From positions 96,598,001 to 96,662,000 of the forward strand of contig CM059431.1 in assembly GCA_030390025.1 (NCBI GenBank): a DNA stretch of 64,000 nucleotides. Direction: 5' to 3'. The position numbers were made by a program, and so were the translations under genes. This document shows, piece after piece, positions 1 through 64,000 of the stretch (position 1 is its first letter; each line of letters opens with the position of its first letter). The notes beneath the pieces are model-generated. The model searched no databases. It had not been told where the DNA came from and saw only the letters and a list, made by a program, of their open reading frames with translations. This DNA comes from Squalus acanthias (Eukaryota).

Positions 1-432
1 CCATGCTTCTGTCCAATCACCCAACCTGTCCAAATCATCCTGGAGTTTCTCGGCATCCTCCTCACAGCACACACGCCCACCCAGCTTTGTGTCGTCTGCA
101 AACTTGGAGATATTACAGCTAGTTCCCTTGTCTAGATCATTAATATATATTGTGAATAGCTGGGGTCCAAGGACCGATCCCTGCGGTACCCCACTAGTCA
201 CTGCCTGCCACTCGGAAAAAGACCCGTTTATTCCAACTCTTTGCTTTCTGTCTGCCAACCAGTTCTCTATCCAAGTCAATACCTTGCCCCCAATCCCATG
301 TGCCTTAACTTTACATGCTAATCTCTTATGCGGGACCTTATCAAAAGCCTTTTGAAAGTCCAAATACACCACATCCACTGGTTCTCCCTTATCTATTTTA
401 CCAGTTACATCCTCAAAAAATTCCAGTAGATT
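1..432 (-). mobile_element. CR1 LINE ORF2 (RT) fragment, continues off the left edge
   Basis: Reverse complement nearly matches the CR1 at about 49245-49673 ([17 protein letters not shown] region). Confidence 0.9.
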
Positions 433-499
433 ACATCTCGACCGGAAAGAGACTCCACTTCTTACCCCCTCCCATGGAAGATAATCACTACTTAGTCAT

Positions 500-1460
500 A
501 TCACCTTGGAGACAAAGAGCTTAAGGGATGGTCTGATTAAGCTATTAAAAATATTGAAGAGAATTGACAGAGTTGATAGGGAAAGATTTTTCCCTTGGAG
601 AGGAATCTAGAACGAGAGAACAGAATCTTAGAATCAGAATTAAGCTGGGTCAAAGGGAATCCTGAAAAAATGTCTCCATGCAAAGAGTTGTGAGTTATGG
701 GGATATAATACACCAGAAGGGTATAGATGGAGAATCAATCTGGGAGTTTAAAAAGGAGAGATACACTTGGGAAGGAAGGGTATAAAGGGACACGGTCAAA
801 GGGCAAGGAATTGCGACGGATAAAGGAAGAGCTGCCATGACTACAAAACAGCCAAGTAAGCTCTACAGGGCAATTGTGGTGTCTGAAGGTACAGTGGAGA
901 TATTCAATAAATATTTTGCATTGGTGATCTGGGAAGTAAGAATGCAGATGTACCAGATGGAGAATATGGAACAATTGTTAGAGATAACTGATAGAAAAGG
1001 AATTGGTTTAAGAAAAAAAATGAACATAACTCAAGGTTAATAAGTCACTGGGCACAGATGGCTGCTCTCTGGGCTTTTGTAAGAAGTTAGAGAAAAATTG
1101 CAAGGTTCTGACCACAATTTTTCAATCCTCGTTAAATATGCAAACTGTGCTGTGGGATTGTATCCAATGTAATACCCTTGTTAAAGAAAGAGAAGGATGA
1201 ACTGGGTAACTAAAGACCAGTTAGTCTGAAGTCAGTTGTGAGCAAACTTTAACAATCTATAATTCAAGATAAAATGAATGAGCATTTAGAAATGAATGGA
1301 TTAATCAAGGACAGCCAGCACAGAGTTATCAAATTTAATAGAATTTTTTTGGAAGAAGTGACTACTTGGATAGGTAAGCAGAATGCAGCAGTGTATATGG
1401 ATTTTCAGAAGGCCTTTGGTAAGGTGTGTCACAAGAGGCTTTCTAGACAAATTAAGGTTT
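500..1460 (+). mobile_element. Old degenerate CR1 fragments
   Basis: Decayed RT motifs (HLEMNGLIKDSQH, YMDFQKAF) and CR1 3'-end-like sequence. Confidence 0.65.
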
Positions 1461-1479
1461 ATGGTCTAAGAGGAAAATT

Positions 1480-1810
1480 GATAACCTCTTGCCATTGACT
1501 CCCTAACCTGAGAAAATAGTTTTCCCTATTCACTCTATCAATACCCTTCCTAATATTGAAAATCTCTGTTAAATCTCCTCTTGGCCTTCTCTGCTCCAGT
1601 GGAAATAGTCCCATTATCTCAAGTCTCTCCTCATAACTATAGCTTCCCATCCCTGCATCATCCTAGTGAATCTGTACGCTCTCAATGGTTTTTAATGTCC
1701 TTTCTGTAATGGGCAGCCCAAAGCTGCGCACAGTCTCTAACTGTGGTCTGACTGATGTTCTGTACAAATTTATTACCGCTTTACTCTGGTACTCTAAGCC
1801 CCTATTTATA
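1480..1810 (-). mobile_element. Degenerate CR1 ORF2 C-terminal fragment
   Basis: ORF 1459..1650 SYEERLEIMGLFPLEQRRPRGDL. Confidence 0.75.
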
Positions 1811-1951
1811 ATACCCAAAATAAGCCCCTATTTAATGGAAAGACTTCAAATTACAAATTTAAGATAATTAACTATTAGATTTTCTTGCAATTGAGAAGTT
1901 TAACATTTGGTTGCAATGGCAAAGAATCGATGGATTAACAGAAATGCCCAC

Positions 1952-2203
1952 CCTGAATAACTGTCTCTCGGCAAGCTCTCACTCTGCCTGAGAATTGTTC
2001 TGCTCAAATCAAAGAGCACATCATGTAAACTCTGCTCTTCTATTCGTTTAGTCGTCAGCTCAAATAGCTGTGTATTTCTTCTGAAAAGCTTGCATGCATA
2101 GCATGTTGCTGCAGCCGTTTCCATCTTGTCTCCTGTGAGAACCCAGACCTTCATCCCAGCTTTCTGCAAAGCTTCCACAGTCTCGGCAGCCTTGTCTTGC
2201 AAT
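1952..2203 (-). CDS. ATP11A: ATP11A coding exon (252 bp) LQDKAAETVEALQKAGMKVWVLTGDKMETA...RDSYSG
   Basis: ttcag|A TTG ... GG|gtgggc; TGDKxETA motif. Confidence 0.95.
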
Positions 2204-2281
2204 CTGAAAAACAATCACATTGAACAATATCTTATTGGTTGAAAAATCGAATGCATAGTTCCACTTGCTGCAACTGAAGCA

Positions 2282-3281
2282 AACAACAACAACTTGTATT
2301 TATATAGCATCTTTAACGTAGTAAAACATCCCAAGGCACTTCACAGGAGCATTATCAAACAAAATTTGACACTGAGCCACATAAGGAGATATTAGGACAG
2401 GTGACCAAAAGCTTGGTCAAAGAGGTAGGTTTTAAGGAGCATCTTAAAGGAGGAGGGTGAGATGGAGAGGCAGAGAGATTTAGGGAGGGAATTCCAGCGC
2501 TTTGGGCCTTGGCAGCTGAAGGCATGGCCAGCGATGGTGCAGCGATTAAAATCGGGGATGTTCAAGAGGCCAGAATTAGAGAAGCGCAGAGATCTCGGAG
2601 GGTTGTGGGGCTGGAGGAGATTACAGAGATAGGGAGGGGTGAGGCCATGGAGGGATTTGAAAACAAGGATGAGAATTTTAAAATCGAGATGTTGCTTAAC
2701 TGGGAACCAAAGTAGGTCAGTGAGCACAGGGGTGATGGGTGAATGGGACTTGGTGTGACAAGCAGCAGAGTTTTGGATGACCTCACATTTATGGAGGGTA
2801 GAACATGGGAGGCCGGTTAGGAGTACATTGGAATAGCCAAGTCTAGAGGTAACAAAGGCATGGATGAGGGTTTCAGCAGCAGATGAGCTGAGGCATGGGC
2901 GGAATTGGGCGATGTTACAGAGGTGGAAATAGGCGGGGTTTTTTAATCGTTTATGTGGGTGTCGCTGGCAAGGCCAGCATTTATTGCCCATCCTTAGTGA
3001 TGGCGCAGATATGTGGTCGGAAGCTCATTTTGGGGTCAAATATGACACCAAGGTTGCAAAAAGTCTGGCTCAGCCTCAGACAATTGCCAGGGAGAGGGAT
3101 GGAGTTGGTGGCTTGGGAACGGAGTTTGTGGTGGGGACTGAAGCCAATGGCTTTGGTCTTCCCAAGATTTTATTGGAGGAAATTTCTGCTCATCCAAAAC
3201 TGGATGTCAGACAACAAGTCTGACAATTTGGAGACAGTGGAGGGGTCAAGAGAGGTGGTGGTGAGGTACCGCTGGGTGTCG
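2282..3281 (-). mobile_element. L2-type LINE 3' portion with (TTG)n tail
   Basis: ORF 2392..2991 YFHLCNIAQFRPCLSSSAAETLIHAFVTSRL is the typical L2 C-terminus; the same tail occurs at 47179 and 19927. Confidence 0.8.
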
Positions 3282-3755
3282 TGGCCAAAAATTAAAACAT
3301 GCCCCTTTTCGTAGAACGCAAGTGTCTTTATAGATAATGCTCGGTTGTGTGATCTCCTGGGCTGGTTTTGATCGCCTGAGGGGGTCAGAGGGGAATTTTA
3401 CAGAGTATTTTTCCCTTATTGGCCCTGGGTCTTTTCTGTTCTTTTGCCTCTGGGAGGAGGCTGCGCAGGGGGGTTGTGAGGTGGGGGTGGGAAGGACTGT
3501 TCAGCTGTGATGCTCCAGCCATCGTGATGTGGGGCAGGCTTGAAGGACTAGCTGGTCTTTTCCTGCCCATCATTTTTGTATGTTCGTATTGCAGTTTTAA
3601 CCAACAAGTTTTACAAGTTAGTTTATCTACTTATTATATGAAACTAAATTAGCTCAGTCCATTATAACTCGGGTTCTAATTGTAACCTATTGCTCATGCT
3701 TGTTTTGACCAGTGAGAGCAGATTTAAAAGTCACTCAAATCTGCCTCTCTCTGAC

Positions 3756-3937
3756 CTGTCTTCCACAGCTGTTGCTCCAAGCAAATCCAGGTCCCTTTCA
3801 ACCACATCGTAAGCTTCAGCAAGCTTCCTGTCCCGTTCCTGGAGGGCTAGTTTCGCATTCTGAAGGAGTGTGTGAACATCTTGGTATTCTTCACTGCTAA
3901 GGACTTTGTAAGCCACACATAACGTTCGCAGCCCCTC
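3756..3937 (-). CDS. ATP11A: ATP11A coding exon (182 bp) EGLRTLCVAYK...LLGATAVEDR
   Basis: ttcag|GAG ... AG|gtcaga. Confidence 0.95.
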
Positions 3938-3994
3938 CTGAAATTGATAAAACTGTATTCAATACCAGAATAATTCTGTTGGCAACCATAGTGT

Positions 3995-4300
3995 GAGGCT
4001 TCTTCAACAGCACCTCCCAAACCCGCGACCTCTACTACCTAGAAGGACAAGGGGAACAGGTGCATGGGAACACCATCACCTCCAAGTTCCCCTCCAAGTC
4101 ACACACCATCCTGATTTAGAAATATATCACCGTTCCTTCATCGTTGCTGGGTCAAAATCCCGAACAGCACTGTGGGAGTACCTTCACCACACGGACTGCA
4201 GCGGTTCAAGAAGGCGGATCACCAGCACCTTCTCAAGGGCAACTAGGGAGGGGCAATAAATGCTGGCTTTGCCAGCGACACCCACATCCCGTGAATGAAT
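3995..4300 (+). mobile_element. 3' end of a second LINE family (RSFIVAGSKSWNSLP type)
   Basis: Near-identical to 37135-37457 and 13470-13745. Confidence 0.75.
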
Positions 4301-4967
4301 GATCAATCCAAGGCCGGTATCTATTATTGATCCGAGAATGGGCACACCCACTTTGTCTCAAGATTAAAAAGATTCCATTGGAGATTTTAAAAGTACTCGG
4401 GTGGCAAATGGTGAGCCTGTCTCTCCATTCAAATGAGACTCTGGTAGCGTGGAGATGGAATAAGTGAAGAATTAATATTGTGACAGAAGACACAAGGACA
4501 GCAAGCAGGACATAGAGAGTTGGGCCACAGGTTTCCACACCTTGAACTTCTGTTGACAGTCATGCTGCCCGGGGAGGGCTGGAGCTGATTTCCAATAAGG
4601 AGGGAGCTAAAGATGGAATGAGTGTTGTCCAGGTACACTCTTGGGTTCCTCACAGCACCAGTGACCAAAGTCTGGCACCTCCCTGGTCTGGGAATAAATC
4701 CCTGGAGCCTAAACAGATACATGGAAAACCAGATTCCATCAGAGTACAAATGTCTGGACCCTGTGAGGATGTCACCATTTCAGTACAACACTATCGATCA
4801 ACAAATCCTATGGGGACAGAGTTGCATCAATCACTAATTCTTTCCTTCAATATCCACTATTCAAATCTATGGAATAGCTTGAAGGTTTACAGCAGTGTAA
4901 ACCTGCGGACATTAGGAACCATAATAATAAAGACTCATCAGAATCATCCAAAACTGCTGTGACGTAC

Positions 4968-5071
4968 CATCGCATTCTGCTGCACTCGCTGTCGAACCAG
5001 CTCCAGCTTCCCCTCCTTCACCCTGGGGAAAATGGATGAATCAGCACCTTTACAGAACAGGATTATATCCC
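4968..5071 (-). CDS. ATP11A: ATP11A coding exon (104 bp) [35 protein letters not shown]
   Basis: aatag|GG GAT ... ATG|gtacgt; KGAD motif. Confidence 0.95.
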
Positions 5072-5282
5072 CTATTTAACAGACAAAAGGGTGCATGTTA
5101 TTGAAATATTTGAAGACTGTTTGAGAAGCATATGGACACAGCTAATTAACGATAGGCCTTGCACGGGCAGCTCGACAGGAGTGCTGACCCTGCACTGGGA
5201 GCCCAGTTCAGCAACAGAAATCACTTATGGTTTTCTGCAGAATAGCCCAAACGTTATATCTTTGCCTTTCTGAACCAGTCGC

Positions 5283-5712
5283 ATGCACACGCCCGCACCG
5301 GATACAATCCCGCTCGTGCACGCCTGCCCACACCGGATCCAATCCCGCTCGCCCACACCGGATCCAATCCCGTTCGTGCACGCCCGCCCATACCGGATCC
5401 AATCCCGCTCGCCCACACTGGATTGGATCCAATCCCACCCGTGCGCGGCCGCCTACACGTACCAGATCCAATCCCGCTCGCCCGCCCGCCCGCACCAGAT
5501 CCAATCCCGCGCGCCCGCCCATACCGGATCCAATCCCGCCTGCCCGCCCGTACCGGATCCAATTCTCACGCTCGCCCGCACCAGATCCAATCCCGCGCGC
5601 CCACCCATACCAGATCCAATCCCGCCTGCCCGCCCATACCAGATCCAATCCCGCCTGCCAGCCCGCACCGGATCCAATCCCGCCTGCCCGCCCGCACCGG
5701 ATCCAATCGCTC
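5283..5712. repeat. GC-rich minisatellite, about 14 units of roughly 25-39 bp, core ACCGGATCCAATCCCGC
   Basis: Direct inspection; abuts the donor of exon 5715-5788. Confidence 0.95.
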
Positions 5713-5714
5713 AC

Positions 5715-5788
5715 CTGTACTGGATCTAACAATGACACTCATCCGGCGTCTCACGGAGTCAAAATTCAGTGTCTGGAGTAATTCATAC
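5715..5788 (-). CDS. ATP11A: ATP11A coding exon (74 bp) YELLQTLNFDSVRRRMSVIVRSST
   Basis: tttaaag|G TAT ... G|gtgagc; N-domain F.S.RRRMSV motif. Confidence 0.94.
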
Positions 5789-8700
5789 CTTTAAAGAACA
5801 GAAAGATGTGAATTTAACAGCAATGTGCTTCCCAGGTCCTGACAGAGAATATATCTGCATTTCCAGTTAATTTGGAGCTCTAAATTTATTTGTAAAAATA
5901 GTATTGAAAGCATCAGGATACATTCTGTGAATGGACCCCTTAGAGCGCTATTACTATAAGGAGCTTCCACTTGTCCCCTTAGCAGGAAGGACTCGGCAGT
6001 GCAGCTGATTAGAAGTGAAGCAGGCAGTTAGTAAAGTGGCTCATTTTTTATAAACATACTATTTTTTTTTGTCAATTTTACTAATCAAATCTGCTTTTAA
6101 GTACTTGAGTGCAATCATATAACTACCACTCATTGTACCAATACCCATAATATGTGCTATCCTGTCACTACTATAAATATTCTGAATTAGTTATTAATAC
6201 AAAACCCAGTCCATTAATCACAATCCTGTTAAGTTGGTGGAGACTCACTCGGACCATCTCTCTGTCCCCGACCGTCTCTCTCTCTCTCTCTCTCTCTCTC
6301 TGTCCCCCTCTCCCCATCCTTCACTTCCCCTCATTCTCGCCCTCCCCCTCTCAAAACGCAAAGCAGCTGCCAATCAAACAAATATGAAAGACTGAACCGA
6401 CAAGATGCTTGCATTTGAGCTCAATGGCTTAGACCTTCTCTCAGATCTGTGGCTCTGTGCAGACTGTGCCATCTTCTCTGAGTGAACTTGGCTTTTAATC
6501 CCAGTCAGCATCACGACACAGTTTGATCACAGTCCTGTCCCGAATTTCGGCCCTTTCCTTCTTTCTGCTGGTTTTTCATCCTTCAAACTGAAAAGCACCA
6601 GAATGGCAGCACTGTTCAACCAGTAGCCTGAGATAATCCTCCAACATTCCAGCACCCAACATTCCCCCGGTGTCCGTGGCAATCCCACTTCATTACAACG
6701 AGCTGATTTTGCATCAGCGAGCAAGGGCAGGACGTTGTGACTGTCACCACCTTCACCTTCACCATGACAACCTCCTACTCCAGGAACCTCACTCAGTGAT
6801 GGACGCAGTCTTATACCATACGCAGCCTGACCAATATCTAGATTTATTCTGGGCCAATGCATAACCTCAACCAAAGTTACAGCACCAGGTTCCGGCCAGT
6901 CCTGCTCCGGACTGGCTCCCACTTGATGTTTCGGGAGGTCGCGACGTTTGGAGCAGAGCTTGGAACAGCAGGAGGGCAATAAGAGCAGTGAGAATAAAAC
7001 ACTTCACCACAGAGCTCCACCTGTCTGTCACACACTGGGGAAATGGCATTGATTTTATTTTTCTCTCTCAGTGGAAGCCAAGCAACCAGTTTTCTCTAAA
7101 CAGCAAAAGCAGATGTGGCCTGAGACAGGTTCAAGATGACTTCTGACCGAGTTTCAGAGACAATTGACCCTTTCACTCTTTGAGCAGAAACAAATCGCAA
7201 AACACATTCATTAAAAAAAAATCGTAGATGGACACTCCTTTTTCAAGAGCAGTCTTTATCCCAGCCAAACGTGTAAAACAGATCACGGGTAATGACCCCT
7301 CCATGGCCTGTTCATCACCACTTCCCCAATACATGGCACAGACATTACACCCTAATATGTAATTATATAGACAGTGTTATTCATTAATCCATGCTACATG
7401 TACTATAGATTTCAGACCGAAGGGCTGGTCTTCTCTTGATTTCCTTTGGGCTCTTTGCTTCAGCGAGCTGGATACGACTCGCCTCAAAGCTGTGTCGAGT
7501 CATCGTGAATCATCTTTTGACACTTTTTCCTGTCAAAAGCATCATGCTCCCATGTGTCATTTAAGATGCTGCATTTTTAAAATTGGGTCTTCCCTATATC
7601 TTTTGAACCAACTACCATGAGAGTTGAGCAGCGGACCTGCGAGAGGCACAGAGTCAGCGAGAGGAGGATAAAAAGAGCGCGGAGAGGAGGCCTGGGACCA
7701 GAGCTGAGCAGCGGACCTGCGAGAGGCACAGAGTCAGCGAGAGGAGGAGAGAAGTAAAAAGTAATCGAAGTGTGACGTCACCAGAAAGCAGGTAAGTGAT
7801 TGGTAGGTGAGTATTTCTCTCTTTCTCACTTTCATCCAAACTTAATTTTTGTGATTTATAGATTCTAGGGTCTCTGTTGTGTACCAGGGAGTGCTGGTAA
7901 ACAAGGGCCCTTGAGTATATCATTTAATTGTAGTGTAATTAGTGGTATTGATTTGATTTAATTTAATTTGAATTAATTAAAGGGTAAGTCATGACAGCAC
8001 AGCTCGGCCCCATGGCATGCTCCTCCTGCACTATGTGGGAAATCAGGGACACTTCCTGTGTCCCTGACGACCATGTGTGCGGGACATGTATCCAGCTGCA
8101 GCTACTGACAGACTGCATTGCGGCGCTGGAGCTGTGAATGGATACATACTGGAGCATTCGCGATGCTGAGGACATCGTGGATAACACGTTTAGGGAGTTA
8201 GTCACACCGCAGGTAAAGGCTGCACAGGCAGGAAGGGAATGGGTGACCACCAGGCAGAGTAGTAGGCGCAAGCAGGTAGTGCAGGGGTCCCCTGAGGCCA
8301 TCCCCCTTTCAAACAGATATACCACTTTGGATATTGTTGAGGGAGATGGATTATCGGGGGAAGGCAGCAGCAGCCAACTTCCTGGCACATGGGTGGTCCT
8401 GCTGCACAGGACGGGAGGAGAAAAAGCGGGAGAACTATAGTGATAGGGGATTCTACTGTAAGGGGAATAGATCGGCATTTCTGCGGCCGCAAATGAGACT
8501 CCAGGATGGTATATTGCCTCCCTGGTGCAAGGGTCAAGGATGTCTCGGAGCGGCTGTAGGGCATTCTGGAGGGAGAGGGTGAACAGCCAGTTGTCATGGT
8601 GCATATAGGTACCAACGATATAGGTAAAAAACGGGATGAGGTCCTAAAAGCTGAATATAGGGAGTTAGGAGGTAAATTAAAAAATAGGACCTCAAAAGGT

Positions 8701-9119
8701 AGTAATCTCAGGATTGCTACCAGTGCCACATGCTAGTCAGAGTAGAAATAGAAGGATATTTCAGATGAATATGTGGCTAGAGGAATGGTGCAAGGGGGAG
8801 GGATTCAAATTCCTGGGACATTGAAAACGGTTCTGGGGGAGGTGGGACCAGTACAAACTGGACGGTTTGCAGCTGGGCGGGACCTGGACCGATGTCCTAG
8901 GGGCAGTGTTTGCTAGTGCTGTTGGGGAGGGTTTAAACTAAAATTACAGGGGGTTGGGAACCTGTGCAGGGAGACAGAGGAAAGGGAAGCATGGATAGAA
9001 ACAAAAGACAGGAAGGAGAAAAGTAAAAGTGGAAGGCAGAGAAATCAAGGGTGTAAATCAAACAGGGCCACAGTAAATAATTATTCTAAAATTGTTAAAA
9101 AATCAAGCCTGAAGGCTTT

Positions 9120-10006
9120 GGGGTAAAAATTCAGTTGGTTGCGCCTCCCGTTAGCGCCTTAAGAGGGCGCTAATGGGGCGCAAAGCCGCTAACGCCCGGG
9201 CGCAGCGATGTTTGCGCCGCTCGGGAACTTAACTAGAGATTGTGCGGCGGCGCTAAACTTTACCGCTGCGACCACCTGCGCGCGCAGATTGTGACGTCAT
9301 TCCATGGTGCAACGCCCTTGTGGCGCCCCGGAGCGGAAATTGAGTGGCGCCCCCTGCCTTACCGCCTGGCGCATCCAACGACCAGAAGACTGGAACGCTA
9401 TCAATCGCTGTGGGGCTGGGGGGGGCGCTATTTAAAGGGGGCCTCTTCCTGCCTTTTATTGTTGGTGGCATTTTTGAACTACGCATTCTGAGAGAGAGAG
9501 GGAGAGACTTCTGGAGAGATTCAACGTTGTGTGAAGGAGTTTTGGGTACTGAGCAGCACTTTGCAGGTTCATTTTGATTTGCCATTCCTTGTATCGATTT
9601 AGCAGAGACTGTGGGAGCTGCACTCTGAGCTCTTTGCCTGGTACTCTCCATTGTTCTTTCCAGCACATTTGATGTGCAAGTCTCTCCAGGCCGAGAATCA
9701 AGGCTGCAATGAACAGGATGTGGATGGAAAGCAAGATTAACCATCCCCTTTAAGAACTGGCCATTGTGTGTGTGTTCCATTGCTGACTGACATTACATGA
9801 GCTTCGCCAGCGCTCTGAGTTAGCGCCTCACTCCTTGGCCTTTGCGCCTTAAGACAGGTGTGCAGCGCCTGATTTAGCGCTCCACTCACCTCCCGGGGCG
9901 GTAAAAGTGAAGTTTCCAGTCAGTGCCGATAATTAGCGCCAGGCGCTAATATTTGCATCCAGACGATATTTGCGCCCCAAATGGGGCGCGACCTAATTTT
10001 TCCCCC
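9120..10006. mobile_element. PIF/Harbinger-type MITE (887 bp) inserted in the CR1 endonuclease
   Basis: TIRs GGGGTAAAAATT / GGGGGAAAAATT and 3-bp TSD TTT; removal restores LKALCLNARS. Confidence 0.8.
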
Positions 10007-10655
10007 TTTGTGTCTTAATGCGAGGAGCATTCATAATAAGGTGGATGAATTAGCTGCGCAAATAGATGTAAACGGATATGATATAATTGGGATTACGGAG
10101 ACATGGCTCCAGGATGACCAAGTCTGGGAATTCAACATCCAGGGGTATTCAATATTCAGGAAGGACAGGAAAAAAGGAAAAGGAGATGGGGTAGCATTGC
10201 TGGTTAAAGAGGAGATTAACACAATAGTAAGGAAGGATATTAGCTCTGATGATGTGGAATCTGTATGGGCAGAGCTGAGAAATACCAAGGGGCAGAAAAC
10301 GTTAGTGGGAGTTGTATACAGACCCCCAAACAGTAATGCTGAGGTTGAGGATGGCAGTAAATGGGAAATTAGAGACGCGTGCAATAAGGGCACAGCAATT
10401 ATCATGGGTGACTTTAATCTACATACAGATTGGGCTAATCAAATTAGTAACAATACTGTGGAGGAGGAATTCCTAGAGTGTATACGGGATGGTTTCCTGG
10501 ACCAATATGTCGAGGAACCAACTAGAGATCAGGCCATCTTAGACTGGGTATTATGTAATGAGAAAGGATTAATTAGCAATCTTGTTGTGCGAGGCCCCTT
10601 GGGGAGGAGCGATCATAATATGATAGAATTCTTCATTAAAATGGAGAGTGAAGTA

Positions 10656-11055
10656 CAGGAAACTCTTTATTAACCGGCACCGACGGGACCGGCGTGGTGC
10701 CAGTTTATCGAAAGTACCGGATAACGGAGAGTTATATCTACCGAGGCTATTTTTAACAAAGAAAAATAAATAAATCAAGAAATGTGCAGTATACTTCCGA
10801 CAGCGCCAGGAGGCCGAGTAGTGGCACTTTTGAAAACTACCCCTACTGACTAAATCGGCGTTCGCGGACTCGGACTCGGGATCGGCAACATTGCCGGTTA
10901 TTTGAGAGGAGTTTTCGGAGTACTCGGCGTTCGCGGAGACTCGACTGCGACTCGGCAACATTGCCGGTTATTTGAGAGGAGTTTTCGGAAGATGATTTTT
11001 GCCGGTTAAGCGAGAATTCCGGATATTTGGGTGCCGGATAAACAAAAGTTTCCTG
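10656..11055. mobile_element. Tc1/mariner (Tigger/pogo-like) MITE, 400 bp
   Basis: TA TSD; 26-bp TIRs CAGGAAACTCTTTATTAACCGGCACC / CAGGAAACTTTTGTTTATCCGGCACC; removal restores CR1 MESEVVDSE as at 48255. Confidence 0.88.
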
Positions 11056-13469
11056 TAGTTGACTCAGAGACTAGGGTCCTGAATATAAATAAAGGAAACT
11101 ATGATGGTATGAGGCACGAGTTGGCTCGGATGGATTGGGGAACGTTACTTAAAGGGTTGACAGTGGATAGGCAATGGCAAACATTGAAAGATCGCATGGA
11201 TGAACTACAGAATTTGTTCATCCCTGTTCGGCATACAAATAAACAAAAAAGGTGACTCAACCGTGGCTAACAAGGGAAATTAGGGATAGCATAAGATCCA
11301 AGGAGAGGACATATAAATTGGCCAGAAAAAGCAGCAAACATGAGGATTGGGAGCAGTTTAGGATTCAGCAAAGGAGGACAAAGGGATTAATTAAGAGGGG
11401 GAAATAGATTATGAGAGTAAGCTTTCAGGGAACATAAAAACTGACTGTAAAAACTTGTATAGATATGTGAAGAGAAAAAGATTGGTGAAGTCAAGCGTAG
11501 GTCCCTTGCAGTCAGAATCAGGGGAAATTATAATGGGGAACAAAGAAATGGCTGACCAATTAAATACATACTTTGGTTCTGTCTTCACAAAGGAGGACAC
11601 AAATAACCTCCCAGAGATGTCGGGGAACATAGGGTTAAATGAGAGGGAGGAATTGAATGAAATCAGTATTTGTAGGGAAATGGTGTTAGGGAAATTGATG
11701 GGATTGAAGGCCGATAAATCCCCAGGGCCTGATAATCTACATCCTAGGGTACTTAAGGAAGTGGCCCTAGAAATAGTAGATGCATTGCTGGTCATCTTCC
11801 AAAATTCTATAGACTCTGGAACAGTTCCATTGGATTGGAGGGTAGCAAATGTAACCCCACTATTTGAAAAAGGTGGTAGAGAGAAAAAGGGGAATTATAG
11901 ACCGGTAAGTCTGACATCGGTAGTGGGGAAAATCCTAGAGTCCATTATAAAAGATGTAATAGCAGAGCACTTGGAAAACAGTGACAGGATCGGACAAAGT
12001 CAACATGGATTTACAAAAGGTAAATCATGCTTGACTAATCTACTGGAATTTTTTGAGGATGTAACTGGTAGAATGGATAAGGGAGAACCAGTGAATGTGG
12101 TGTATTTGGACTTTCAGAAGGCTTTCGATAAGGTCCCGCATAAGAGATTAGCGTGCAAAGTTAAAGCACACGGGATTGGGGGTAAGGTACTGTCTTGGAT
12201 AGAGAACTGGTTGGCAGACAGGAAGCAAAGAGTTGGAATAAACAGGTCTTTTTCCGAGTGGCAGGCAGTGACTAGTGGGGTACTGCAGTGATCGGTGCTA
12301 GGACCCCAGCTAGTCACAATAATCTAGATGACAGAACTAGATGTAATATCTCCAAGTTTGCAGACGACACAAAGCTGGGTGGGCGTGTGTGCTGTGAGGA
12401 GGATGCAGAGAAACTCCAGTATGATTTGGACAGGTTCGGTGATTGGGCAGATGCATGGCAGATGCAGTATTATGTGAATAAATGCGAGGTTATCCACTTC
12501 GGTGGCAAAAACAGGAAGACAGATTATTATCTGAACGGCAATAGATTGGGAAAAACGGAAGTGCAACGAGACCTGGGTGTCCTTGTGCACCAGTCGCTGA
12601 AGGTAAGCATGCAGGTGCAGCAGGCGGTTAAGAAGGCAAATGGTATGTTGGCCTTCATAGCGAGAGGATTCGAGTACAGGAGCAAGGATGTCTTGCTGCA
12701 GTTGTACAGGGCCTTGGTGAGACCACACCTTGAGTATTGTGTGCAGTTTTGGTCACCTTATCTGAGGAAGGATGTTCTTGCCATGGAGAGAGTGCAGCTG
12801 ATACCTGGGATGGCAGGAATGACGTATGAGGAGAGATTGGGTCGATTAGGCTTATATTCGCTAGAGTTTAGAAGAATGAGAGGGGATCTCATTGAAACTT
12901 ATAAAATTCTAACAGGACTAGACAGACTAGATGCAGGAAGGATGTTCCCGATGGCGGGGGAGTCCAGAACCAGGGGTCACAATCTAAGGATAAGGGGTAA
13001 GCCATTTCGGACTGAGATGAGGAGGAATTTCTTCACCCAGAGAGTGGTGAACCTGTGGAATTCTCTACCACAGAAGGCAGTTGAGGCCAATTCATTAAAT
13101 ATATTCAAGAAGGAGTTGGATATATTTCTTAAGGCAAAAGGGATCAAGGGATATGGGGAGAAAGCAGGGACAGGGTACTGAATTTGGATGATCAGCCATG
13201 ATCTCATTAAATGGTGGAACAGGCTCGAGGGGTCGAATGGCCTACTCCTGCTCCTATCTTCTATGTTTCTATGTTTACCAAGCTTCAGCACACCATAGAG
13301 CACCTTGTTGGGTAGTCTAGTATCAGGCATTCAGACTAAGTGACCAGTCAACTTAAACTGTGCCTTTACTATCATTGCCTCTACACTTGGCATTTTTGCT
13401 CTTTGGAGGTCCTAACTGTTCGGAATCTTGTACCGCCATCAAATTTTCATGAATTTTCTCTTCCACAGA

Positions 13470-13745
13470 GAAGAGCAACAGCAGCAATATCTTGGGAACA
13501 CCGTCACCTCCAAGTTCCCCTCCAAATCACACACCATCCCGATTAGTAATATATCGCCGTTCATTCATTGTCACTGGGTCACTATCCTGGAATTTCCTAC
13601 CTAACACCATAGTGGGAGCAGCTTCACCACACGGACTGCAGTGGTTCAGGGAGAAGGGTCACCAGCACCTTCTCAGGGCAACTAGGAATGAGCAGTAAAT
13701 GCCGGCCTTGCCAGTGTCACCCACATCCCAAAAACAAATAAAAAA
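13470..13745 (+). mobile_element. LINE 3' fragment (same family as 3995-4300)
   Basis: Sequence similarity within the window. Confidence 0.7.
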
Positions 13746-14267
13746 CAAATACTTTACTAAGAAAAATATGCATGTTAGTGTTTCTCTCTTTCAAAAGCTA
13801 CTTCCATGAGTGTGAAAAGTAAACAATTTATTAAGATAGCTTGATGGTCTGTCAGGGTATGGATGTAGGAATCCACAAAGCTCTGAATGCCCGAATCACA
13901 CATGATAACCTGCGATTCATACTTTTACAAGCTGGCTATTTGAAATCTGAGTTTAGCACTGTATGAATATGGGCAAAAAATAATGCTGTAAAACCAACCC
14001 AAGATCTGGTTAATTTTTCTATCTAGCTGTCACGTCTTTGTCACACTTTTGTGTCAACTTTTCACCATTATAAATGTTGACGTAGGAATTTATAATGGGT
14101 TTTACCCATGTAAACATGTCACCTGATGAAACAAACGGGCCACCTTCCTCCCAAAAATCACTCAAAATGCTCACTGAAAATGTTTTAGTTTGAAATTCTT
14201 TTCTCTCAGTAACTGTCACCCAAAATAAGGGAAAACCAAAATAATTTTTTAAAAAATTAAATATTAT

Positions 14268-14700
14268 GGGGGAGAACTTCGGTATCGCCCCGTTTGGGGC
14301 GCAATTATCGGCCGGGCGCAAAGTTTAGCACCTGGCGCTAATTATCGCCTCCGACTGCAAACTTGGCCTCTATCGCCCCTGGAGGTGATTTGAGCGCTAA
14401 ATCAGGCGCTACACACCTCTCTTAAGGTGCTAACGCCGAGGAGCGAGGCACTACCTCAGAGCGCTGGCGAAGCTCATGTGATGTCAGTCAGCAATGGAAC
14501 ACAAAAACACTGGCGCCGGCCAGTTCTTAAAGGGGAGGGTTGATCTTGCTCTCCAGCCACACCCTGCTCATTGCAGCCTTGAATCTCGGCCTGGAGAGAC
14601 CTGCACATCAATTCTGTTGGAAAGAACAATGGAGAGGCCCAGGGAAAGAGCTCAGAGTGCAGCCCCCATAGTCTCTTCTAAATCGATGCAAGGAAGGTCA
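14268..14700. mobile_element. Truncated copy of the 9120-10006 Harbinger-type MITE family in opposite orientation
   Basis: Matches the reverse complement of about 9580-10006; shared pseudo-ORF ERTME..R.RAQSAAP. Confidence 0.75.
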
Positions 14701-15144
14701 AATCAAAATGAAACTACATATTTTACAATAAACATAATTAACTTTATCCATTGAATTGTTTCTCTCATCTTTCAATATCTTTGTTAAAGTTAATAACTGT
14801 AGGCCTGAGCCTTGATATTTTCTCCCTAATTGGAGAGTTGAATTTGGATTGGGCAGTGTCGCTAATTTCCCATGATGCATTAGTACCAACCAGCTTTACT
14901 GATTAATATTTTTCTTTAGAAACAAATATGTTTGAAAAACAAGAGGACAAATTTCAAAAGCTTTATAGGTGACAATTAGAGAGTTTTTATATAAAAACAA
15001 AGCCCGTGTGTGAAAGAAATGAGCTGCTTTGATTACACAGCTGTTGTAGATTTTGTCTTGTGTTCTGTAAATTTCAGAAAATTATTTAGAGAGAGCGTGA
15101 GAGAGAAAAGAGAAAAAAGAAAGCTGGATGGGGAGAAAGCGTTT

Positions 15145-15223
15145 CAGCCTAGATCATGTTCTGGAGTGGGACTTGAAACCACAATCTTCTGACTCAGAGG
15201 AGAGAGTGCTCCCCACTGAGCTA
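15145..15223 (-). mobile_element. tRNA-derived SINE head (A box TAGCTCAGTGG, B box GGTTTCAAGTCC)
   Basis: Pol III boxes followed by CTAGGCTGA, which also precedes the Deu domain at 55560; no complete cloverleaf. Confidence 0.65.
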
Positions 15224-15442
15224 TGCTAACTTATTAACACTAACATATCATTTTATATATATTGTAGACTAAGGCATGTTATTTCATATACACACATAGC
15301 ATAAAACCTTGAGACAGAGAACTGAGAAAGCAAGGTGAAAAGATAGAAAGTGCAGAAACCCCCATCTACAATAATCGTGCTTTGCTTCATTATAGAATGA
15401 GTTTTTAAACCTTTGCTTCTCTCCAGCACAGCGTATACTTAC

Positions 15443-15514
15443 CTTTCAACTTCAGCCTCTGGATTCTCAAGCTCCATATAATTGTCTTTTAGCTGCAGGA
15501 ATGTGAAGCCAAGT
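15443..15514 (-). CDS. ATP11A: ATP11A coding exon (72 bp) LGFTFLQLKDNYMELENPEAEVER
   Basis: tcgcag|A CTT ... AG|gtaagt. Confidence 0.93.
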
Positions 15515-17200
15515 CTGCGAACAAAAAAACCCAAATCACTAAACATCTGGGGTATAGATGTTTCAGTAAGAGTAGGGAAGGTGGTAAGAAAGGTGGAGGA
15601 GTAGCATTGTTAATCAAGGATAGTTTAACAGCGGCAGAAAGGCAGTTCGAGGGGGATCTGCCGTCTGAGGTAATATGGGCTGAAGTTAGAAATAGGAAAG
15701 GAGCGGTCACGTTGTTAGGAGTTTTCTACAGGCCCCCAAATAGTAATAGAGATGTGGAGGAAGAAATTGCAAAGCAGATTATGAATAGGTGTGGAGGTCA
15801 CAGAGTAGTTGTCATGGGTGACTTCAACTTTCCAAATATTGATTGGAACCTTTTTCGGTCAAACAGTTCGGATGGGATAGTTTTTGCACAGTGTGTGCAG
15901 GAGGGTTTCCTGACACAATATGTGGATAGGCCGACAAGAGGTGGGGCCACATTGGATTTGGTACTGGGTAATGAACCGGGCCAAGTGTTTGATTTGTATG
16001 TGGGAGAGCACTTTGGAGATAGTGACCACAATTCGGTGACTTTCACTATTGCAATGGAGAGAGATAGGGCCATACGGCAGGGCAGGGTTTATAATTGGGG
16101 ATGGGGTAATTATGATGCGATTAGGCAAGAATTAGGGGAACAGAAACTATCAGGGAAAGGCACAAACGAAAAGTGGAGCTTTTTCATGGAGCAATTACTG
16201 CGTGTCCTTGATAGGTATGTCCCTGTCAGGCAGGGAGGAAATGGCCGAGTGAGAGAACCATGGTTCACAAAAGAGGTTGAATGTCTAGTCAAGAGGAAAA
16301 AGGAAGCCTATGTAAGGATGAGAAAACAAGGTTCAGTTGGGTCGATTGAGGGGTACAAGGTAGCAAGGAATGAGCTAAAAAAAGAGCTTAGGAGAGCGAG
16401 GAGGGGGCATGAGAAGTCCTTGGCGGGTCGGATCAAGGAAAACCCCAAGGCTTTTTACTCTTATGTGAGAAATAAAAGAATGACCAGGGTGAGGGTAGGG
16501 CCGGTCAAGGACAGTAGTGGGAACTTGTGCATGGAGTCAGAAGAGATAGGAGAGGTGATGAATGAATACTTTTCGTCAGTGTTCACCGAGGAGAGGGGCC
16601 ATGTTTTTGAGGATGAGAGTGTGATAAAGATGGATAGGCTGGAGGAGGTAGATGTTCTGAGGGAAGATGTTTTAGCAATTTTGAAGAACCTGAGGGTCGA
16701 TAAGTCCCCTGGGCCAGATGGGATATATCCTAGGATTCTTTGGGAGGCAAGGGAGGAGATTGCAGAGCCTTTGGCTTTGATCTTTGGGTCCTCACTGCCC
16801 ACGGGGATGGTGCCAGAGGACTGGAGAATGGCGAATGTTGTTCCTCTCTTCAAGAAAGGAAATAGGAATGACCCTGGTAATTATAGGCCGGTTAGTCTTA
16901 GTTCGGTGGTTGGTAAGATAATGGAAAAGGTCCTGAGGGATAGGATTTATGACCATTTGGAAAGATGCAACTTAATCCGGGATAGTCGACACGGATTCGT
17001 GAAGGGTAAGTCTTGCCTAACAAATTTGATTGAATTCTTTGAGGAGGTAACTAAGTGTGTAGATGAAGGTAGAGCAGTTGATGTCGTATACATGGATTTT
17101 AGTAAGGCGTTTGATAAGGTTCATGGTCGGCTCATGAAGAAAGTAAGGAGTTGTGGGATAGAGGGAAATTTGGCCGATTGGATAAGTAACTGGCTATCTC

Positions 17201-17328
17201 TATATATGCTTTGGCGATTCTGTATCTATTTACTTCACCTGAGGAAGGGGCAATCGATAGCTCCGAAAGCTTGTGATTTCAAATAAAACTGTTGGACTAT
17301 AACCTGGTGTTGTGCGACCTCTCAATTT
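17201..17328 (+). mobile_element. Penelope-like terminal-repeat fragment with hammerhead motif, inserted into CR1 RT
   Basis: 6-bp TSD TATCTC (17195-17200, 17329-17334); near-identical to the arm of 30970-31192. Confidence 0.8.
17235..17276 (+). ncRNA. Minimal type I hammerhead ribozyme motif
   Basis: tcac CUGAGGA a ggggc-loop-gcucc GAAA gc UU guga; stem I 4 bp, palindromic AGCU stem III. Confidence 0.65.
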
Positions 17329-18429
17329 TATCTCATAGAAGGCAGAGGGTGGTGGTGGATGGAAAATTTTCAGACTGGAGACCAGTTACCAGCGGTGTGC
17401 CACAAGGGTCGGTGCTGGGTCCTCTGCTGTTTGTGATTTTTATCAATGACTTGGAGGAGGGGACTGAAGGGTGGATCAGTAAATTTGCTGATGACACCAA
17501 GATTGGTGGAGTAGTGGATGAGGTGGAGGGCTGTTGTAGGCTGCAAAGAGACATTGATAGGATGCAGAGCTGGGCCGAAAAATGGCAGATGGAATTTAAC
17601 CCTGATAAGTGCAAGGTGATTCATTTTGGTAGGGCAAATTTGAATAAGGATTACAGGGTCAACGGCAGGGTTCTGAGGAACGTGGAGGAACAGAGGGATC
17701 TGGGGGTTCATATCCACAGATCTCTGAAGGTTGCCACTCAAGTGGATAGAGCAGTAAAGAAGGCCTATAGTGTGTTAGCGTTTATTAACAAGGGGTTTGA
17801 GTTTAAGAACCGTGAGGTTATGCTGCAACTGTACAGGACCTTGGTGAGACCACATTTGGAATATTGTGTGCAGTTCTGGTCACCTCACTATAGGAAGGAT
17901 GTGGAAGCATTGGAAAGAGTGCAAAGGAGATTTACCAGGATGCTGCCTGGTTTGGGGGGGAGGTCTTATGAGGAAAGATTGAGGGAGCTAGGGCTTTTCT
18001 CTTTAGAGCGGAGGAGGATGAGAGGCGACTTAATAGAGGTTTATAAGATGATGAGGGGGTTGATAGAGTGGATGTTCAGAGACTATTTCCTCGGGTGGAT
18101 GTAGCTGTTACAAGGGGGCATAACTATAAGGTGCATGGGGGGAGATATAGAATGGATGTCCGAGGTAGATTCTTTACTCAGAGAGTGGTTGGGGTGTGGA
18201 ATGGACTGCCTGCTGTGATAGTGGAGTCGGACACTTTAGGAACTTTCAAGCGGTTATTGGATAAGCACATGGAGCACACCAGAATGATAGGGAGTGGGAT
18301 AGCTTGATCTTGGTTTCGGACAATGCTCGGCACAACATCGAGGTCCGAAGGGCCTGTACTGTGCTGTACTGTTCTATGTTCTATGTTCTATCCAACACAA
18401 AAATAATCAATCAGTGATCAATCCAGCAT

Positions 18430-18735
18430 GGTACAGTAATGCTCTGGTTATGCTTCTAGACTAGCAAGTTGCAAGTTCAAAATCAAATTCAATAAATCTG
18501 ATAATCTGTGTGTTGTCAGCAGATGAAATGCCCATGAAGCTGTCGGATTGTTGTCAAAGCCCAACTGGTACACTAATGTCCTTCAGGGAACAGAACCTGC
18601 CGTCCTTACCCGGGCTGGCTCACACGTGACTCCAGTCCCACACCACATGGTCGACTCTGAATGCCTTTCAAGGTAACCAGGGATGGGCACTAAGTGCCGC
18701 ACTGCCATTGTAACCCACATCCCAAGAACAAATAT
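18430..18735 (+). mobile_element. Degenerate SINE sharing its 3' tail with the 36525-37457 LINE family
   Basis: B-box-like GTTCAAAATC and tail GGATGGGCA...CCCACATCCCAAGAACAAAT. Confidence 0.5.
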
Positions 18736-19000
18736 TTATACAATCAAAGCCTATCCTGTGCCCGCCAACACCACAGAGGTGCAGACTTCAGTTCCTGTTT
18801 TAGTGTGGGGGAGCAGCTCAGAGCCCAGAGTGTCCCATCAAATGACAAACATGCAACACCCGACATTGCAACTATGAACTGAGAGAGAGAAGGCGGAAAA
18901 ATGGCCAGACACGTCAATGTCTTCTCCAGCCACCAGGCTTGAGCAACCTCATGCAATCTGCTCCCAACATCTACTCAAACCAATTCCAGGTGGAGACCAA

Positions 19001-19520
19001 GGCCAGAATTTCCCCCTAGAAACAGGTGGGTTTGGAGCGTGGGGGCAGTTAAAGGGTTAAAAATGGGTTCCCGACCTGATCCCACCTCCAACCTGCCCAC
19101 TTCCAGTTTTAACAGAGGTGGGGCAGGAGGTGGGCGATCAACCCGCTCCCAGGGGGTGGAACATTAATTTAAATATTATAATGAGGCTGGAAGCCTCTTT
19201 TTCCCCCTCCATTTTGAATTTAACTGCCTGTGGGCGGGTTTCACACAATTAGTGAAACCCGGCAGTTAAACCGAAGCGGGGACTGTTGCATCCAGGAGGT
19301 AAGTGGCTTTATAACCACCTCCTGGATCCAGGGTCCTGACCATACCCACCTCCCGCGATCGGAGACCCCCCCCCCCACCCCACAACCTCCGATCCCCAAG
19401 CCAGCCGATCCCTGACCCCGCCCCCCGCCGATCCCTGACCCCGCCCCCCGCCGATTCTTGACCCCGCCAATCCCCAAAACCTCCCCCCCCCACCCCACCC
19501 GCTGACACCTTTAAAAGGAA
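19001..19520. mobile_element. Truncated Harbinger-type MITE end with internal C-rich repeats
   Basis: Begins GGCCAGAATTTCCCC followed by GGGTTTGGAG, like the ends at 23179 and 42016. Confidence 0.5.
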
Positions 19521-19926
19521 TCTGAGACTTGTTCCCATCCAAGGACAACGGTAGCAATTAATCGACATACATCAAGACCTTGTCCGGAGGTGTGCACTTC
19601 AGCCAGTCTGGGATATGTATTCCCTGCATCATTTGTCAGAGAGAGATATCGGAGTTGCTCCCAGTCAGGTGAACAGTCATGGGGAAAGAGCACCAGGTGT
19701 TAATTTGAGCCATAAGCTAAAGTCATGAGAAATAGTGAACCCAATGTGAGAGCATAAATGGATCAGTAATCTGTAAACATCCCACAAACTCCAACTGTTA
19801 CCTGTTTTAAAGTGTGTTCAGACCATATTCCTCTGACATCCTACATTCAACTTGCATCAAAAATGTCAGGGAATCACCTTACAGGTGTACAGCATGGTCA
19901 TCAGACATCAGGACTAGATAGCAAAT

Positions 19927-20383
19927 GTCAACAGCTTGTATTTATGTAGAACCTTTAATATGGAAAAACATCCCAAGGTGTTTCAGAGCTTAATTAGACA
20001 ATAATGGAACCGAGCCAAAGAAGGAGAATTAGGAGGGTGAGAAAAAGCTTGGTCAAAGAGGTGGATTTTAAGGAGAGTCTTAAAGGAGGAGAGAAAGGTG
20101 AAGAGGCAGAGAGATTTAGAGGGAATTGCAGGGCATGGGGCCTTGGTGACTTAAGGCACGGCCACCAATGGTGGGTTAATGGGAAGGAGGGATGCACAAG
20201 GGACCAGAGTTGGAGGAACGGAGAGTTCTGAAGGGGCAGTCGAATGTTAGAGATAGCGAGGGCAAGGCGATGAAGGGATTTAAACACAAGGCTGGAGGAC
20301 CAGGAACCAATGTAGGTCAGAAAGGACAGGAGTGATGGGTGAGTGGCACTTGGTTTGGGATTGAATTTGGGCAGCACAGTTTT
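19927..20383 (-). mobile_element. Degenerate L2-type LINE 3' fragment
   Basis: Similar to 2282-2780. Confidence 0.75.
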
Positions 20384-20436
20384 AACAACAAATGGAATAT
20401 TTTTTAGTCCCTTGAGTAAACACCTCTGAGGACAGA

Positions 20437-23178
20437 TTTGGAGCGGTAGTTTCAGGGCCTAGTTTGGAGCGGTAGTTTCAGGGCCTAGTTTGGAGAGGTA
20501 GTTTCAGGGCCTAGTTTGGAGAGGTAGTTTCAGGGCCTAGTTTGGAGCGGTAGTTTCAGGGCCTAGTTTGGAGCGGTAGTTTCAGGGCCTAGTTTGGAGC
20601 GGTAGTTTCAGGGCCTAGTTTGGAGCGGTAGTTTCAGGGCCTAGTTTGGAGCGGTAGTTTCAGGGCCTAGTTTGGAGAGGTAGTTTCAGGGCCTAGTTTG
20701 GAGCGGTAGTTTCAGGGCCTAGTTTGGAGCGGTAGTTTCAGGGCCTAGTTTGGAGAGGTAGTTTCAGGGCCTAGTTTGGAGCGGTAGTTTCAGGGCCTAG
20801 TTTGGAGAGGTAGTTTCAGGGCCTAGTTTGGAGCGGTAGTTTCAGGGCCTAGTTTGGAGCGGTAGTTTCAGGGCCTAGTTTGGAGCGGTAGTTTCAGGGC
20901 CTAGTTTGGAGCGGTAGTTTCAGGGCCTAGTTTGGAGCGGTAGTTTCAGGGCCTAGTTTGGAGCGGTAGTTTCAGGACCTAGTTTGGAGCGGTAGTTTCA
21001 GGGCCTAGTTTGGAGCGGTAGTTTCAGGGCCTAGTTTGGAGCGGAAGTTTCAGGGCCTAGTTTGGAGCGGTAGTTTCAGGGCCTAGTTTGGAGCGGTAGT
21101 TTCAGGGTCTAGTTTGGAGCGGTAGTTTCAGGGTCTAGTTTGGAGCGGTAGTTTCAGGGCCTAGTTTGGAGCGGTAGTTTCAGGGCCTAGTTTGGAGCGG
21201 TAGTTTCAGGGTCTAGTTTGGAGAGGTAGTTTCAGGGCCTAGTTTGGAGCGGTAGTTTCAGGGCCTAGTTTGGAGAGGTAGTTTCAGGGCCTAGTTTGGA
21301 GAGGTAGTTTCAGGGCCTAGTTTGGAGAGGTAGTTTCAGGGCCTAGTTTGGAGCGGTAGTTTCAGGGTCTAGTTTGGAGAGGTAGTTTCAGGGTCTAGTT
21401 TGGAGCGGTAGTTTCAGGGCCTAGTTTGGAGAGGTAGTTTCAGGGTCTAGTTTGGAGCGGTAGTTTCAGGGCCTAGTTTGGAGAGGTAGTTTCAGGGCCT
21501 AGTTTGGAGCGGTAGTTTCAGGGCCTAGTTTGGAGCGGTAGTTTCAGGGCCTAGTTTGGAGCGGTAGTTTCAGGGTCTAGTTTGGAGAGATAGTTTCAGG
21601 GCCTAGTTTGGAGAGATAGTTTCAGGGCCTAGTTTGGAGAGGTAGTTTCAGGGCCTAGTTTGGAGCGGTAGTTTCAGGGTCTAGTTTGGAGCGGTAGTTT
21701 CAGGGTCTAGTTTGGAGCGGTAGTTTCAGGGCCTAGTTTGGAGCGGTAGTTTCAGGACCTAGTTTGGAGCGGTAGTTTCAGGGCCTAGTTTGGAGCGGTA
21801 GTTTCAGGGTCTAGTTTGGAGCGGTAGTTTCAGGGCCTATTTTGGAGCGGTAGTTTCAGGGCCTAGTTTGGAGCGGTAGTTTCAGGGCCTAGTTTGGAGC
21901 GGTAGTTTCAGGGTCTAGTTTGGAGCGGTAGTTTCAGGGCCTAGTTTGGAGAGGTAGTTTCAGGGTCTAGTTTGGAGCGGTAGTTTCAGGGCCTAGTTTG
22001 GAGCGGTAGTTTCAGGGCCTAGTTTGGAGCGGTAGTTTCAGGGCCTAGTTTGGAGCGGTAGTTTCAGGGCCTAGTTTGGAGCGGTAGTTTCAGGGTCTAG
22101 TTTGGAGCGGTAGTTTCAGGGCCTAGTTTGGAGCGGTAGTTTCAGGGCCTAGTTTGGAGAGGTAGTTTCAGGGTCTAGTTTGGAGAGGTAGTTTCAGGGT
22201 CTAGTTTGGAGCGGTAGTTTCAGGGCCTAGTTTGGAGAGGTAGTTTCAGGGTCTAGTTTGGAGAGGTAGTTTCAGGGCCTAGTTTGGAGCGGTAGTTTCA
22301 GGGCCTAGTTTGGAGCGGTAGTTTCAGGGCCTAGTTTGGAGCGGTAGTTTCAGGGTCTAGTTTGGAGCGGTAGTTTCAGGGCCTAGTTTGGAGCGGTAGT
22401 TTCAGGGCCTAGTTTGGAGAGGTAGTTTCAGGGTCTAGTTTGGAGAGGTAGTTTCAGGGTCTAGTTTGGAGCGGTAGTTTCAGGGCCTAGTTTGGAGAGG
22501 TAGTTTCAGGGTCTAGTTTGGAGAGGTAGTTTCAGGGCCTAGTTTGGAGCGGTAGTTTCAGGGCCTAGTTTGGAGCGGTAGTTTCAGGGCCTAGTTTGGA
22601 GAGGTAGTTTCAGGGCCTAGTTTGGAGCGGTAGTTTCAGGGCCTAGTTTGGAGCGGTAGTTTCAGGGTCTCGTTTGGAGCGGTAGTTTCAGGGCCTAGTT
22701 TGGAGAGGTAGTTTCAGGGTCTAGTTTGGAGCGGTAGTTTCAGGGCCTAGTTTGGAGCGGTAGTTTCAGGGCCTAGTTTGGAGCGGTAGTTTCAGGGTCT
22801 AGTTTGGAGCAGTAGTTTCAGGGCCTAGTTTGGAGCGGTAGTTTCAGGGCCTAGTTTGGAGAGGTAGTTTCAGGGTCTAGTTTGGAGAGGTAGTTTCAGG
22901 GTCTAGTTTGGAGCGGTAGTTTTGGGGCCTAGTTTGGAGAGGTAGTTTCAGGGTCTAGTTTGGAGAGGTAGTTTCAGGGCCTAGTTTGGAGCGGTAGTTT
23001 CAGGGCCTAGTTTGGAGCGGTAGTTTCAGGGCCTAGTTTGGAGCGGTAGTTTCAGGGCCTAGTTTGGAGAGGTAGTTTCAGGGTCTAGTTTGGAGCGGTA
23101 GTTTCAGGGCCTAGTTTGGAGCGTTAGTTTCAGGGCCTAGTTTGGAGCGGTAGTTTCAGGGCCTAGTTTGGAGAGATA
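20437..23178. repeat. Tandem array of the 26-bp unit TAGTTTGGAGCGGTAGTTTCAGGGCC, about 105 copies; about 2.5 more copies at 24900-24963
   Basis: Direct inspection; variants mainly GAGCG/GAGAG and GGGCC/GGGTC. Confidence 0.98.
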
Positions 23179-24899
23179 GGGCTGAATTTTTCCGATGCTC
23201 AGAGTGCGGGTTTGGAGGCGGGTCCGCTGTCAAAATCACAAAGATTGACAGCGGGTCGGTATCCTGCTGAAAACCCGCCTCCTTGTCAGTTTCCCAAGTG
23301 TCGGGTCTGTCATCCCTGAATAGACCCGACACCAAATGGCGGGTCAGCCAATTTAGATCGTTAAAAGCTTATTTTACAAGGTTTTCAACGAGGTTCCCGG
23401 AGAGCGGCGATCACGTCATGCAAGTGTGTTGGGTTCTCAATGACTGTGGATTGCTGTGAATAGGTGAAAGCTGCAAAAGTGGTATAAAACCTACCATTTC
23501 ACAGCTATTCACTTTCCAATCTTAGAAGCTGGAGCATTAATGATTTGGAACCCACTTTTGAGCTTTATGCACTTTTGAAGTGTTTGGAGTAATCTCTCTA
23601 TCCACTGTCACCTCCTTGGAACAACCTATCTCAACATTGACAGATTACTTCCGTCATCTCAACTTAACCTGCCGTCTATTCCATCAGCATCGGTGCCCTT
23701 GAAAAAATCTCACCTTGGTCCTCAGAATCCCAACACCATCAGCCCCAACACCAGCGTCACTGGACACACCAGCAACACCAACATCCACACCAACCTTCTC
23801 CACAATCAACTGATGCTGCACTGGACAGAGGGCATCATCACCCGTGCACATTGCTGCCCGGGACACCAACGATGGCCTCACCATGTCCATATTTGCTTCA
23901 CTTAACACTGTACACCCTTGGCACCACCCCACACCAGCACCATAAAGCATCCCTACAATGTCCAAGCCATTCCTTTCACACTCATCACCATTGGGGAAGG
24001 AGGGACGTTATGTCTTATCATTCACTGCAACTCACTAAGCCACTTCCAAAGGTGCACACAAATCTGTCCAAGAACGCAATGTGTTCAAAATAAAGATTTC
24101 AATGTTTGATAGCACATTACCAGAAACTTCACATGAACATTGGCTAAACCACCCAAGTGCCTACCCTTGTGTGTTGTTAGTTGGTATGCTTGCAGTGAGA
24201 TGAGGGTGAGTGTGAGGGGTGGCTAGTGAGATGGGGAAGTGATAATGTAGATAGAGAGGGATGGGTGGAGGTACAAGGTAAGTTGGTGTGAGTAAGGATG
24301 TGCAGGAGTAGGGTAGGGAAGGCAGTGATGGGGATGTGTTGAGAGGTATAGCAGGATGAGGTTGAGTGTGGCTTGGCAGTAACGTTTCGTGATCTACTGA
24401 GATCATTGAAAGGTTTGCGCCACTGCAGCCTGGTCCTCCTGACGACATCCCTGCTTGTGCCCTCCTGTGCAATGTGCAACCAGGCTGCGTTGGTCCCCTG
24501 GGGAGGTCTCTTCCGCCCATTGGAAGGGAAGAGAACCTCGCTGTGTGCTGTGACTCCCTCCATCAGCATATGGAGGGAGTCATGGGAGAGTCTGGGTGCA
24601 GCTGTGCACCCCTGTGCAGTGCTTGTCAGTGTTTGCAGCACCTCAATGCTGTAGAACACTGACAGCACAACTGTCAAAATCAATGTGGACATGGCCCCTT
24701 TAAGGAAACCGGCTGATGACATCAAGTGATGTCATCAGACCCGCTTCCTTTTAATTGGCTGGGAACCTCGCACTGCGGGCTTAACAAGGCCAATCAGGGC
24801 AAAATCCCTTGGGGAGGCGGGATGAAGATGGGTGCGGAGTTTGAGGCCGCTGTCTGCTCTGACTGCACCGGACGCACCACGGCTGGTGAAATCGTGGCC
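23179..24899. mobile_element. PIF/Harbinger deletion derivative with a decayed Myb/SANT-like DNA-binding domain (minus strand, about 24391-24603)
   Basis: Degenerate TIRs GGGCTGAATTTT / GGCCACGATTTC; 3-bp TSD ATA/GTA within the satellite; peptide APRLSHDSLHMLMEGV..VLFP..AWLHIA..RT..QWRKPFNDL. Confidence 0.75.
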
Positions 24900-25317
24900 G
24901 TAGTTTCAGGTCCTAGTTTGGAGAGGTAGTTTCAGGGCCTAGTTTGGAGAGGTAGTTTCAGGCTGTAGGACAAGGGGGACGGGCCATTCCCGAGCACGCA
25001 GAACCTGTAACCTTCTGACAAGCAGCAACAGTGGGGGTCTCTCGCCACCTGTGAGTCTCTAGAAATTGGCCCCATTCGTCCTTTTGCAGGAACCACGGGT
25101 AGACAGCTCAAAGAGAAAATGGCTCTGTTAAGAAATCCTAAAGTTTACTGTCTTAGTGCTGACCTAGCCACTGCTGGAATTTGATCAGGAGAAAGAATGA
25201 GTTTTTCCCTCAAGACATTTGGATTTCTTCAGATACTAACTAGTCTCAGGGTTGATGTAGACTTGTACATAGAACATGACTGGGCCTTGGCTGGTGTGAT
25301 GGGTTAAATATCACTGG

Positions 25318-25430
25318 CGAGGTGGCCTGTGGGGTAGATATCTCAGGAGAGGTGGCCTGTGGGGTAGATATCTCAGGAGAGGTGGCCTGTGGGGTAGATA
25401 ACTCAGGAGAGGTGGCCTGTGGGTTAGGTA
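25318..25430. repeat. 30-bp minisatellite GAGGTGGCCTGTGGGGTAGATATCTCAGGA, about 3.7 copies
   Basis: Direct inspection. Confidence 0.9.
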
Positions 25431-25807
25431 TTTCTGAAATGAAGATTCAAATCCAGCTATGACTGAAGTGTTGAAAGTGTCTGTCCATTTGCTCTAATTA
25501 TCTTATAAGAAACAAGTCTGTGCATTCTCAATCCAGTGCATAGATAGCAGGTCCAAACACATCATAATATCCTGCTATCAGACTCAATGGTAACAAACAC
25601 TGATAAAATAAATTGGAATAGTTTTACTTTTTTCCAACAATCAGTGCAGATACTCAGGAGTAAAATTTTGTTCTGTGCAGATGCAGTGAGGGACATGTCG
25701 AATACTCTGGGTGTGAAAACAGACTGTGAAGCCTTGTCATTTACACAACTCCCTCCCCCCCTGCCTCGCTCCCATACCGTTTAGAGCCATTTCAAGTTGT
25801 TTGGTAC

Positions 25808-25971
25808 CTCTTTACACCTTCCACCAGAGCAATCTCATCCGGTGAGGAGGAAATGTAGACTGAGGATCTCCTATGTTCCTGGTGCGGCTTCTGATAATCA
25901 GTCTGGTCTTCTCTCTTAACCTGGACTGTGTGGCAAAGACACAATGCGCGGAAAAATAGCTCCTCTCTTTC
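25808..25971 (-). CDS. ATP11A: ATP11A coding exon (164 bp) [19 protein letters not shown]...[17 protein letters not shown]
   Basis: ttctag|GAA ... AG|gtacca; SPDE motif; absent from the ORF track. Confidence 0.95.
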
Positions 25972-28900
25972 CTAGAAGTAATACAACCAAATGAATGATG
26001 GACAAGAAAACAGGGGTAGGACAGAACTTTGTGGCATTCGCCAATTTGTCCACTACCCTACTTTGCTCACATGGCTAAGCATACACTTACCCTGATGCTG
26101 TGAAGGAAATAGCCATATTTCAGAAAAATACATCATCCTTTAAACAGATTTGATAATATTAAAACATGACAAACTGGGGTTAAAAATCTAAAAGCCTCAG
26201 CGACACAGGCCGTAAAACAGAAATACAGGCTTATGAGATAAGATGGTTTGTTAACACAAAGCTGTGAACACAAGCTTTGAAATGGGAATTGGTTTGTAAA
26301 TACAGAGACAAAGCCCCTATTGAATCAAACCATTGCCGATTCCTCTATGTCTAGAGTTTGGAACCAACACAATGGAATGACCCAAGTAAAGTGTTATAAT
26401 CTAACATGTCGAACAGGTGCACAGAACATTAAAAAAACCAAGTGCCTTTGAAAAAATGACATCAAGTAAAAGAATAAACTTAAAAACAGGAAACACGATT
26501 AAATATGCAATCAATTGAGATAGCAAGAAAACAAGTAAACATCCTAAGAGAAGTGTTTTAAATTTACAAGTTGTAAAATATACCTACAGAAAGGCTTTGA
26601 AAATATAACATCAATAGATGACACCAAGCAATTACATTGTGTTTGTATTGAAAATGGAATAGTTAGGAGACACGACGTCTGGCTTACAAGTAGTTAAGTG
26701 ATATTAGAAATTCAATAGAAAGACTTCCTAAGAATCACATCAAATAAATACCACTGTCATATTGTTTTTTATGATGGTTTTGGAAACACCTAAACAGGAG
26801 ACAAGTCTAAAAGCTAACAGCTGATATGACAATAAAGAATAGAACAAAGTCAGCAAAGAATGACTTGAAATAATTAGCTTACATCAGCAGAATACTTCAA
26901 AGGATAAACCACCAAAATAAGATATAAAAATAAGAACTTTTCAAATGGAAAGTCAGAAGTCGCTGGGAAGACAAGCGTTTCTCAACTTCACAGACATGCT
27001 CTGTAAGTTTTCAATTTTGAGTCTCGGGTAATCAAGGTATTTGATTTTGGTGGATATTCTGGATTAAGAAATAAGTAGTAGTGTGGAAATGTAATGAAGT
27101 TAAGATTTGAGAATAAGGATCTCTGATAAGAAATGTAAGCTATTTGTATTTTGAATGGTTAAAGTTGTGATTGTCATACTAAATGTCGGTTCTTTAATAA
27201 ATCTATATATTTTTAAAATTGTCTCAAAGAGTATTTCTGTATAAACTCGCGAACTCAATTTCTGTACACTCTTCACAAAGGAGTTTCAGAATTCTGGGGG
27301 GTATTCCGGACCCTCATAATATCCAGAAGGTTGCAGTCTAGTTAAACTTATTAAAAGTACTATCCGGAGGACGGTAACATCTTTAGACCGTTTCTTTCCT
27401 TTAGGGAGAGATAGTCTGACCTTTAGACCCAATTAAGCATCTTATAGGATCCGGCTACCGCTAACTTTAGTTGAAGGTAAACGTCTGGGGAACACGCCTG
27501 ATCTGGGATAGTCCAAAAGGGCTAGGACTTGTAATTATCCCTTCAATGCTGCATTCATACTTGCAGCATAAATAACCAGAAAGGCTTTTATTCTAAGCTC
27601 TAGTCCAGGATGTGGTGTGGCCTTAAATATTCTCATCTCGACTCCAAAGTTGTAGCATTTAATAAAGCCTTGAAACCAGTATAAATGTATGGCTTGTGTT
27701 GTGGGCTCTGTCAGCTGAACCTACTGGCTGCCTGTTCCTTTCCCAACATGCCCCTCCTTTCTTTGCATATCACTTCCTCATTCACCGTCCCACTATTCAC
27801 ACTGGTTCTCTTTGTTTCATGCTCTACTTCCACGTCCACTCAAAATGACACTGCAACCTAAACCTGTGTCAAGGTCAGTAAAGAATGGTCAAAAAACTGA
27901 AAGCAGAAATTGATTCCAGGACCTATCGAAGTTCTGGCCAACACTTTCGGAGCCCATAATACTGACAGACAAGGGCTGGCGGTGGTTCCTGTACGATCCA
28001 GTAACCGTAACTTTAACAAATGAACACATTATCTCCCAAAGTGGGGATGGGGGTTACTAGCCCATTAAGGCACCATCGCCTCAAGTGTGACGTCCTCACT
28101 GGTGCAGTTACAGGCTTTGCTCTGGAAGCATAAATCAACCCTGTTTAAAGGGAGGTAGGAACAGGGAGAATAAGTTGATAAAACAAGGATTGTGGCGGAT
28201 CGCCACCTAAACGGGCGCAATCCACTTTTCTGTCCGTGGACAATAAATCGGGCACCTTGCCTTTAAGGCGCATGCTGCCTTTAAGGCAGGAGAAAAGGAG
28301 TGGGCGTGGCCTCAGAGTTTTCAGATCAGTTTGTTAGCAGCCATTTTACTAGGCAGATGTAATTAAAAGCTTTGTGTTCCACACATGGACTCGGCCTTAA
28401 TTCGTGTTTCGCGGCAGCCACAACAGGATGCTGGATGCAATAAAAAGGCACTGCTAATTTTCCAATCATTAAAATTAATGACTGGAAAATCGGAAGTGTC
28501 ACGAATTAGAAATGTTGATCTCTGCATCCGACCCACGTGAGCCCCCAACCGGACCCGTGCCCCCAACTAACGAGGCTCTGCTTAGGGAGCCTCACCACAA
28601 ACTCTATCCAATCCTATCAGCAAGCTGGTCTGTGATGTGGCATTTGGCTCAGTCTATGGCAGTTCCTCATCAGCTGAGGAACAACAAACAGAAAGAGCTT
28701 CTACGACCCGTTTATTCAGAAACCTCCTCAGGGTGAGTAACAGGAAACAGAGACAACATATGGTTGGTTCCACTGTGAACATCAAAATACTTGCGGTGAA
28801 TAAAAATCCAGCATCACAAATTACATTACACAGAATTACATCGAGTCGACAGTACAGAAACAGGCCATTTGACTCGATGGTCTATGCCAATGTTTATGCT

Positions 28901-29576
28901 CCATGCGAGAAAGACCAGAGAGAAGGCGGCAACAGTCGGTCAAGAGTCTGGACAATGACATCCAGAGAGAGAGCCACAAGTACCAGAGACCAGGAATACA
29001 CAGACGGGGTGCAGGGGGCATGAAAGGAGGATGTTCTACAATAAGAACTCCAAAAGCATTAGAAATAAGATGTTGCGATGACAACCCTGCAGCACATTGC
29101 TACAATGCCAGAAGCGAAGTGTAAAAGGTCACATTTCCATTCCTAGTGAGCAAGGACGAAGCTTACAAGGGCTGTTTGTGATGCTGAGCGCAGCAGAAAT
29201 ATCTGCTGAAGCCTGAGAATCCTCACAGGTTTACCAACAGAACGTGAAGCTCATTCAACCTGCCACTGAAATAAGTGCGGAGAGGAACTGTCATGAAAGA
29301 AACCAGACCTTGGTTAGTGAAAGAGTTTGTGCAAATCACGGGAGGCACAGCCTGCTTTTCAATTTGTTTTTAGTGTCCATGGAATCCATTCAGAATTCAC
29401 CGATTAAATATTCCCTCTAATCATAGAATGGTTACAGCACAGAAAGAGGCCATTCGGCCTGTCGAGCCTGTGCCGAGGGAAAGTGGTAATAGGAGCACTG
29501 CAAACCTTCAATGAACCAGGTAACAGGTAACAGACATCAATCCAGGTCACCCGATCGTGACTGACAGCTGGAACAT

Positions 29577-30169
29577 CACACCCGGGTACGAGCTCTCCCG
29601 ACACCCGGGTACGAGCTCTCCCGACACTCGGGTACGAGCTCTCCCGACACACCCGGGTACGAGCTCTCCCGACACACCCGGGTACGAGCTCTCCCGACAC
29701 ACCCGGGTACGAGCTCTCCCGACACACCCGGGTACGAGCTCTCCCGACACACCCGGGTACGAGCTCTCCCGACACACCCGGGTACGAGCTCTCCCGACAC
29801 ACCCGGGTACGAGCTCTCCCGACACACCCGGGTACGAGCTCTCCCGACACACCCGGGTACGAGCTCTCCCGACACACCCGGGTACGAGCTCTCCCGACAC
29901 ACCCGGGTACGAGCTCTCCCGACACACCCGGGTACGAGCTCTCCCGACACACCCGGGTACGAGCTCTCCCGACACACCCGGGTACGAGCTCTCCCGACAC
30001 ACCCGGGTACGAGCTCTCCCGACACACCCGGGTACGAGCTCTCCCGACACACCCGGGTACGAGCTCTCCCGACACACCCGGGTACGAGCTCTCCCGACAC
30101 ACCCGGGTACGAGCTCTCCCGACACACCCGGGTACGAGCTCTCCCGACACACCCGGGTACGAGCTCTCC
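29577..30169. repeat. 25-bp minisatellite CACACCCGGGTACGAGCTCTCCCGA, about 24 nearly perfect copies
   Basis: Direct inspection. Confidence 0.97.
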
Positions 30170-30284
30170 TAGGCTAATGTTTCCATTTGGTATCTTTAAC
30201 TTTGAGTGAGAAGCTGTTCTGTGTACGACCAAAGTGCCTGTAATCGAGGATTGAGCCACCTCACATGCTGGACTATCAGCCCAT

Positions 30285-30500
30285 CGATCAGAGAATCTTA
30301 CAGCACAGAAGGAGGCCATTCAGCCCATCATGCCTGTACCGGCTCTTTGAAAGAGCTTTCCAATTAGTCCCACTCCCCCTGCTCTTTCCCCATAGCCCTG
30401 AAAATTTCTCCTTTTCAAGTATTTATCCAATTCCCTTTTGAAAGTTACGATTGAATCTGCTTCCACCGCCCTTTCAGGCAGCACATTCCAGATCACAACA
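30285..30500 (-). mobile_element. CR1 3' end fragment
   Basis: ORF 30320..30529 WNVLPERAVEA...QGYGERAG. Confidence 0.8.
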
Positions 30501-30969
30501 ACAGTTTTAAACCACAAGGAATTCTTCATTTTATCTTTGGATGAACTTGTGACTTGGCCGAGACACTGGGAAGTTTAAAGTTTCATTGTTGACAGTTCCT
30601 TTGTTTTAGTTTGACAGCTGGGAGCTAGAGTGTAAACTGACCCAGTGTCTGTGAGAGCTGTATATTAATGACAAATTAAATTAGCGCGGCTAACTGCATT
30701 GTTAAAAGAATTAATTGGTTTCTGAGTCATAAATCATACACAAGCATCTTGATTGGGACACAAATCTAATTAAGTCCGATGCTGTTTGGCTAAGCTTTGT
30801 TCTTTGAAGTTGTTTACATCGCAGTTCCTTCTGTCCCTAGTCAGTTACTGCTGCAGCTAATTCACGTTTCACTGTTGCTGCTCAGATGTCAAAGGAAACG
30901 AGGCTGTGCTGGTGTTGTTTGGTTTCATTTAACTGTGCTGCTATAAATGTAAGTCTTTCTTTCTAAATG

Positions 30970-31192
30970 AGAAGTCGCACAACACCAGGTTATAGTCCAA
31001 CAGTTTTATTTAAAATTACGAGCTTTCGGAGCGCTGCTCCTTCTTCAGGTACAGGTACAGTGAGCCTGTACCTGAAGAAGGAGCAGAGCTCCGAAAGCTC
31101 GTAATTTTAAATAAAACTGTTGGACTATAACCTGGTGTTGTGCGACTTCTCATTTTTGTCCACCCCAGTCCAACACCGGCATCTCCGCATCA
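30970..31192. mobile_element. 223-bp fold-back Penelope-like mini-element
   Basis: 91-bp inverted arms (30965-31055 / 31065-31155, 1 mismatch, 9-nt loop), 37-bp unpaired tail, 13-bp TSD TTCTTTCTAAATG (30957-30969, 31193-31205). Confidence 0.85.
31069..31103 (+). ncRNA. Minimal hammerhead ribozyme motif (mirror copy on the minus strand at 31017-31051)
   Basis: uac CUGAAGA a ggagc-aga-gcucc GAAA gc UC gua. Confidence 0.65.
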
Positions 31193-31464
31193 TTCTTTCT
31201 AAATGGGTAGGGGGCAATGTTCCTGCTAAGCTGAGCAGTCGTGCGGTCATCCACAAGGTCCCACGTGTGCCGCTTACTGGCTTTAATATTGTAGATACCG
31301 GCAGTTGCAAAAATTTGAATGGGCCGCGCATTGGGGGAGGCAGGCCACACAGGAAGCAGCGTGGTTTATGGGGGACATTGGTTGGGGGTTACTAAGGGCT
31401 CCATGGAGACAGCTCTCTAAGACTTGGCAAAGTAGTAAATGGTAAGCAGGATAATGGCAGACAT

Positions 31465-32308
31465 CAGGAAGACAGAGACAGATTGGTGAAATGGGCAAAC
31501 TCATGACAGATGCAATTTAATGCAGAGAAGTGTGAAGTGATGCACTTAGGGAGGAACAACATGGAGAGGCAGGATAATCTAGATGATACTATTTTGGGGG
31601 GATGCAGAAACAGAGAAGCCTGGGTGTGTATATTCACAAATTTTTGAAGGTGGCAGGGCAAGTTGATCAGGCGGTGAAGAAAGCGTCTGGGATACTTGGC
31701 TTTGTAAATAGGGGCATTGAATACAAAAACAAAGAAGTCATGGTAAACCTTTACAAATCACTGGTTAGACCTCAGCTGGAGTATTGTGTACAATTCTGGG
31801 CACCGCACTTTAGGAAGGATGTCAAGGCCCTGGAGAGGGTATTGAGGAGGTTTACCAGGATGATACCAGGGATGAGAGACTTCAGTTATGTGGAGAGATT
31901 GGAGAAGCTGGGAATGTTCACCATAGAGCAGAGAAGTTTAATGGGAGACCTAATAGAGGTAATCAAAATTATGAGGGGTTTTGATGGAGCAAGTGGGAGA
32001 AACTATTTCCTCTGGCAAGTGGGTCAGTAACCAGAGGTCATAAATTTAAAACAATTGGCTTAAGAACTAGAGGGAAAATGAGGAGAATTTTTTTCCACAG
32101 AGACGGTTAAGATCTGGAACGCACTGCCTGAAAGGGTGGTGGAATCACTTTTAGAAGGTAATTGGACATGTACTTGAAGAGGACTGATTTGCAGGATTAT
32201 GGGGAAAGAGCTGGGGTGTGGGACTAAATTGGAAAGCTCTTTCAAAGAACCGGCACAGGCACGACAGGCCGAATTGTGCTTCCTTGCTGTAGGATTCTCT
32301 GATTCTAC
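31465..32308 (+). mobile_element. 5'-truncated degenerate CR1
   Basis: ORF 31602..32030 LVRPQLEYCVQFWAP. Confidence 0.85.
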
Positions 32309-32881
32309 GGTGTATGGCTATTCACCCACTGATTATTTTGCTTTTGCTTAATTTCACTTCTGCTCATAAATGGCTGACCGATACAAATCGGTCAGTGTGG
32401 TTTTCACCCATTTGGAGGGATCTGGTGGGCGGCCAGAGGACCCCAGTGTTTGCCAATGGAACCTCATCCAAAATATTTCACTCTTAAAGGTAAGTTTCAG
32501 TGGGAAGCACTGGCTTGCCTGTGCACATCCCTCTCGCAGGGAGCACTAACACAGATGGAGGCTTTACCATTTCATTCAACACAACAGGCCCGGCTGGTAT
32601 GCAACCCGAGACCTGCGCACCTGCACTGCCCGATTTACAGGCAAATTATGCGGCATAAAGCCTAAAATTCTGACCAGCAGGTGAAGCACCAAGCAGTAGT
32701 GGGCCTGAGCTCTGCATCCTAGGTGAGCGAGAGCTTTTGGGATGCATGGTCTGGACATACACTAACACTAGGGAGTGAAAGATCACCAAGAGAAAAAAAC
32801 TGCTGCAATTCAATGTCTTTCCAAAGAAACTGCAGTCAGCAGCTCAACACTTTCCTCTGGTTGATTCCGAATCACTCTTAC

Positions 32882-33055
32882 CTGGTCAGCCATTCCACAA
32901 GGTGCATCAATGAAATCGATTGCTACATTGTTGTAAAAGCTCTGGCCGTTGGATATGGCGCATGATACATGGACGTGGCCGTCGATGCAGCACTCGATAA
33001 ACTCCATGTTATTCTCAGTCAGGGTTCCCGTTTTATCTGTGAAAATATATTCAAC
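32882..33055 (-). CDS. ATP11A: ATP11A coding exon (174 bp) [19 protein letters not shown]...GMADQ, phosphorylation motif DKTGT
   Basis: tttag|GTT ... CAG|gtaaga. Confidence 0.96.
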
Positions 33056-33156
33056 CTAAAAGAGAAACAAAAAATTATGAACGAACAAATTTATCAGGAT
33101 TAGAACTAACGTTAGAATTTAGCATCATCCTGTTATACAACAGGTACCCGGTCAAA

Positions 33157-33334
33157 CCGACAGGGTTAATGGATCACAGTGTCCCACCGACAGGGTTAAT
33201 GGATCACATTGTCCCACCAACAGGGTTAATGGATCACAGTGCCCCACCGACAGGGTTAATGGATCACAGTGTCCCACCGACAGGGTTAATGGATCACATT
33301 GTCCCACCGACAGGGTTAATGGATCACAGTGTCC
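33157..33334. repeat. 30-bp minisatellite CCGACAGGGTTAATGGATCACAGTGTCCCA, about 6 copies
   Basis: Direct inspection. Confidence 0.95.
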
Positions 33335-33823
33335 CGTTATAGCACAGGTACACGGTACCTGACCCCGAAACTGGGCTGCTGTGTTTAGGATCAGCGGGTT
33401 GAGGCATCCTAACCTGTAATTCTGACCTGGACCACTGGAGGCTGCCACCAAACAGGTTTTTAAAAATACCTGAATGTGGAGGATTGATCCTCCCCATCCC
33501 TGCTCGGCGCCACACCCCGAGCACCCCCTCCCACACCCCGAGCGTCCCCCTCTCCCCGATCGACCCCTCTCCCTCTCTCTCTCGATTGCCACCCCTCTCG
33601 CCCCACTCCTTTCTCCCCCCCACCCACTCCCAGCCTACCCGAGGGCTGCCGGGGAGTCAGTCTGAACAATGTTGACACCATGGAGCCGGCGCTGCCTCGA
33701 TGCCCGATTGGCGTCTGCAGCTCGCCAGCAATATGCAATTTTGGGTGAGTTTTGGGCACAATCCCAGCTCACCCGAAACGGGCCAAAACGAATCTCCACC
33801 TCCGATGCCTTAAATCAACCAAC

Positions 33824-34021
33824 CTGTCCCAATTCTTCATTCAGGTCCGATGTGTTCACTGTTGGCCCCTCACGAATTTCATTGTCAAACATTTCTTCAT
33901 CCCAAGTAATGAAATAGGAACCAAGAAACTTCTGCATCTCCACGGTGACGTACATGGAGACCGGAATGATGTAATTGAAAAGAACCATAAAGGCCAGAAA
34001 ATCTGTAAACGATGACAAGAA
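33824..34021 (-). CDS. ATP11A: ATP11A coding exon (198 bp) [28 protein letters not shown]...[11 protein letters not shown]4
   Basis: ttctag|TTC ... CAG|gttggt; PVSM motif. Confidence 0.95.
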
Positions 34022-34449
34022 CTAGAAAGAAACAGAAGGGAAACTTAGAAGCTTGACGTTGCTCTCTCAATAAATTAAGCAAAAATATCATTTTTTAAAC
34101 ATCCGTTCCGAAGTTGCAGAACTATGTTAATGTTCCTTTTCGCCTCATTCGACTTGCCACAAGACAACTGAAGGAAGCTCTACTGTGACAACTGCTTTCC
34201 TATGCTTCAAATCATTGACATGATTGTAAAGATTGTGATTCAAATGCAATCTTCAGGAAGCTTTCAAATGGCCAATGAGGTTCCCACATGCACCTGAAAA
34301 ATGTGTGACCAGCAGAAAGGTTCCTGCAGAAAGTAAAGTTTTACATTAATTGTGTAAGAGTGTAGGACAGCTGATGTATTATTGAGAAATAAATACACCC
34401 AACTTATTCCATGAGTCAATGCCTAGGTCATCATCAAAAATTGACAGTT

Positions 34450-34765
34450 AGGAACACAGGAACAGGAGCAGGCCATTCAGCCCCTCGAGTCTGTTCCGCC
34501 ATTCAATGAGATCATGGCTGATCTGTATCTCAACTCCATCTATCCGCCTTTGCCCCACATCCCTTAATACCCTTAAACAACAAAAGTTTATTGACCTCAG
34601 TATTGAAAGCTCCAATTGACCCCCAGATTCCACAGCTTTTTTGGGGGGGTTGTGAGGGGGAAAGAGTCCCAGATTTCCACTACCCTTTGTGTGAAGAAGT
34701 GCTTCCTGACATCACCCCTGAAGAGCCTAGCTCTAATTTTAGGATTATGGCCCCTTGTTCTGTTC
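34450..34765 (-). mobile_element. CR1 3' end fragment
   Basis: Reverse complement of the CR1 3'UTR ATCAGCCATGATCTCATTGAATGGCGG. Confidence 0.8.
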
Positions 34766-34899
34766 CAATAGCTTTATTAATACTGCTCTCCTCTCTTGGT
34801 CTCCCTCTCTAGTCCCAAATCTAGACTCCCCCCGCACCCCCCCAACCATATTAGTATAAATCCCCCCCCTCACTCCATTGACCCACTCTCTGCAAGAAC

Positions 34900-35300
34900 A
34901 TTGGGCCGGTTTGGTTCCGGTAATGGTTGCCCTGACAGTGCAGCCTTCCCTTACCCCAAGAACACGAAGTCGTCCCTCCTGCAGCATCCTTTGCTCCACG
35001 GTACTGCAGTGTTGTTCAGGACCAGCTTTCTGATTCACTGTTACTGTCCACCTCATACTTGTCCAACACTGTGGATTAGACAGTTCCAGTAATACTGGGA
35101 TTCCATGTCCCTGTGAATCCTGCCTCCTTTGGTTGTTCCTGCAGGTGGTCACTCTGTTCTCTCTATCCCTGTGTCTTGACCGGTCTAACATTGCCTCTTG
35201 GGTGGCCACATTCTGGAAAGTACAATCCAGAAACCCCTCATCCTCCCTTATGCTGCACATTGAGGCCAAACATTGCTCGAGCACAGAAGTCCTCTGCTCG
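34900..35300 (-). mobile_element. Decayed CR1 ORF1 fragment
   Basis: LASMCSIREDEGFLDCTFQNVAT..LSN resembles ORF1 at 8138-8330 (WSIRDAEDIVDNTFRELVTP..LSNRY). Confidence 0.55.
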
Positions 35301-35327
35301 AGAGACTTAATTTTCTGACACTATAAC

Positions 35328-35522
35328 GGGGGGAGAAGGGATGTGAAGTATCATCCATGGGGGAGAAGGGACGTGAAGTATCATCCATGGGGGAGAAGGG
35401 ACGTGAAGTATCATTCATGGGGGAGAAGGGACGTGAAGTATCATTCATGGGGGAGAAGGGACGTGAAGTATCATCCATGGGGGAGAAGGGACGTGAAGTA
35501 TCATCCATGGGGGGAAAAGGGG
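35328..35522. repeat. 30-bp minisatellite GGGGGAGAAGGGACGTGAAGTATCATCCAT, about 6.5 copies
   Basis: Direct inspection. Confidence 0.95.
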
Positions 35523-35544
35523 TGTTCATGTCTGGAGTAGTGGT

Positions 35545-37457
35545 GAAAGTAGCTGCCCTCGACATCAAAGCAGCATTCAACTAAAAATGGCCCCAAATAG
35601 CCCGAGCAAAACTTAGGTCAATGGAGGTCCAGGAGAAAACCCTTTAGTAGCTGGGGGCATACCCAAGACAAAGGAAGATGGGTGTGGCTGTTGCAATCTA
35701 ATCATCACAGCCCCAGGACATCGCTGTAGGAGTTCCTCAGGGAAGTGTTCTTGGTCCACCCATCTTCAGCTGCTTCACAATGACCTTCCGTCTGTCATAA
35801 GGCCAGGACTAGGGGCCGTTCACTGATGATTCCACAGTCTTCAGCTCCATTCACAACTCCTCCGATAATAAAACAGCCCGTGTAAGCCTACAGCAGGAGC
35901 TGGACAACATCCAAGTTTGGGCTGATATGTGGCCTGAATCTACCTGTCACTTAAGTGCCAGGCAATAACCCAATCATCTCCTTTTGACCTTCATTGGCAC
36001 TACCATCGCCATCAAGGCCTCCACCATTGACCAGAAGCTTAATTGCACCAGCCGTATAAACACCATGGCTACAAGTGCAAGACAGAGACTGGGTAATCTG
36101 CAATGAATGTGTCACCTCCTGTCTCCTCAAAATCTTTCCATCATCCTGAAGGCTCAAGTCAGAAGTGTGATGGGTGCAGCCACAACACTCAAGAAGCTGG
36201 AGACTTTCCAGGGCAGAGCAGTTTGCTCGATCCGTGTCCCTGCCACTGGACTGAAAATTCACCCCGCCACCAGTGATGGGCTTTGGCCACAGTGTGTACA
36301 AGCCACAGGATGCACTGCAGCAATTCGCCAAGCTTACTTCACCAGCAGCTCTCAAACCTGCAGCCTCCACCACTGGACAGGAAATATCTGGGAAATGTTC
36401 CACATTGTTGGTGGTGGTGCAGTGCTTGTGTTACTAGACGAGTAACCCAGAGGCCAGGACTATCCAGAGGATTATCTCATCATGGCAGTTTGAGAATTTG
36501 AATTCAGTTACAATCTGGAAGTAACTTCCCGCCAACATAAGGTCAGAAATGGGGATGTTCGCTGATGACTGCAGTGTTCAGTGCCATTCACAACACCTCA
36601 GATAATGAAGCAGTCCATGCCCGCATGCAGCAAGACCTGGACGATGTTCAGGCTTGGGCTGATAAGTGGCAGGTAACATTCGCGCCACAGAAGTGCCAGG
36701 CAATGACTATCTCCAACAAGCGAGAGTCTAACCTCCGCCCCTTGACATTCAACGGCATTACCATCACCGAATCCCCCACCATCAACATCCTGGGGGTCAC
36801 CATTGACCAGAAACTTAACTGGACCAGCCACATAAATACTGTGGCAACAAGAGCAGGTCAGAGGCTGGGTATTCTGTGGCGAGTGTCTCTCCTTCTGACT
36901 CCCCAAAGCCTTTCCACCATCTACAAGGCACATGTCAGGAGTGTGATGGAACACTCTCCACTTGTCTGGATGAGTGCATCTCCAACAACACTCAAGAAGC
37001 TCGACACCATCCAGGACAAAGCAGCCCGCTTGATTGGCACCCCATCCACCACCTTAAACATTCACTTCCTCCACCACCGGCGTACCGTGGCTGCAGTGTG
37101 TACCATCTACAAGATGCACTGCAGCAACTCGCCAAGGCTTTTTCGGCAGCACCTCCCAAACCCAGGACCTCTTCCACCTAGAAGAACAAGGGCAGCAGGC
37201 GCATGGGAACACCACCACCTCCAAGTTCCCCTCCAAGTCACACACCATCCTGACTTAGAAGTATATCGCCGATCCTTCATCGTCGCTGGGTCAAAATCCT
37301 GGAACTCCCTCCCTAACAGCACTGTGGGAGTACCTTCACCACATGGACTGCAGCAGTTCAAGAAGGCGGCTCATCACCACCTTCTCATGGGCAGTTAGGG
37401 ATGGGCAATAAATGCTGGCCTTGCCAGCAATGCCCACATCCCATAAACGAATAAAAA
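35545..37457 (+). mobile_element. Two tandem 5'-truncated copies of a second LINE family (old copy 35545-36390; younger copy 36525-37457)
   Basis: [37 protein letters not shown] 36565..37398. Confidence 0.85.
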
Positions 37458-37517
37458 TCTGGTCTCAATAGAAGTGACGATGTAGCTGCCAGATGCTGTA
37501 AAAACCCAACTGTCCTT

Positions 37518-38331
37518 TTGGTGAAGTTGTGGCAGATGGAAAATAATGTGGAGAAATGTGAATGTATCCACATTGGTAGGAAAAATAGAAAAGCAGATTA
37601 TTTTTTAAGAGGGGAGAGATTGGGAAATGTTGGCATGCCGAGGGATTTGGGTGTCCTTGCACACAAATCACAGAAAGTTAACATGCAGGTACAGCAAGCA
37701 ATTAGGAAAGAAAATGGTTTGTTATACTCCAATCCTTTTGCAATAAAGGCTAAGAATGAAGAAGTCTTACTGCAATTATATAGGGCCTTGGTGAAACTGC
37801 ATTTGGAATACTGGTCTCTTTACCTAAGGAAGGATACACTTGCCTTAGAGGGAGTGCAACAAAGGTTCACTCGACTCATTCCTGGGACGAGGGACTGAGT
37901 AGAATAGGCCTATGTTCCTCACAGTTTAGAAGAATGAGAGGTGATCTCATTGAAACGTATAAAATTCTGAAGGGGCTTGACAGGGTAGATGTTGGGAGGA
38001 TGTTTCCCCTGGCTGGAGAGTCTAGAACCAGGGATCACAGTCTCAGAATAAGGGGTCAGCCATTTAGGACTAAGATGAGGAGAAATTTCTTCACTCAGAG
38101 GGTGGTGAATCTTTGGAATTCTCTACCCCAGAGGGCTGTGGATGCTCAGTCATTGAGTATATTCAAAACTGAGATTGATAGATTTTTGGATACTAAGGGA
38201 ATCAAGAGATATGGAGATAGTGCGGGTAGGTGGAGTTGAGGTAGAAGATCAGCCATGATCTTATTGAATGGTGGAGCAGGCTCGAAGGGCCGAATGGCCG
38301 ACTCCTGCTCCTAATTCTTATGTTCTTATGT
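37518..38331 (+). mobile_element. 5'-truncated CR1
   Basis: ORFs 37518..37898 and 37934..38239; TTCTTATG tail. Confidence 0.88.
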
Positions 38332-38933
38332 TGGGTAAATGTCACAGCTGGACTGGAATAGCTCGGGAAGCAGCTCGTTCCTAGTGCACACACCTTCGGC
38401 ACGATAGCCGTGATGTTGTCAGACCCCAAAGTCTTTGTCAAGTCCAGTGCACTCAGCATCACATGGTGTGAGCCGAATTGGCTAGACACGGCAGCCATGA
38501 TGCTGAGGACTTTATGAGGAGGCCAAGCAAGCCTTTGGCTGAAGATAATCGCGAAGACTTTAACCTTGTCTCTTGCACTCAAATGCCAGGCTCCGCAATA
38601 GTTGAGGATGGGGCTGCGGATGTATGAGTTGCCGGATTGTCCATCCATGGATGTGGTTGGGCTTCAGAGCTTTGCTCTAAGCAGTTGGTCATGGGACTGC
38701 TTAGCTCTGCCTTTAGCCTGCTGCTTTCGCTGTACAGCCATGTTGTAGCTTCACTGGGTTGATGCCGATTCCAGGGTATGGCTGATGCTGCATCTGATTC
38801 ACCCTCCTACACTTTTGGTAGAAGGAGTGAGTCGTATCAGTGATGTCTAAAATTCTGAAATTATTCCGGTTCTCTATGTAAATTCCAGGAAGATTTAAAT
38901 GGGCCCGAAGCAATCCACGATGTTCTCATTTAC

Positions 38934-39084
38934 CTTGTTTCTTTGCCGTTCTGTCTGTGTTTTCATGTTAAACCAAGGCTCATCCCGAATAGAATCACTT
39001 TGCCATATGTATTTCAGGACTGTGGTTATCAAAGCTTTACTGATCAAGATACACAAGTACACAATCAGGAACGCATTCATTGAT
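38934..39084 (-). CDS. ATP11A: ATP11A coding exon (151 bp) SMNAFLIVYLCILISKALITTVLKYIWQ...ERQRNK, TM3
   Basis: taacag|A TCA ... AAG|gtaaat; lies in ORF 38895..39122. Confidence 0.95.
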
Positions 39085-39486
39085 CTGTTAAAGAAAATAC
39101 ACAAATTACGCACGGATATCAAACAGACAGAATTATAGACATGCAGAGCTTGGCTTGAGACCAGTAGGGGCGCACCATAATATGCCCTAATGTCGACCCC
39201 CGGGGCACACCACTAGCTTGGGATCTCATTGTGTTACTTTCAAGCTCTGACTACTGAATAAGGTATACTACTAATACCAGTGATTTTTGTATCATGATTG
39301 AGTGTGTGAATAGTGATTGCATGATTCAGTGTACAACAAACAATCAGTGATGAGTAGGGCAAGTGACTTGTTGTGATAAATAAATAGTGAAAATCACAGG
39401 ACAACTTTGGGGTCTCTCAGGCCAAGATTCTCTGTCTCGCTGTCGCACCACTCAATCTACATGCTGGCCTTTCTCCCCTGCCGACC

Positions 39487-39633
39487 TCTCTCCATAACCC
39501 CCAATCTATTTACCAATCTCTCTCCATATCTCCCAATCTATTTACCAATCTCTCTCCATATTCCCCAATATATTTACCAATCTCTCTCCATAACCCCCAA
39601 TTTATTTACCAATCTCTCTCCATAACCCCCAAT
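39487..39633. repeat. 32-bp minisatellite TCTCTCCATAACCCCCAATCTATTTACCAATC, about 4.5 copies
   Basis: Direct inspection. Confidence 0.9.
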
Positions 39634-39702
39634 CCCTTTTCTTTATTTTTTGAAACACATCTATTGGTCTCCTGAACCCAAAAACACTAGTTAGTTTAAT
39701 GA

Positions 39703-40202
39703 TTTCGGAGGGTTGTAGGGCTGGAGAAGATTACAGAGATAGGGAGGGGCGAGGCCATGGAGAGATTTGAAAACAAGGATGAGAATTTTAAAATGGAGGC
39801 GTTGCCGGACCGGGAGCCAATGTAGGTCAGCGGGCACATGGATGATGGGTGAACGGGACTTGGTGCGAGTTAGGATACAGACAGCAGAGTTTTGGATGAG
39901 CTGAAGTTTAAGGAGGGTGCAAGGTGGGAGGACGGCCAGGAAAACATTGGAATAGTCGAGTCTGAAGGTAATAAAGGCATGGATGAGGGTTTCAGCAGAT
40001 GAGCTGAAGCAGGGGCGGAGACGGGCAATATTACAGAGGTGGAAGTAGGCGGTCTTAGTGATGGAGAGGCTCTGGGGCAGAAGCTCAGCATCAAATAGGA
40101 TGCCAAGGTTGCGAACGGTTTGGTTCAGCCTCAGACAGTGGCCTGGAAGAGGAATGGAGTCTGTGGCTAGGGAACGGAGTTTGTGGTGGGAACGAAGATA
40201 AT
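39703..40202 (-). mobile_element. L2-type LINE fragment
   Basis: Collinear with 2590-3150. Confidence 0.85.
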
Positions 40203-40947
40203 GGCCCAGAAATTAATGACGGAGCCTTCGTGCGGGGGTAAGGCTTCCCCGCGATATCTCACTGCGCGCCTGCCTTTTCATTCCGAGCTCGCACGAACTT
40301 GATTTTCTAGACAGCAGCTGTGCAGTGCTTCCGTATCCCACAGGCGCAGTTAATTCGTGCGAGCTGTGGGATCACGTGATTCAGTTAGAGCCAATGGCAG
40401 CACACCATCTTTCATTCATAGTTTTCACAGCAAGTGCTGTGAAAGCTATGAATCTATACCCCCTCAAAAGAACAGCTAAACCTCAATTAAATTTTTTTTA
40501 AAAACCATCACATTAATAAAATAAGTATAGTTAAATAAATTAACCACTTTACCACAAAAAATTTAATTTTTGAAAAAATTTAAAATCTTTTAAAAAGTTA
40601 TAAAAATAAACTTACCTTTCTTTAAAGTCTCTAAAAAAGATATACCTGTTGAAAAAAATTCAAAATAATACTTAATTAACTACTTACCTTGTTAAAAGAG
40701 GGTCTTACGCCTCCTTTCTTTATGTGCAAAATCTTCCATGCTTACCTGCGCGTTCAAAGCACTAAGTGCACTGCGTGCGCGCAGCCTGTAGCGCGCACGC
40801 AGTTCACCTCGGAACCGCCCCCTTTTGAAATCACCAAGTGCCGGTTTTCAGCGCATGCGCAGTGCATGCATAAAACCGGCAATTGGAGACAGAATACGCG
40901 AGAGTACACAGTGCGTACTCTCGCGTAGAGACACTAATTTTTGGGCC
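40203..40947. mobile_element. PIF/Harbinger-type MITE (745 bp) with AT-rich core
   Basis: TIRs GGCCCAGAAATTAATG / GGCCCAAAAATTAGTG; 3-bp TSD AAT. Confidence 0.85.
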
Positions 40948-41152
40948 AATAGCTCCAGCATTCTCAATATTTACTTACAGGAGTCAAATACATTCCTTAC
41001 TGAAAGAAACTGATCACTTCATACGAGTGAAAAACAAAAAGTAAAGACAGCACCGTAGGCAAATTCGAATCAGCTTAATCCTGTAACGCTAGTTTTAGTT
41101 TCAGTGCCACACAGTGTGTGAGTGACAACACGAGGGATAGACACAGCCTTAC

Positions 41153-41234
41153 TTTTCTACAGCTGAGCGTTTCTGTGACTTGGATTGGTAATTCAATGCC
41201 ATCTTGGTTTCCATGCCAGTGTAAATTGCCACTC
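41153..41234 (-). CDS. ATP11A: ATP11A coding exon (82 bp) [28 protein letters not shown]
   Basis: ttcag|GA GTG ... AA|gtaagg. Confidence 0.95.
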
Positions 41235-41929
41235 CTGAAACACGAGCAAACAATATTGGAGGAAAGCACCAGTGACAGGAAATATCACACAAATACAAAC
41301 ATAACAAAATCACAATTCACAGAGAATTAATTCCGACAATTACTGCACCAGACTTTGAACATTGTTAGAACCTAATTAAATAACCTGTAATGAAGTCACT
41401 GAAGTCCCACAATCAAATATTGCTTCAAATCCCATCAACAGGCATTTTACAATGTTACAAAGGGAGCTATAATACCAATGCAACTATTAACATGTGAACC
41501 CGATGATATACCTCATGTCACTAATTAGTTCAAATATTCCCAGCTATGTGATGAGTGGAGAGGCGGGGGCGGGAGAGAGGAGTTAGGAGGGAGGGGATGT
41601 AACACATATTCTGACAAGAGAAATATAGACACACTGAACAGAATAGGAACACCATCACATCTTAGGATTTTTGACTATTCTTCCACTGAAAGGATTTGGG
41701 AGTGAGTTACATTAAGTGGTGTTTAAATTTACATGGGTTCACGTTGGATTTCAGTCGTATCCAGCAGCCACCGAGGAAAGAGTTGTTAATCAACCAGGTA
41801 TTGACAATGTGCTGTTTATCTTGTTTCAGACTTCCAAGAAACATCCACATCTATTTTCTGATAGATTAATTTGAGTCCAGGATGGGGTGTCTCTGGGAAA
41901 CTGATGGGGAAGAGGAGAAACACGTAGCA

Positions 41930-42915
41930 GCTTTTCCCCTGCTCTGCATTTGCTTAAAAGCTGTTCATCTCCAGCATCTTTCAGTTCAGCCGAAAGGTCA
42001 TCGACCTGAAACGTTGGGGGGAATTTTGCCAGCCCTGGGGAGGCGGGTTTGGAGGCGGGACTGCCGGGAAAATGGCAGAATCTGGGGGCGGGTACCCATC
42101 CCACCCCAACCCGCCTCCGTGCCATCTTCCCAGGAGGCGGGTACCCGACCCGCGCCAGGTCCCGTCTCCTCGAGGCGGGAAGGGGATTAGTGCCAATTAA
42201 CTGCCTGTTAACAGGTAGTTAACAGGTTTTTTTTTGGCTAATACCTATTTTCAGCCCTGAAGTATGGGCTTCCCGACGGCTCCGAACCTCGCCAGGGTCA
42301 GTGAGGTGAGCCGTGGGTCTGCGGGGGTCGGAGGGGCCGAGATGTCCGGTGTGCAGGTGAGTGATGGGTGCACGTGTGAAGAGGTAAGTGTGTGAGGTGT
42401 GTTTAAAATGTTTTAACAAGTTTTACTTACCTTTACTTCTTCCTGCAGGCTTCCTCCCTTCAGGTCTCGGAGTCCCTCAGCTCACCGGCACAGAAAGCAG
42501 AATGGCCGCTGAACTGTCAAAAGCTGCAGCCTTTTGCTTTCTGCTCAGGAGGGCTCTCTAACTCAGCCTGAGTTACAGGACTGAACTTAGAGGACAGATT
42601 GTCAGTGTTTGACAGCTTCACAGAGCCATCAAACAATGACAATTCATCTGTCAAAAGCTCTTGACAGATGAAATGTCACTCGCTGACGTCACTTGTAACT
42701 GGCTTTCCCTTAATTGGCCTGCTTGGCCCGCTGGGTCAATCAAGGGAAAATAGCGTGGGTTGGCCACAAGTCGATGGAGGTGGGACTAAAACCCGACAAG
42801 TGGGAGTCCCGCCTCCAAAAGCTCCCCATTGGCAAAATCCAGCCCGTTAACTCTGTTTCTCTCTCCACAGATGCTGCCTGACCTGCAGAGTGTTTCCAGC
42901 ATTTTCCATCTTTTA
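41930..42915 (+). mobile_element. Decayed Penelope-like terminal repeat (same family as 44655-45156) split by a MITE
   Basis: 41983-42015 and 42849-42905 join into the sequence seen intact at 45023-45115. Confidence 0.75.
42016..42845. mobile_element. PIF/Harbinger-type MITE (830 bp)
   Basis: TIRs GGGGGGAATTTTGCCA / GGGCTGGATTTTGCCA; 3-bp TSD GTT. Confidence 0.85.
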
Positions 42916-43727
42916 TTGACAGACTGACTGGTGAATCACTAAATGGGGAAGAAGTCCGAGGGACAATCCAAACTCAGGAATAACAAAAAGAAAAGGAAAA
43001 CGTGCAAAGTCAATGACAATGGTGCACCAAGGAAAAGACAGGAAAGATCTAGGCACAACCGAGAGCAACAAGTGACATCCAAGTCTTGGTCTGTTTCGAT
43101 GCCAGACTGACCAAAGGAAGCATTAGTCAGCCCACTAACCCAGGGCACGGCAGTGTGGACTATTATTTTTCTTCATGAATGGCGGTGGTGGGTGGGGGGG
43201 GGGGTGTTTGAAGTTAAATGAAGTTAGAAATATTTCATCATAACCATTATTTTGGATGTTCACTTTAATATAAAACAGTGACTACACTGCAAAAATGTTT
43301 AATTGACTGTAAAGAGCTTTGAGACAGCCTTAGGTTGTGAAAAGCGCTACAGAAATGCAAGTTCCTTCTTTCATTTTTTTAAATAAAGCAGTTAAATGAT
43401 TCATATCTGGCTTCATCTCACTAAAGTGTTTTCAATCCACCTACTGAAAGACATATACGCGAGTCACGCCATCCACTTCTGATCACAAGGGGTCCTAACA
43501 TTATGCTTGCGTTACACCATCGCTGCTTCAATATTGGGTGGTATGGGCAGACTCCTGAACGCAAGATGCTCAGACCACTTACAGGAGTGACCAGCACTGC
43601 CGAGAATATCTACGGCCAACCCAAACTTTATAACTGGCATACACATATTGAATATACAGTAAAATACACTCGGGTCACTGTGAATGGAGCAAGACACACA
43701 CAGTGGATAAAGCAAACTGGGTTTTAC

Positions 43728-43792
43728 CGTAAATGTTCTGGGTATTTTTTAAAGTTGCCCCTCTCAGCAGCACATTCTCTGCTCCCAAAGGC
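43728..43792 (-). CDS. ATP11A: ATP11A coding exon (65 bp) PLGAENVLLRGATLKNTQNIY
   Basis: ttccag|G CCT ... G|gtaaaa; LLRG..LKNT motif. Confidence 0.93.
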
Positions 43793-44100
43793 CTGGAATA
43801 AAGTTAAAAATTATTGAGGAAATAAAGCCATAAAAAAAATTGCAATTTTTAGATGACTATAAACAGATTCGTAGGCCTCAGGCCAGAGGAGCTCTTCAGC
43901 CAGGATGAGCTTCACCTAAACAAAGGCAGATCACTTTCACTCACAGACAGTGTCTGTACAGCAATAGGGGACGAGCTAAACTAGTCAGGCAGGGGAGGGC
44001 CAGTTCTCTAGCAAATGCGGCAGGAAGAGCAAGGCTCCAGAAGGTATATTAAGGAGACGGGGGGGGGGGAGGGTCTATAGTGCAGATAGGAGAGAGGGGA

Positions 44101-45156
44101 ATAACAACAGAAAACGCTGGAAAAACTCGGCAGGCGAGGCAGCATCCGTGGAGAGAGAAACAGAGTTAACGTTTCAGGTCGAAGACCTTTCATCAGAACT
44201 GGAAATAGCAGGAAATGAAATAGATTTAAGGCAAGGATAAAGCTGGGAAAAGGGGGAGGGGATGAAAGAACAAAAGGAGAGATTAAGAGACATTAAGCGA
44301 CATTAAGAGATGATCAAGGCAAGAGGTGGTGTTAATGTGACAGGTTGAGGCTAAAAGAAGTGTGAAATGCACTGGCAGAATGAAGGACAGCTGCCAGCTT
44401 CTAGGAGGGGAAAAAAAAGGTGGGGGGGCAAACAAAAGGGTGGATGAAAAAATAAAATATAAATGTGATTGGGGCTGAGGTTATGATCTAAAATTGTTGA
44501 ACTCGATAGAGTCCAGAGGGCTGTAGCGTGCCTAAACAAAAGATGAGGTGCTGTTCCTCGAGCTTACGCTGCGCCTGTCGCCTGTCACTTTAATTCACCG
44601 CTTCACTCTCACTCTGACCTCACCGTCCTCGGCCTATTACACTGTTCCACGGAAGCGCAGCGTAAGCTCGAGGAACAGCACCTCATCTTTCGTTTAGGCA
44701 CGCTACAGCCCTCTGGACTCAATATCGAGTTCAACAATTTTAGATCATAACCTCAGCCCCAATCACATTTATATTTTATTTTTTCATCCACCCTTTTGTT
44801 TGCCTCCCCCCGCCTCTTTTTTTCCCTCCTAGAAGCTGGCAGCTGTCCTTCATTCTGCCAGTGCATTTCACACTTCTTTTAGCCTCAACCTGTCACATTA
44901 ACACCACCTCTTGCCTTGATCATCTCTTAATGTCTCTTAATCTCTCCTTTTGTTCTTTCATCCCCTCCCCCTTTTCCCAGCTTTATACTTGCCTTAAATC
45001 TATTTCATTTCCTGCTATTTCCAGTTCTGACGAAAGGTCTTCGACCTGAAACGTTAACTCTGTTTCTCTCTCCACGGATGCTGCCTCGCCTGCTGAGTTT
45101 TTCCAGCGTTTTCTGTTGTTATTTCGGATTTCCAGCATCTGCAGTATTTTGCTATC
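44101..45156 (+). mobile_element. Fold-back Penelope-like element with inverted terminal repeats and a GIY-YIG C-terminal remnant (44574-44750)
   Basis: About 470-bp inverted arms (44100-44574 / 44655-45123); 15-bp TSD ATAGGAGAGAGGGGA; peptide PVACHFNSPLHSHSDLTVLGLLHCSTEAQRKLEEQHLIFRLGTLQPSGLNIEFNNFRS*. Confidence 0.9.
45023..45059 (+). ncRNA. Minimal hammerhead ribozyme motif (mirror copy on the minus strand at 44164-44200 with core CUGAUGA)
   Basis: aguu CUGACGA a agguc-uuc-gaccu GAAA cg UU aacu; palindromic ACGU stem III. Confidence 0.7.
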
Positions 45157-45379
45157 ATAGGAGAGAGGGGACATGGAGAGATAGGCCACCAGACTTGGGG
45201 GAGACAGGCCACCCCAAGGTGCTGTTCCTGTCGGTTTGAAAGAATTCCCAATTTTCTTGTGCCAATTTAGCAGGTTCATAATTTAAATATTTGCTATACA
45301 GGAATATTTAATAAATATTAAATGCAGATCTGAAAACAGACATTAAATATTTAAGGAGGATAAACTGGATTCCACTTAC

Positions 45380-45430
45380 CTTGCAATAGGCCCCTCTGTC
45401 TCATGGTAAATATTGATCCGGCCAACAAAA
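45380..45430 (-). CDS. ATP11A: ATP11A coding exon (51 bp) FVGRINIYHETEGPIAR
   Basis: ttacag|T TTT ... AG|gtaagt. Confidence 0.92.
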
Positions 45431-45684
45431 CTGTAAGTAAAAATATCCCAAACATGGCCGTTAGCAGCGTGATTTGTGGGAAACAGGGAATGAGTCCCGA
45501 TTGCAGAGGTTTCCCAGCACTGCCCGGGGGGGGCGGGGGTGGTGCAGGAATCGGAAAAATCTCCAAGGCCTCGCCCTTCTCCCATTACATTTAGTGGGCC
45601 CGGGACGGCCGCAGGTGCCGTTGCCAATCTGTAGTGAAGGTGCAAAACATTTCCAGCCCCCAACATGCTTCAAACAGAAGAGAC

Positions 45685-46210
45685 AGGGGTGCTGGGGCAG
45701 GGGCGTGCTGGGGCAGGGGGGGGTGGTGCTGGGGCGGGGGGGGTGGTGCTGGGGCGGGGGCGGGGGGGTACTGGGGCAGGGGGGGTGCTGGGGCGGGGGG
45801 GTGCTGGGGCGGGTGGGTGGTGCTGGGGGGGGGGGTGCTGGGGCGGGGGTGGTGCTGGGGCGGGTGGGGTGGTGCTGGGGGGGGGGGTGCTGGGGCGGGG
45901 GTGGTGCTGGGGCAGGGGGGGTGCTGGGGCAGGGGGGGTGCTGGGGCGGGTGGGGTGGTGCTGGGGGGGGGGGGTGCTGGGGCGGGGGTGGTGCTGGGGC
46001 GGGTGCTGGGGCGGGGGGGGTACTGGGGCGGGGGGGGGGGGTGCTGGGGCGAGGGGGGGGGGTGCTGGGGCGGGGGGTGGTGCTGGGGCGGGGGTGGTGC
46101 TGGGGGCGGGTGCTGGGGCGGGGGGGGGGGTGGTGCTGGGGCAGGGGGGGTACTGGGGCGGGGGGGGGGTGCTGGGGCGAGGGAGGGGGGGGGGTGCTGG
46201 GGCGGGGGCT
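45685..46210. repeat. G-rich degenerate tandem repeat (GGTGCTGGGGC-Gn)
   Basis: Direct inspection; dozens of G runs of 4 or more. Confidence 0.95.
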
Positions 46211-46680
46211 GACCTGGGGAGATTCAGGTTTAACCACACTCCATACTTAAAGCAAAATGTGCAACAGCTTTTGAGAGTCATGGATAAATATTTGAAAAAT
46301 AAAAATGTGAAAGGACAGGGAGTGGGACTAATTGGATCGTTCTTTCAGAGACATGCACAGGCACGATGGGCTGAATGACCGCCTTCTGTGCTGGAAGATT
46401 CTGTAATTCTGTTCGGGCTTTTTCCACAAAGACTGAGAACGGTTTGGGCTGACCTGGCAGCGGCTTTGATTCCAGGAGAAGGTGAATAATGATGGACAAT
46501 TTGGCTAGTCGACAGATGATAATGAGAGGATAGAAATTCAAAATGATCTCAAATAGAACTTATAGGAGAGCTTAGAAAAATATTTCTTCACACAGGGTAG
46601 TTAGACTGAGAAATTTTCTGTCACAAACTGAGCCCATGAATTCTTCGAAAAAATTAGATAGTTTCTTGAAAAAAAGGATT

Positions 46681-47026
46681 ATTAAAGGGTACGGGGAGTG
46701 CCCAGCAGAGTGGAATTAGACTGGGTGGGACATTAAAGGGTACGGGGAGTGAGGGGGAGAGTGGGATTAGACTGGGTGGGATATTAAAAGGTACGGGGAG
46801 TGAGGGGGAGAGTGGGATTAGACTGGGTGGGATATTAAAAGGTACAGGGAGTGAGGGGGAGAGTGGGATTAGACTGGGTGGGATATTAAAGGGTATGGGT
46901 AGTGAGCAGGAGAGTGAGATTAGACTGGGTGGGATATTAAAGGGTACGGGAAGTGAGCAGGAGAGTGGGATTAGACTGGGTGGGATGTTAAAGGGTACGG
47001 GGAGTAAGGGATGAGTGTGGGATTAG
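46681..47026. repeat. 51-52-bp minisatellite, about 7 copies, derived from a CR1 ORF2 terminus
   Basis: The unit ATTAAAGGGTACGGGGAG...GAGTGGGATTAG follows a decayed CR1 end and matches IKGYGE..G.WD*. Confidence 0.85.
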
Positions 47027-47178
47027 ATTTGTCTGAATATAGTAAAAGGTCTGTAACAATGCTGGTAAAACTGAGTTTCAGAGAGTAGAACGCTCTCTAC
47101 TCTAGTGAGTAAACGCTGCAGCGTGTGAACAGAGAGAATTGATCAATAAACGGGGTCACAGTTTATTGCCGAACTAGA

Positions 47179-47470
47179 CAACAACAACAACAACAACTTG
47201 TATTTATATAGCACCTTTAACGTAGTAAAATGTCCCAAGGCGCTTCACAGGAGTATTATAAAACAAAAATTTGACACCAAGCCACATAAGGAGACATTTG
47301 GACAGATGACCAAAAGCTTGGTCAAAGAGGTCGGTTTTAAGGAGCGTCTTAAAGGAGGAGAGAGAGGTAGCGAGGTTTAGGGAGGGAATTCCAGAGATTA
47401 GGGCCGAGGCAACAGAAGGCACGGCCACCAATGGTTGAGTGATTATAATCAGGGATGTTCAAGAGGGCAG
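47179..47470 (-). mobile_element. L2-type LINE 3' end
   Basis: (CAA)n-CTTGTATTTATATAGC as at 2282. Confidence 0.85.
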
Positions 47471-47630
47471 TATTAGACGAGAATATAAACTCCAGGTCGT
47501 CAGATTAATATCACAAACACCATCAGTGATCCAACAGCAGGATACTAAAGTTAGGCCCCAGCAGGAACTGACATCTCCCACTCTTGCCTGCAGATCTGCT
47601 CTGAGATTTGATATTCATGCCAAGACTCAC

Positions 47631-47734
47631 TTGTAAAGATCAGGCTGTGGCTGTTCACATTCAATTGTAGCATTCAAGGTGTCCACTTCCGCCTCAGTTC
47701 GCAAAGCTTTTGTATCTTGAATGGTTTGGTATGT
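47631..47734 (-). CDS. ATP11A: ATP11A coding exon (104 bp) TYQTIQDTKALRTEAEVDTLNATIECEQPQPDLY
   Basis: cttcag|ACA ... AA|gtgagt; ends phase 2. Confidence 0.93.
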
Positions 47735-47888
47735 CTGAAGGAAAGAACGTAAATCTGTAAACATCTCTCTCACATTCAAATCCTGAGACACGAGTTCCAT
47801 CCAGCAATGTCCTTAACTATGTTGCTGCACAGTGGAATATTCAGTCACTAGCACAGCACTTGGGTAATTAGCTGAACACAACACAAAC

Positions 47889-50537
47889 AGAGAAATAACA
47901 AAGGGCAGAAAACGTTAGCGGGAGTGATATATAGACCTCCAAACAGTAATGCGGAGGTTGGGGATGGCATTAAAAGGGAAATTAGAGAAGCGTGCAATAA
48001 GGGCACAGCAGTCATCATGGGTGACTTTAATCTACATATAGATTGGGCTAACCAAATTAGTAACAATACTGTGGAGGAGGAATTCCTGGAGTGTTTACGG
48101 GATGGTTTCCTGGACCAATATGTCAAGGAACCAACCAGAGATCAGGCCATCTTCGACTGGGTATTATGCAATGAGAAAGGATTAATTAGCAATCTTGTTG
48201 TGCGAGGCCCCTTGGGGCGGAGCAATCATAATATGATAGAATTCTTCATTAGGATGGAGAGTGAAGTAGTTGACTCAGAGACTAGGGTCCTGAATTTAAA
48301 TAAAGGAAACTACGATGGTATGAGGTGCGAGTTGGGTAGGATTGATTGGGGAATGTCACTCAAAGGGTTGACGGTGGATAGGCAATGGCAAACATTCAAA
48401 GACCGCATGGACGAACTACAGAATTTATTCATCCCAGTTTGGCATAAGAATAAAACAAAAACGGTGACTCAACCATGGCTAACAAGGGAAATTAGGGATA
48501 GCATAAGATCCAAGGAGAGGGCATATAAATTGGCCAGAAAAAGCAGTAACCCTGAGGATTGGGAGCAGTTTAAGATTCAACAAAGGAGGACAAAGGGATT
48601 CATTAAGAAGGGGAAAATAGAATACGAGAGTAAGCTTGCAGGGAACATAAAAACTGACTGTAAAAGCTTTTATAGATATGTGAAGAGAAAAAGATTAGTG
48701 AAATCAAGCATAGGTCCCTTGCAGTCAGAATCAGGGGAACTTATAATGGGGAACAAAGAAAAGTCAGACCAATTAAATACATATTTTGGTTCTGTCTTCA
48801 CAAAGGAGGACACAAATAACCTCCCAGAGATGTTGGGGAACATAGGATCTGATGAAAGGGAGGAACTGAAAGAAATCAGTAGTTGTAGGGAAATGGTGTT
48901 AGGAAAATTGAAGGCCGATAAATCCCCAGGGCCGGATAATCTACATCCTAGGGTACTTAAAGAAGTGGCCCTAGAAATAGCAGATGCATTGCTGATCATC
49001 TTCCAACATTCAATGGAATCTGGAACAGTACCCATGGATTGGAGGGTAGCTAATGTTACCCCACTATTCAAAAAGGGTGGTAGAGAGAAAACGGGGAATT
49101 ACAGACCGGTAAGCCTGACATCGCTGGTGGGGAAAAATGCTAGTGTCCATTATAAAAGATGTAATAGCTGAGCACTTGGAAAACAGTGATAGGATCGGAC
49201 AAAGTCAACATGGATTTACAAAAGGTAAATCATGCTTGACTAATCTACTGGAATTTTTTGAGGATGTAACTGGTAAAATAGATAAGGGAGAACCAGTGGA
49301 TGTGGTGTATTTGGACTTCCAAAAGGCTTTTGATAAGGTCCCGCATAAGAGATTAGCGTGTAAAGTTAAGGCACATGGGATTGGGGGCAAGGTATTGACT
49401 TGGATAGAGAACTGGTTGGCAGACAGAAAGCAAAGAGTTGGAATAAACGGGTCTTTTTCCGAGTGGCAGGCAGTGACTAGTGGGGTACCGCAGGGATCGG
49501 TCCTTGGACCCCAGCTATTCACAATATATATTAATGATCTAGACAAGGGAACTAGATGTAATATCTCCAAGTTTGCAGACGACACAAAGCTGGGTGGGCG
49601 TGTGTGCTGTGAGGAGGATGCTGAGAAACTCCAGGATGATTTGGACAGGTTGGATGATTGGGCAGAAGCATGGCAGATGCGATATAACGTAGATAAATGC
49701 GAGGTTATCCACTTTGGTGTCAAAAACAGGAAGGCAGATTATTATCTGAATGGCAATAGATTGGGAGAAGGGGAAGTGCAACGAGACCTGGGTGTCCTTG
49801 TGCACCAGTCGCTGAAGGTAAGCATGCAGGTGCAGCAGGCGGTTAAGAAGGCAAATGGTATGTTGGCCTTCATAGCGAGAGGGTTTGAGTACAGGAACAA
49901 GGATGTCTTGCTGCAGTTGTACAGGGCCTTGGTGAGACCACACCTTGAGTACTGTGTGCAGTTTTGGTCGCCTTATCTGAGGAAGGATGTTCTTGCCATG
50001 GAAGGAGTTCAGCGAAGATTCACAAGGCTGATACCTGGGATGGCAGGAATGACGTATGAAGAGAGATTTGGTCGATTGGGCTTATACTCGCTGGAGTTTA
50101 GAAGAATGAGAGAGGATCTCATTGAAACTTATAAAATTCTGACAGGACAGGACAGGACAGGACAGGACAGGACAGGACAAACTAGATGCAGGAAGGATGT
50201 TCCCGATGGTCGGGGAGTCCAGAACCAGGGGTCACAGTCTAAGGATAAGGGGTAAGCCATTTAGGACAAAAATGAGGAGGAATTTCTTCACCCAGAGAGT
50301 GGTGAACCTGTGGAATTCTCTGCCACAGAAGGCAGTCGAGACCAATTCATTAAATATATTCAAGAAGGAGTTGGATATATTTCTTAAGGCTAAAGGGATC
50401 AAGGGATATGGGGAGAAAGCAGGGACAGGGTACTGAATTTGGATGATCAGCCATGATCGCATTGAATGGCGGAGCAGGCTAGAGGGGCCGAATGGCCTAC
50501 TCCTGCTCCTATCTTCTATGATTCTATGATTCTATGA
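47889..50537 (+). mobile_element. 5'-truncated young CR1 (same subfamily as 7625-13274)
   Basis: ORFs 47924..49171, 49137..50255 and 50197..50436; (ATTCTATG)n tail. Confidence 0.93.
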
Positions 50538-51589
50538 AACTGCAGGGAATCTTCACAGGGCAACATTGAATCGTGACTTAAAAAAGTTACCTTTATGTCA
50601 AATAGTTTAAATGATGCATAATCAGAATGCAAATCCAGGGTTCTTTGTACAAAATATTACAAATATTACTAGTTACATACTAGTTAACATTACTAATGTG
50701 AAACTTTAAAAAACATCAGAAAAATTTAGCCCAGTATTAGATTTTCTGCTATTGAAACAGCAGAATGTAAAATAGTCTGAGCACCGAAATGGGACAGAGA
50801 ATAAGCAAAAGTCATACATCAGTGATCTTTAAAAAAATAAAATGCTGCAGCCTTAGTCTGAAAACCAGCAAGTCCAAATTCAACAAGTTCCTTATTCAGT
50901 TTACTGAAAATTGACAAAGCTGAGACAAATACTTCTGCAGAAAAAAACTTTAAATATTCATTACCAAAAAAAGATTACTTGAAAGTACAGGGAGCTGGTT
51001 TTAATCAGAGGTTTGAGAGTGAGGTGGATAGTGTGTTAAGATTTAGTATTATGTCAGCTCATTCAAAATATGCCAGGAGATAACATTGCCGCCAGGCTGC
51101 GGGAGGTAACATTAACTAACTGTGTATGGCTGATACACATGGTTGTGTATGTTTTATGTGCATCTTCTCATGCTTGGACAAATGAACAAAATAATGAAAA
51201 ATCGCTGCCAAACAATCCCAGGTGTTTTTGAGAAGCACAGCAGCCAATAAGCAAGGATTGAAAGCAGAGAGGCTGAGTCTCCTCTCCTCTCTCATAGCAC
51301 AAGCCTTCTGCTCTTGATCAGTACTCACACGTGCAAATGGCAGGTGTGGACTGGATTAGGCTCAGCTGTGGAGCTCCCACAATCGAGCAGCCTGCTAACC
51401 CACGCTGTCTTCAGGAAGAGTGGGAAAATTGGCAAACAGCAATAATTTTTTAAGCATTACTCTGCACAGATGAGACGGGAGGGAGGTGGACAAAGAGCCA
51501 AGTGAATTATATTAAGAGTGGATTTTAAATATTGAAATGGGAGACACTCATCTCAGACACGGCAGGAATGTGGCTGCTCAGTCTGTTAC

Positions 51590-51718
51590 CTTGGTACTAG
51601 ACTCGCCATCCAGGCTAGCTGTTGTAACAAAACATGTTCCATCCTCACTGCTCGAAGACAAGAAGACCATGTCACAGGGAAACGTTTCATTCTCCTTGGT
51701 CATCACAATGTCTCCAAC
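51590..51718 (-). CDS. ATP11A: ATP11A coding exon (129 bp) [16 protein letters not shown]...[13 protein letters not shown]-domain DGES motif
   Basis: ttgcag|GTT ... AAG|gtaaca; lies in ORF 51578..51769. Confidence 0.95.
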
Positions 51719-51835
51719 CTGCAAGAATATCGCAAACGTTATAAAAAGCAAAGCCCGCTTGACCTCCACCCCCTCTAAACGCCCCCCTCCCCTCTAACCT
51801 CCCCTCCGCCCCGCAGATTTCTCACATTTACTTAC

Positions 51836-51943
51836 CCGCAGTTTTCTGCTCTGTTTTTGAACCACTTTGCCGTCCTGGATGATGTGAACAGGACATTTAT
51901 TCACTGCGTTATCGGCTTTATGCCGAAGCCAATCCTCATAACC
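51836..51943 (-). CDS. ATP11A: ATP11A coding exon (108 bp) GYEDWLRHKADNAVNKCPVHIIQDGKVVQKQSRKLR
   Basis: cacag|GGT ... CGG|gtaagt. Confidence 0.95.
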
Positions 51944-52891
51944 CTGTGGACGGACAGTGAGCAGCGTTTGTTATAGAGCAAACATCACTGACTGAATCAC
52001 TGCAACAACACAATCGCTCATTGCCCTGTGTAAAGCCCAGAATATGAACTTGGATTATAAATTGATCAAATCAGAATATATTCAGGCAACTAACTTCAAT
52101 CTCTGCTTTGATTCCTTGATTTGCAGTTATTCTCTTTCTATTTCGGTTGCACCACATCAATTGATAGGGATTGCCTAAACATGCTCGATTTTGCTGCCTT
52201 TGCCTTCCTTTACTTTGAATCAGTTACCAGCAAAGGCAATATAAAGGGGGTCATTCTGCACAGAGCGAGCGCTTTGAAGATTAAACACTTTCTTGTAATG
52301 TAGGAGCTGGTCAAAAGCCCACAGGCTAAAATTGGGAGTCATTTCAAAACTGCAAGCCATATATTGAAGAGAGGGCAGTGCATGGTATGGCACGGTAAAG
52401 GACGGCGAGGCACTGTGTGACGGGTGTGGCGCAGTGAGGTGAAGGGCCGTGACAAACCACCTGAACCCAACTCACCTGCCCCCCGATCCAGATCTCAGGA
52501 CCTACCTGGTTTTCTGGAACCTCCCTCTCCTGTGTTCCTGGGAGCCCTTTCCTCATGCATCAACATATTGGGAGCCACTGCTAGACCCCGAGAACCCATC
52601 GTAACAGAGTCAGGTCCCAAGCCGACTCCCTTTGTGGATATCAGTGTTCCTGATCACTTGTGGCGCGAATGTTATTTTCCACAACACGACTGTTCTGATT
52701 TAACCTCCAACTCACCACGAGCAACACCATGGGAGGTTTACTAGTATCAAATTAAAAGTGTGCATGAGTGTATTCAGACCTTTACACTTTGTGCATCAAA
52801 CGTTCTTTAAAAATCCTGAACTCTTCACTATGGAAACACAAAAAAGTACAGGGCACGAAAGTGTCTGCAATCTGAAAATTTCTCAATCATA

Positions 52892-54660
52892 GGGACAGGA
52901 GGAATTAATAATGGGGAACGGGGAAATGGCAGAGACCCTGAACAAATATTTTGTATCTGTCTTCACGGTAGAAGACACTAACAACATCCCAATAATGGAC
53001 AATCAAGGGGCCACAGGGAGGGGGAAACTAAAGACAATCACTATCACTAAGGAAAAAGTACTTGGTAAAATAATGGGACTAAAAGACGACAAGTCCCCTG
53101 GACCAGATGGCCTGCATCCCAGGGTCTTAAAAGAAGTGGCTGCAGAGATAGTGGATGCATTGGTTGCAATGTACCAAAATTCCCTGGACTCTGGAGAGGT
53201 CCCACCCGATTGGAAAACCGCAAATGTAACACCCCTATCTAAGAAAGGAGGGAGACAGAAAGCAGGAAACTATAGACTAGTTAGCCTAACATCTGTCGTT
53301 GGGAAAATGCTGGAGTCCTTCATTATGGAAGCAGTAGCAGGGCATTTTGAAAATCATTATGCAGTCAAACAGAGTCAGCATGGTTTTATGAAAGGGAAAT
53401 CATGTTTAACAAATTTGCTGGAGTTCTTTGAGGATGTTATGAGCAGGGTGGATAAAGGGTGAGCCAGTAGATGTGGTGTATTTGGATTTCCAGAAGGCAT
53501 TCGATAAAGTGCCACATAAAAGGTTACTGCATAAGATAAGAGCTCACGGAGTTGGGGGTAATATATTAGCATGGATAGAGAATTGGCTAACTAACAGAAA
53601 GCAGAGAGTCGGGATAAATGGGTCATTTTCCAGTTGGCAAACGGTAACTAGTGGGGTGCCACAGGGATCGGTGCTGGGGCCTCAACTATTTACTATCTAC
53701 AATAATGACTTGGATGAAGGGACTGAGTGTAATGTAGCCATGTTTGCAGATGATACAAAGATGGGTGGGAAAGCAAGTTGTGCAGAGGACTCAAAGAATC
53801 TGCAGAGGGATATAGACAGGCTAAGTGAGTTGGCAAACATTTGGCAGATGGAGTATAATGTGGGAAAGTGCATGTTATCCACTTTGGCAGGAAAAATAAA
53901 AAAGCAAATTATTATTTAAATGGAGAGAGATTACAAAATGCTACAGTTCAGAGGGACCTGGGGGTCCTTGTGCATGAAACACAAAAAGTTAGCATGCAGG
54001 TGCAGCAAGTATTCAAAATGGCAAATGGAATGTTGGCCTTTATTGCAAAGGGGTTGGAGTATAAAAGCAGGGAAGTCCTGCTAAAACTGTACAGGGTATT
54101 GGTGAGACCACACCTTGAGTACTGCGTACAGTTTTGGTCTCCTTATTTAAGGAAGGATATACTTGCATTGGTGGCAGTTCAGAGACGATTCACACGGTTG
54201 ATTCCTGAGGTGAGGGGGTTGACTTATGAAGAAAGGTTGAGCCTATACCCATTGGAATTTAGAAGGATGAGAGGTGATCTTATTGAAACATATAAGATAC
54301 TGAGGGGGCTCGACAAGGTAGATGCAGAGAGGATGTTTCCCCTCGTGGGGAAATCTCGAACTCGGGGCCATAGTTGCAGAATAAAGGGTCGCCCTTTTAG
54401 AACTGAGATGAGGAAGAATTTCTTCTCTCAGAGGGTCATAAATCTATGGAATTCTCTGCCCCAGAGAGCCGTGGAGGCTGGGTCATTAAATATATTTAAG
54501 GTGGAGATAGACAGATTTTTACAAGATAAGGGAGTGAAGGGTTATGGGGAGCGGGCTGGGAAGTGGCTTTGAGCCCAAGATCAGCCATGATCTTATTGAA
54601 TGGCGGAGCAGGCTCGAGGTGCCAAGTGGCCTATTCCTGATCCTATTTCTTATGTTCTTA
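52892..54660 (+). mobile_element. 5'-truncated CR1
   Basis: ORFs 52911..53462, 53473..53919 and 53868..54572. Confidence 0.92.
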
Positions 54661-54875
54661 TTCAGCCTCTCGAGCCTGTCGCGCCATTCAATTAAATCAT
54701 GGCTGATGTATATCTTAACTCCATTAACCACCTTAGTTCCGTAACCCTCGATACCCTTACCCAACAAAATTCTATCAATCTCACTATTAAAAGCTCCAAT
54801 TGACCCTCAGCATCCACAGCTTTGTGGGGCAGAGTTCCAGATTTCCACTAGCCTTTGTGTGAAAAATGCTTCCTT
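54661..54875 (-). mobile_element. CR1 3' fragment, tail-to-tail with the preceding CR1
   Basis: Reverse complement of the CR1 3'UTR; similar to 34450-34765. Confidence 0.75.
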
Positions 54876-55037
54876 CTTTTTAATTTCAGATATTTACCTC
54901 TTCTCCCTTAAACTTTTCCACATGATCTGCCTCCATGGAATAGGGGGAAACAAAGGAGGGGAGGTGAGGTGAGAGGGAGAAGAGAAGAGGAGAGGAGAGA
55001 ATTGGAAGCAAGACACACATTTTGTCCAGTGCCTCAC

Positions 55038-55118
55038 CTGTTTGATTGCTGTCACAGTGATTACAAAGAAAAGTGGAAGTCCACTGGTTACTGGACTGGT
55101 TGGAGTATCAATGATCAA
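55038..55118 (-). CDS. ATP11A: ATP11A coding exon (81 bp) [27 protein letters not shown]
   Basis: tttcag|TTG ... CAG|gtgagg; TM2. Confidence 0.95.
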
Positions 55119-55184
55119 CTGAAAATAAAAAGAGAGTGTTAATCCACTGTAAAAGCTCAAAAGCTATTTCATCACTTATTGCTA

Positions 55185-55578
55185 AAAAAAAAGACTTGCA
55201 TTTATATAGAGCCTTTCACGACCACCGGATGTCTCAAAGCGCTTTACAGCCAATTAAGTACTTTTGAAGTGGAGTCACTGTTGTAATGTGGGAAACGCGG
55301 CAGCCAATTTGCGCACAGCAAGGTCCCACAAACAGCAATGTGATAATGACCAGATAATCTGTTTTTGTTATGTTGGTTGAGGGACAAATATTGGCCAAGA
55401 CACCGGGGATAACTCCCCTGCTCTTCTTCGAAATAGTGCCATGGGATCTTTTACGTCCACCTGAGAGAGCAGACGGGGCCTCGGTTTAACGTCTCATCTG
55501 AAAGACGGCACCTCCAACAGTGCAGCACTCCCTCACCACTGCACTGGAGTATCAGCCTAGCTTTATGTGTCCAGTCCC
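55185..55578 (-). mobile_element. Deu-domain SINE (SacSINE1/AmnSINE1-like) with an L2-like tail; head truncated
   Basis: Minus strand reads GGAGTGCTGCACTGTTGGAGGTGCCGTCTTTCAGATGAGACGTTAAACCGAGGCCCCGTCTG...GATCCCATGGCACTATTTCGAAGAAGAGCAGGGG, recognised from memory as the Deu core. Confidence 0.8.
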
Positions 55579-55758
55579 TAAGTGTAAATAGTAACTAAAA
55601 CTGCCTGATAATTGGTTGAATGTTCTGTGCAATATATTCTGAATGATTAATGCCAAAATCTACAGAACTTGATAAAATGATCTTTCACTGCAACAAAAAT
55701 GTAAAATCTATCGCATTCAGAAGCCACATTCTGAATAAATGATAGAATCTCTCCGTAC

Positions 55759-55848
55759 CTGCACAAGGAATATGATGAGGAAATAGAAGTTAGCAATTCT
55801 TCTGAACTGTTCGAACAAGTTCTTGGGAATGAAGTTCCAGAAAGTATA
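55759..55848 (-). CDS. ATP11A: ATP11A coding exon (90 bp) [30 protein letters not shown]
   Basis: cttgtacag|TAT ... CAG|gtacgg; TM1 region. Confidence 0.95.
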
Positions 55849-56247
55849 CTGTACAAGAAAAGAAAAAGCAAGTAATTGAATGGTCGGCAATAAAAACAAG
55901 CATTAACTCTACACTTATCACGTCAGACGTAAAATGTATCAAAAAATGGGTCACACAGAAAGAAGCAGCCAACGATTAGATAACCCACGAGTTATAGGAC
56001 CAGCGAGCATTAGATAATGGATGAATACACGGGGAACTGCGGACACACAGGCATTGTGAATATACAGTGCCTATGTCTGGCCTGTATGTGACTCCAGTCC
56101 CACACCAATGTGGTTGACACTTAACTGCACTCTCAAATGGCCTAAAAGTCACTCAGTTGTATCAAACCACTACAGTGGTTCAAGAAGGCGGCTCACCGCC
56201 ACCTTCTCAGAGCAACTGGGGATGGGTAATAAATGCCGGCCTTGATC

Positions 56248-56740
56248 GAGTTGCTGCAGTGCATCTTGTAGATGGGACACACTGCAGCCACGGTACGCCG
56301 GTGGTGAAGGGAGTGAATGTTTAAGGTGGTGGATGGGGTGTCAAGCAAGCGGTCTGCTTTGTCCTTGATAATGTCAAGCTTCTTGAGTGTTGTTGGAGCT
56401 GCACTCATCCAGGCAAGTGGAGAGGATTCCATCACACTCCTGACTATATAAATACAAGTTGTTGTTGTTGTTGACTTGTGCCTTGTAGATGGTGGAAAGG
56501 CTTTGGGGAGTCAGGAGGTGAGACACTCGCCGCAGAATACCTAGCCTCTGACCTGCTCTTGTTGCCACAGTATTTATGTGGTTGGTCCAGTTAAGTTTCT
56601 GGTCAATGGTGACTCCCCAGGATGCTGATGGTTGGGGATTCAATGATGGTAATGCCGTTGAATGTCACAGGGAGGTGGTTCGACTCTCTCTTGTTGAAGA
56701 TGGTCAGTACCTGCCACTTGTGTGGCACGAATGTTACTTG
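56248..56740 (-). mobile_element. LINE fragment (36525-37457 family), preceded by a plus-strand SINE fragment at about 56075-56243
   Basis: ORFs 56193..56435 and 56374..56643 GVTIDQKLNW. Confidence 0.82.
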
Positions 56741-57025
56741 ATTCAGAGGAAGATACAAGACTATGGAGTGGGGTTAGTTTTGGCTTGCTCTAGCAAAGAG
56801 CTGACACAGGTATGATGGGCTGAATGGCCTACTTCTGTGCTGATAACAGTTTGCAGTTCTATGGAAGGGAGAGAGTGCATGGCAACTGGAAGGGAGGAGC
56901 CAGCAAGAATGGCAAAAGACGGTGGGCAGAGTGAATGGCATATATTAACCGTGTGCTGCACTGGCAGCAGCTCATCATTGGCAGAAGCTGAAAGACCAGG
57001 TCCGTGCCCTGGTCTCAACAGCATC

Positions 57026-59129
57026 GTGTCAGAGCAATGGGAGGCATTCAAGGAGGAGATCCGGAGGGTTCAGACCAAACATGTGCCCTTAAAGAAAAAA
57101 GGTGGGACGAACAAATTTAGAACCCCCTGGATGTCTAGAGACATACAGGGTAGGATAAAGAAAAAAAGGGAGGCTTATGACCGATACCGAGGGCTAAATA
57201 CTCCAGAATCTTTAGAGGAGTACAGAAAGTGCAGGGGTGCAATTAAAAAGGATATTAGGAAAGCAAAGAGAGAGCATGAAAAATTCTTGGCAAGTAAAAT
57301 CAAGGAAAACCCAAAGATGTTTTATAAATATATTAAGAGTAAGAGGATAACTAAATAAAGGGTAGGGCCTATTAGAGATCATGAGGGTAATCTGTGTGTG
57401 GAGGCGGGAGACGTCGGTCGGGTTCTTAATGAATACTTTGCGTCTGTTTTCACAAAGGAGAGGGGCGAAGCAGACATTGCTATCAGGGAGGAGGAGTGTG
57501 AAATATTAGATGAAATAAACAGTGAGAGAGGAAGTATAAAGGGGTTTAGCAGCTTTAAAAGTGGATAAATCCCCAGGCCTGGATGAAATGTACCCCAGGC
57601 TGTTAAGCGAAGCAAAAGAGGAAATAGCAGAGGCCCTGACCATCATTTTTCAATCTTCTCTGGCTTCAGGTGTGGTGCCGGAGGACTGCTAATGTGGTAC
57701 CCTTGTTTAAAAAGGGAGAAAAGGATAGACTGAGTAATTACAGACCAGTCAGCCTAACCTCGGTGGTGGGAAAATTATTGGAAAGAATTCTGAAGGACAG
57801 GATAAATCTTCATTTAGAAAGACACGGATTAATCAAGGATAGTCAGCACAGATTTGTTAAGGGAAGGTCGTGTCTGACAAACTTGATTGAATTTCTTGAG
57901 GAGGTAACAAGGAGGGGAGATGAGGGTAGTGCATTTGATGTAGTGTATATGGACTTTAGCAAGGCTTTTGATAAGGTTCCACATGGCAGACTGGTCACGA
58001 AGTTAAAAGCCCATGGATCCAGGGCAAAGTATCAAGTTGGATTCAAAACTGGCTCGGAGACAGGAAGCAGAGGGTAATGGTTGATGGGTGTTTTTGTGAC
58101 CGGAAGGCTGTTTCCAGTGGGGTTCTGCAGGGCTCAGTACTAGGTCCCTTGCTTTTTGTGGTATATATCAATGATCTAGACTTGAATATAGGGGGTATGA
58201 TTAAGAAGTTTGCAGATGATACTAAAATCGGCTGTGTGGTTGATACTGAAGGAGGAAGCTGTAGACTGCAGGAAGATATCAATAAATTGGTCAGGTGGGC
58301 AGGACAGTGGCAAATGGAATTCAATCCGGAGAAGTGTGAGGTAATGCATTTGGGGAGGGCTAACAAGGAAAGGGAATACACATTAAATGGTAGGACACTG
58401 AGTAGTGTAGAGGAACAAAGGGACCTTGGAGTGCATGTCCACAGATCCCTGAAGGTAGCAGGCCAAGTAGATAAGGTGGTTAAGAAGGCATTCGGAATGC
58501 TTGCCTTTATTAGCCATGGCATAGAATACAAGAGCAGGGGGGTTATGCTTCAATTGTATCAAACACTAGTTAGGCCTCAGCTAGAGTACTGCGGCAGTTC
58601 TGGTCACCATATTACAGGAAAGATGTGATTGCACTAGAGAGGGTACAGAGGAGATTTACAAGGATGTTGCCAGGAGTAGAGAATCTTAGCTATGAGGAAA
58701 GACTGGATAGGCTGGGTCTGTTTTCCTTGGAACAGAGGAGGCTGAGGGGAGACCTTATTGAGGTGTATAAAATTATGAGGGGCATAGATAAAGTGGATAG
58801 AAAGGACCTATTTCCCTTAGCAGAGGGGTCAAAAACCAGGGGGCACAGATTTAAAGTAATTGGTGGAAGGTTTAGAGGGGATTTGAGGGGAAATTTCTTC
58901 ACCCAGAGGGTTGTGGGGGTCTGGAACTCACTGCCTGAAAGGGTGGTAGAGGCAAGAACCCTAACCACATTTAAAAAGTACTTGGATGTGCACTTGGGAT
59001 GCTCTAACCTGCAGGGCTATGGACCAAGAGCTGGGAAGTGGGATTAGGCTGGATAGCTCTTTGTTGGCCGGCACGGACACGATGGGCCAAAATGGCCTCC
59101 TTCCGTGCTGTAACTTTCTATGATTCTAT
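57026..59129 (+). mobile_element. 5'-truncated CR1
   Basis: ORFs 57670..58077, 58077..58628 and 58625..59047; TTCTATGATTCTAT tail. Confidence 0.92.
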
Positions 59130-59769
59130 CTTCAACACAGTGTGTTTGAAAGTCTAAACAGATGGTGCGAAGCTGGGCAGACTTGGGGCACCACCGAATC
59201 TCTCCTCTAGAAACCAGAAGGGATGCGACAAACAAGTCAGATCCATGTGACACACAGTAACCCAAACTCAAAAGCCCAGAATTTGAAAGAGATATACACG
59301 GCTCATGCTCTCAAACACCACACTAGACCTAGAGAAAAGGAAGGTGGACAACAGTTCAACCCTAGTAGATCAGATCGATATAATTGAACATGGCATGATC
59401 AATAACCACAAAGGACTGGTTAGCTTTGCCTCCCAGCACGGTGCAGGTTTCTTGCATACTTCCAGACACTGTTCTCATTTCATTGCACTCCTTCCTGTTC
59501 AACGCAGCCAACACATCCCTGCAGTACCTTCCCCTCCCGCCATTGCACCTCAAGGCTCCATCTGGACCTTCTACTTCTCATCTACATTCTGTCCTTTGCC
59601 AATATCATCCATAGACAAGAGGTCAGTTTCCATACGTATACCTGTCTGCCTGTTTTTCCGACATCAAGTCATGGAGGAGCCACATCTGTTTCCAGCATAA
59701 TAGCACCCTGTTCCACTTCTGCTAAACACTACACATGCTAGCCCCCTCACTCGGGCTTAATCCAACATT

Positions 59770-60420
59770 GACTAATCTCAGTTTCCTGTTTGACCCTGAC
59801 CTGAGCTTCAAATCCCATATCCAATCAATCACCATGATTGTCTATTTCCACCTGTGTAACACTGCCCAACTCCAGCTTTAGCTCATGCCCACCATCATTG
59901 AAACCCTCCCCATTCCCTTCTATCTCCAGTCTCAATATCATCCACACTCCCCTTACCAGTCTCCCATGCTTCACCCTACATAAACACCAACTTGTTCAAA
60001 GTTTCCACCCAAACCATGCCAATCCTCTCCATCCTTCACTGGTTCTCTGTCCCCAAACACATTGAATTAAATATCTTTGCCCTCATTTGCAAAGCCCTCC
60101 AGGGCCTTGCCCCACCCTACCTTTGTAACCTCCTCCAGGCTCCGTATCAATGTGCCCCAACTCTTCTGACTCTGGCTCCTGTGCATTGCCCCTCCCTCAG
60201 TTCCACCATCAGTGGCAGAGCCTTCAGCCATCAGGGTCCACCCTCGAACTCTCACCCCAAACCCCTCTGGTTCACAACTTCTGTCCCTACATTCAAGAGC
60301 TGGATTGTGAGGAAGTATCTGGCAGTGTCTCTCTGACTGCTGCTCAATGTCCATTTCTGCTCTGTGAGGGACTTGGAGGGTTTACTAATTAAAGCTGTTG
60401 TATAGATGTACGGTGTTGTT
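59770..60420 (+). mobile_element. Old degenerate L2-type LINE 3' portion
   Basis: LHWFSVPKHI..KALQGLAPPYLCNLL..GRAFS. Confidence 0.7.
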
Positions 60421-60469
60421 ATTACCTGATGCTAATTATAACGCCCTTTAAAAACTTCAATGAAGTTAT

Positions 60470-62636
60470 TGTAAAAGTTCTCAATTGGGGAAAGGCCAAT
60501 TTTACTGAGCTGAGATGTGATTTAGCAAAAGTGGACTGGAGACAGCTACTTGAAAGTAAATCAGTGTCAGAGCAGTGGGAGGTGTTCAAGGAGGAGATAG
60601 TGAGGGTTCAGATCAAATATGTTCCCACAAAGAAAAAGGGTGGGACTCCCAAATCTAGAGCCCCCAGGATGTCAAGGAGCATACAGGGTAGGATAAGGAA
60701 AAAAGGGAAGCTCAATACTACAGAAAGCCTAGAGGAGTATAGAAAGTGCAGGGGTGAAATTAAAAAGGATATTAGGAAAGCAAACAGAAAGCACGAAAAA
60801 ATATTGGCAAGGAAAATCAAGGAAAACCCAAAGACGTTTTATAAATACATAAAGAACAAGAGGATAACTAAGGAAAGAGAAGGGCCTATTAGAGACCAAA
60901 AAAGGTAACCTGTGGAGGCGGAAGACGTGGGTATGATTCTCAATGAATACTTTGCGTCTTTCTTCACAAAAGGGAGAGGCGATGCAGACATTGTAATTAA
61001 GGAGGAAGAGTGTGAAATATTAAGTGAGATAAACATAGTGAGAGAGGAAATATTAAGGGGTTTAGCATCTTAGAAAGTAGATAAATCACCAGGCCCGGAT
61101 GAAATGTATCCCAGGCTGTTAAGAGAAGCAAGGGAGGCAATAGTGGAGGCTCTGACCATCATGTTCCAATCCTCTCTGGCTATAGGTATGGTGCTGGAGG
61201 ACAGGAGGACTTCTAATGTTGTACCGTTGTTTAAAAAGGAGAAAGGGATAGATGGAGTAATTACAGGCCAGTCAGCCTAACCTCGCTGATGGGCAAATTA
61301 GCAAAACTTCTGAGGGACAGTATTAATCGTCATTTAGAAAGGCACGGATGAATGAAGGACAGTCAGCACGTATTTGTTAAGGGAAGGTCATATCTGACTA
61401 ACTTAATTGAATTTTTTGAGGAGGTAACAAGGAGGGTCGATGAGGATAGTACATTTGATGTAGTCTACATGGATTTTAGCAAGACCTTTGACAAGGTCCC
61501 ACATGGCAGACTGGTCAGAAGTGTAAAAGCCCATGGGATCCAAGGGAAAGTGGCAAGTTGGATTCAAAATTGGCTCAGTAGCAGGAAGCAAAGGATAATG
61601 GTCGACTGTGTTTTTGTGACTGGAAGACTGTTTCCAGTGGGGTTCCACAGGGCTCAGTACTAGATCCCTTGCTTTTTGGGGTATATATCAATGATTTAGA
61701 TTTCAATGTAGGGGGCATGATTAAGAAGTTTGCAGATGATACAAAAATTGGCCGTGTAGTTGATAGTGAGGAAGAAAGCTGTAGACTGCAGAAAGATATC
61801 AATGGACTGGTCAGGTGGGCAGAAAAGTGGCAAATGGAATTCAATCCAGTGAAGTGTGAGGTAATGCATTTAGGGAGGGCTAACTAGGCAAGGGAATACA
61901 CAATAAATGATAGGATACTGAGAACTGTAGAGGAATAGAGGGACCTTGTAGTACATGTCCACAGGTCCCTCAAGGTAGCAGGACAGATAGATGAGGTTGT
62001 CAAGAAGGCATACGGAATACTTGCCTTTATTAGCCGAGGCATAGAATATAAGAGCAGGAAGGTTATATAAAACAGTGGTTAGGCCACAGCTAGAATACTA
62101 TGTGCTGCTCTGGTCACCACATTACAGGAAAGATATGATTGCCCGAGAGAGGGTACAGAGGAGATTTATGAGGATGTTGCCAGGACTGAAGAATTTTAGT
62201 TATGAGGAAAGATTGGATAGGCTGGGGTTGTTTTATTTGGAACTGAGGAGACTGAGGGGAGATTTAATTGATGTGTATAAAATTATGAAGGGCCTAGATC
62301 GAGTGGATAGGAAAGACCTATCTCCCTTAGCAGAGGGGTCGATAACCAGGGGGCATAGATTTAAAGTAATTGGTAGAAGGATTAGAGGGGAGTTGAAGAG
62401 AACCTTTTTCACCCAGAGGGTGGTGGGGGTCTGGAATTTACTGCCTGAAAGGGTGGTAGAGGCAGAAACCTCGTTGCATTTAAAAAGTATTTGGATATGC
62501 ACTTGAAGTGCTGTAACCTACAGGGCTACGGACCAAGAGCTGGAAAGTGGGATTAGGCTGGATAGCTCTTTTTCGACCGGCACAGACACGATGGGCCGAA
62601 TGGCCTCCTTCTGTGCCATAAATTTCTATGATTCTA
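60470..62636 (+). mobile_element. 5'-truncated CR1 (subfamily of 57026-59129)
   Basis: Fragmented RT ORFs and TTCTATGATTCTA tail. Confidence 0.92.
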
Positions 62637-62709
62637 CTCTTCTCATTCGATCTTATATTATAAAGACCCCTAAGATAGGTTCAAAGTAAGTGACCTGTGC
62701 AAAAGGCAA

Positions 62710-62950
62710 GATGGAGAGAGAGGGAGAGAAAGAGAGTGAGACAAATCAAGTCACAGATAGAGAGACAGAAAGAGATAGAGAGACAGAAAGAGACACAGAC
62801 AGGCATGCAGATAGAGAGATAAAAAGAGACGGAGAGAGAGAGAGACAATTGGAAAGAAAGAGAGAGGCAGAAAGAGACAGAGTGAGAGAGACAGAGAGCA
62901 AAAGGGAGACAGATACAGAGAGAATTGCCCAGAGACAGATAGACAAAAGG
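62710..62950. repeat. Degenerate GA-rich microsatellite
   Basis: Direct inspection. Confidence 0.9.
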
Positions 62951-63019
62951 ACAATGAAAGTAAATTCACTAAGAGAAAGCCTCCTGCAGCTGGAGAACAA
63001 GCGATTAGGAAGCTGCTGC

Positions 63020-63620
63020 TTTCAGTTAACCTTCAGGTGACAGGAAATGTTACAATAACTTTGGAAAGGTTTAAACAGCGTTTTTAAAAATTGTTTGTGT
63101 CACTGCTAGGAGAGCAGAACAAGTTGAGGACATAACAACATATTCCTGTTAGGGCTCAATGCTCCAGGTGTTTATAAATGACCTACAAAAGGCATAAAAA
63201 TGTGAGAAACCATGACCCCAAGTCTGCAACTGAATTAAGAACTCACTGCAAGACGTGTGACTTTAGAGAATCAATAGACTCACTGATGAAAGACGGAATA
63301 ACCTGTCAACTGCCAGATAAATCTCTCAGCGATAGGTTGCTGTGTGAGCAAAATCTGACATTAAATACAGTAGCACAAATTTATACGTAGCTGAAACAAT
63401 GAAGGCACAAATCAAGGAGCTGAACTGTGTGGAAAATGGAACCAGTGAAGCATTTGCTAATAACAAAATCATATGAGAAACCTGAAAAGTCATCCATCAA
63501 AACGAAAAGATGAAATGGTGCAGATTGGCTCAGAAATTGCCCAGGTGATGCTGGCAAGGTCCTATGTATTGTCCATCCCTAATTTCAGGTGTAAAACGTG
63601 GGACTATGCAAGACTTTCCA
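63020..63620 (+). mobile_element. Decayed Ty3/Gypsy gag fragment
   Basis: LQVTGNV...ERFKQRF and ELRTHCKTCDF..DSLMKDGITC..D..LSDRLL.E..LTL resemble Gypsy gag motifs. Confidence 0.55.
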
Positions 63621-63694
63621 AATCACAGGACAGGAAGAATCAGGTACACAAGGTGTCTTATTCAAATAAGAGATTGATTTGTACCATTAATAAA

Positions 63695-64000
63695 TAGGGT
63701 CCGGGTAAAAAAAAATGGTAACAAGACAAATAGGGCCATAGTACAAAAAAATGTTAAGATGTCTAAAAATGTTAAAAACACAAATCTAAAGGCACTGTAT
63801 CTGAATGCATGAAGCATTCGTAATACGGTAGATAAATTAACAGCACAAATAGATATAAACGGATACGATATAATTGCGATTACAGAGACATGGCTGCAGG
63901 GTGACCAAGGCTGGGAGCTGAATATCCAAGGATATTCGATATTTAGGAAGGACAGGCGAAAAGGAAAAGGAGGTGGGGTGGCCTTGTTAGTAAAGGATGA
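63695..64000 (+). mobile_element. CR1 ORF2 start (endonuclease), continues off the right edge
   Basis: LKALYLNA*SIRN..DIIAITETWL..GYSIFRKDR..GGGVALLVK. Confidence 0.9.

Follow-up and report, generated by a model that had tools for sequence, protein, structure and literature searches.

A 223-nt palindromic insertion with opposed hammerhead motifs in Squalus acanthias: a probable head-to-head pair of truncated Penelope-like element ends

The question raised by this locus is how a non-coding insertion of only 223 nt came to be a near-perfect palindrome with a hammerhead motif in each arm. The insertion lies in a 64,000-nucleotide stretch of the Squalus acanthias genome (GCA_030390025.1, contig CM059431.1, positions 96,598,001 to 96,662,000 of the forward strand), which is referred to here as the window. 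The initial annotation proposed either that a Penelope-like element (PLE) had undergone extreme truncation and inversion or that the locus belongs to a non-autonomous, ribozyme-bearing family. The first of these options is supported by the published insertion signature of PLEs, by the abundance of single ends, and by the variability of the joints between inverted copies. We consider it highly likely that the locus is one young insertion of an endonuclease-bearing PLE in which two 5'-truncated 3' ends (pLTRs) lie head to head. The hammerheads came along with the pLTR as passengers.

As a single locus the insertion is of minor importance, PLE ends being very numerous in this genome. Its value is that of a clean specimen, in which a perfect target-site duplication (TSD), the two sites at which reverse transcription starts, and a recognizable microhomology for priming are found together with only 223 bp of inserted DNA. 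It is the smallest possible record of the reaction that makes inverted copies and one-sided tails, the origin of which is still stated to be unresolved in the available portions of PMC8557442 and PMC11167929.

Structure of the insertion and its relatives in the window

In the window sequence, the 223 nt between the TSDs form a near-perfect inverted repeat. The two 91-nt arms (30965-31055 and 31065-31155) are separated by 9 nt and are 99% alike, the sole mismatch being located at 31033/31087, and a short tandem hexamer is found at the centre of the palindrome. The 13-bp TSD is perfect and its composition (A or T at 10 of 13 positions) marks an AT-rich target; the left arm starts inside the left TSD, the last 5 nt of which it shares. 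The tail is found only on the right side, has an A+C content of 68%, and is predicted to fold back onto the end of the arm as a stem-loop. Stop codons were found in all six frames, and no open frame extends across the insert. These features are collected in Table 1. The arms, the single mismatch, the loop, the tail, the TSD, and its overlap with the left arm had all been described in the initial annotation, together with the lack of coding sequence, and each was recovered when recomputed. With arms that are 99% alike and a perfect TSD, the insertion is young.

Table 1. Features of the focal insertion and of related copies in the window
Feature	Position	Strand	Basis or remark
Left TSD, 13 bp	30957..30969	+	identical to 31193-31205
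Overlap of TSD and left arm, 5 nt	30965..30969	+	sequence; putative primer/template microhomology at inner PLE 3' end (start site 1)
Left copy: 5'-truncated PLE end, inverted, untailed, 9-nt loop included	30965..31064	-	sequence; X5 record 10
Minimal type I hammerhead motif, left copy	31017..31051	-	core from 31048; predicted cut 31020/31019
9-nt loop, the excess length of the left copy over the right	31056..31064	.	sequence; X2 depth at 31062-31064
Head-to-head junction	about 31064/31065	.	sequence
Right copy: 5'-truncated PLE end with tail, 128 nt	31065..31192	+	sequence; contigs
Minimal type I hammerhead motif, right copy	31069..31103	+	core 31072; predicted cut 31100/31101
AATAAA hexamer, 3' of right hammerhead	31110..31115	+	sequence; putative polyadenylation role
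37-nt tail, the stretch between two reverse-transcription start sites of the PLE	31156..31192	+	sequence; loose-end piles; available text of PMC11167929
Right TSD, 13 bp	31193..31205	+	sequence
Sister copy of the focal PLE end, single, non-inverted, untailed	17201..17328	+	85% identity over 96 nt
Second PLE family, like build	44086..45171	.	15-bp TSD at 44086-44100 and 45157-45171
GIY-YIG-type ORF, C-terminal 61 codons, in 44-kb element	44565..44750	+	homology

Two related structures were found in the window. The sister copy at 17.2 kb is flanked by a 6-bp TSD (17195-17200 and 17329-17334), ends at the inner 3' end, and interrupts a LINE ORF, the frame of which it breaks. Its hammerhead (17239) differs from the copy at 31072 by a compensatory change of U-A to C-G in helix I, by a longer loop II (8 nt), and by U at H17. 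The AATAAA hexamer of the focal insert is mirrored on the other arm and recurs in this sister copy.

The element at 44 kb was described in the initial annotation as a member of a different sequence family with the same architecture, and both parts of this statement hold. No BLAST similarity was found between the 223-nt insert and the 44-kb element, which possesses a TSD, inverted arms of approximately 470 bp, a one-sided tail of 33 nt, and two minimal hammerhead motifs, whose cores lie at 44196 (-) and 45027 (+), whose palindrome is ACGU, and whose cleavage site is UU. The tailed right copy of the 44-kb element is 80 nt longer than its partner, whereas in the focal insert the left copy is the longer one, by 9 nt. 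Nine of 18 candidates were found to be homologs of its 61-codon ORF end, the best being a skate protein (E 6e-18). A GIY-YIG match was obtained just upstream in two of the six homologs scanned, both weak and below the Pfam cut-off (E 0.008 in the skate protein), and Pfam returned nothing for the 61-residue ORF end itself. Since the 44-kb element shares the build of the focal insert and keeps a GIY-YIG-type ORF end, this build accompanies truncated PLEs in this genome. The RT/GIY-YIG ORF of a PLE is absent from the focal copy, and a GIY-YIG-type ORF end is found only in the like-built 44-kb element; the assignment of the focal family to the PLEs is an indirect one.

The window is also rich in LINE reading frames and tandem repeats. 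Several LINE copies that are related to one another and have long frames for endonuclease and RT are located at 1-433, 11395-13181, 47876-50255, and 52893-54572; one pair of these, in opposite orientation, is 99% identical over 433 nt, which suggests recent activity. Inverted repeats of approximately 445 bp (9562-10006 and 14268-14718) are 84-89% alike, have GC-rich inner parts, and enclose 4.2 kb that includes a LINE. They may belong to a large non-autonomous DNA transposon that was later interrupted by an insertion, and no hammerhead motif was found in them. A satellite at 20437-23173 contains 105 copies of a 26-bp unit with 96% matches, with a short related array at 24900-24962. Approximately 800 bp to the left of the focal insert, 24 copies of a 25-bp unit (29577-30169) are repeated with 99% matches, and several of their frames are open. 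On the right, the flank of the target (31240-31360) is itself an older repeat, for which a depth of 8,000-16,000 was recorded at 31305-31346 in both DNA runs.

Depth, ends, and joints in public contigs

Contigs from four of the 24 listed public runs (X2, X5, X6, and X7) were aligned to positions 30780-31380 at 85% likeness. Runs X6 and X7 are perhaps RNA, which is a guess; X5 represents approximately 55% of its run, leaves part of the left flank without cover, and is uninformative on presence or absence there. Summed contig depth is not copy number, as the tool itself warns, and the depths in X2 are to be read with this in mind: 18.6 in the left flank, a climb from 5' to 3' along the right arm of 0.66, 1.8, 3.4, and 5.1 million, 4.6 million in the tail, and 291.5 in the loop (31062-31064). 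The loop depth was 304 and 86 in X5, 20.4 in X6, and 6.4 in X7. The ratio of arm to flank is approximately 270,000 (approximately 9,000 if each base was counted 31 times), and the loop is approximately 10,000 times shallower than the arm and tail. The ratio of loop to flank is at most approximately 16. Every contig that touches the loop positions counts toward their depth; among these contigs is X2 record 2, which is a different palindrome, as are plain longer ends such as X5 record 10. The depth gradient and the unlike flanks reveal graded 5' truncation in a dispersed, abundant family, with subfamily divergence adding to the gradient.

Loose ends with unlike flanks were found behind position 31193 in 162, 130, 10, and 24 contigs of X2, X5, X6, and X7, respectively, and behind position 31157 in 44 contigs of X5, with loose ends behind 31162 as well. 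The two piles are two preferred 3' ends of the family, with the tail (31193) and without it (31157). In three runs the loose ends behind the tail have a consensus that opens with identical letters, at low agreement (0.36-0.40), and that reads ATG together with the last bases of the tail; the ORF of the parent element may start at the end of the tail.

The head-to-head joints, of which 15 were listed out of 100, all connect an antisense to a sense pLTR, and all 15 do so at different points. Among the 30 ends of these 15 joints, 22 distinct 5' ends were found. Two hammerhead cores are kept in none of the 15, one core in three, and no full core in 12; the short sides of the listed joints measure only 21-32 letters, any joint may belong to a longer element, and joints in which both copies reach further upstream than the focal insert cannot show as skips, which biases the count of double cores low. 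Another double-core palindrome, with a different loop, is represented by X2 record 2. The 12 listed joints that are present in X2 have depths of 39-242, or 2-13 times that of the flank, and nine of the 15 recur in both DNA runs; from this depth and recurrence it follows that several copies have some junctions in common. The exact focal junction was spanned by none of the contig pieces listed and rests on the window sequence.

The loop can be assigned from the contigs. Record 10 of X5 runs through the left arm and all of the loop (30974-31064) in one ungapped piece with seven differences, and the X5 consensus of loose ends upstream of the core, compared by eye, matches five of seven loop-derived letters to the left copy and two of seven to the right copy. 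Together these identify the loop as upstream sequence of a left copy that is 9 nt longer. At sites where the family is split, the two arms carry the same letters, the window letter accounting for approximately 35% of the X2 depth at 31012 and approximately 44% at 31017. This agreement points to a single template, or a single source locus, for both arms.

The insertion-free allele may also be represented. Record 1 of X2 matches the left flank to position 30969 and then continues with 17 letters that are not those of the arm, and record 3 opens with base 31193, where the right TSD starts. Words of 31 letters are what we take to be the assembly word size behind the X2 contigs. The sum of 13 and 17 is 30, and an overlap of this length would be expected if neighbouring contigs were assembled from such words; the two records were read on this ground as the allele without the insertion. 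Their geometry suggests an empty allele with one copy of the target. A 164-nt contig of X6 (organism B) matches the left flank (30784-30947) with one difference, and a comparison with this related organism could provide a date for the insertion. A scan of viral, genome, and metagenome collections with an arm-end pattern returned no loci, and ten loci obtained with a tail pattern were discarded as chance matches, each matching only 18-23 nt around the pattern.

Hammerhead motifs and predicted folding

Read along its own strand, each motif consists of a 3-bp helix I, CUGAAGA, one extra A, a 5-bp stem II, GAAA, GC, and UC. Stem II is opened by a G-C pair, the GAAA of the right copy is located at 31093-31096, and a palindromic AGCU is present. 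The initial annotation had placed CUGAAGA, a stem II, GAAA, and GCUC in each arm, as is found, and had left out the extra A. Its description of two opposed hammerheads is correct insofar as each strand carries one minimal motif; neither strand carries two, the partner of each sense hammerhead being its antisense. In the part of PMC4209133 that deals with them, the minimal hammerheads of PLEs are described with an extra nucleotide after position 9, a G10.1-C11.1 pair, a palindromic 15.2-16.2 dinucleotide, and no helix III, and the extra A is a hallmark of this class. The full set of PLE minimal-hammerhead features (CUGANGA, extra nucleotide, G-C, GAAA, palindromic dinucleotide, UH, and helix I) is found in the focal insert. 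A descriptor of the minimal hammerhead returned five sites in the window, all of them in PLE ends (two in the 223-nt insert, two in the 44-kb element, and one at 17239), and none in 100 first-order Markov controls of equal length. At the gathering score, Rfam gave no matches in the window. At E values up to 10 there were 22 matches, with no hammerhead family among them; these weak matches were dropped, being mostly to microRNA hairpin models, which fit any long stem. The motifs are candidate ribozymes, assigned on motif, covariation, and context.

The RNA of the whole insert is predicted to fold as a rod of -162 kcal/mol (z = -27), and none of 200 shuffled sequences was as stable. When the hammerhead fold was enforced, the predicted cost was 63 kcal/mol for the plus strand and 52 kcal/mol for the minus strand of the whole element, versus 3 kcal/mol for the right copy alone. 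The antisense arm precedes the sense motif on either strand; because it would be transcribed first, the motif is expected to be trapped in the rod on both. In a read-through transcript the near-perfect 91-bp hairpin should silence the ribozyme. Because each strand can be cut at a single site only, the release of a monomer is impossible, and the two motifs, being on different strands, cannot form the dimer in cis. A single minimal motif was reported to be without cleavage, and dimers to cleave at a low level, in the available text of PMC4209133. The insert probably has no role as a ribozyme today. The copy was most likely dead on arrival and is at most a source of double-stranded RNA. If such stubs are transcribed within host introns, they would provide near-perfect hairpins and possible sources of small RNA.

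There is a hint of something more. Four of the 30 junction ends, from the 15 of 100 joints that were listed, coincide with the predicted cleavage position (31101-31102), and these come from two related joints. The clustering has a P value of 0.004 if the 30 ends are independent and of 0.47 if the two related joints are merged. It is unlikely that stubs are sometimes re-copied as units, giving small families that share a junction, and that the minimal hammerhead cuts in vivo. If this were true, the ends at 31101-31102 would be a trace, left in the genome, of templates that the ribozyme had cut, which was unseen in RNA-seq of the lizard element.

Origin of the insertion and comparison with known systems

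The published signature of PLE insertions is an inverted, 5'-truncated copy with a tail of 30-40 bp at one end (PMC8557442; also PMC3846280 and PMC8969392, in the portions available), and inverted pLTRs with TSDs of 8-10 bp are among the rotifer examples of PMC3846280. The focal insert shows insertion features of endonuclease-bearing PLEs: an inverted 5'-truncated copy, a one-sided tail in the 30-40 bp range, and a short TSD at an AT-rich target. Biochemical precedent is available for the reaction. According to the accessible sections of PMC11167929, the purified Poseidon protein of a lizard cleaves AT-rich DNA on both strands and extends both, its reverse transcription starts at two sites in an AC-rich stem-loop so that the tail is the stretch between them, and the ribozyme was dispensable. 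By analogy, the GIY-YIG endonuclease of a PLE would have cut both strands of the AT-rich target 13 nt apart, giving rise to the TSD. The 3' end of the bottom strand would have primed at the outer start site, yielding the copy with the 37-nt tail, and the 3' end of the top strand would have primed at the inner start site through the 5-nt microhomology, yielding the untailed inverted copy. Both cDNAs would have halted after approximately 100-130 nt and been joined 5' to 5'. The joining could have been direct, mediated by a very short microhomology, or could have followed fold-back self-copying of one cDNA. Priming at both ends is proposed here from one locus and from in vitro work on the lizard element.

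Other explanations were weighed against this one. A palindromic stub made once could later have been re-copied via RNA by a PLE enzyme acting in trans, and the locus would then belong to a small non-autonomous family. The loop and flank depths in X2 (291.5 and 18.6) would allow up to approximately 16 copies, the listed joints lie at 2-13 times the flank depth with nine of 15 in both DNA runs, the stub retains its tail, a pLTR is sufficient in cis for mobilisation in trans in the portion of PMC3846280 available, and non-autonomous PLEs exist according to the available text of PMC8557442. However, the loop depth also counts the other palindrome and the longer plain ends, the overlap of the left arm with its own TSD is what would be expected if the copy was primed at this locus, a perfect hairpin of 91 bp is a poor template for which a promoter is not evident, and shared joints could also arise from microhomology hot spots or from duplicated flanking repeats. 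We regard a small family as unlikely. The discrete ribozyme-bearing family of the initial annotation is almost fully refuted by the criterion that the annotation itself had set, since all 15 of the listed joints differ and the loop is so much shallower than the arm and tail; no more than approximately 16 copies are allowed. The test of junction sharing that the annotation had recommended, when run on the public contigs, speaks against an abundant mini-family (loop depth 291.5 versus 0.66-5.1 million in the arm and tail). A MITE or other DNA transposon was also rejected: the inverted repeats make up the whole element, they are not terminal on the right, where the tail lies, and the family occurs as single ends as well.

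A retrozyme or viroid-like unit, transcribed from both strands and self-cleaving to give a rod-like circular RNA, would account for motifs with intact cores in both polarities and for the stable rod fold, and animal non-LTR retrozymes have been proposed to derive from PLE ends (bioRxiv 10.64898/2026.07.22.740005, in the part available). Against it stand the single cleavage site per strand, from which no unit is released, the antisense arm that is made first and traps the motif on both strands, the absence of a tandem array or multimer at the locus, the loss of the full core in 12 of the 15 sibling joints listed, and the reported behavior of minimal hammerheads, uncleaved as monomers and poorly cleaved as dimers (PMC4209133, available text). 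This reading is highly improbable. Hammerheads of both polarities are indeed present, as the annotation had remarked, but they follow automatically from the inversion of an end that bears one; with one cut per strand and the ribozymes buried, the likeness to retrozymes and viroids is formal only. A PLE origin with a different chemistry, namely self-priming on an antisense template or rearrangement after a simple insertion, is very improbable as well. Head-to-head PLE junctions are explained as products of self-priming in the available portion of PMC3846280, and near-identical arms with a central tandem hexamer would suit fold-back copying. Self-priming alone leaves the one-sided tail and the 5-nt TSD overlap at the untailed end unexplained, and the clean TSD around the entire unit favors one event over a later rearrangement. 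To a fold-back chimera of the assembly we assign next to no probability: the junction is unspanned among the contig pieces listed and the X2 flank contig stops short of the arm, but an artefact would not produce a perfect 13-bp TSD, an asymmetric loop, one mismatch, and a one-sided tail at the main 3' end of the family, and sibling head-to-head joints occur in two DNA runs.

The favored origin, two truncated PLE ends primed from the two sides of one target, can be compared with several known systems. In the twin priming of LINE-1, both target strands prime cDNA synthesis and an inversion results inside the TSD; each of the two pieces derives from its own stretch of one RNA, with no overlap between the stretches. 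The focal insert shares with LINE-1 the inversion within the TSD and would share the priming from both target strands. Unlike the LINE-1 pieces, both focal copies represent the same sequence, and two pLTRs, two RNAs, or a fold-back are needed for this reason. An LTR retrozyme has direct LTRs, a type III hammerhead, and a 4-bp TSD, whereas the focal insert has inverted arms, a minimal type I motif, and a 13-bp TSD. The animal non-LTR retrozymes are likewise short, non-coding, furnished with a type I hammerhead, and tied to PLEs (PMC7229834; bioRxiv 10.64898/2026.07.22.740005). As described in the available parts of these sources, they are head-to-tail units with a hammerhead on the same strand in each and a circular RNA, whereas the focal insert is one head-to-head pair with one motif per strand.

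The Schistosoma hammerheads in the available text of PMC4209133 include pairs of motifs on opposite strands 100-700 bp apart, with a stem II of 7-8 bp and a helix I of 4-5 bp; the focal cores are only approximately 24 nt apart, and the corresponding helices are 5 and 3 bp. The Poseidon element PAc of Anolis carolinensis (Frangieh et al. 2024, PMC11167929) shares with the focal family two 3' ends separated by the length of the tail, an AC-rich stem-loop, an AT-rich target, and a hammerhead upstream of the tail. In the sections of that paper that bear on its structure, the ORF of PAc begins at stem II and includes the tail, whereas no frame is open across the focal pLTR and its tail may, as a hint, end at a start codon.

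A search of the open literature listed no paper on short palindromes with two hammerheads in sharks; PLE consensus sequences in supplementary files may already include the focal family. The closest counterparts are the complex PLE insertions of Craig et al. (2021, PMC8557442) and Arkhipova et al. (2013, PMC3846280), which in the portions available share the head-to-head copy, the one-sided tail, the short TSD, and the strong 5' truncation. The focal copies differ from these in measuring only 100 and 128 nt and in lacking an ORF, and the focal TSD of 13 bp differs from the 8-10 bp of the rotifer examples. The arrangement is already known, and the insert is a further example of it among the PLEs.

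Follow-up and report, generated by a model that had tools for sequence, protein, structure and literature searches.

Canonical Penelope-like elements with a C-terminal endonuclease (EN+) are the closest described relatives of the inverted structure analysed here, which lies in a 64,000-nt stretch of Squalus acanthias DNA (the window). The sections of two accounts drawn on here (Arkhipova et al. 2013, PMC3846280; Craig et al. 2021, PMC8557442) describe head-to-head inverted 5'-truncated copies, a tail of 30-40 nt at one end, a target-site duplication (TSD) of variable length and a hammerhead in the pseudo-LTR, and the shark locus shares all of these traits. It differs in possessing no full open reading frame and in having a purine-rich target rather than a (TA)n tract. 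Its TSD of 15 bp compares with 8-10 bp in the rotifer copies of those sections; two fold-back loci from metagenome contigs (L002 and L021) have flanking repeats of 17-18 nt. A second relevant system is the minimal type I hammerhead of metazoan Penelope-like elements, for which excerpts of Cervera and de la Pena 2014 (PMC4209133) give a helix I of 4-5 bp, an unpaired base lying between positions 9 and 10.1, palindromic positions 15.2-16.2 without a loop 3, and opposite-strand pairs about 100-700 bp apart. The shark motifs follow this plan, one on each strand of the window with 822 nt between them, and depart from it in a helix II of 5 bp closed by A-U instead of the conserved G10.1-C11.1 pair and in the triplet GUU.

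Two further systems bear on the comparison. PAc, the Poseidon element of Anolis (Frangieh et al. 2024, PMC11167929, cited in part), resembles the shark element in that two reverse transcriptase (RT) start sites define its tail and in that its open reading frame begins within the hammerhead, the ATG of which survives in the left-arm core of the shark copy; the dispensability of the PAc ribozyme for insertion is a further shared point. Non-LTR retrozymes, according to portions of bioRxiv 10.64898/2026.07.22.740005 and PMC7761336, likewise possess a type I hammerhead derived from Penelope-like element pseudo-LTRs and have been reported in a chondrichthyan. However, a retrozyme consists of units repeated directly in tandem and has two ribozymes on the same strand, whereas the shark locus is an inverted pair. 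Assignment to the retrozymes was rejected for this reason, as it requires at least two same-strand hammerheads in direct repeats and the window contains one per strand. Every feature of the locus is already published, including the inverted 5' copy with a tail, the extra nucleotide after A9, the palindromic stem III and the opposite-strand motif pairs. The reading favoured here, with a probability of roughly 85%, is that of a dead 5'-truncated copy of an abundant shark Penelope-like element, which arose by a single insertion after the split from a related organism and whose hairpin is neutral and whose ribozyme is inactive.

The locus is a 5'-truncated copy of a Penelope-like retroelement in an intron of the shark ATP11A gene, on the minus strand. 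It is enclosed by a TSD, ATAGGAGAGAGGGGA, found on the plus strand at 44086-44100 and identically at 45157-45171; a contig of a related species begins to fit at the first base of the right copy. The length of this repeat is strictly 14-15 bp, because its final A doubles as the first base of the left arm. The left arm (44100-44574, minus strand, 475 nt) is an inverted, tail-less copy of the 3' part of the element and is sense in the ATP11A pre-mRNA; its endonuclease piece is frameshifted by a 2-nt gap. An unpaired spacer of 80 nt (44575-44654, plus strand), the predicted hairpin loop, is the 5'-most surviving piece of the endonuclease coding region, and the right arm (44655-45123, plus strand, 469 nt) contains the endonuclease end, the untranslated region and a hammerhead. 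A tail of 33 nt (45124-45156, plus strand) is found on the right arm only. Aligned end to end, the arms exhibit 458 matches, 7 substitutions (7/465, or 1.5%) and 3 indels of 2, 2 and 10 nt. The sequence-only reading of this DNA, which had described near-identical inverted arms of about 470 bp around an 80-bp spacer, a 15-bp TSD and a 33-bp tail limited to the right arm, is thus confirmed in outline; the tail is refined by the family end at 45153, which would make the family tail about 30 nt with 3 extra bases at this locus.

Sequence identity places the insertion in ATP11A, encoded on the minus strand, as had been proposed. At 33824-34021 lies an exon that shares 98% identity with a shark phospholipid-transporting ATPase IH (ATP11A), a protein that aligns exon by exon along the minus strand of the window. 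ATP11C was considered as the host gene and rejected: the best identity (98%) is to the shark IH record, and the named matches are to IH/ATP11A or carry no paralog designation, the exceptions being a record of 80% identity labelled 11C, which ranked top by E-value, and another labelled IF. A comparison of a 21-residue exon with the PDB did not separate ATP11A from ATP11C; a longer exon did separate them. The intron (43793-45379) is 1,587 nt long, of which the element takes 1,071 nt, and it lies between two small exons, one of 51 nt upstream (45380-45430, minus strand) and one of 65 nt downstream (43728-43792, minus strand), in agreement with the earlier placement. Distances of 256 nt to the donor and 307 nt to the acceptor leave the true splice sites outside the hairpin.

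The coding remnant of the element is a stretch of 58 codons with a stop (44574-44750, plus strand) that takes in the spacer and the beginning of the right arm and represents the C-terminal remnant of a Penelope-type GIY-YIG endonuclease. A Pfam scan of the remnant alone returned 0 families. The 58 residues nevertheless have 401 relatives at E<=0.001, and a GIY-YIG match, mostly below the Pfam cut-off, was found in 9 of the 14 relatives scanned. More specifically, the remnant aligns at 50-56% identity to the last ~55 residues of three proteins (P0099, P0100 and P0126) in which RVT_1 is followed by GIY-YIG, with the match at the extreme C-terminus. Because the remnant matches the C-terminus behind RT and GIY-YIG domains, the shark copy represents the 3' portion of an EN+ Penelope-like element of the canonical kind, and the arrangement that defines this group, a C-terminal GIY-YIG downstream of a telomerase-like RT, is present by homology. 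The 5' truncation, the inverted 5' copy, a tail of 30-40 nt at one end and the TSD are characteristic of the same group. The GIY-YIG remnant recognised in the sequence-only reading therefore holds through its match to RT and GIY-YIG proteins, and the Penelope-like identity of the element, the minimal hammerheads and the inverted end with its tail are likewise upheld.

A CX2-5CxxC linker is found in 4 of the 6 homologs inspected (P0030, P0099, P0100 and P0126), in a region that is truncated away in the shark copy. In the sections of PMC8557442 drawn on here, this linker is assigned to Neptune and Nematis and is absent from Penelope/Poseidon. The shark element is therefore probably Neptune-type, and PAc, as a Poseidon, belongs to another clade. 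Three predicted host proteins among the sequences recovered, P0009, P0015 and P0089 (GPCR, DUF4518 and NYAP, respectively), contain a Penelope endonuclease tail, and are probably gene models that exonise Penelope remnants.

Two minimal type I hammerhead motifs were identified by core pattern and covariance model, one inside the pre-mRNA (44164-44200, minus strand) and one antisense to ATP11A (45023-45059, plus strand). Each has a 4-bp stem I, an extra A, a 5-bp stem II closed by A-U, an ACGU palindrome and a GUU site. The 37-nt motif of the two arms differs solely at the free position N7; with 7 substitutions over 465 nt, about 0.6 changes would be expected in the 37-nt core, which is intact in both arms. 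The core pattern has 2 matches in the 64-kb window, where 0.03 would be expected, and two or more matches occurred in 0 of 100 shuffles. When 33 of 125 motifs from metagenome contigs were used to construct a covariance model, it recovered both shark motifs at E ~4e-8, the next match in the window being at 0.11, in a test that is partly circular because the metagenome loci were found with a pattern written from the shark core. An Rfam scan of the window at E<=10 returned no hammerhead and six weak unrelated matches. The Rfam hammerhead models expect a helix III, and this result is consequently not evidence against a hammerhead. Thus, the complete cores with an extra A and a loopless ACGU stem that had been read at these two positions stand on the pattern count, and a covariance model from other loci finds both.

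The motifs possess the CUGANGA and GAAA cores, a helix I within 4-5 bp, the extra nucleotide after A9, palindromic positions 15.2-16.2 and an NUH triplet that define the minimal type I class; GUU is listed among the active hammerhead triplets in the part of PMC3138052 drawn on here. At the conserved G10.1-C11.1 pair, A-U is found in both arms and in an older copy at 41985-42015. Among 69 distinct metagenome motifs, A10.1-U11.1 occurs in 1 and G-C in 41, and U at position 17 occurs in 5 of 125 metagenome motifs under a search pattern that permits only C or U. Both A10.1-U11.1 and U17 lower hammerhead activity. The A-U pair is a deviation within the minimal type I class and not an exclusion from it. 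In the shark family, G at position 10.1 (45035) accounts for about 28-45% of depth with the base pair retained, and among the positions listed this one-sided A>G change at 45035 is the only stem change, unaccompanied by a compensating one. In other families, stem II has four pairs and one extra nucleotide in 34 of 69 distinct motifs, and zero or two extra nucleotides in none. Across 30 distinct aligned motifs from other families, 90.3% of stem positions are paired and 17 two-sided changes are found against 6.0 in shuffled alignments (matched in 0 of 500), an excess that is inflated by relatedness. The comparative alignment is thus supportive of the hammerhead structure in other families.

The abundance of the family was revealed by aligning contigs of four sequencing runs to the spacer, right arm, tail and right flank. 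In one DNA run (X1), 44,593 contigs fit the element region, and summed depth over the ribozyme and tail reaches millions against 10.8 on the unique flank, a ratio that is not a copy number. Clearly, the shark Penelope family is of very great size, and a related organism (organism B) has it to the same extent. Family copies end behind 45153 with diverse flanks in 4 of 4 runs, and behind 45125 in run X8, which is presumably RNA. The tail lies between these end points, a pattern that the paired RT start sites defining the tail of Anolis PAc, in the section of PMC11167929 drawn on here, would predict. The junction between the tail and the flank of this particular locus was recovered in run X1; contigs of run X5 did not cover the unique flank. 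A 908-nt contig of organism B fits only 45157-45480, from the first TSD base onward, and then continues for at least 69 letters that are unlike the tail. Organism B therefore seems to lack the insertion, this contig break at the TSD being read as an empty site. Divergence between the arms (1.5%) is below that between the shark and organism B flanks (13/318, or 4.1%), which fits an insertion after the split.

Several observations on the contigs concern other copies. Hundreds of contigs in the three DNA-type runs start to fit exactly at the 5' edge of the hammerhead (45022-45028), and their flanks are diverse and AT-rich. This could reflect truncation of many copies at that point, at a transcript start or splice site, or subfamilies that have only the ribozyme and tail in common. 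Several metagenome copies fold back exactly at this edge. Backward joints from the 3' end of the element were also found, from 45125 to 44604 (X8) and from 45156 to 45026 (X1 and X5), with 17 and 26 letters between; these correspond to units of about 540 and 157 nt repeated directly in tandem, that is, partial tandems or retrozyme-like repeats elsewhere in the genome.

A single retrotransposition event would account for the anatomy of the locus. The GIY-YIG endonuclease would cut the target with a stagger that gives rise to the 15-bp TSD, and reverse transcription would begin at the distal of the two family start sites, tail included, and would copy about 580 nt. A second copy of opposite polarity would then be initiated by a snap-back of 80 nt or by priming at the second nick, and would have no tail because it ends at the proximal site; for this step the sections of PMC3846280 drawn on here favour self-priming on the antisense template. 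The hammerheads would be passengers of the pseudo-LTR. Arms that differ, as these do by 10 events, could also result from two separate insertions placed head to head, or from a local inverted duplication at a later time. However, one TSD encloses both arms, which largely refutes such a history; furthermore, the arms share letters that are in the minority in the family (for example C at 45087, where G accounts for 86% of X1 depth), the asymmetry of the tail fits the two 3' ends of the family, and at other loci the inverted copy is always upstream (34 versus 0). An origin in two events is accordingly very improbable. Long inverted arms together with a TSD could also recall a non-autonomous, MITE-like fold-back DNA transposon or an assembly artefact, but the arms are not terminal (given the 33-nt tail) and are built from the 3' end of a retroelement; moreover, they differ at 10 places, unlike an artefactual mirror, and the tail-flank junction is recovered in run X1. 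These explanations are improbable in the extreme, and the single insertion of a 5'-truncated Penelope-like element is retained.

The fold-back shape is not peculiar to this locus. A hammerhead-core scan of metagenome contigs yielded at least 120 loci; 32 were set aside, and the 88 retained are flanked on each side by 250 nt or more and have distinct core regions. An inverted copy of the ribozyme region was found within 300 nt upstream in 34 of the 88, among which a few are probably the same site in two assemblies, and the control arrangements (inverted downstream, direct upstream and direct downstream) were found in 0 of 88 each. This stricter test with controls supersedes a looser self-BLAST count of 41/120 fold-backs from the set of at least 120 loci. 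The whole design recurs in L002, where arms of 187 nt surround a spacer of 50 nt, the tail measures 27 nt and the flanking repeat 17 nt. Fold-back copies with TSDs are also described in rotifers in the portions of PMC3846280 drawn on here. The fold-back is thus a routine insertion product of Penelope-like elements and not a special device. In L021 (1042-1461), a fold-back has an extra stretch of about 28 nt on its inverted (left) side, between the 18-nt flanking repeat and the arm.

The proximity of opposite-strand arms within one intron raises the question of what the transcript may do. During transcription of ATP11A the antisense arm would be made first, and the arms would zip into a duplex of about 460 bp that encloses the sole sense ribozyme. 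In the predicted fold, 461 bases are paired arm to arm, including 37 of 37 nt of the pre-mRNA-strand hammerhead; freeing the hammerhead from the hairpin would cost 62 kcal/mol, and the mean unpaired probability of the ribozyme within it is predicted to be 0.0006. The claim that a minus-strand ribozyme within the ATP11A pre-mRNA is locked by its own antisense arm is therefore supported by prediction, and the lock is credible as physics in the modelled structure. The differences between the arms are unpaired, scattered and uncompensated, and hence show no sign of selection, though the numbers are small.

Whether this lock silences anything is another matter. It may be that the sense hammerhead is able to cut the ATP11A pre-mRNA, as a protein-aided monomer or as a trans dimer with family transcripts, and that the antisense arm prevents the cutting. 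The intact core on the pre-mRNA strand, the complete predicted sequestration by an arm that is transcribed first, and the abundance of a family that could supply trans partners are all consistent with this possibility. Further, the PAc hammerhead cleaves when the protein of the element is present, and the ribozyme is dispensable for insertion, in the sections of PMC11167929 drawn on here; inactivity of a monomer in the test tube need not hold in vivo, and this protein-assisted cleavage is the main point against regarding the shark ribozyme as inactive. On the other side, the part of PMC4209133 drawn on here reports one minimal monomer with no detectable cleavage and dimers of low activity, and the Anolis RNA-seq described in that portion of PMC11167929 had no reads starting or ending at the cut site. 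In the left arm folded without the antisense arm, stem II has a predicted probability of 0.81 and stem I of 0.0, and in a model without tertiary terms two strands fold best at -19.3 kcal/mol, against -9.7 kcal/mol for the active dimer, which is the less stable. The closing A-U pair and the H17 nucleotide are also uncommon. Cleavage as a dimer, which had been suggested, is contradicted in cis, since with one motif per strand no transcript can form a cis dimer. A self-silencing ribozyme is accordingly quite unlikely. Of that proposal, the sequestration is retained as a prediction; silencing adds little to it, because the published monomer showed no detectable cleavage and stem I is predicted not to form even without the antisense arm, which leaves little activity to silence. 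The favoured reading thus holds that the ribozyme is probably a dimer-dependent minimal form that would be inactive with or without the hairpin, and that the hairpin would be a neutral by-product in slow decay.

A different role for the duplex concerns RNA processing signals. At the 5' boundary of the ribozyme, a pyrimidine tract followed by CAG (44199-44225, minus strand) resembles a splice acceptor, as judged by a score matrix, and is buried in the predicted hairpin. The antisense arm also places an AAUAAA in the pre-mRNA (44775-44780, minus strand) that is predicted to be paired in the hairpin, and an AUUAAA (44589-44594) lies in the loop. By hiding the acceptor-like site and the AAUAAA, the fold-back might make sense-oriented intronic insertions tolerable. 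Scored with a matrix from 15 true ATP11A acceptors, whose own leave-one-out scores have a median of 5.3 (range -1.4 to 10.5), the site reaches 4.5. Relative to 2,975 other AGs this value falls within the top 1%, and among the 109 AGs of the intron it ranks third. The unpaired probability of the tract is predicted to be 0.59 without the antisense arm and 0.001 with it. The site would start a putative cryptic exon at 44198 with a donor-like GTGAGT at 43944, and this exon of 254 nt contains stop codons that it would bring into ATP11A. In keeping with a splice signal at this edge, the D. virilis Penelope intron ends at hammerhead helix I in the section of PMC4209133 drawn on here, and a sister subfamily is also pyrimidine-rich there, as seen in loose contig ends before 45018. 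Against these points, the matrix was trained on just 15 sites, the same intron has an unused AG that scores higher (7.2), acceptor-like sites of this kind are frequent, scores at the equivalent position are poor in most metagenome families, and a single locus is involved. Masking of this kind is consequently unlikely. A wider form of the idea is similarly doubtful, namely that the fold-back is a built-in safety catch in which one duplex buries the acceptor-like site, the AAUAAA and a protein-assisted ribozyme. Sense intronic insertions would then survive mainly as fold-backs, and editing or decay of the arms could slowly unmask a poison exon, for instance in ATP11A. No paper stating this idea was found in the open-access literature.

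The predicted fold contains perfect duplex runs of up to 102 bp. Long perfect duplex runs are good ADAR substrates, whereas access of Dicer to a short-lived nuclear intron in a vertebrate is doubtful. In the neutral reading of the hairpin, ADAR editing at some level would precede degradation of the intron. The locus resembles the intronic inverted-repeat ADAR substrates described in the portion of PMC10636886 drawn on here in that it would form a long near-perfect intramolecular duplex in pre-mRNA, and Penelope is there among the two most edited repeat families of Xenopus tropicalis. However, that editing is not tied to fold-back copies in that portion. Of the two fates that had been put forward, the hairpin is by analogy a plausible ADAR target, and its processing by Dicer is unlikely.

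As one of many copies with a shape already described, the single locus matters little. It is nonetheless a clean and apparently young vertebrate example in which the two ends can be read and for which a relative probably offers the empty site, and is thus useful with respect to the origin of the inverted copy and the tail. If masking were true genome-wide, it would help to explain the tolerance of Penelope-like elements in introns, and these elements would be a major source of ADAR substrates in sharks.

The surrounding gene contains other repeats. An older, decayed copy of a related Penelope subfamily lies in the next intron (41933-42015 and 42846-42906, plus strand), in antisense orientation to ATP11A. 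Its hammerhead core has mutations, and an insert of about 830 bp (42016-42845) interrupts it beside the cleavage site. This insert has 16-nt terminal inverted repeats and is MITE-like, with ends that are presumably Harbinger-like. Long LINE remnants with endonuclease and RT, which we take to be CR1-like, are found in other ATP11A introns (9933-13181, 15493-18104, 47876-50255, 52893-54572 and 57640-59047). Upstream of the 51-nt exon lies a G-rich tandem repeat (45685-46250), and positions 29400-30300 hold a minisatellite that is long and nearly perfect.
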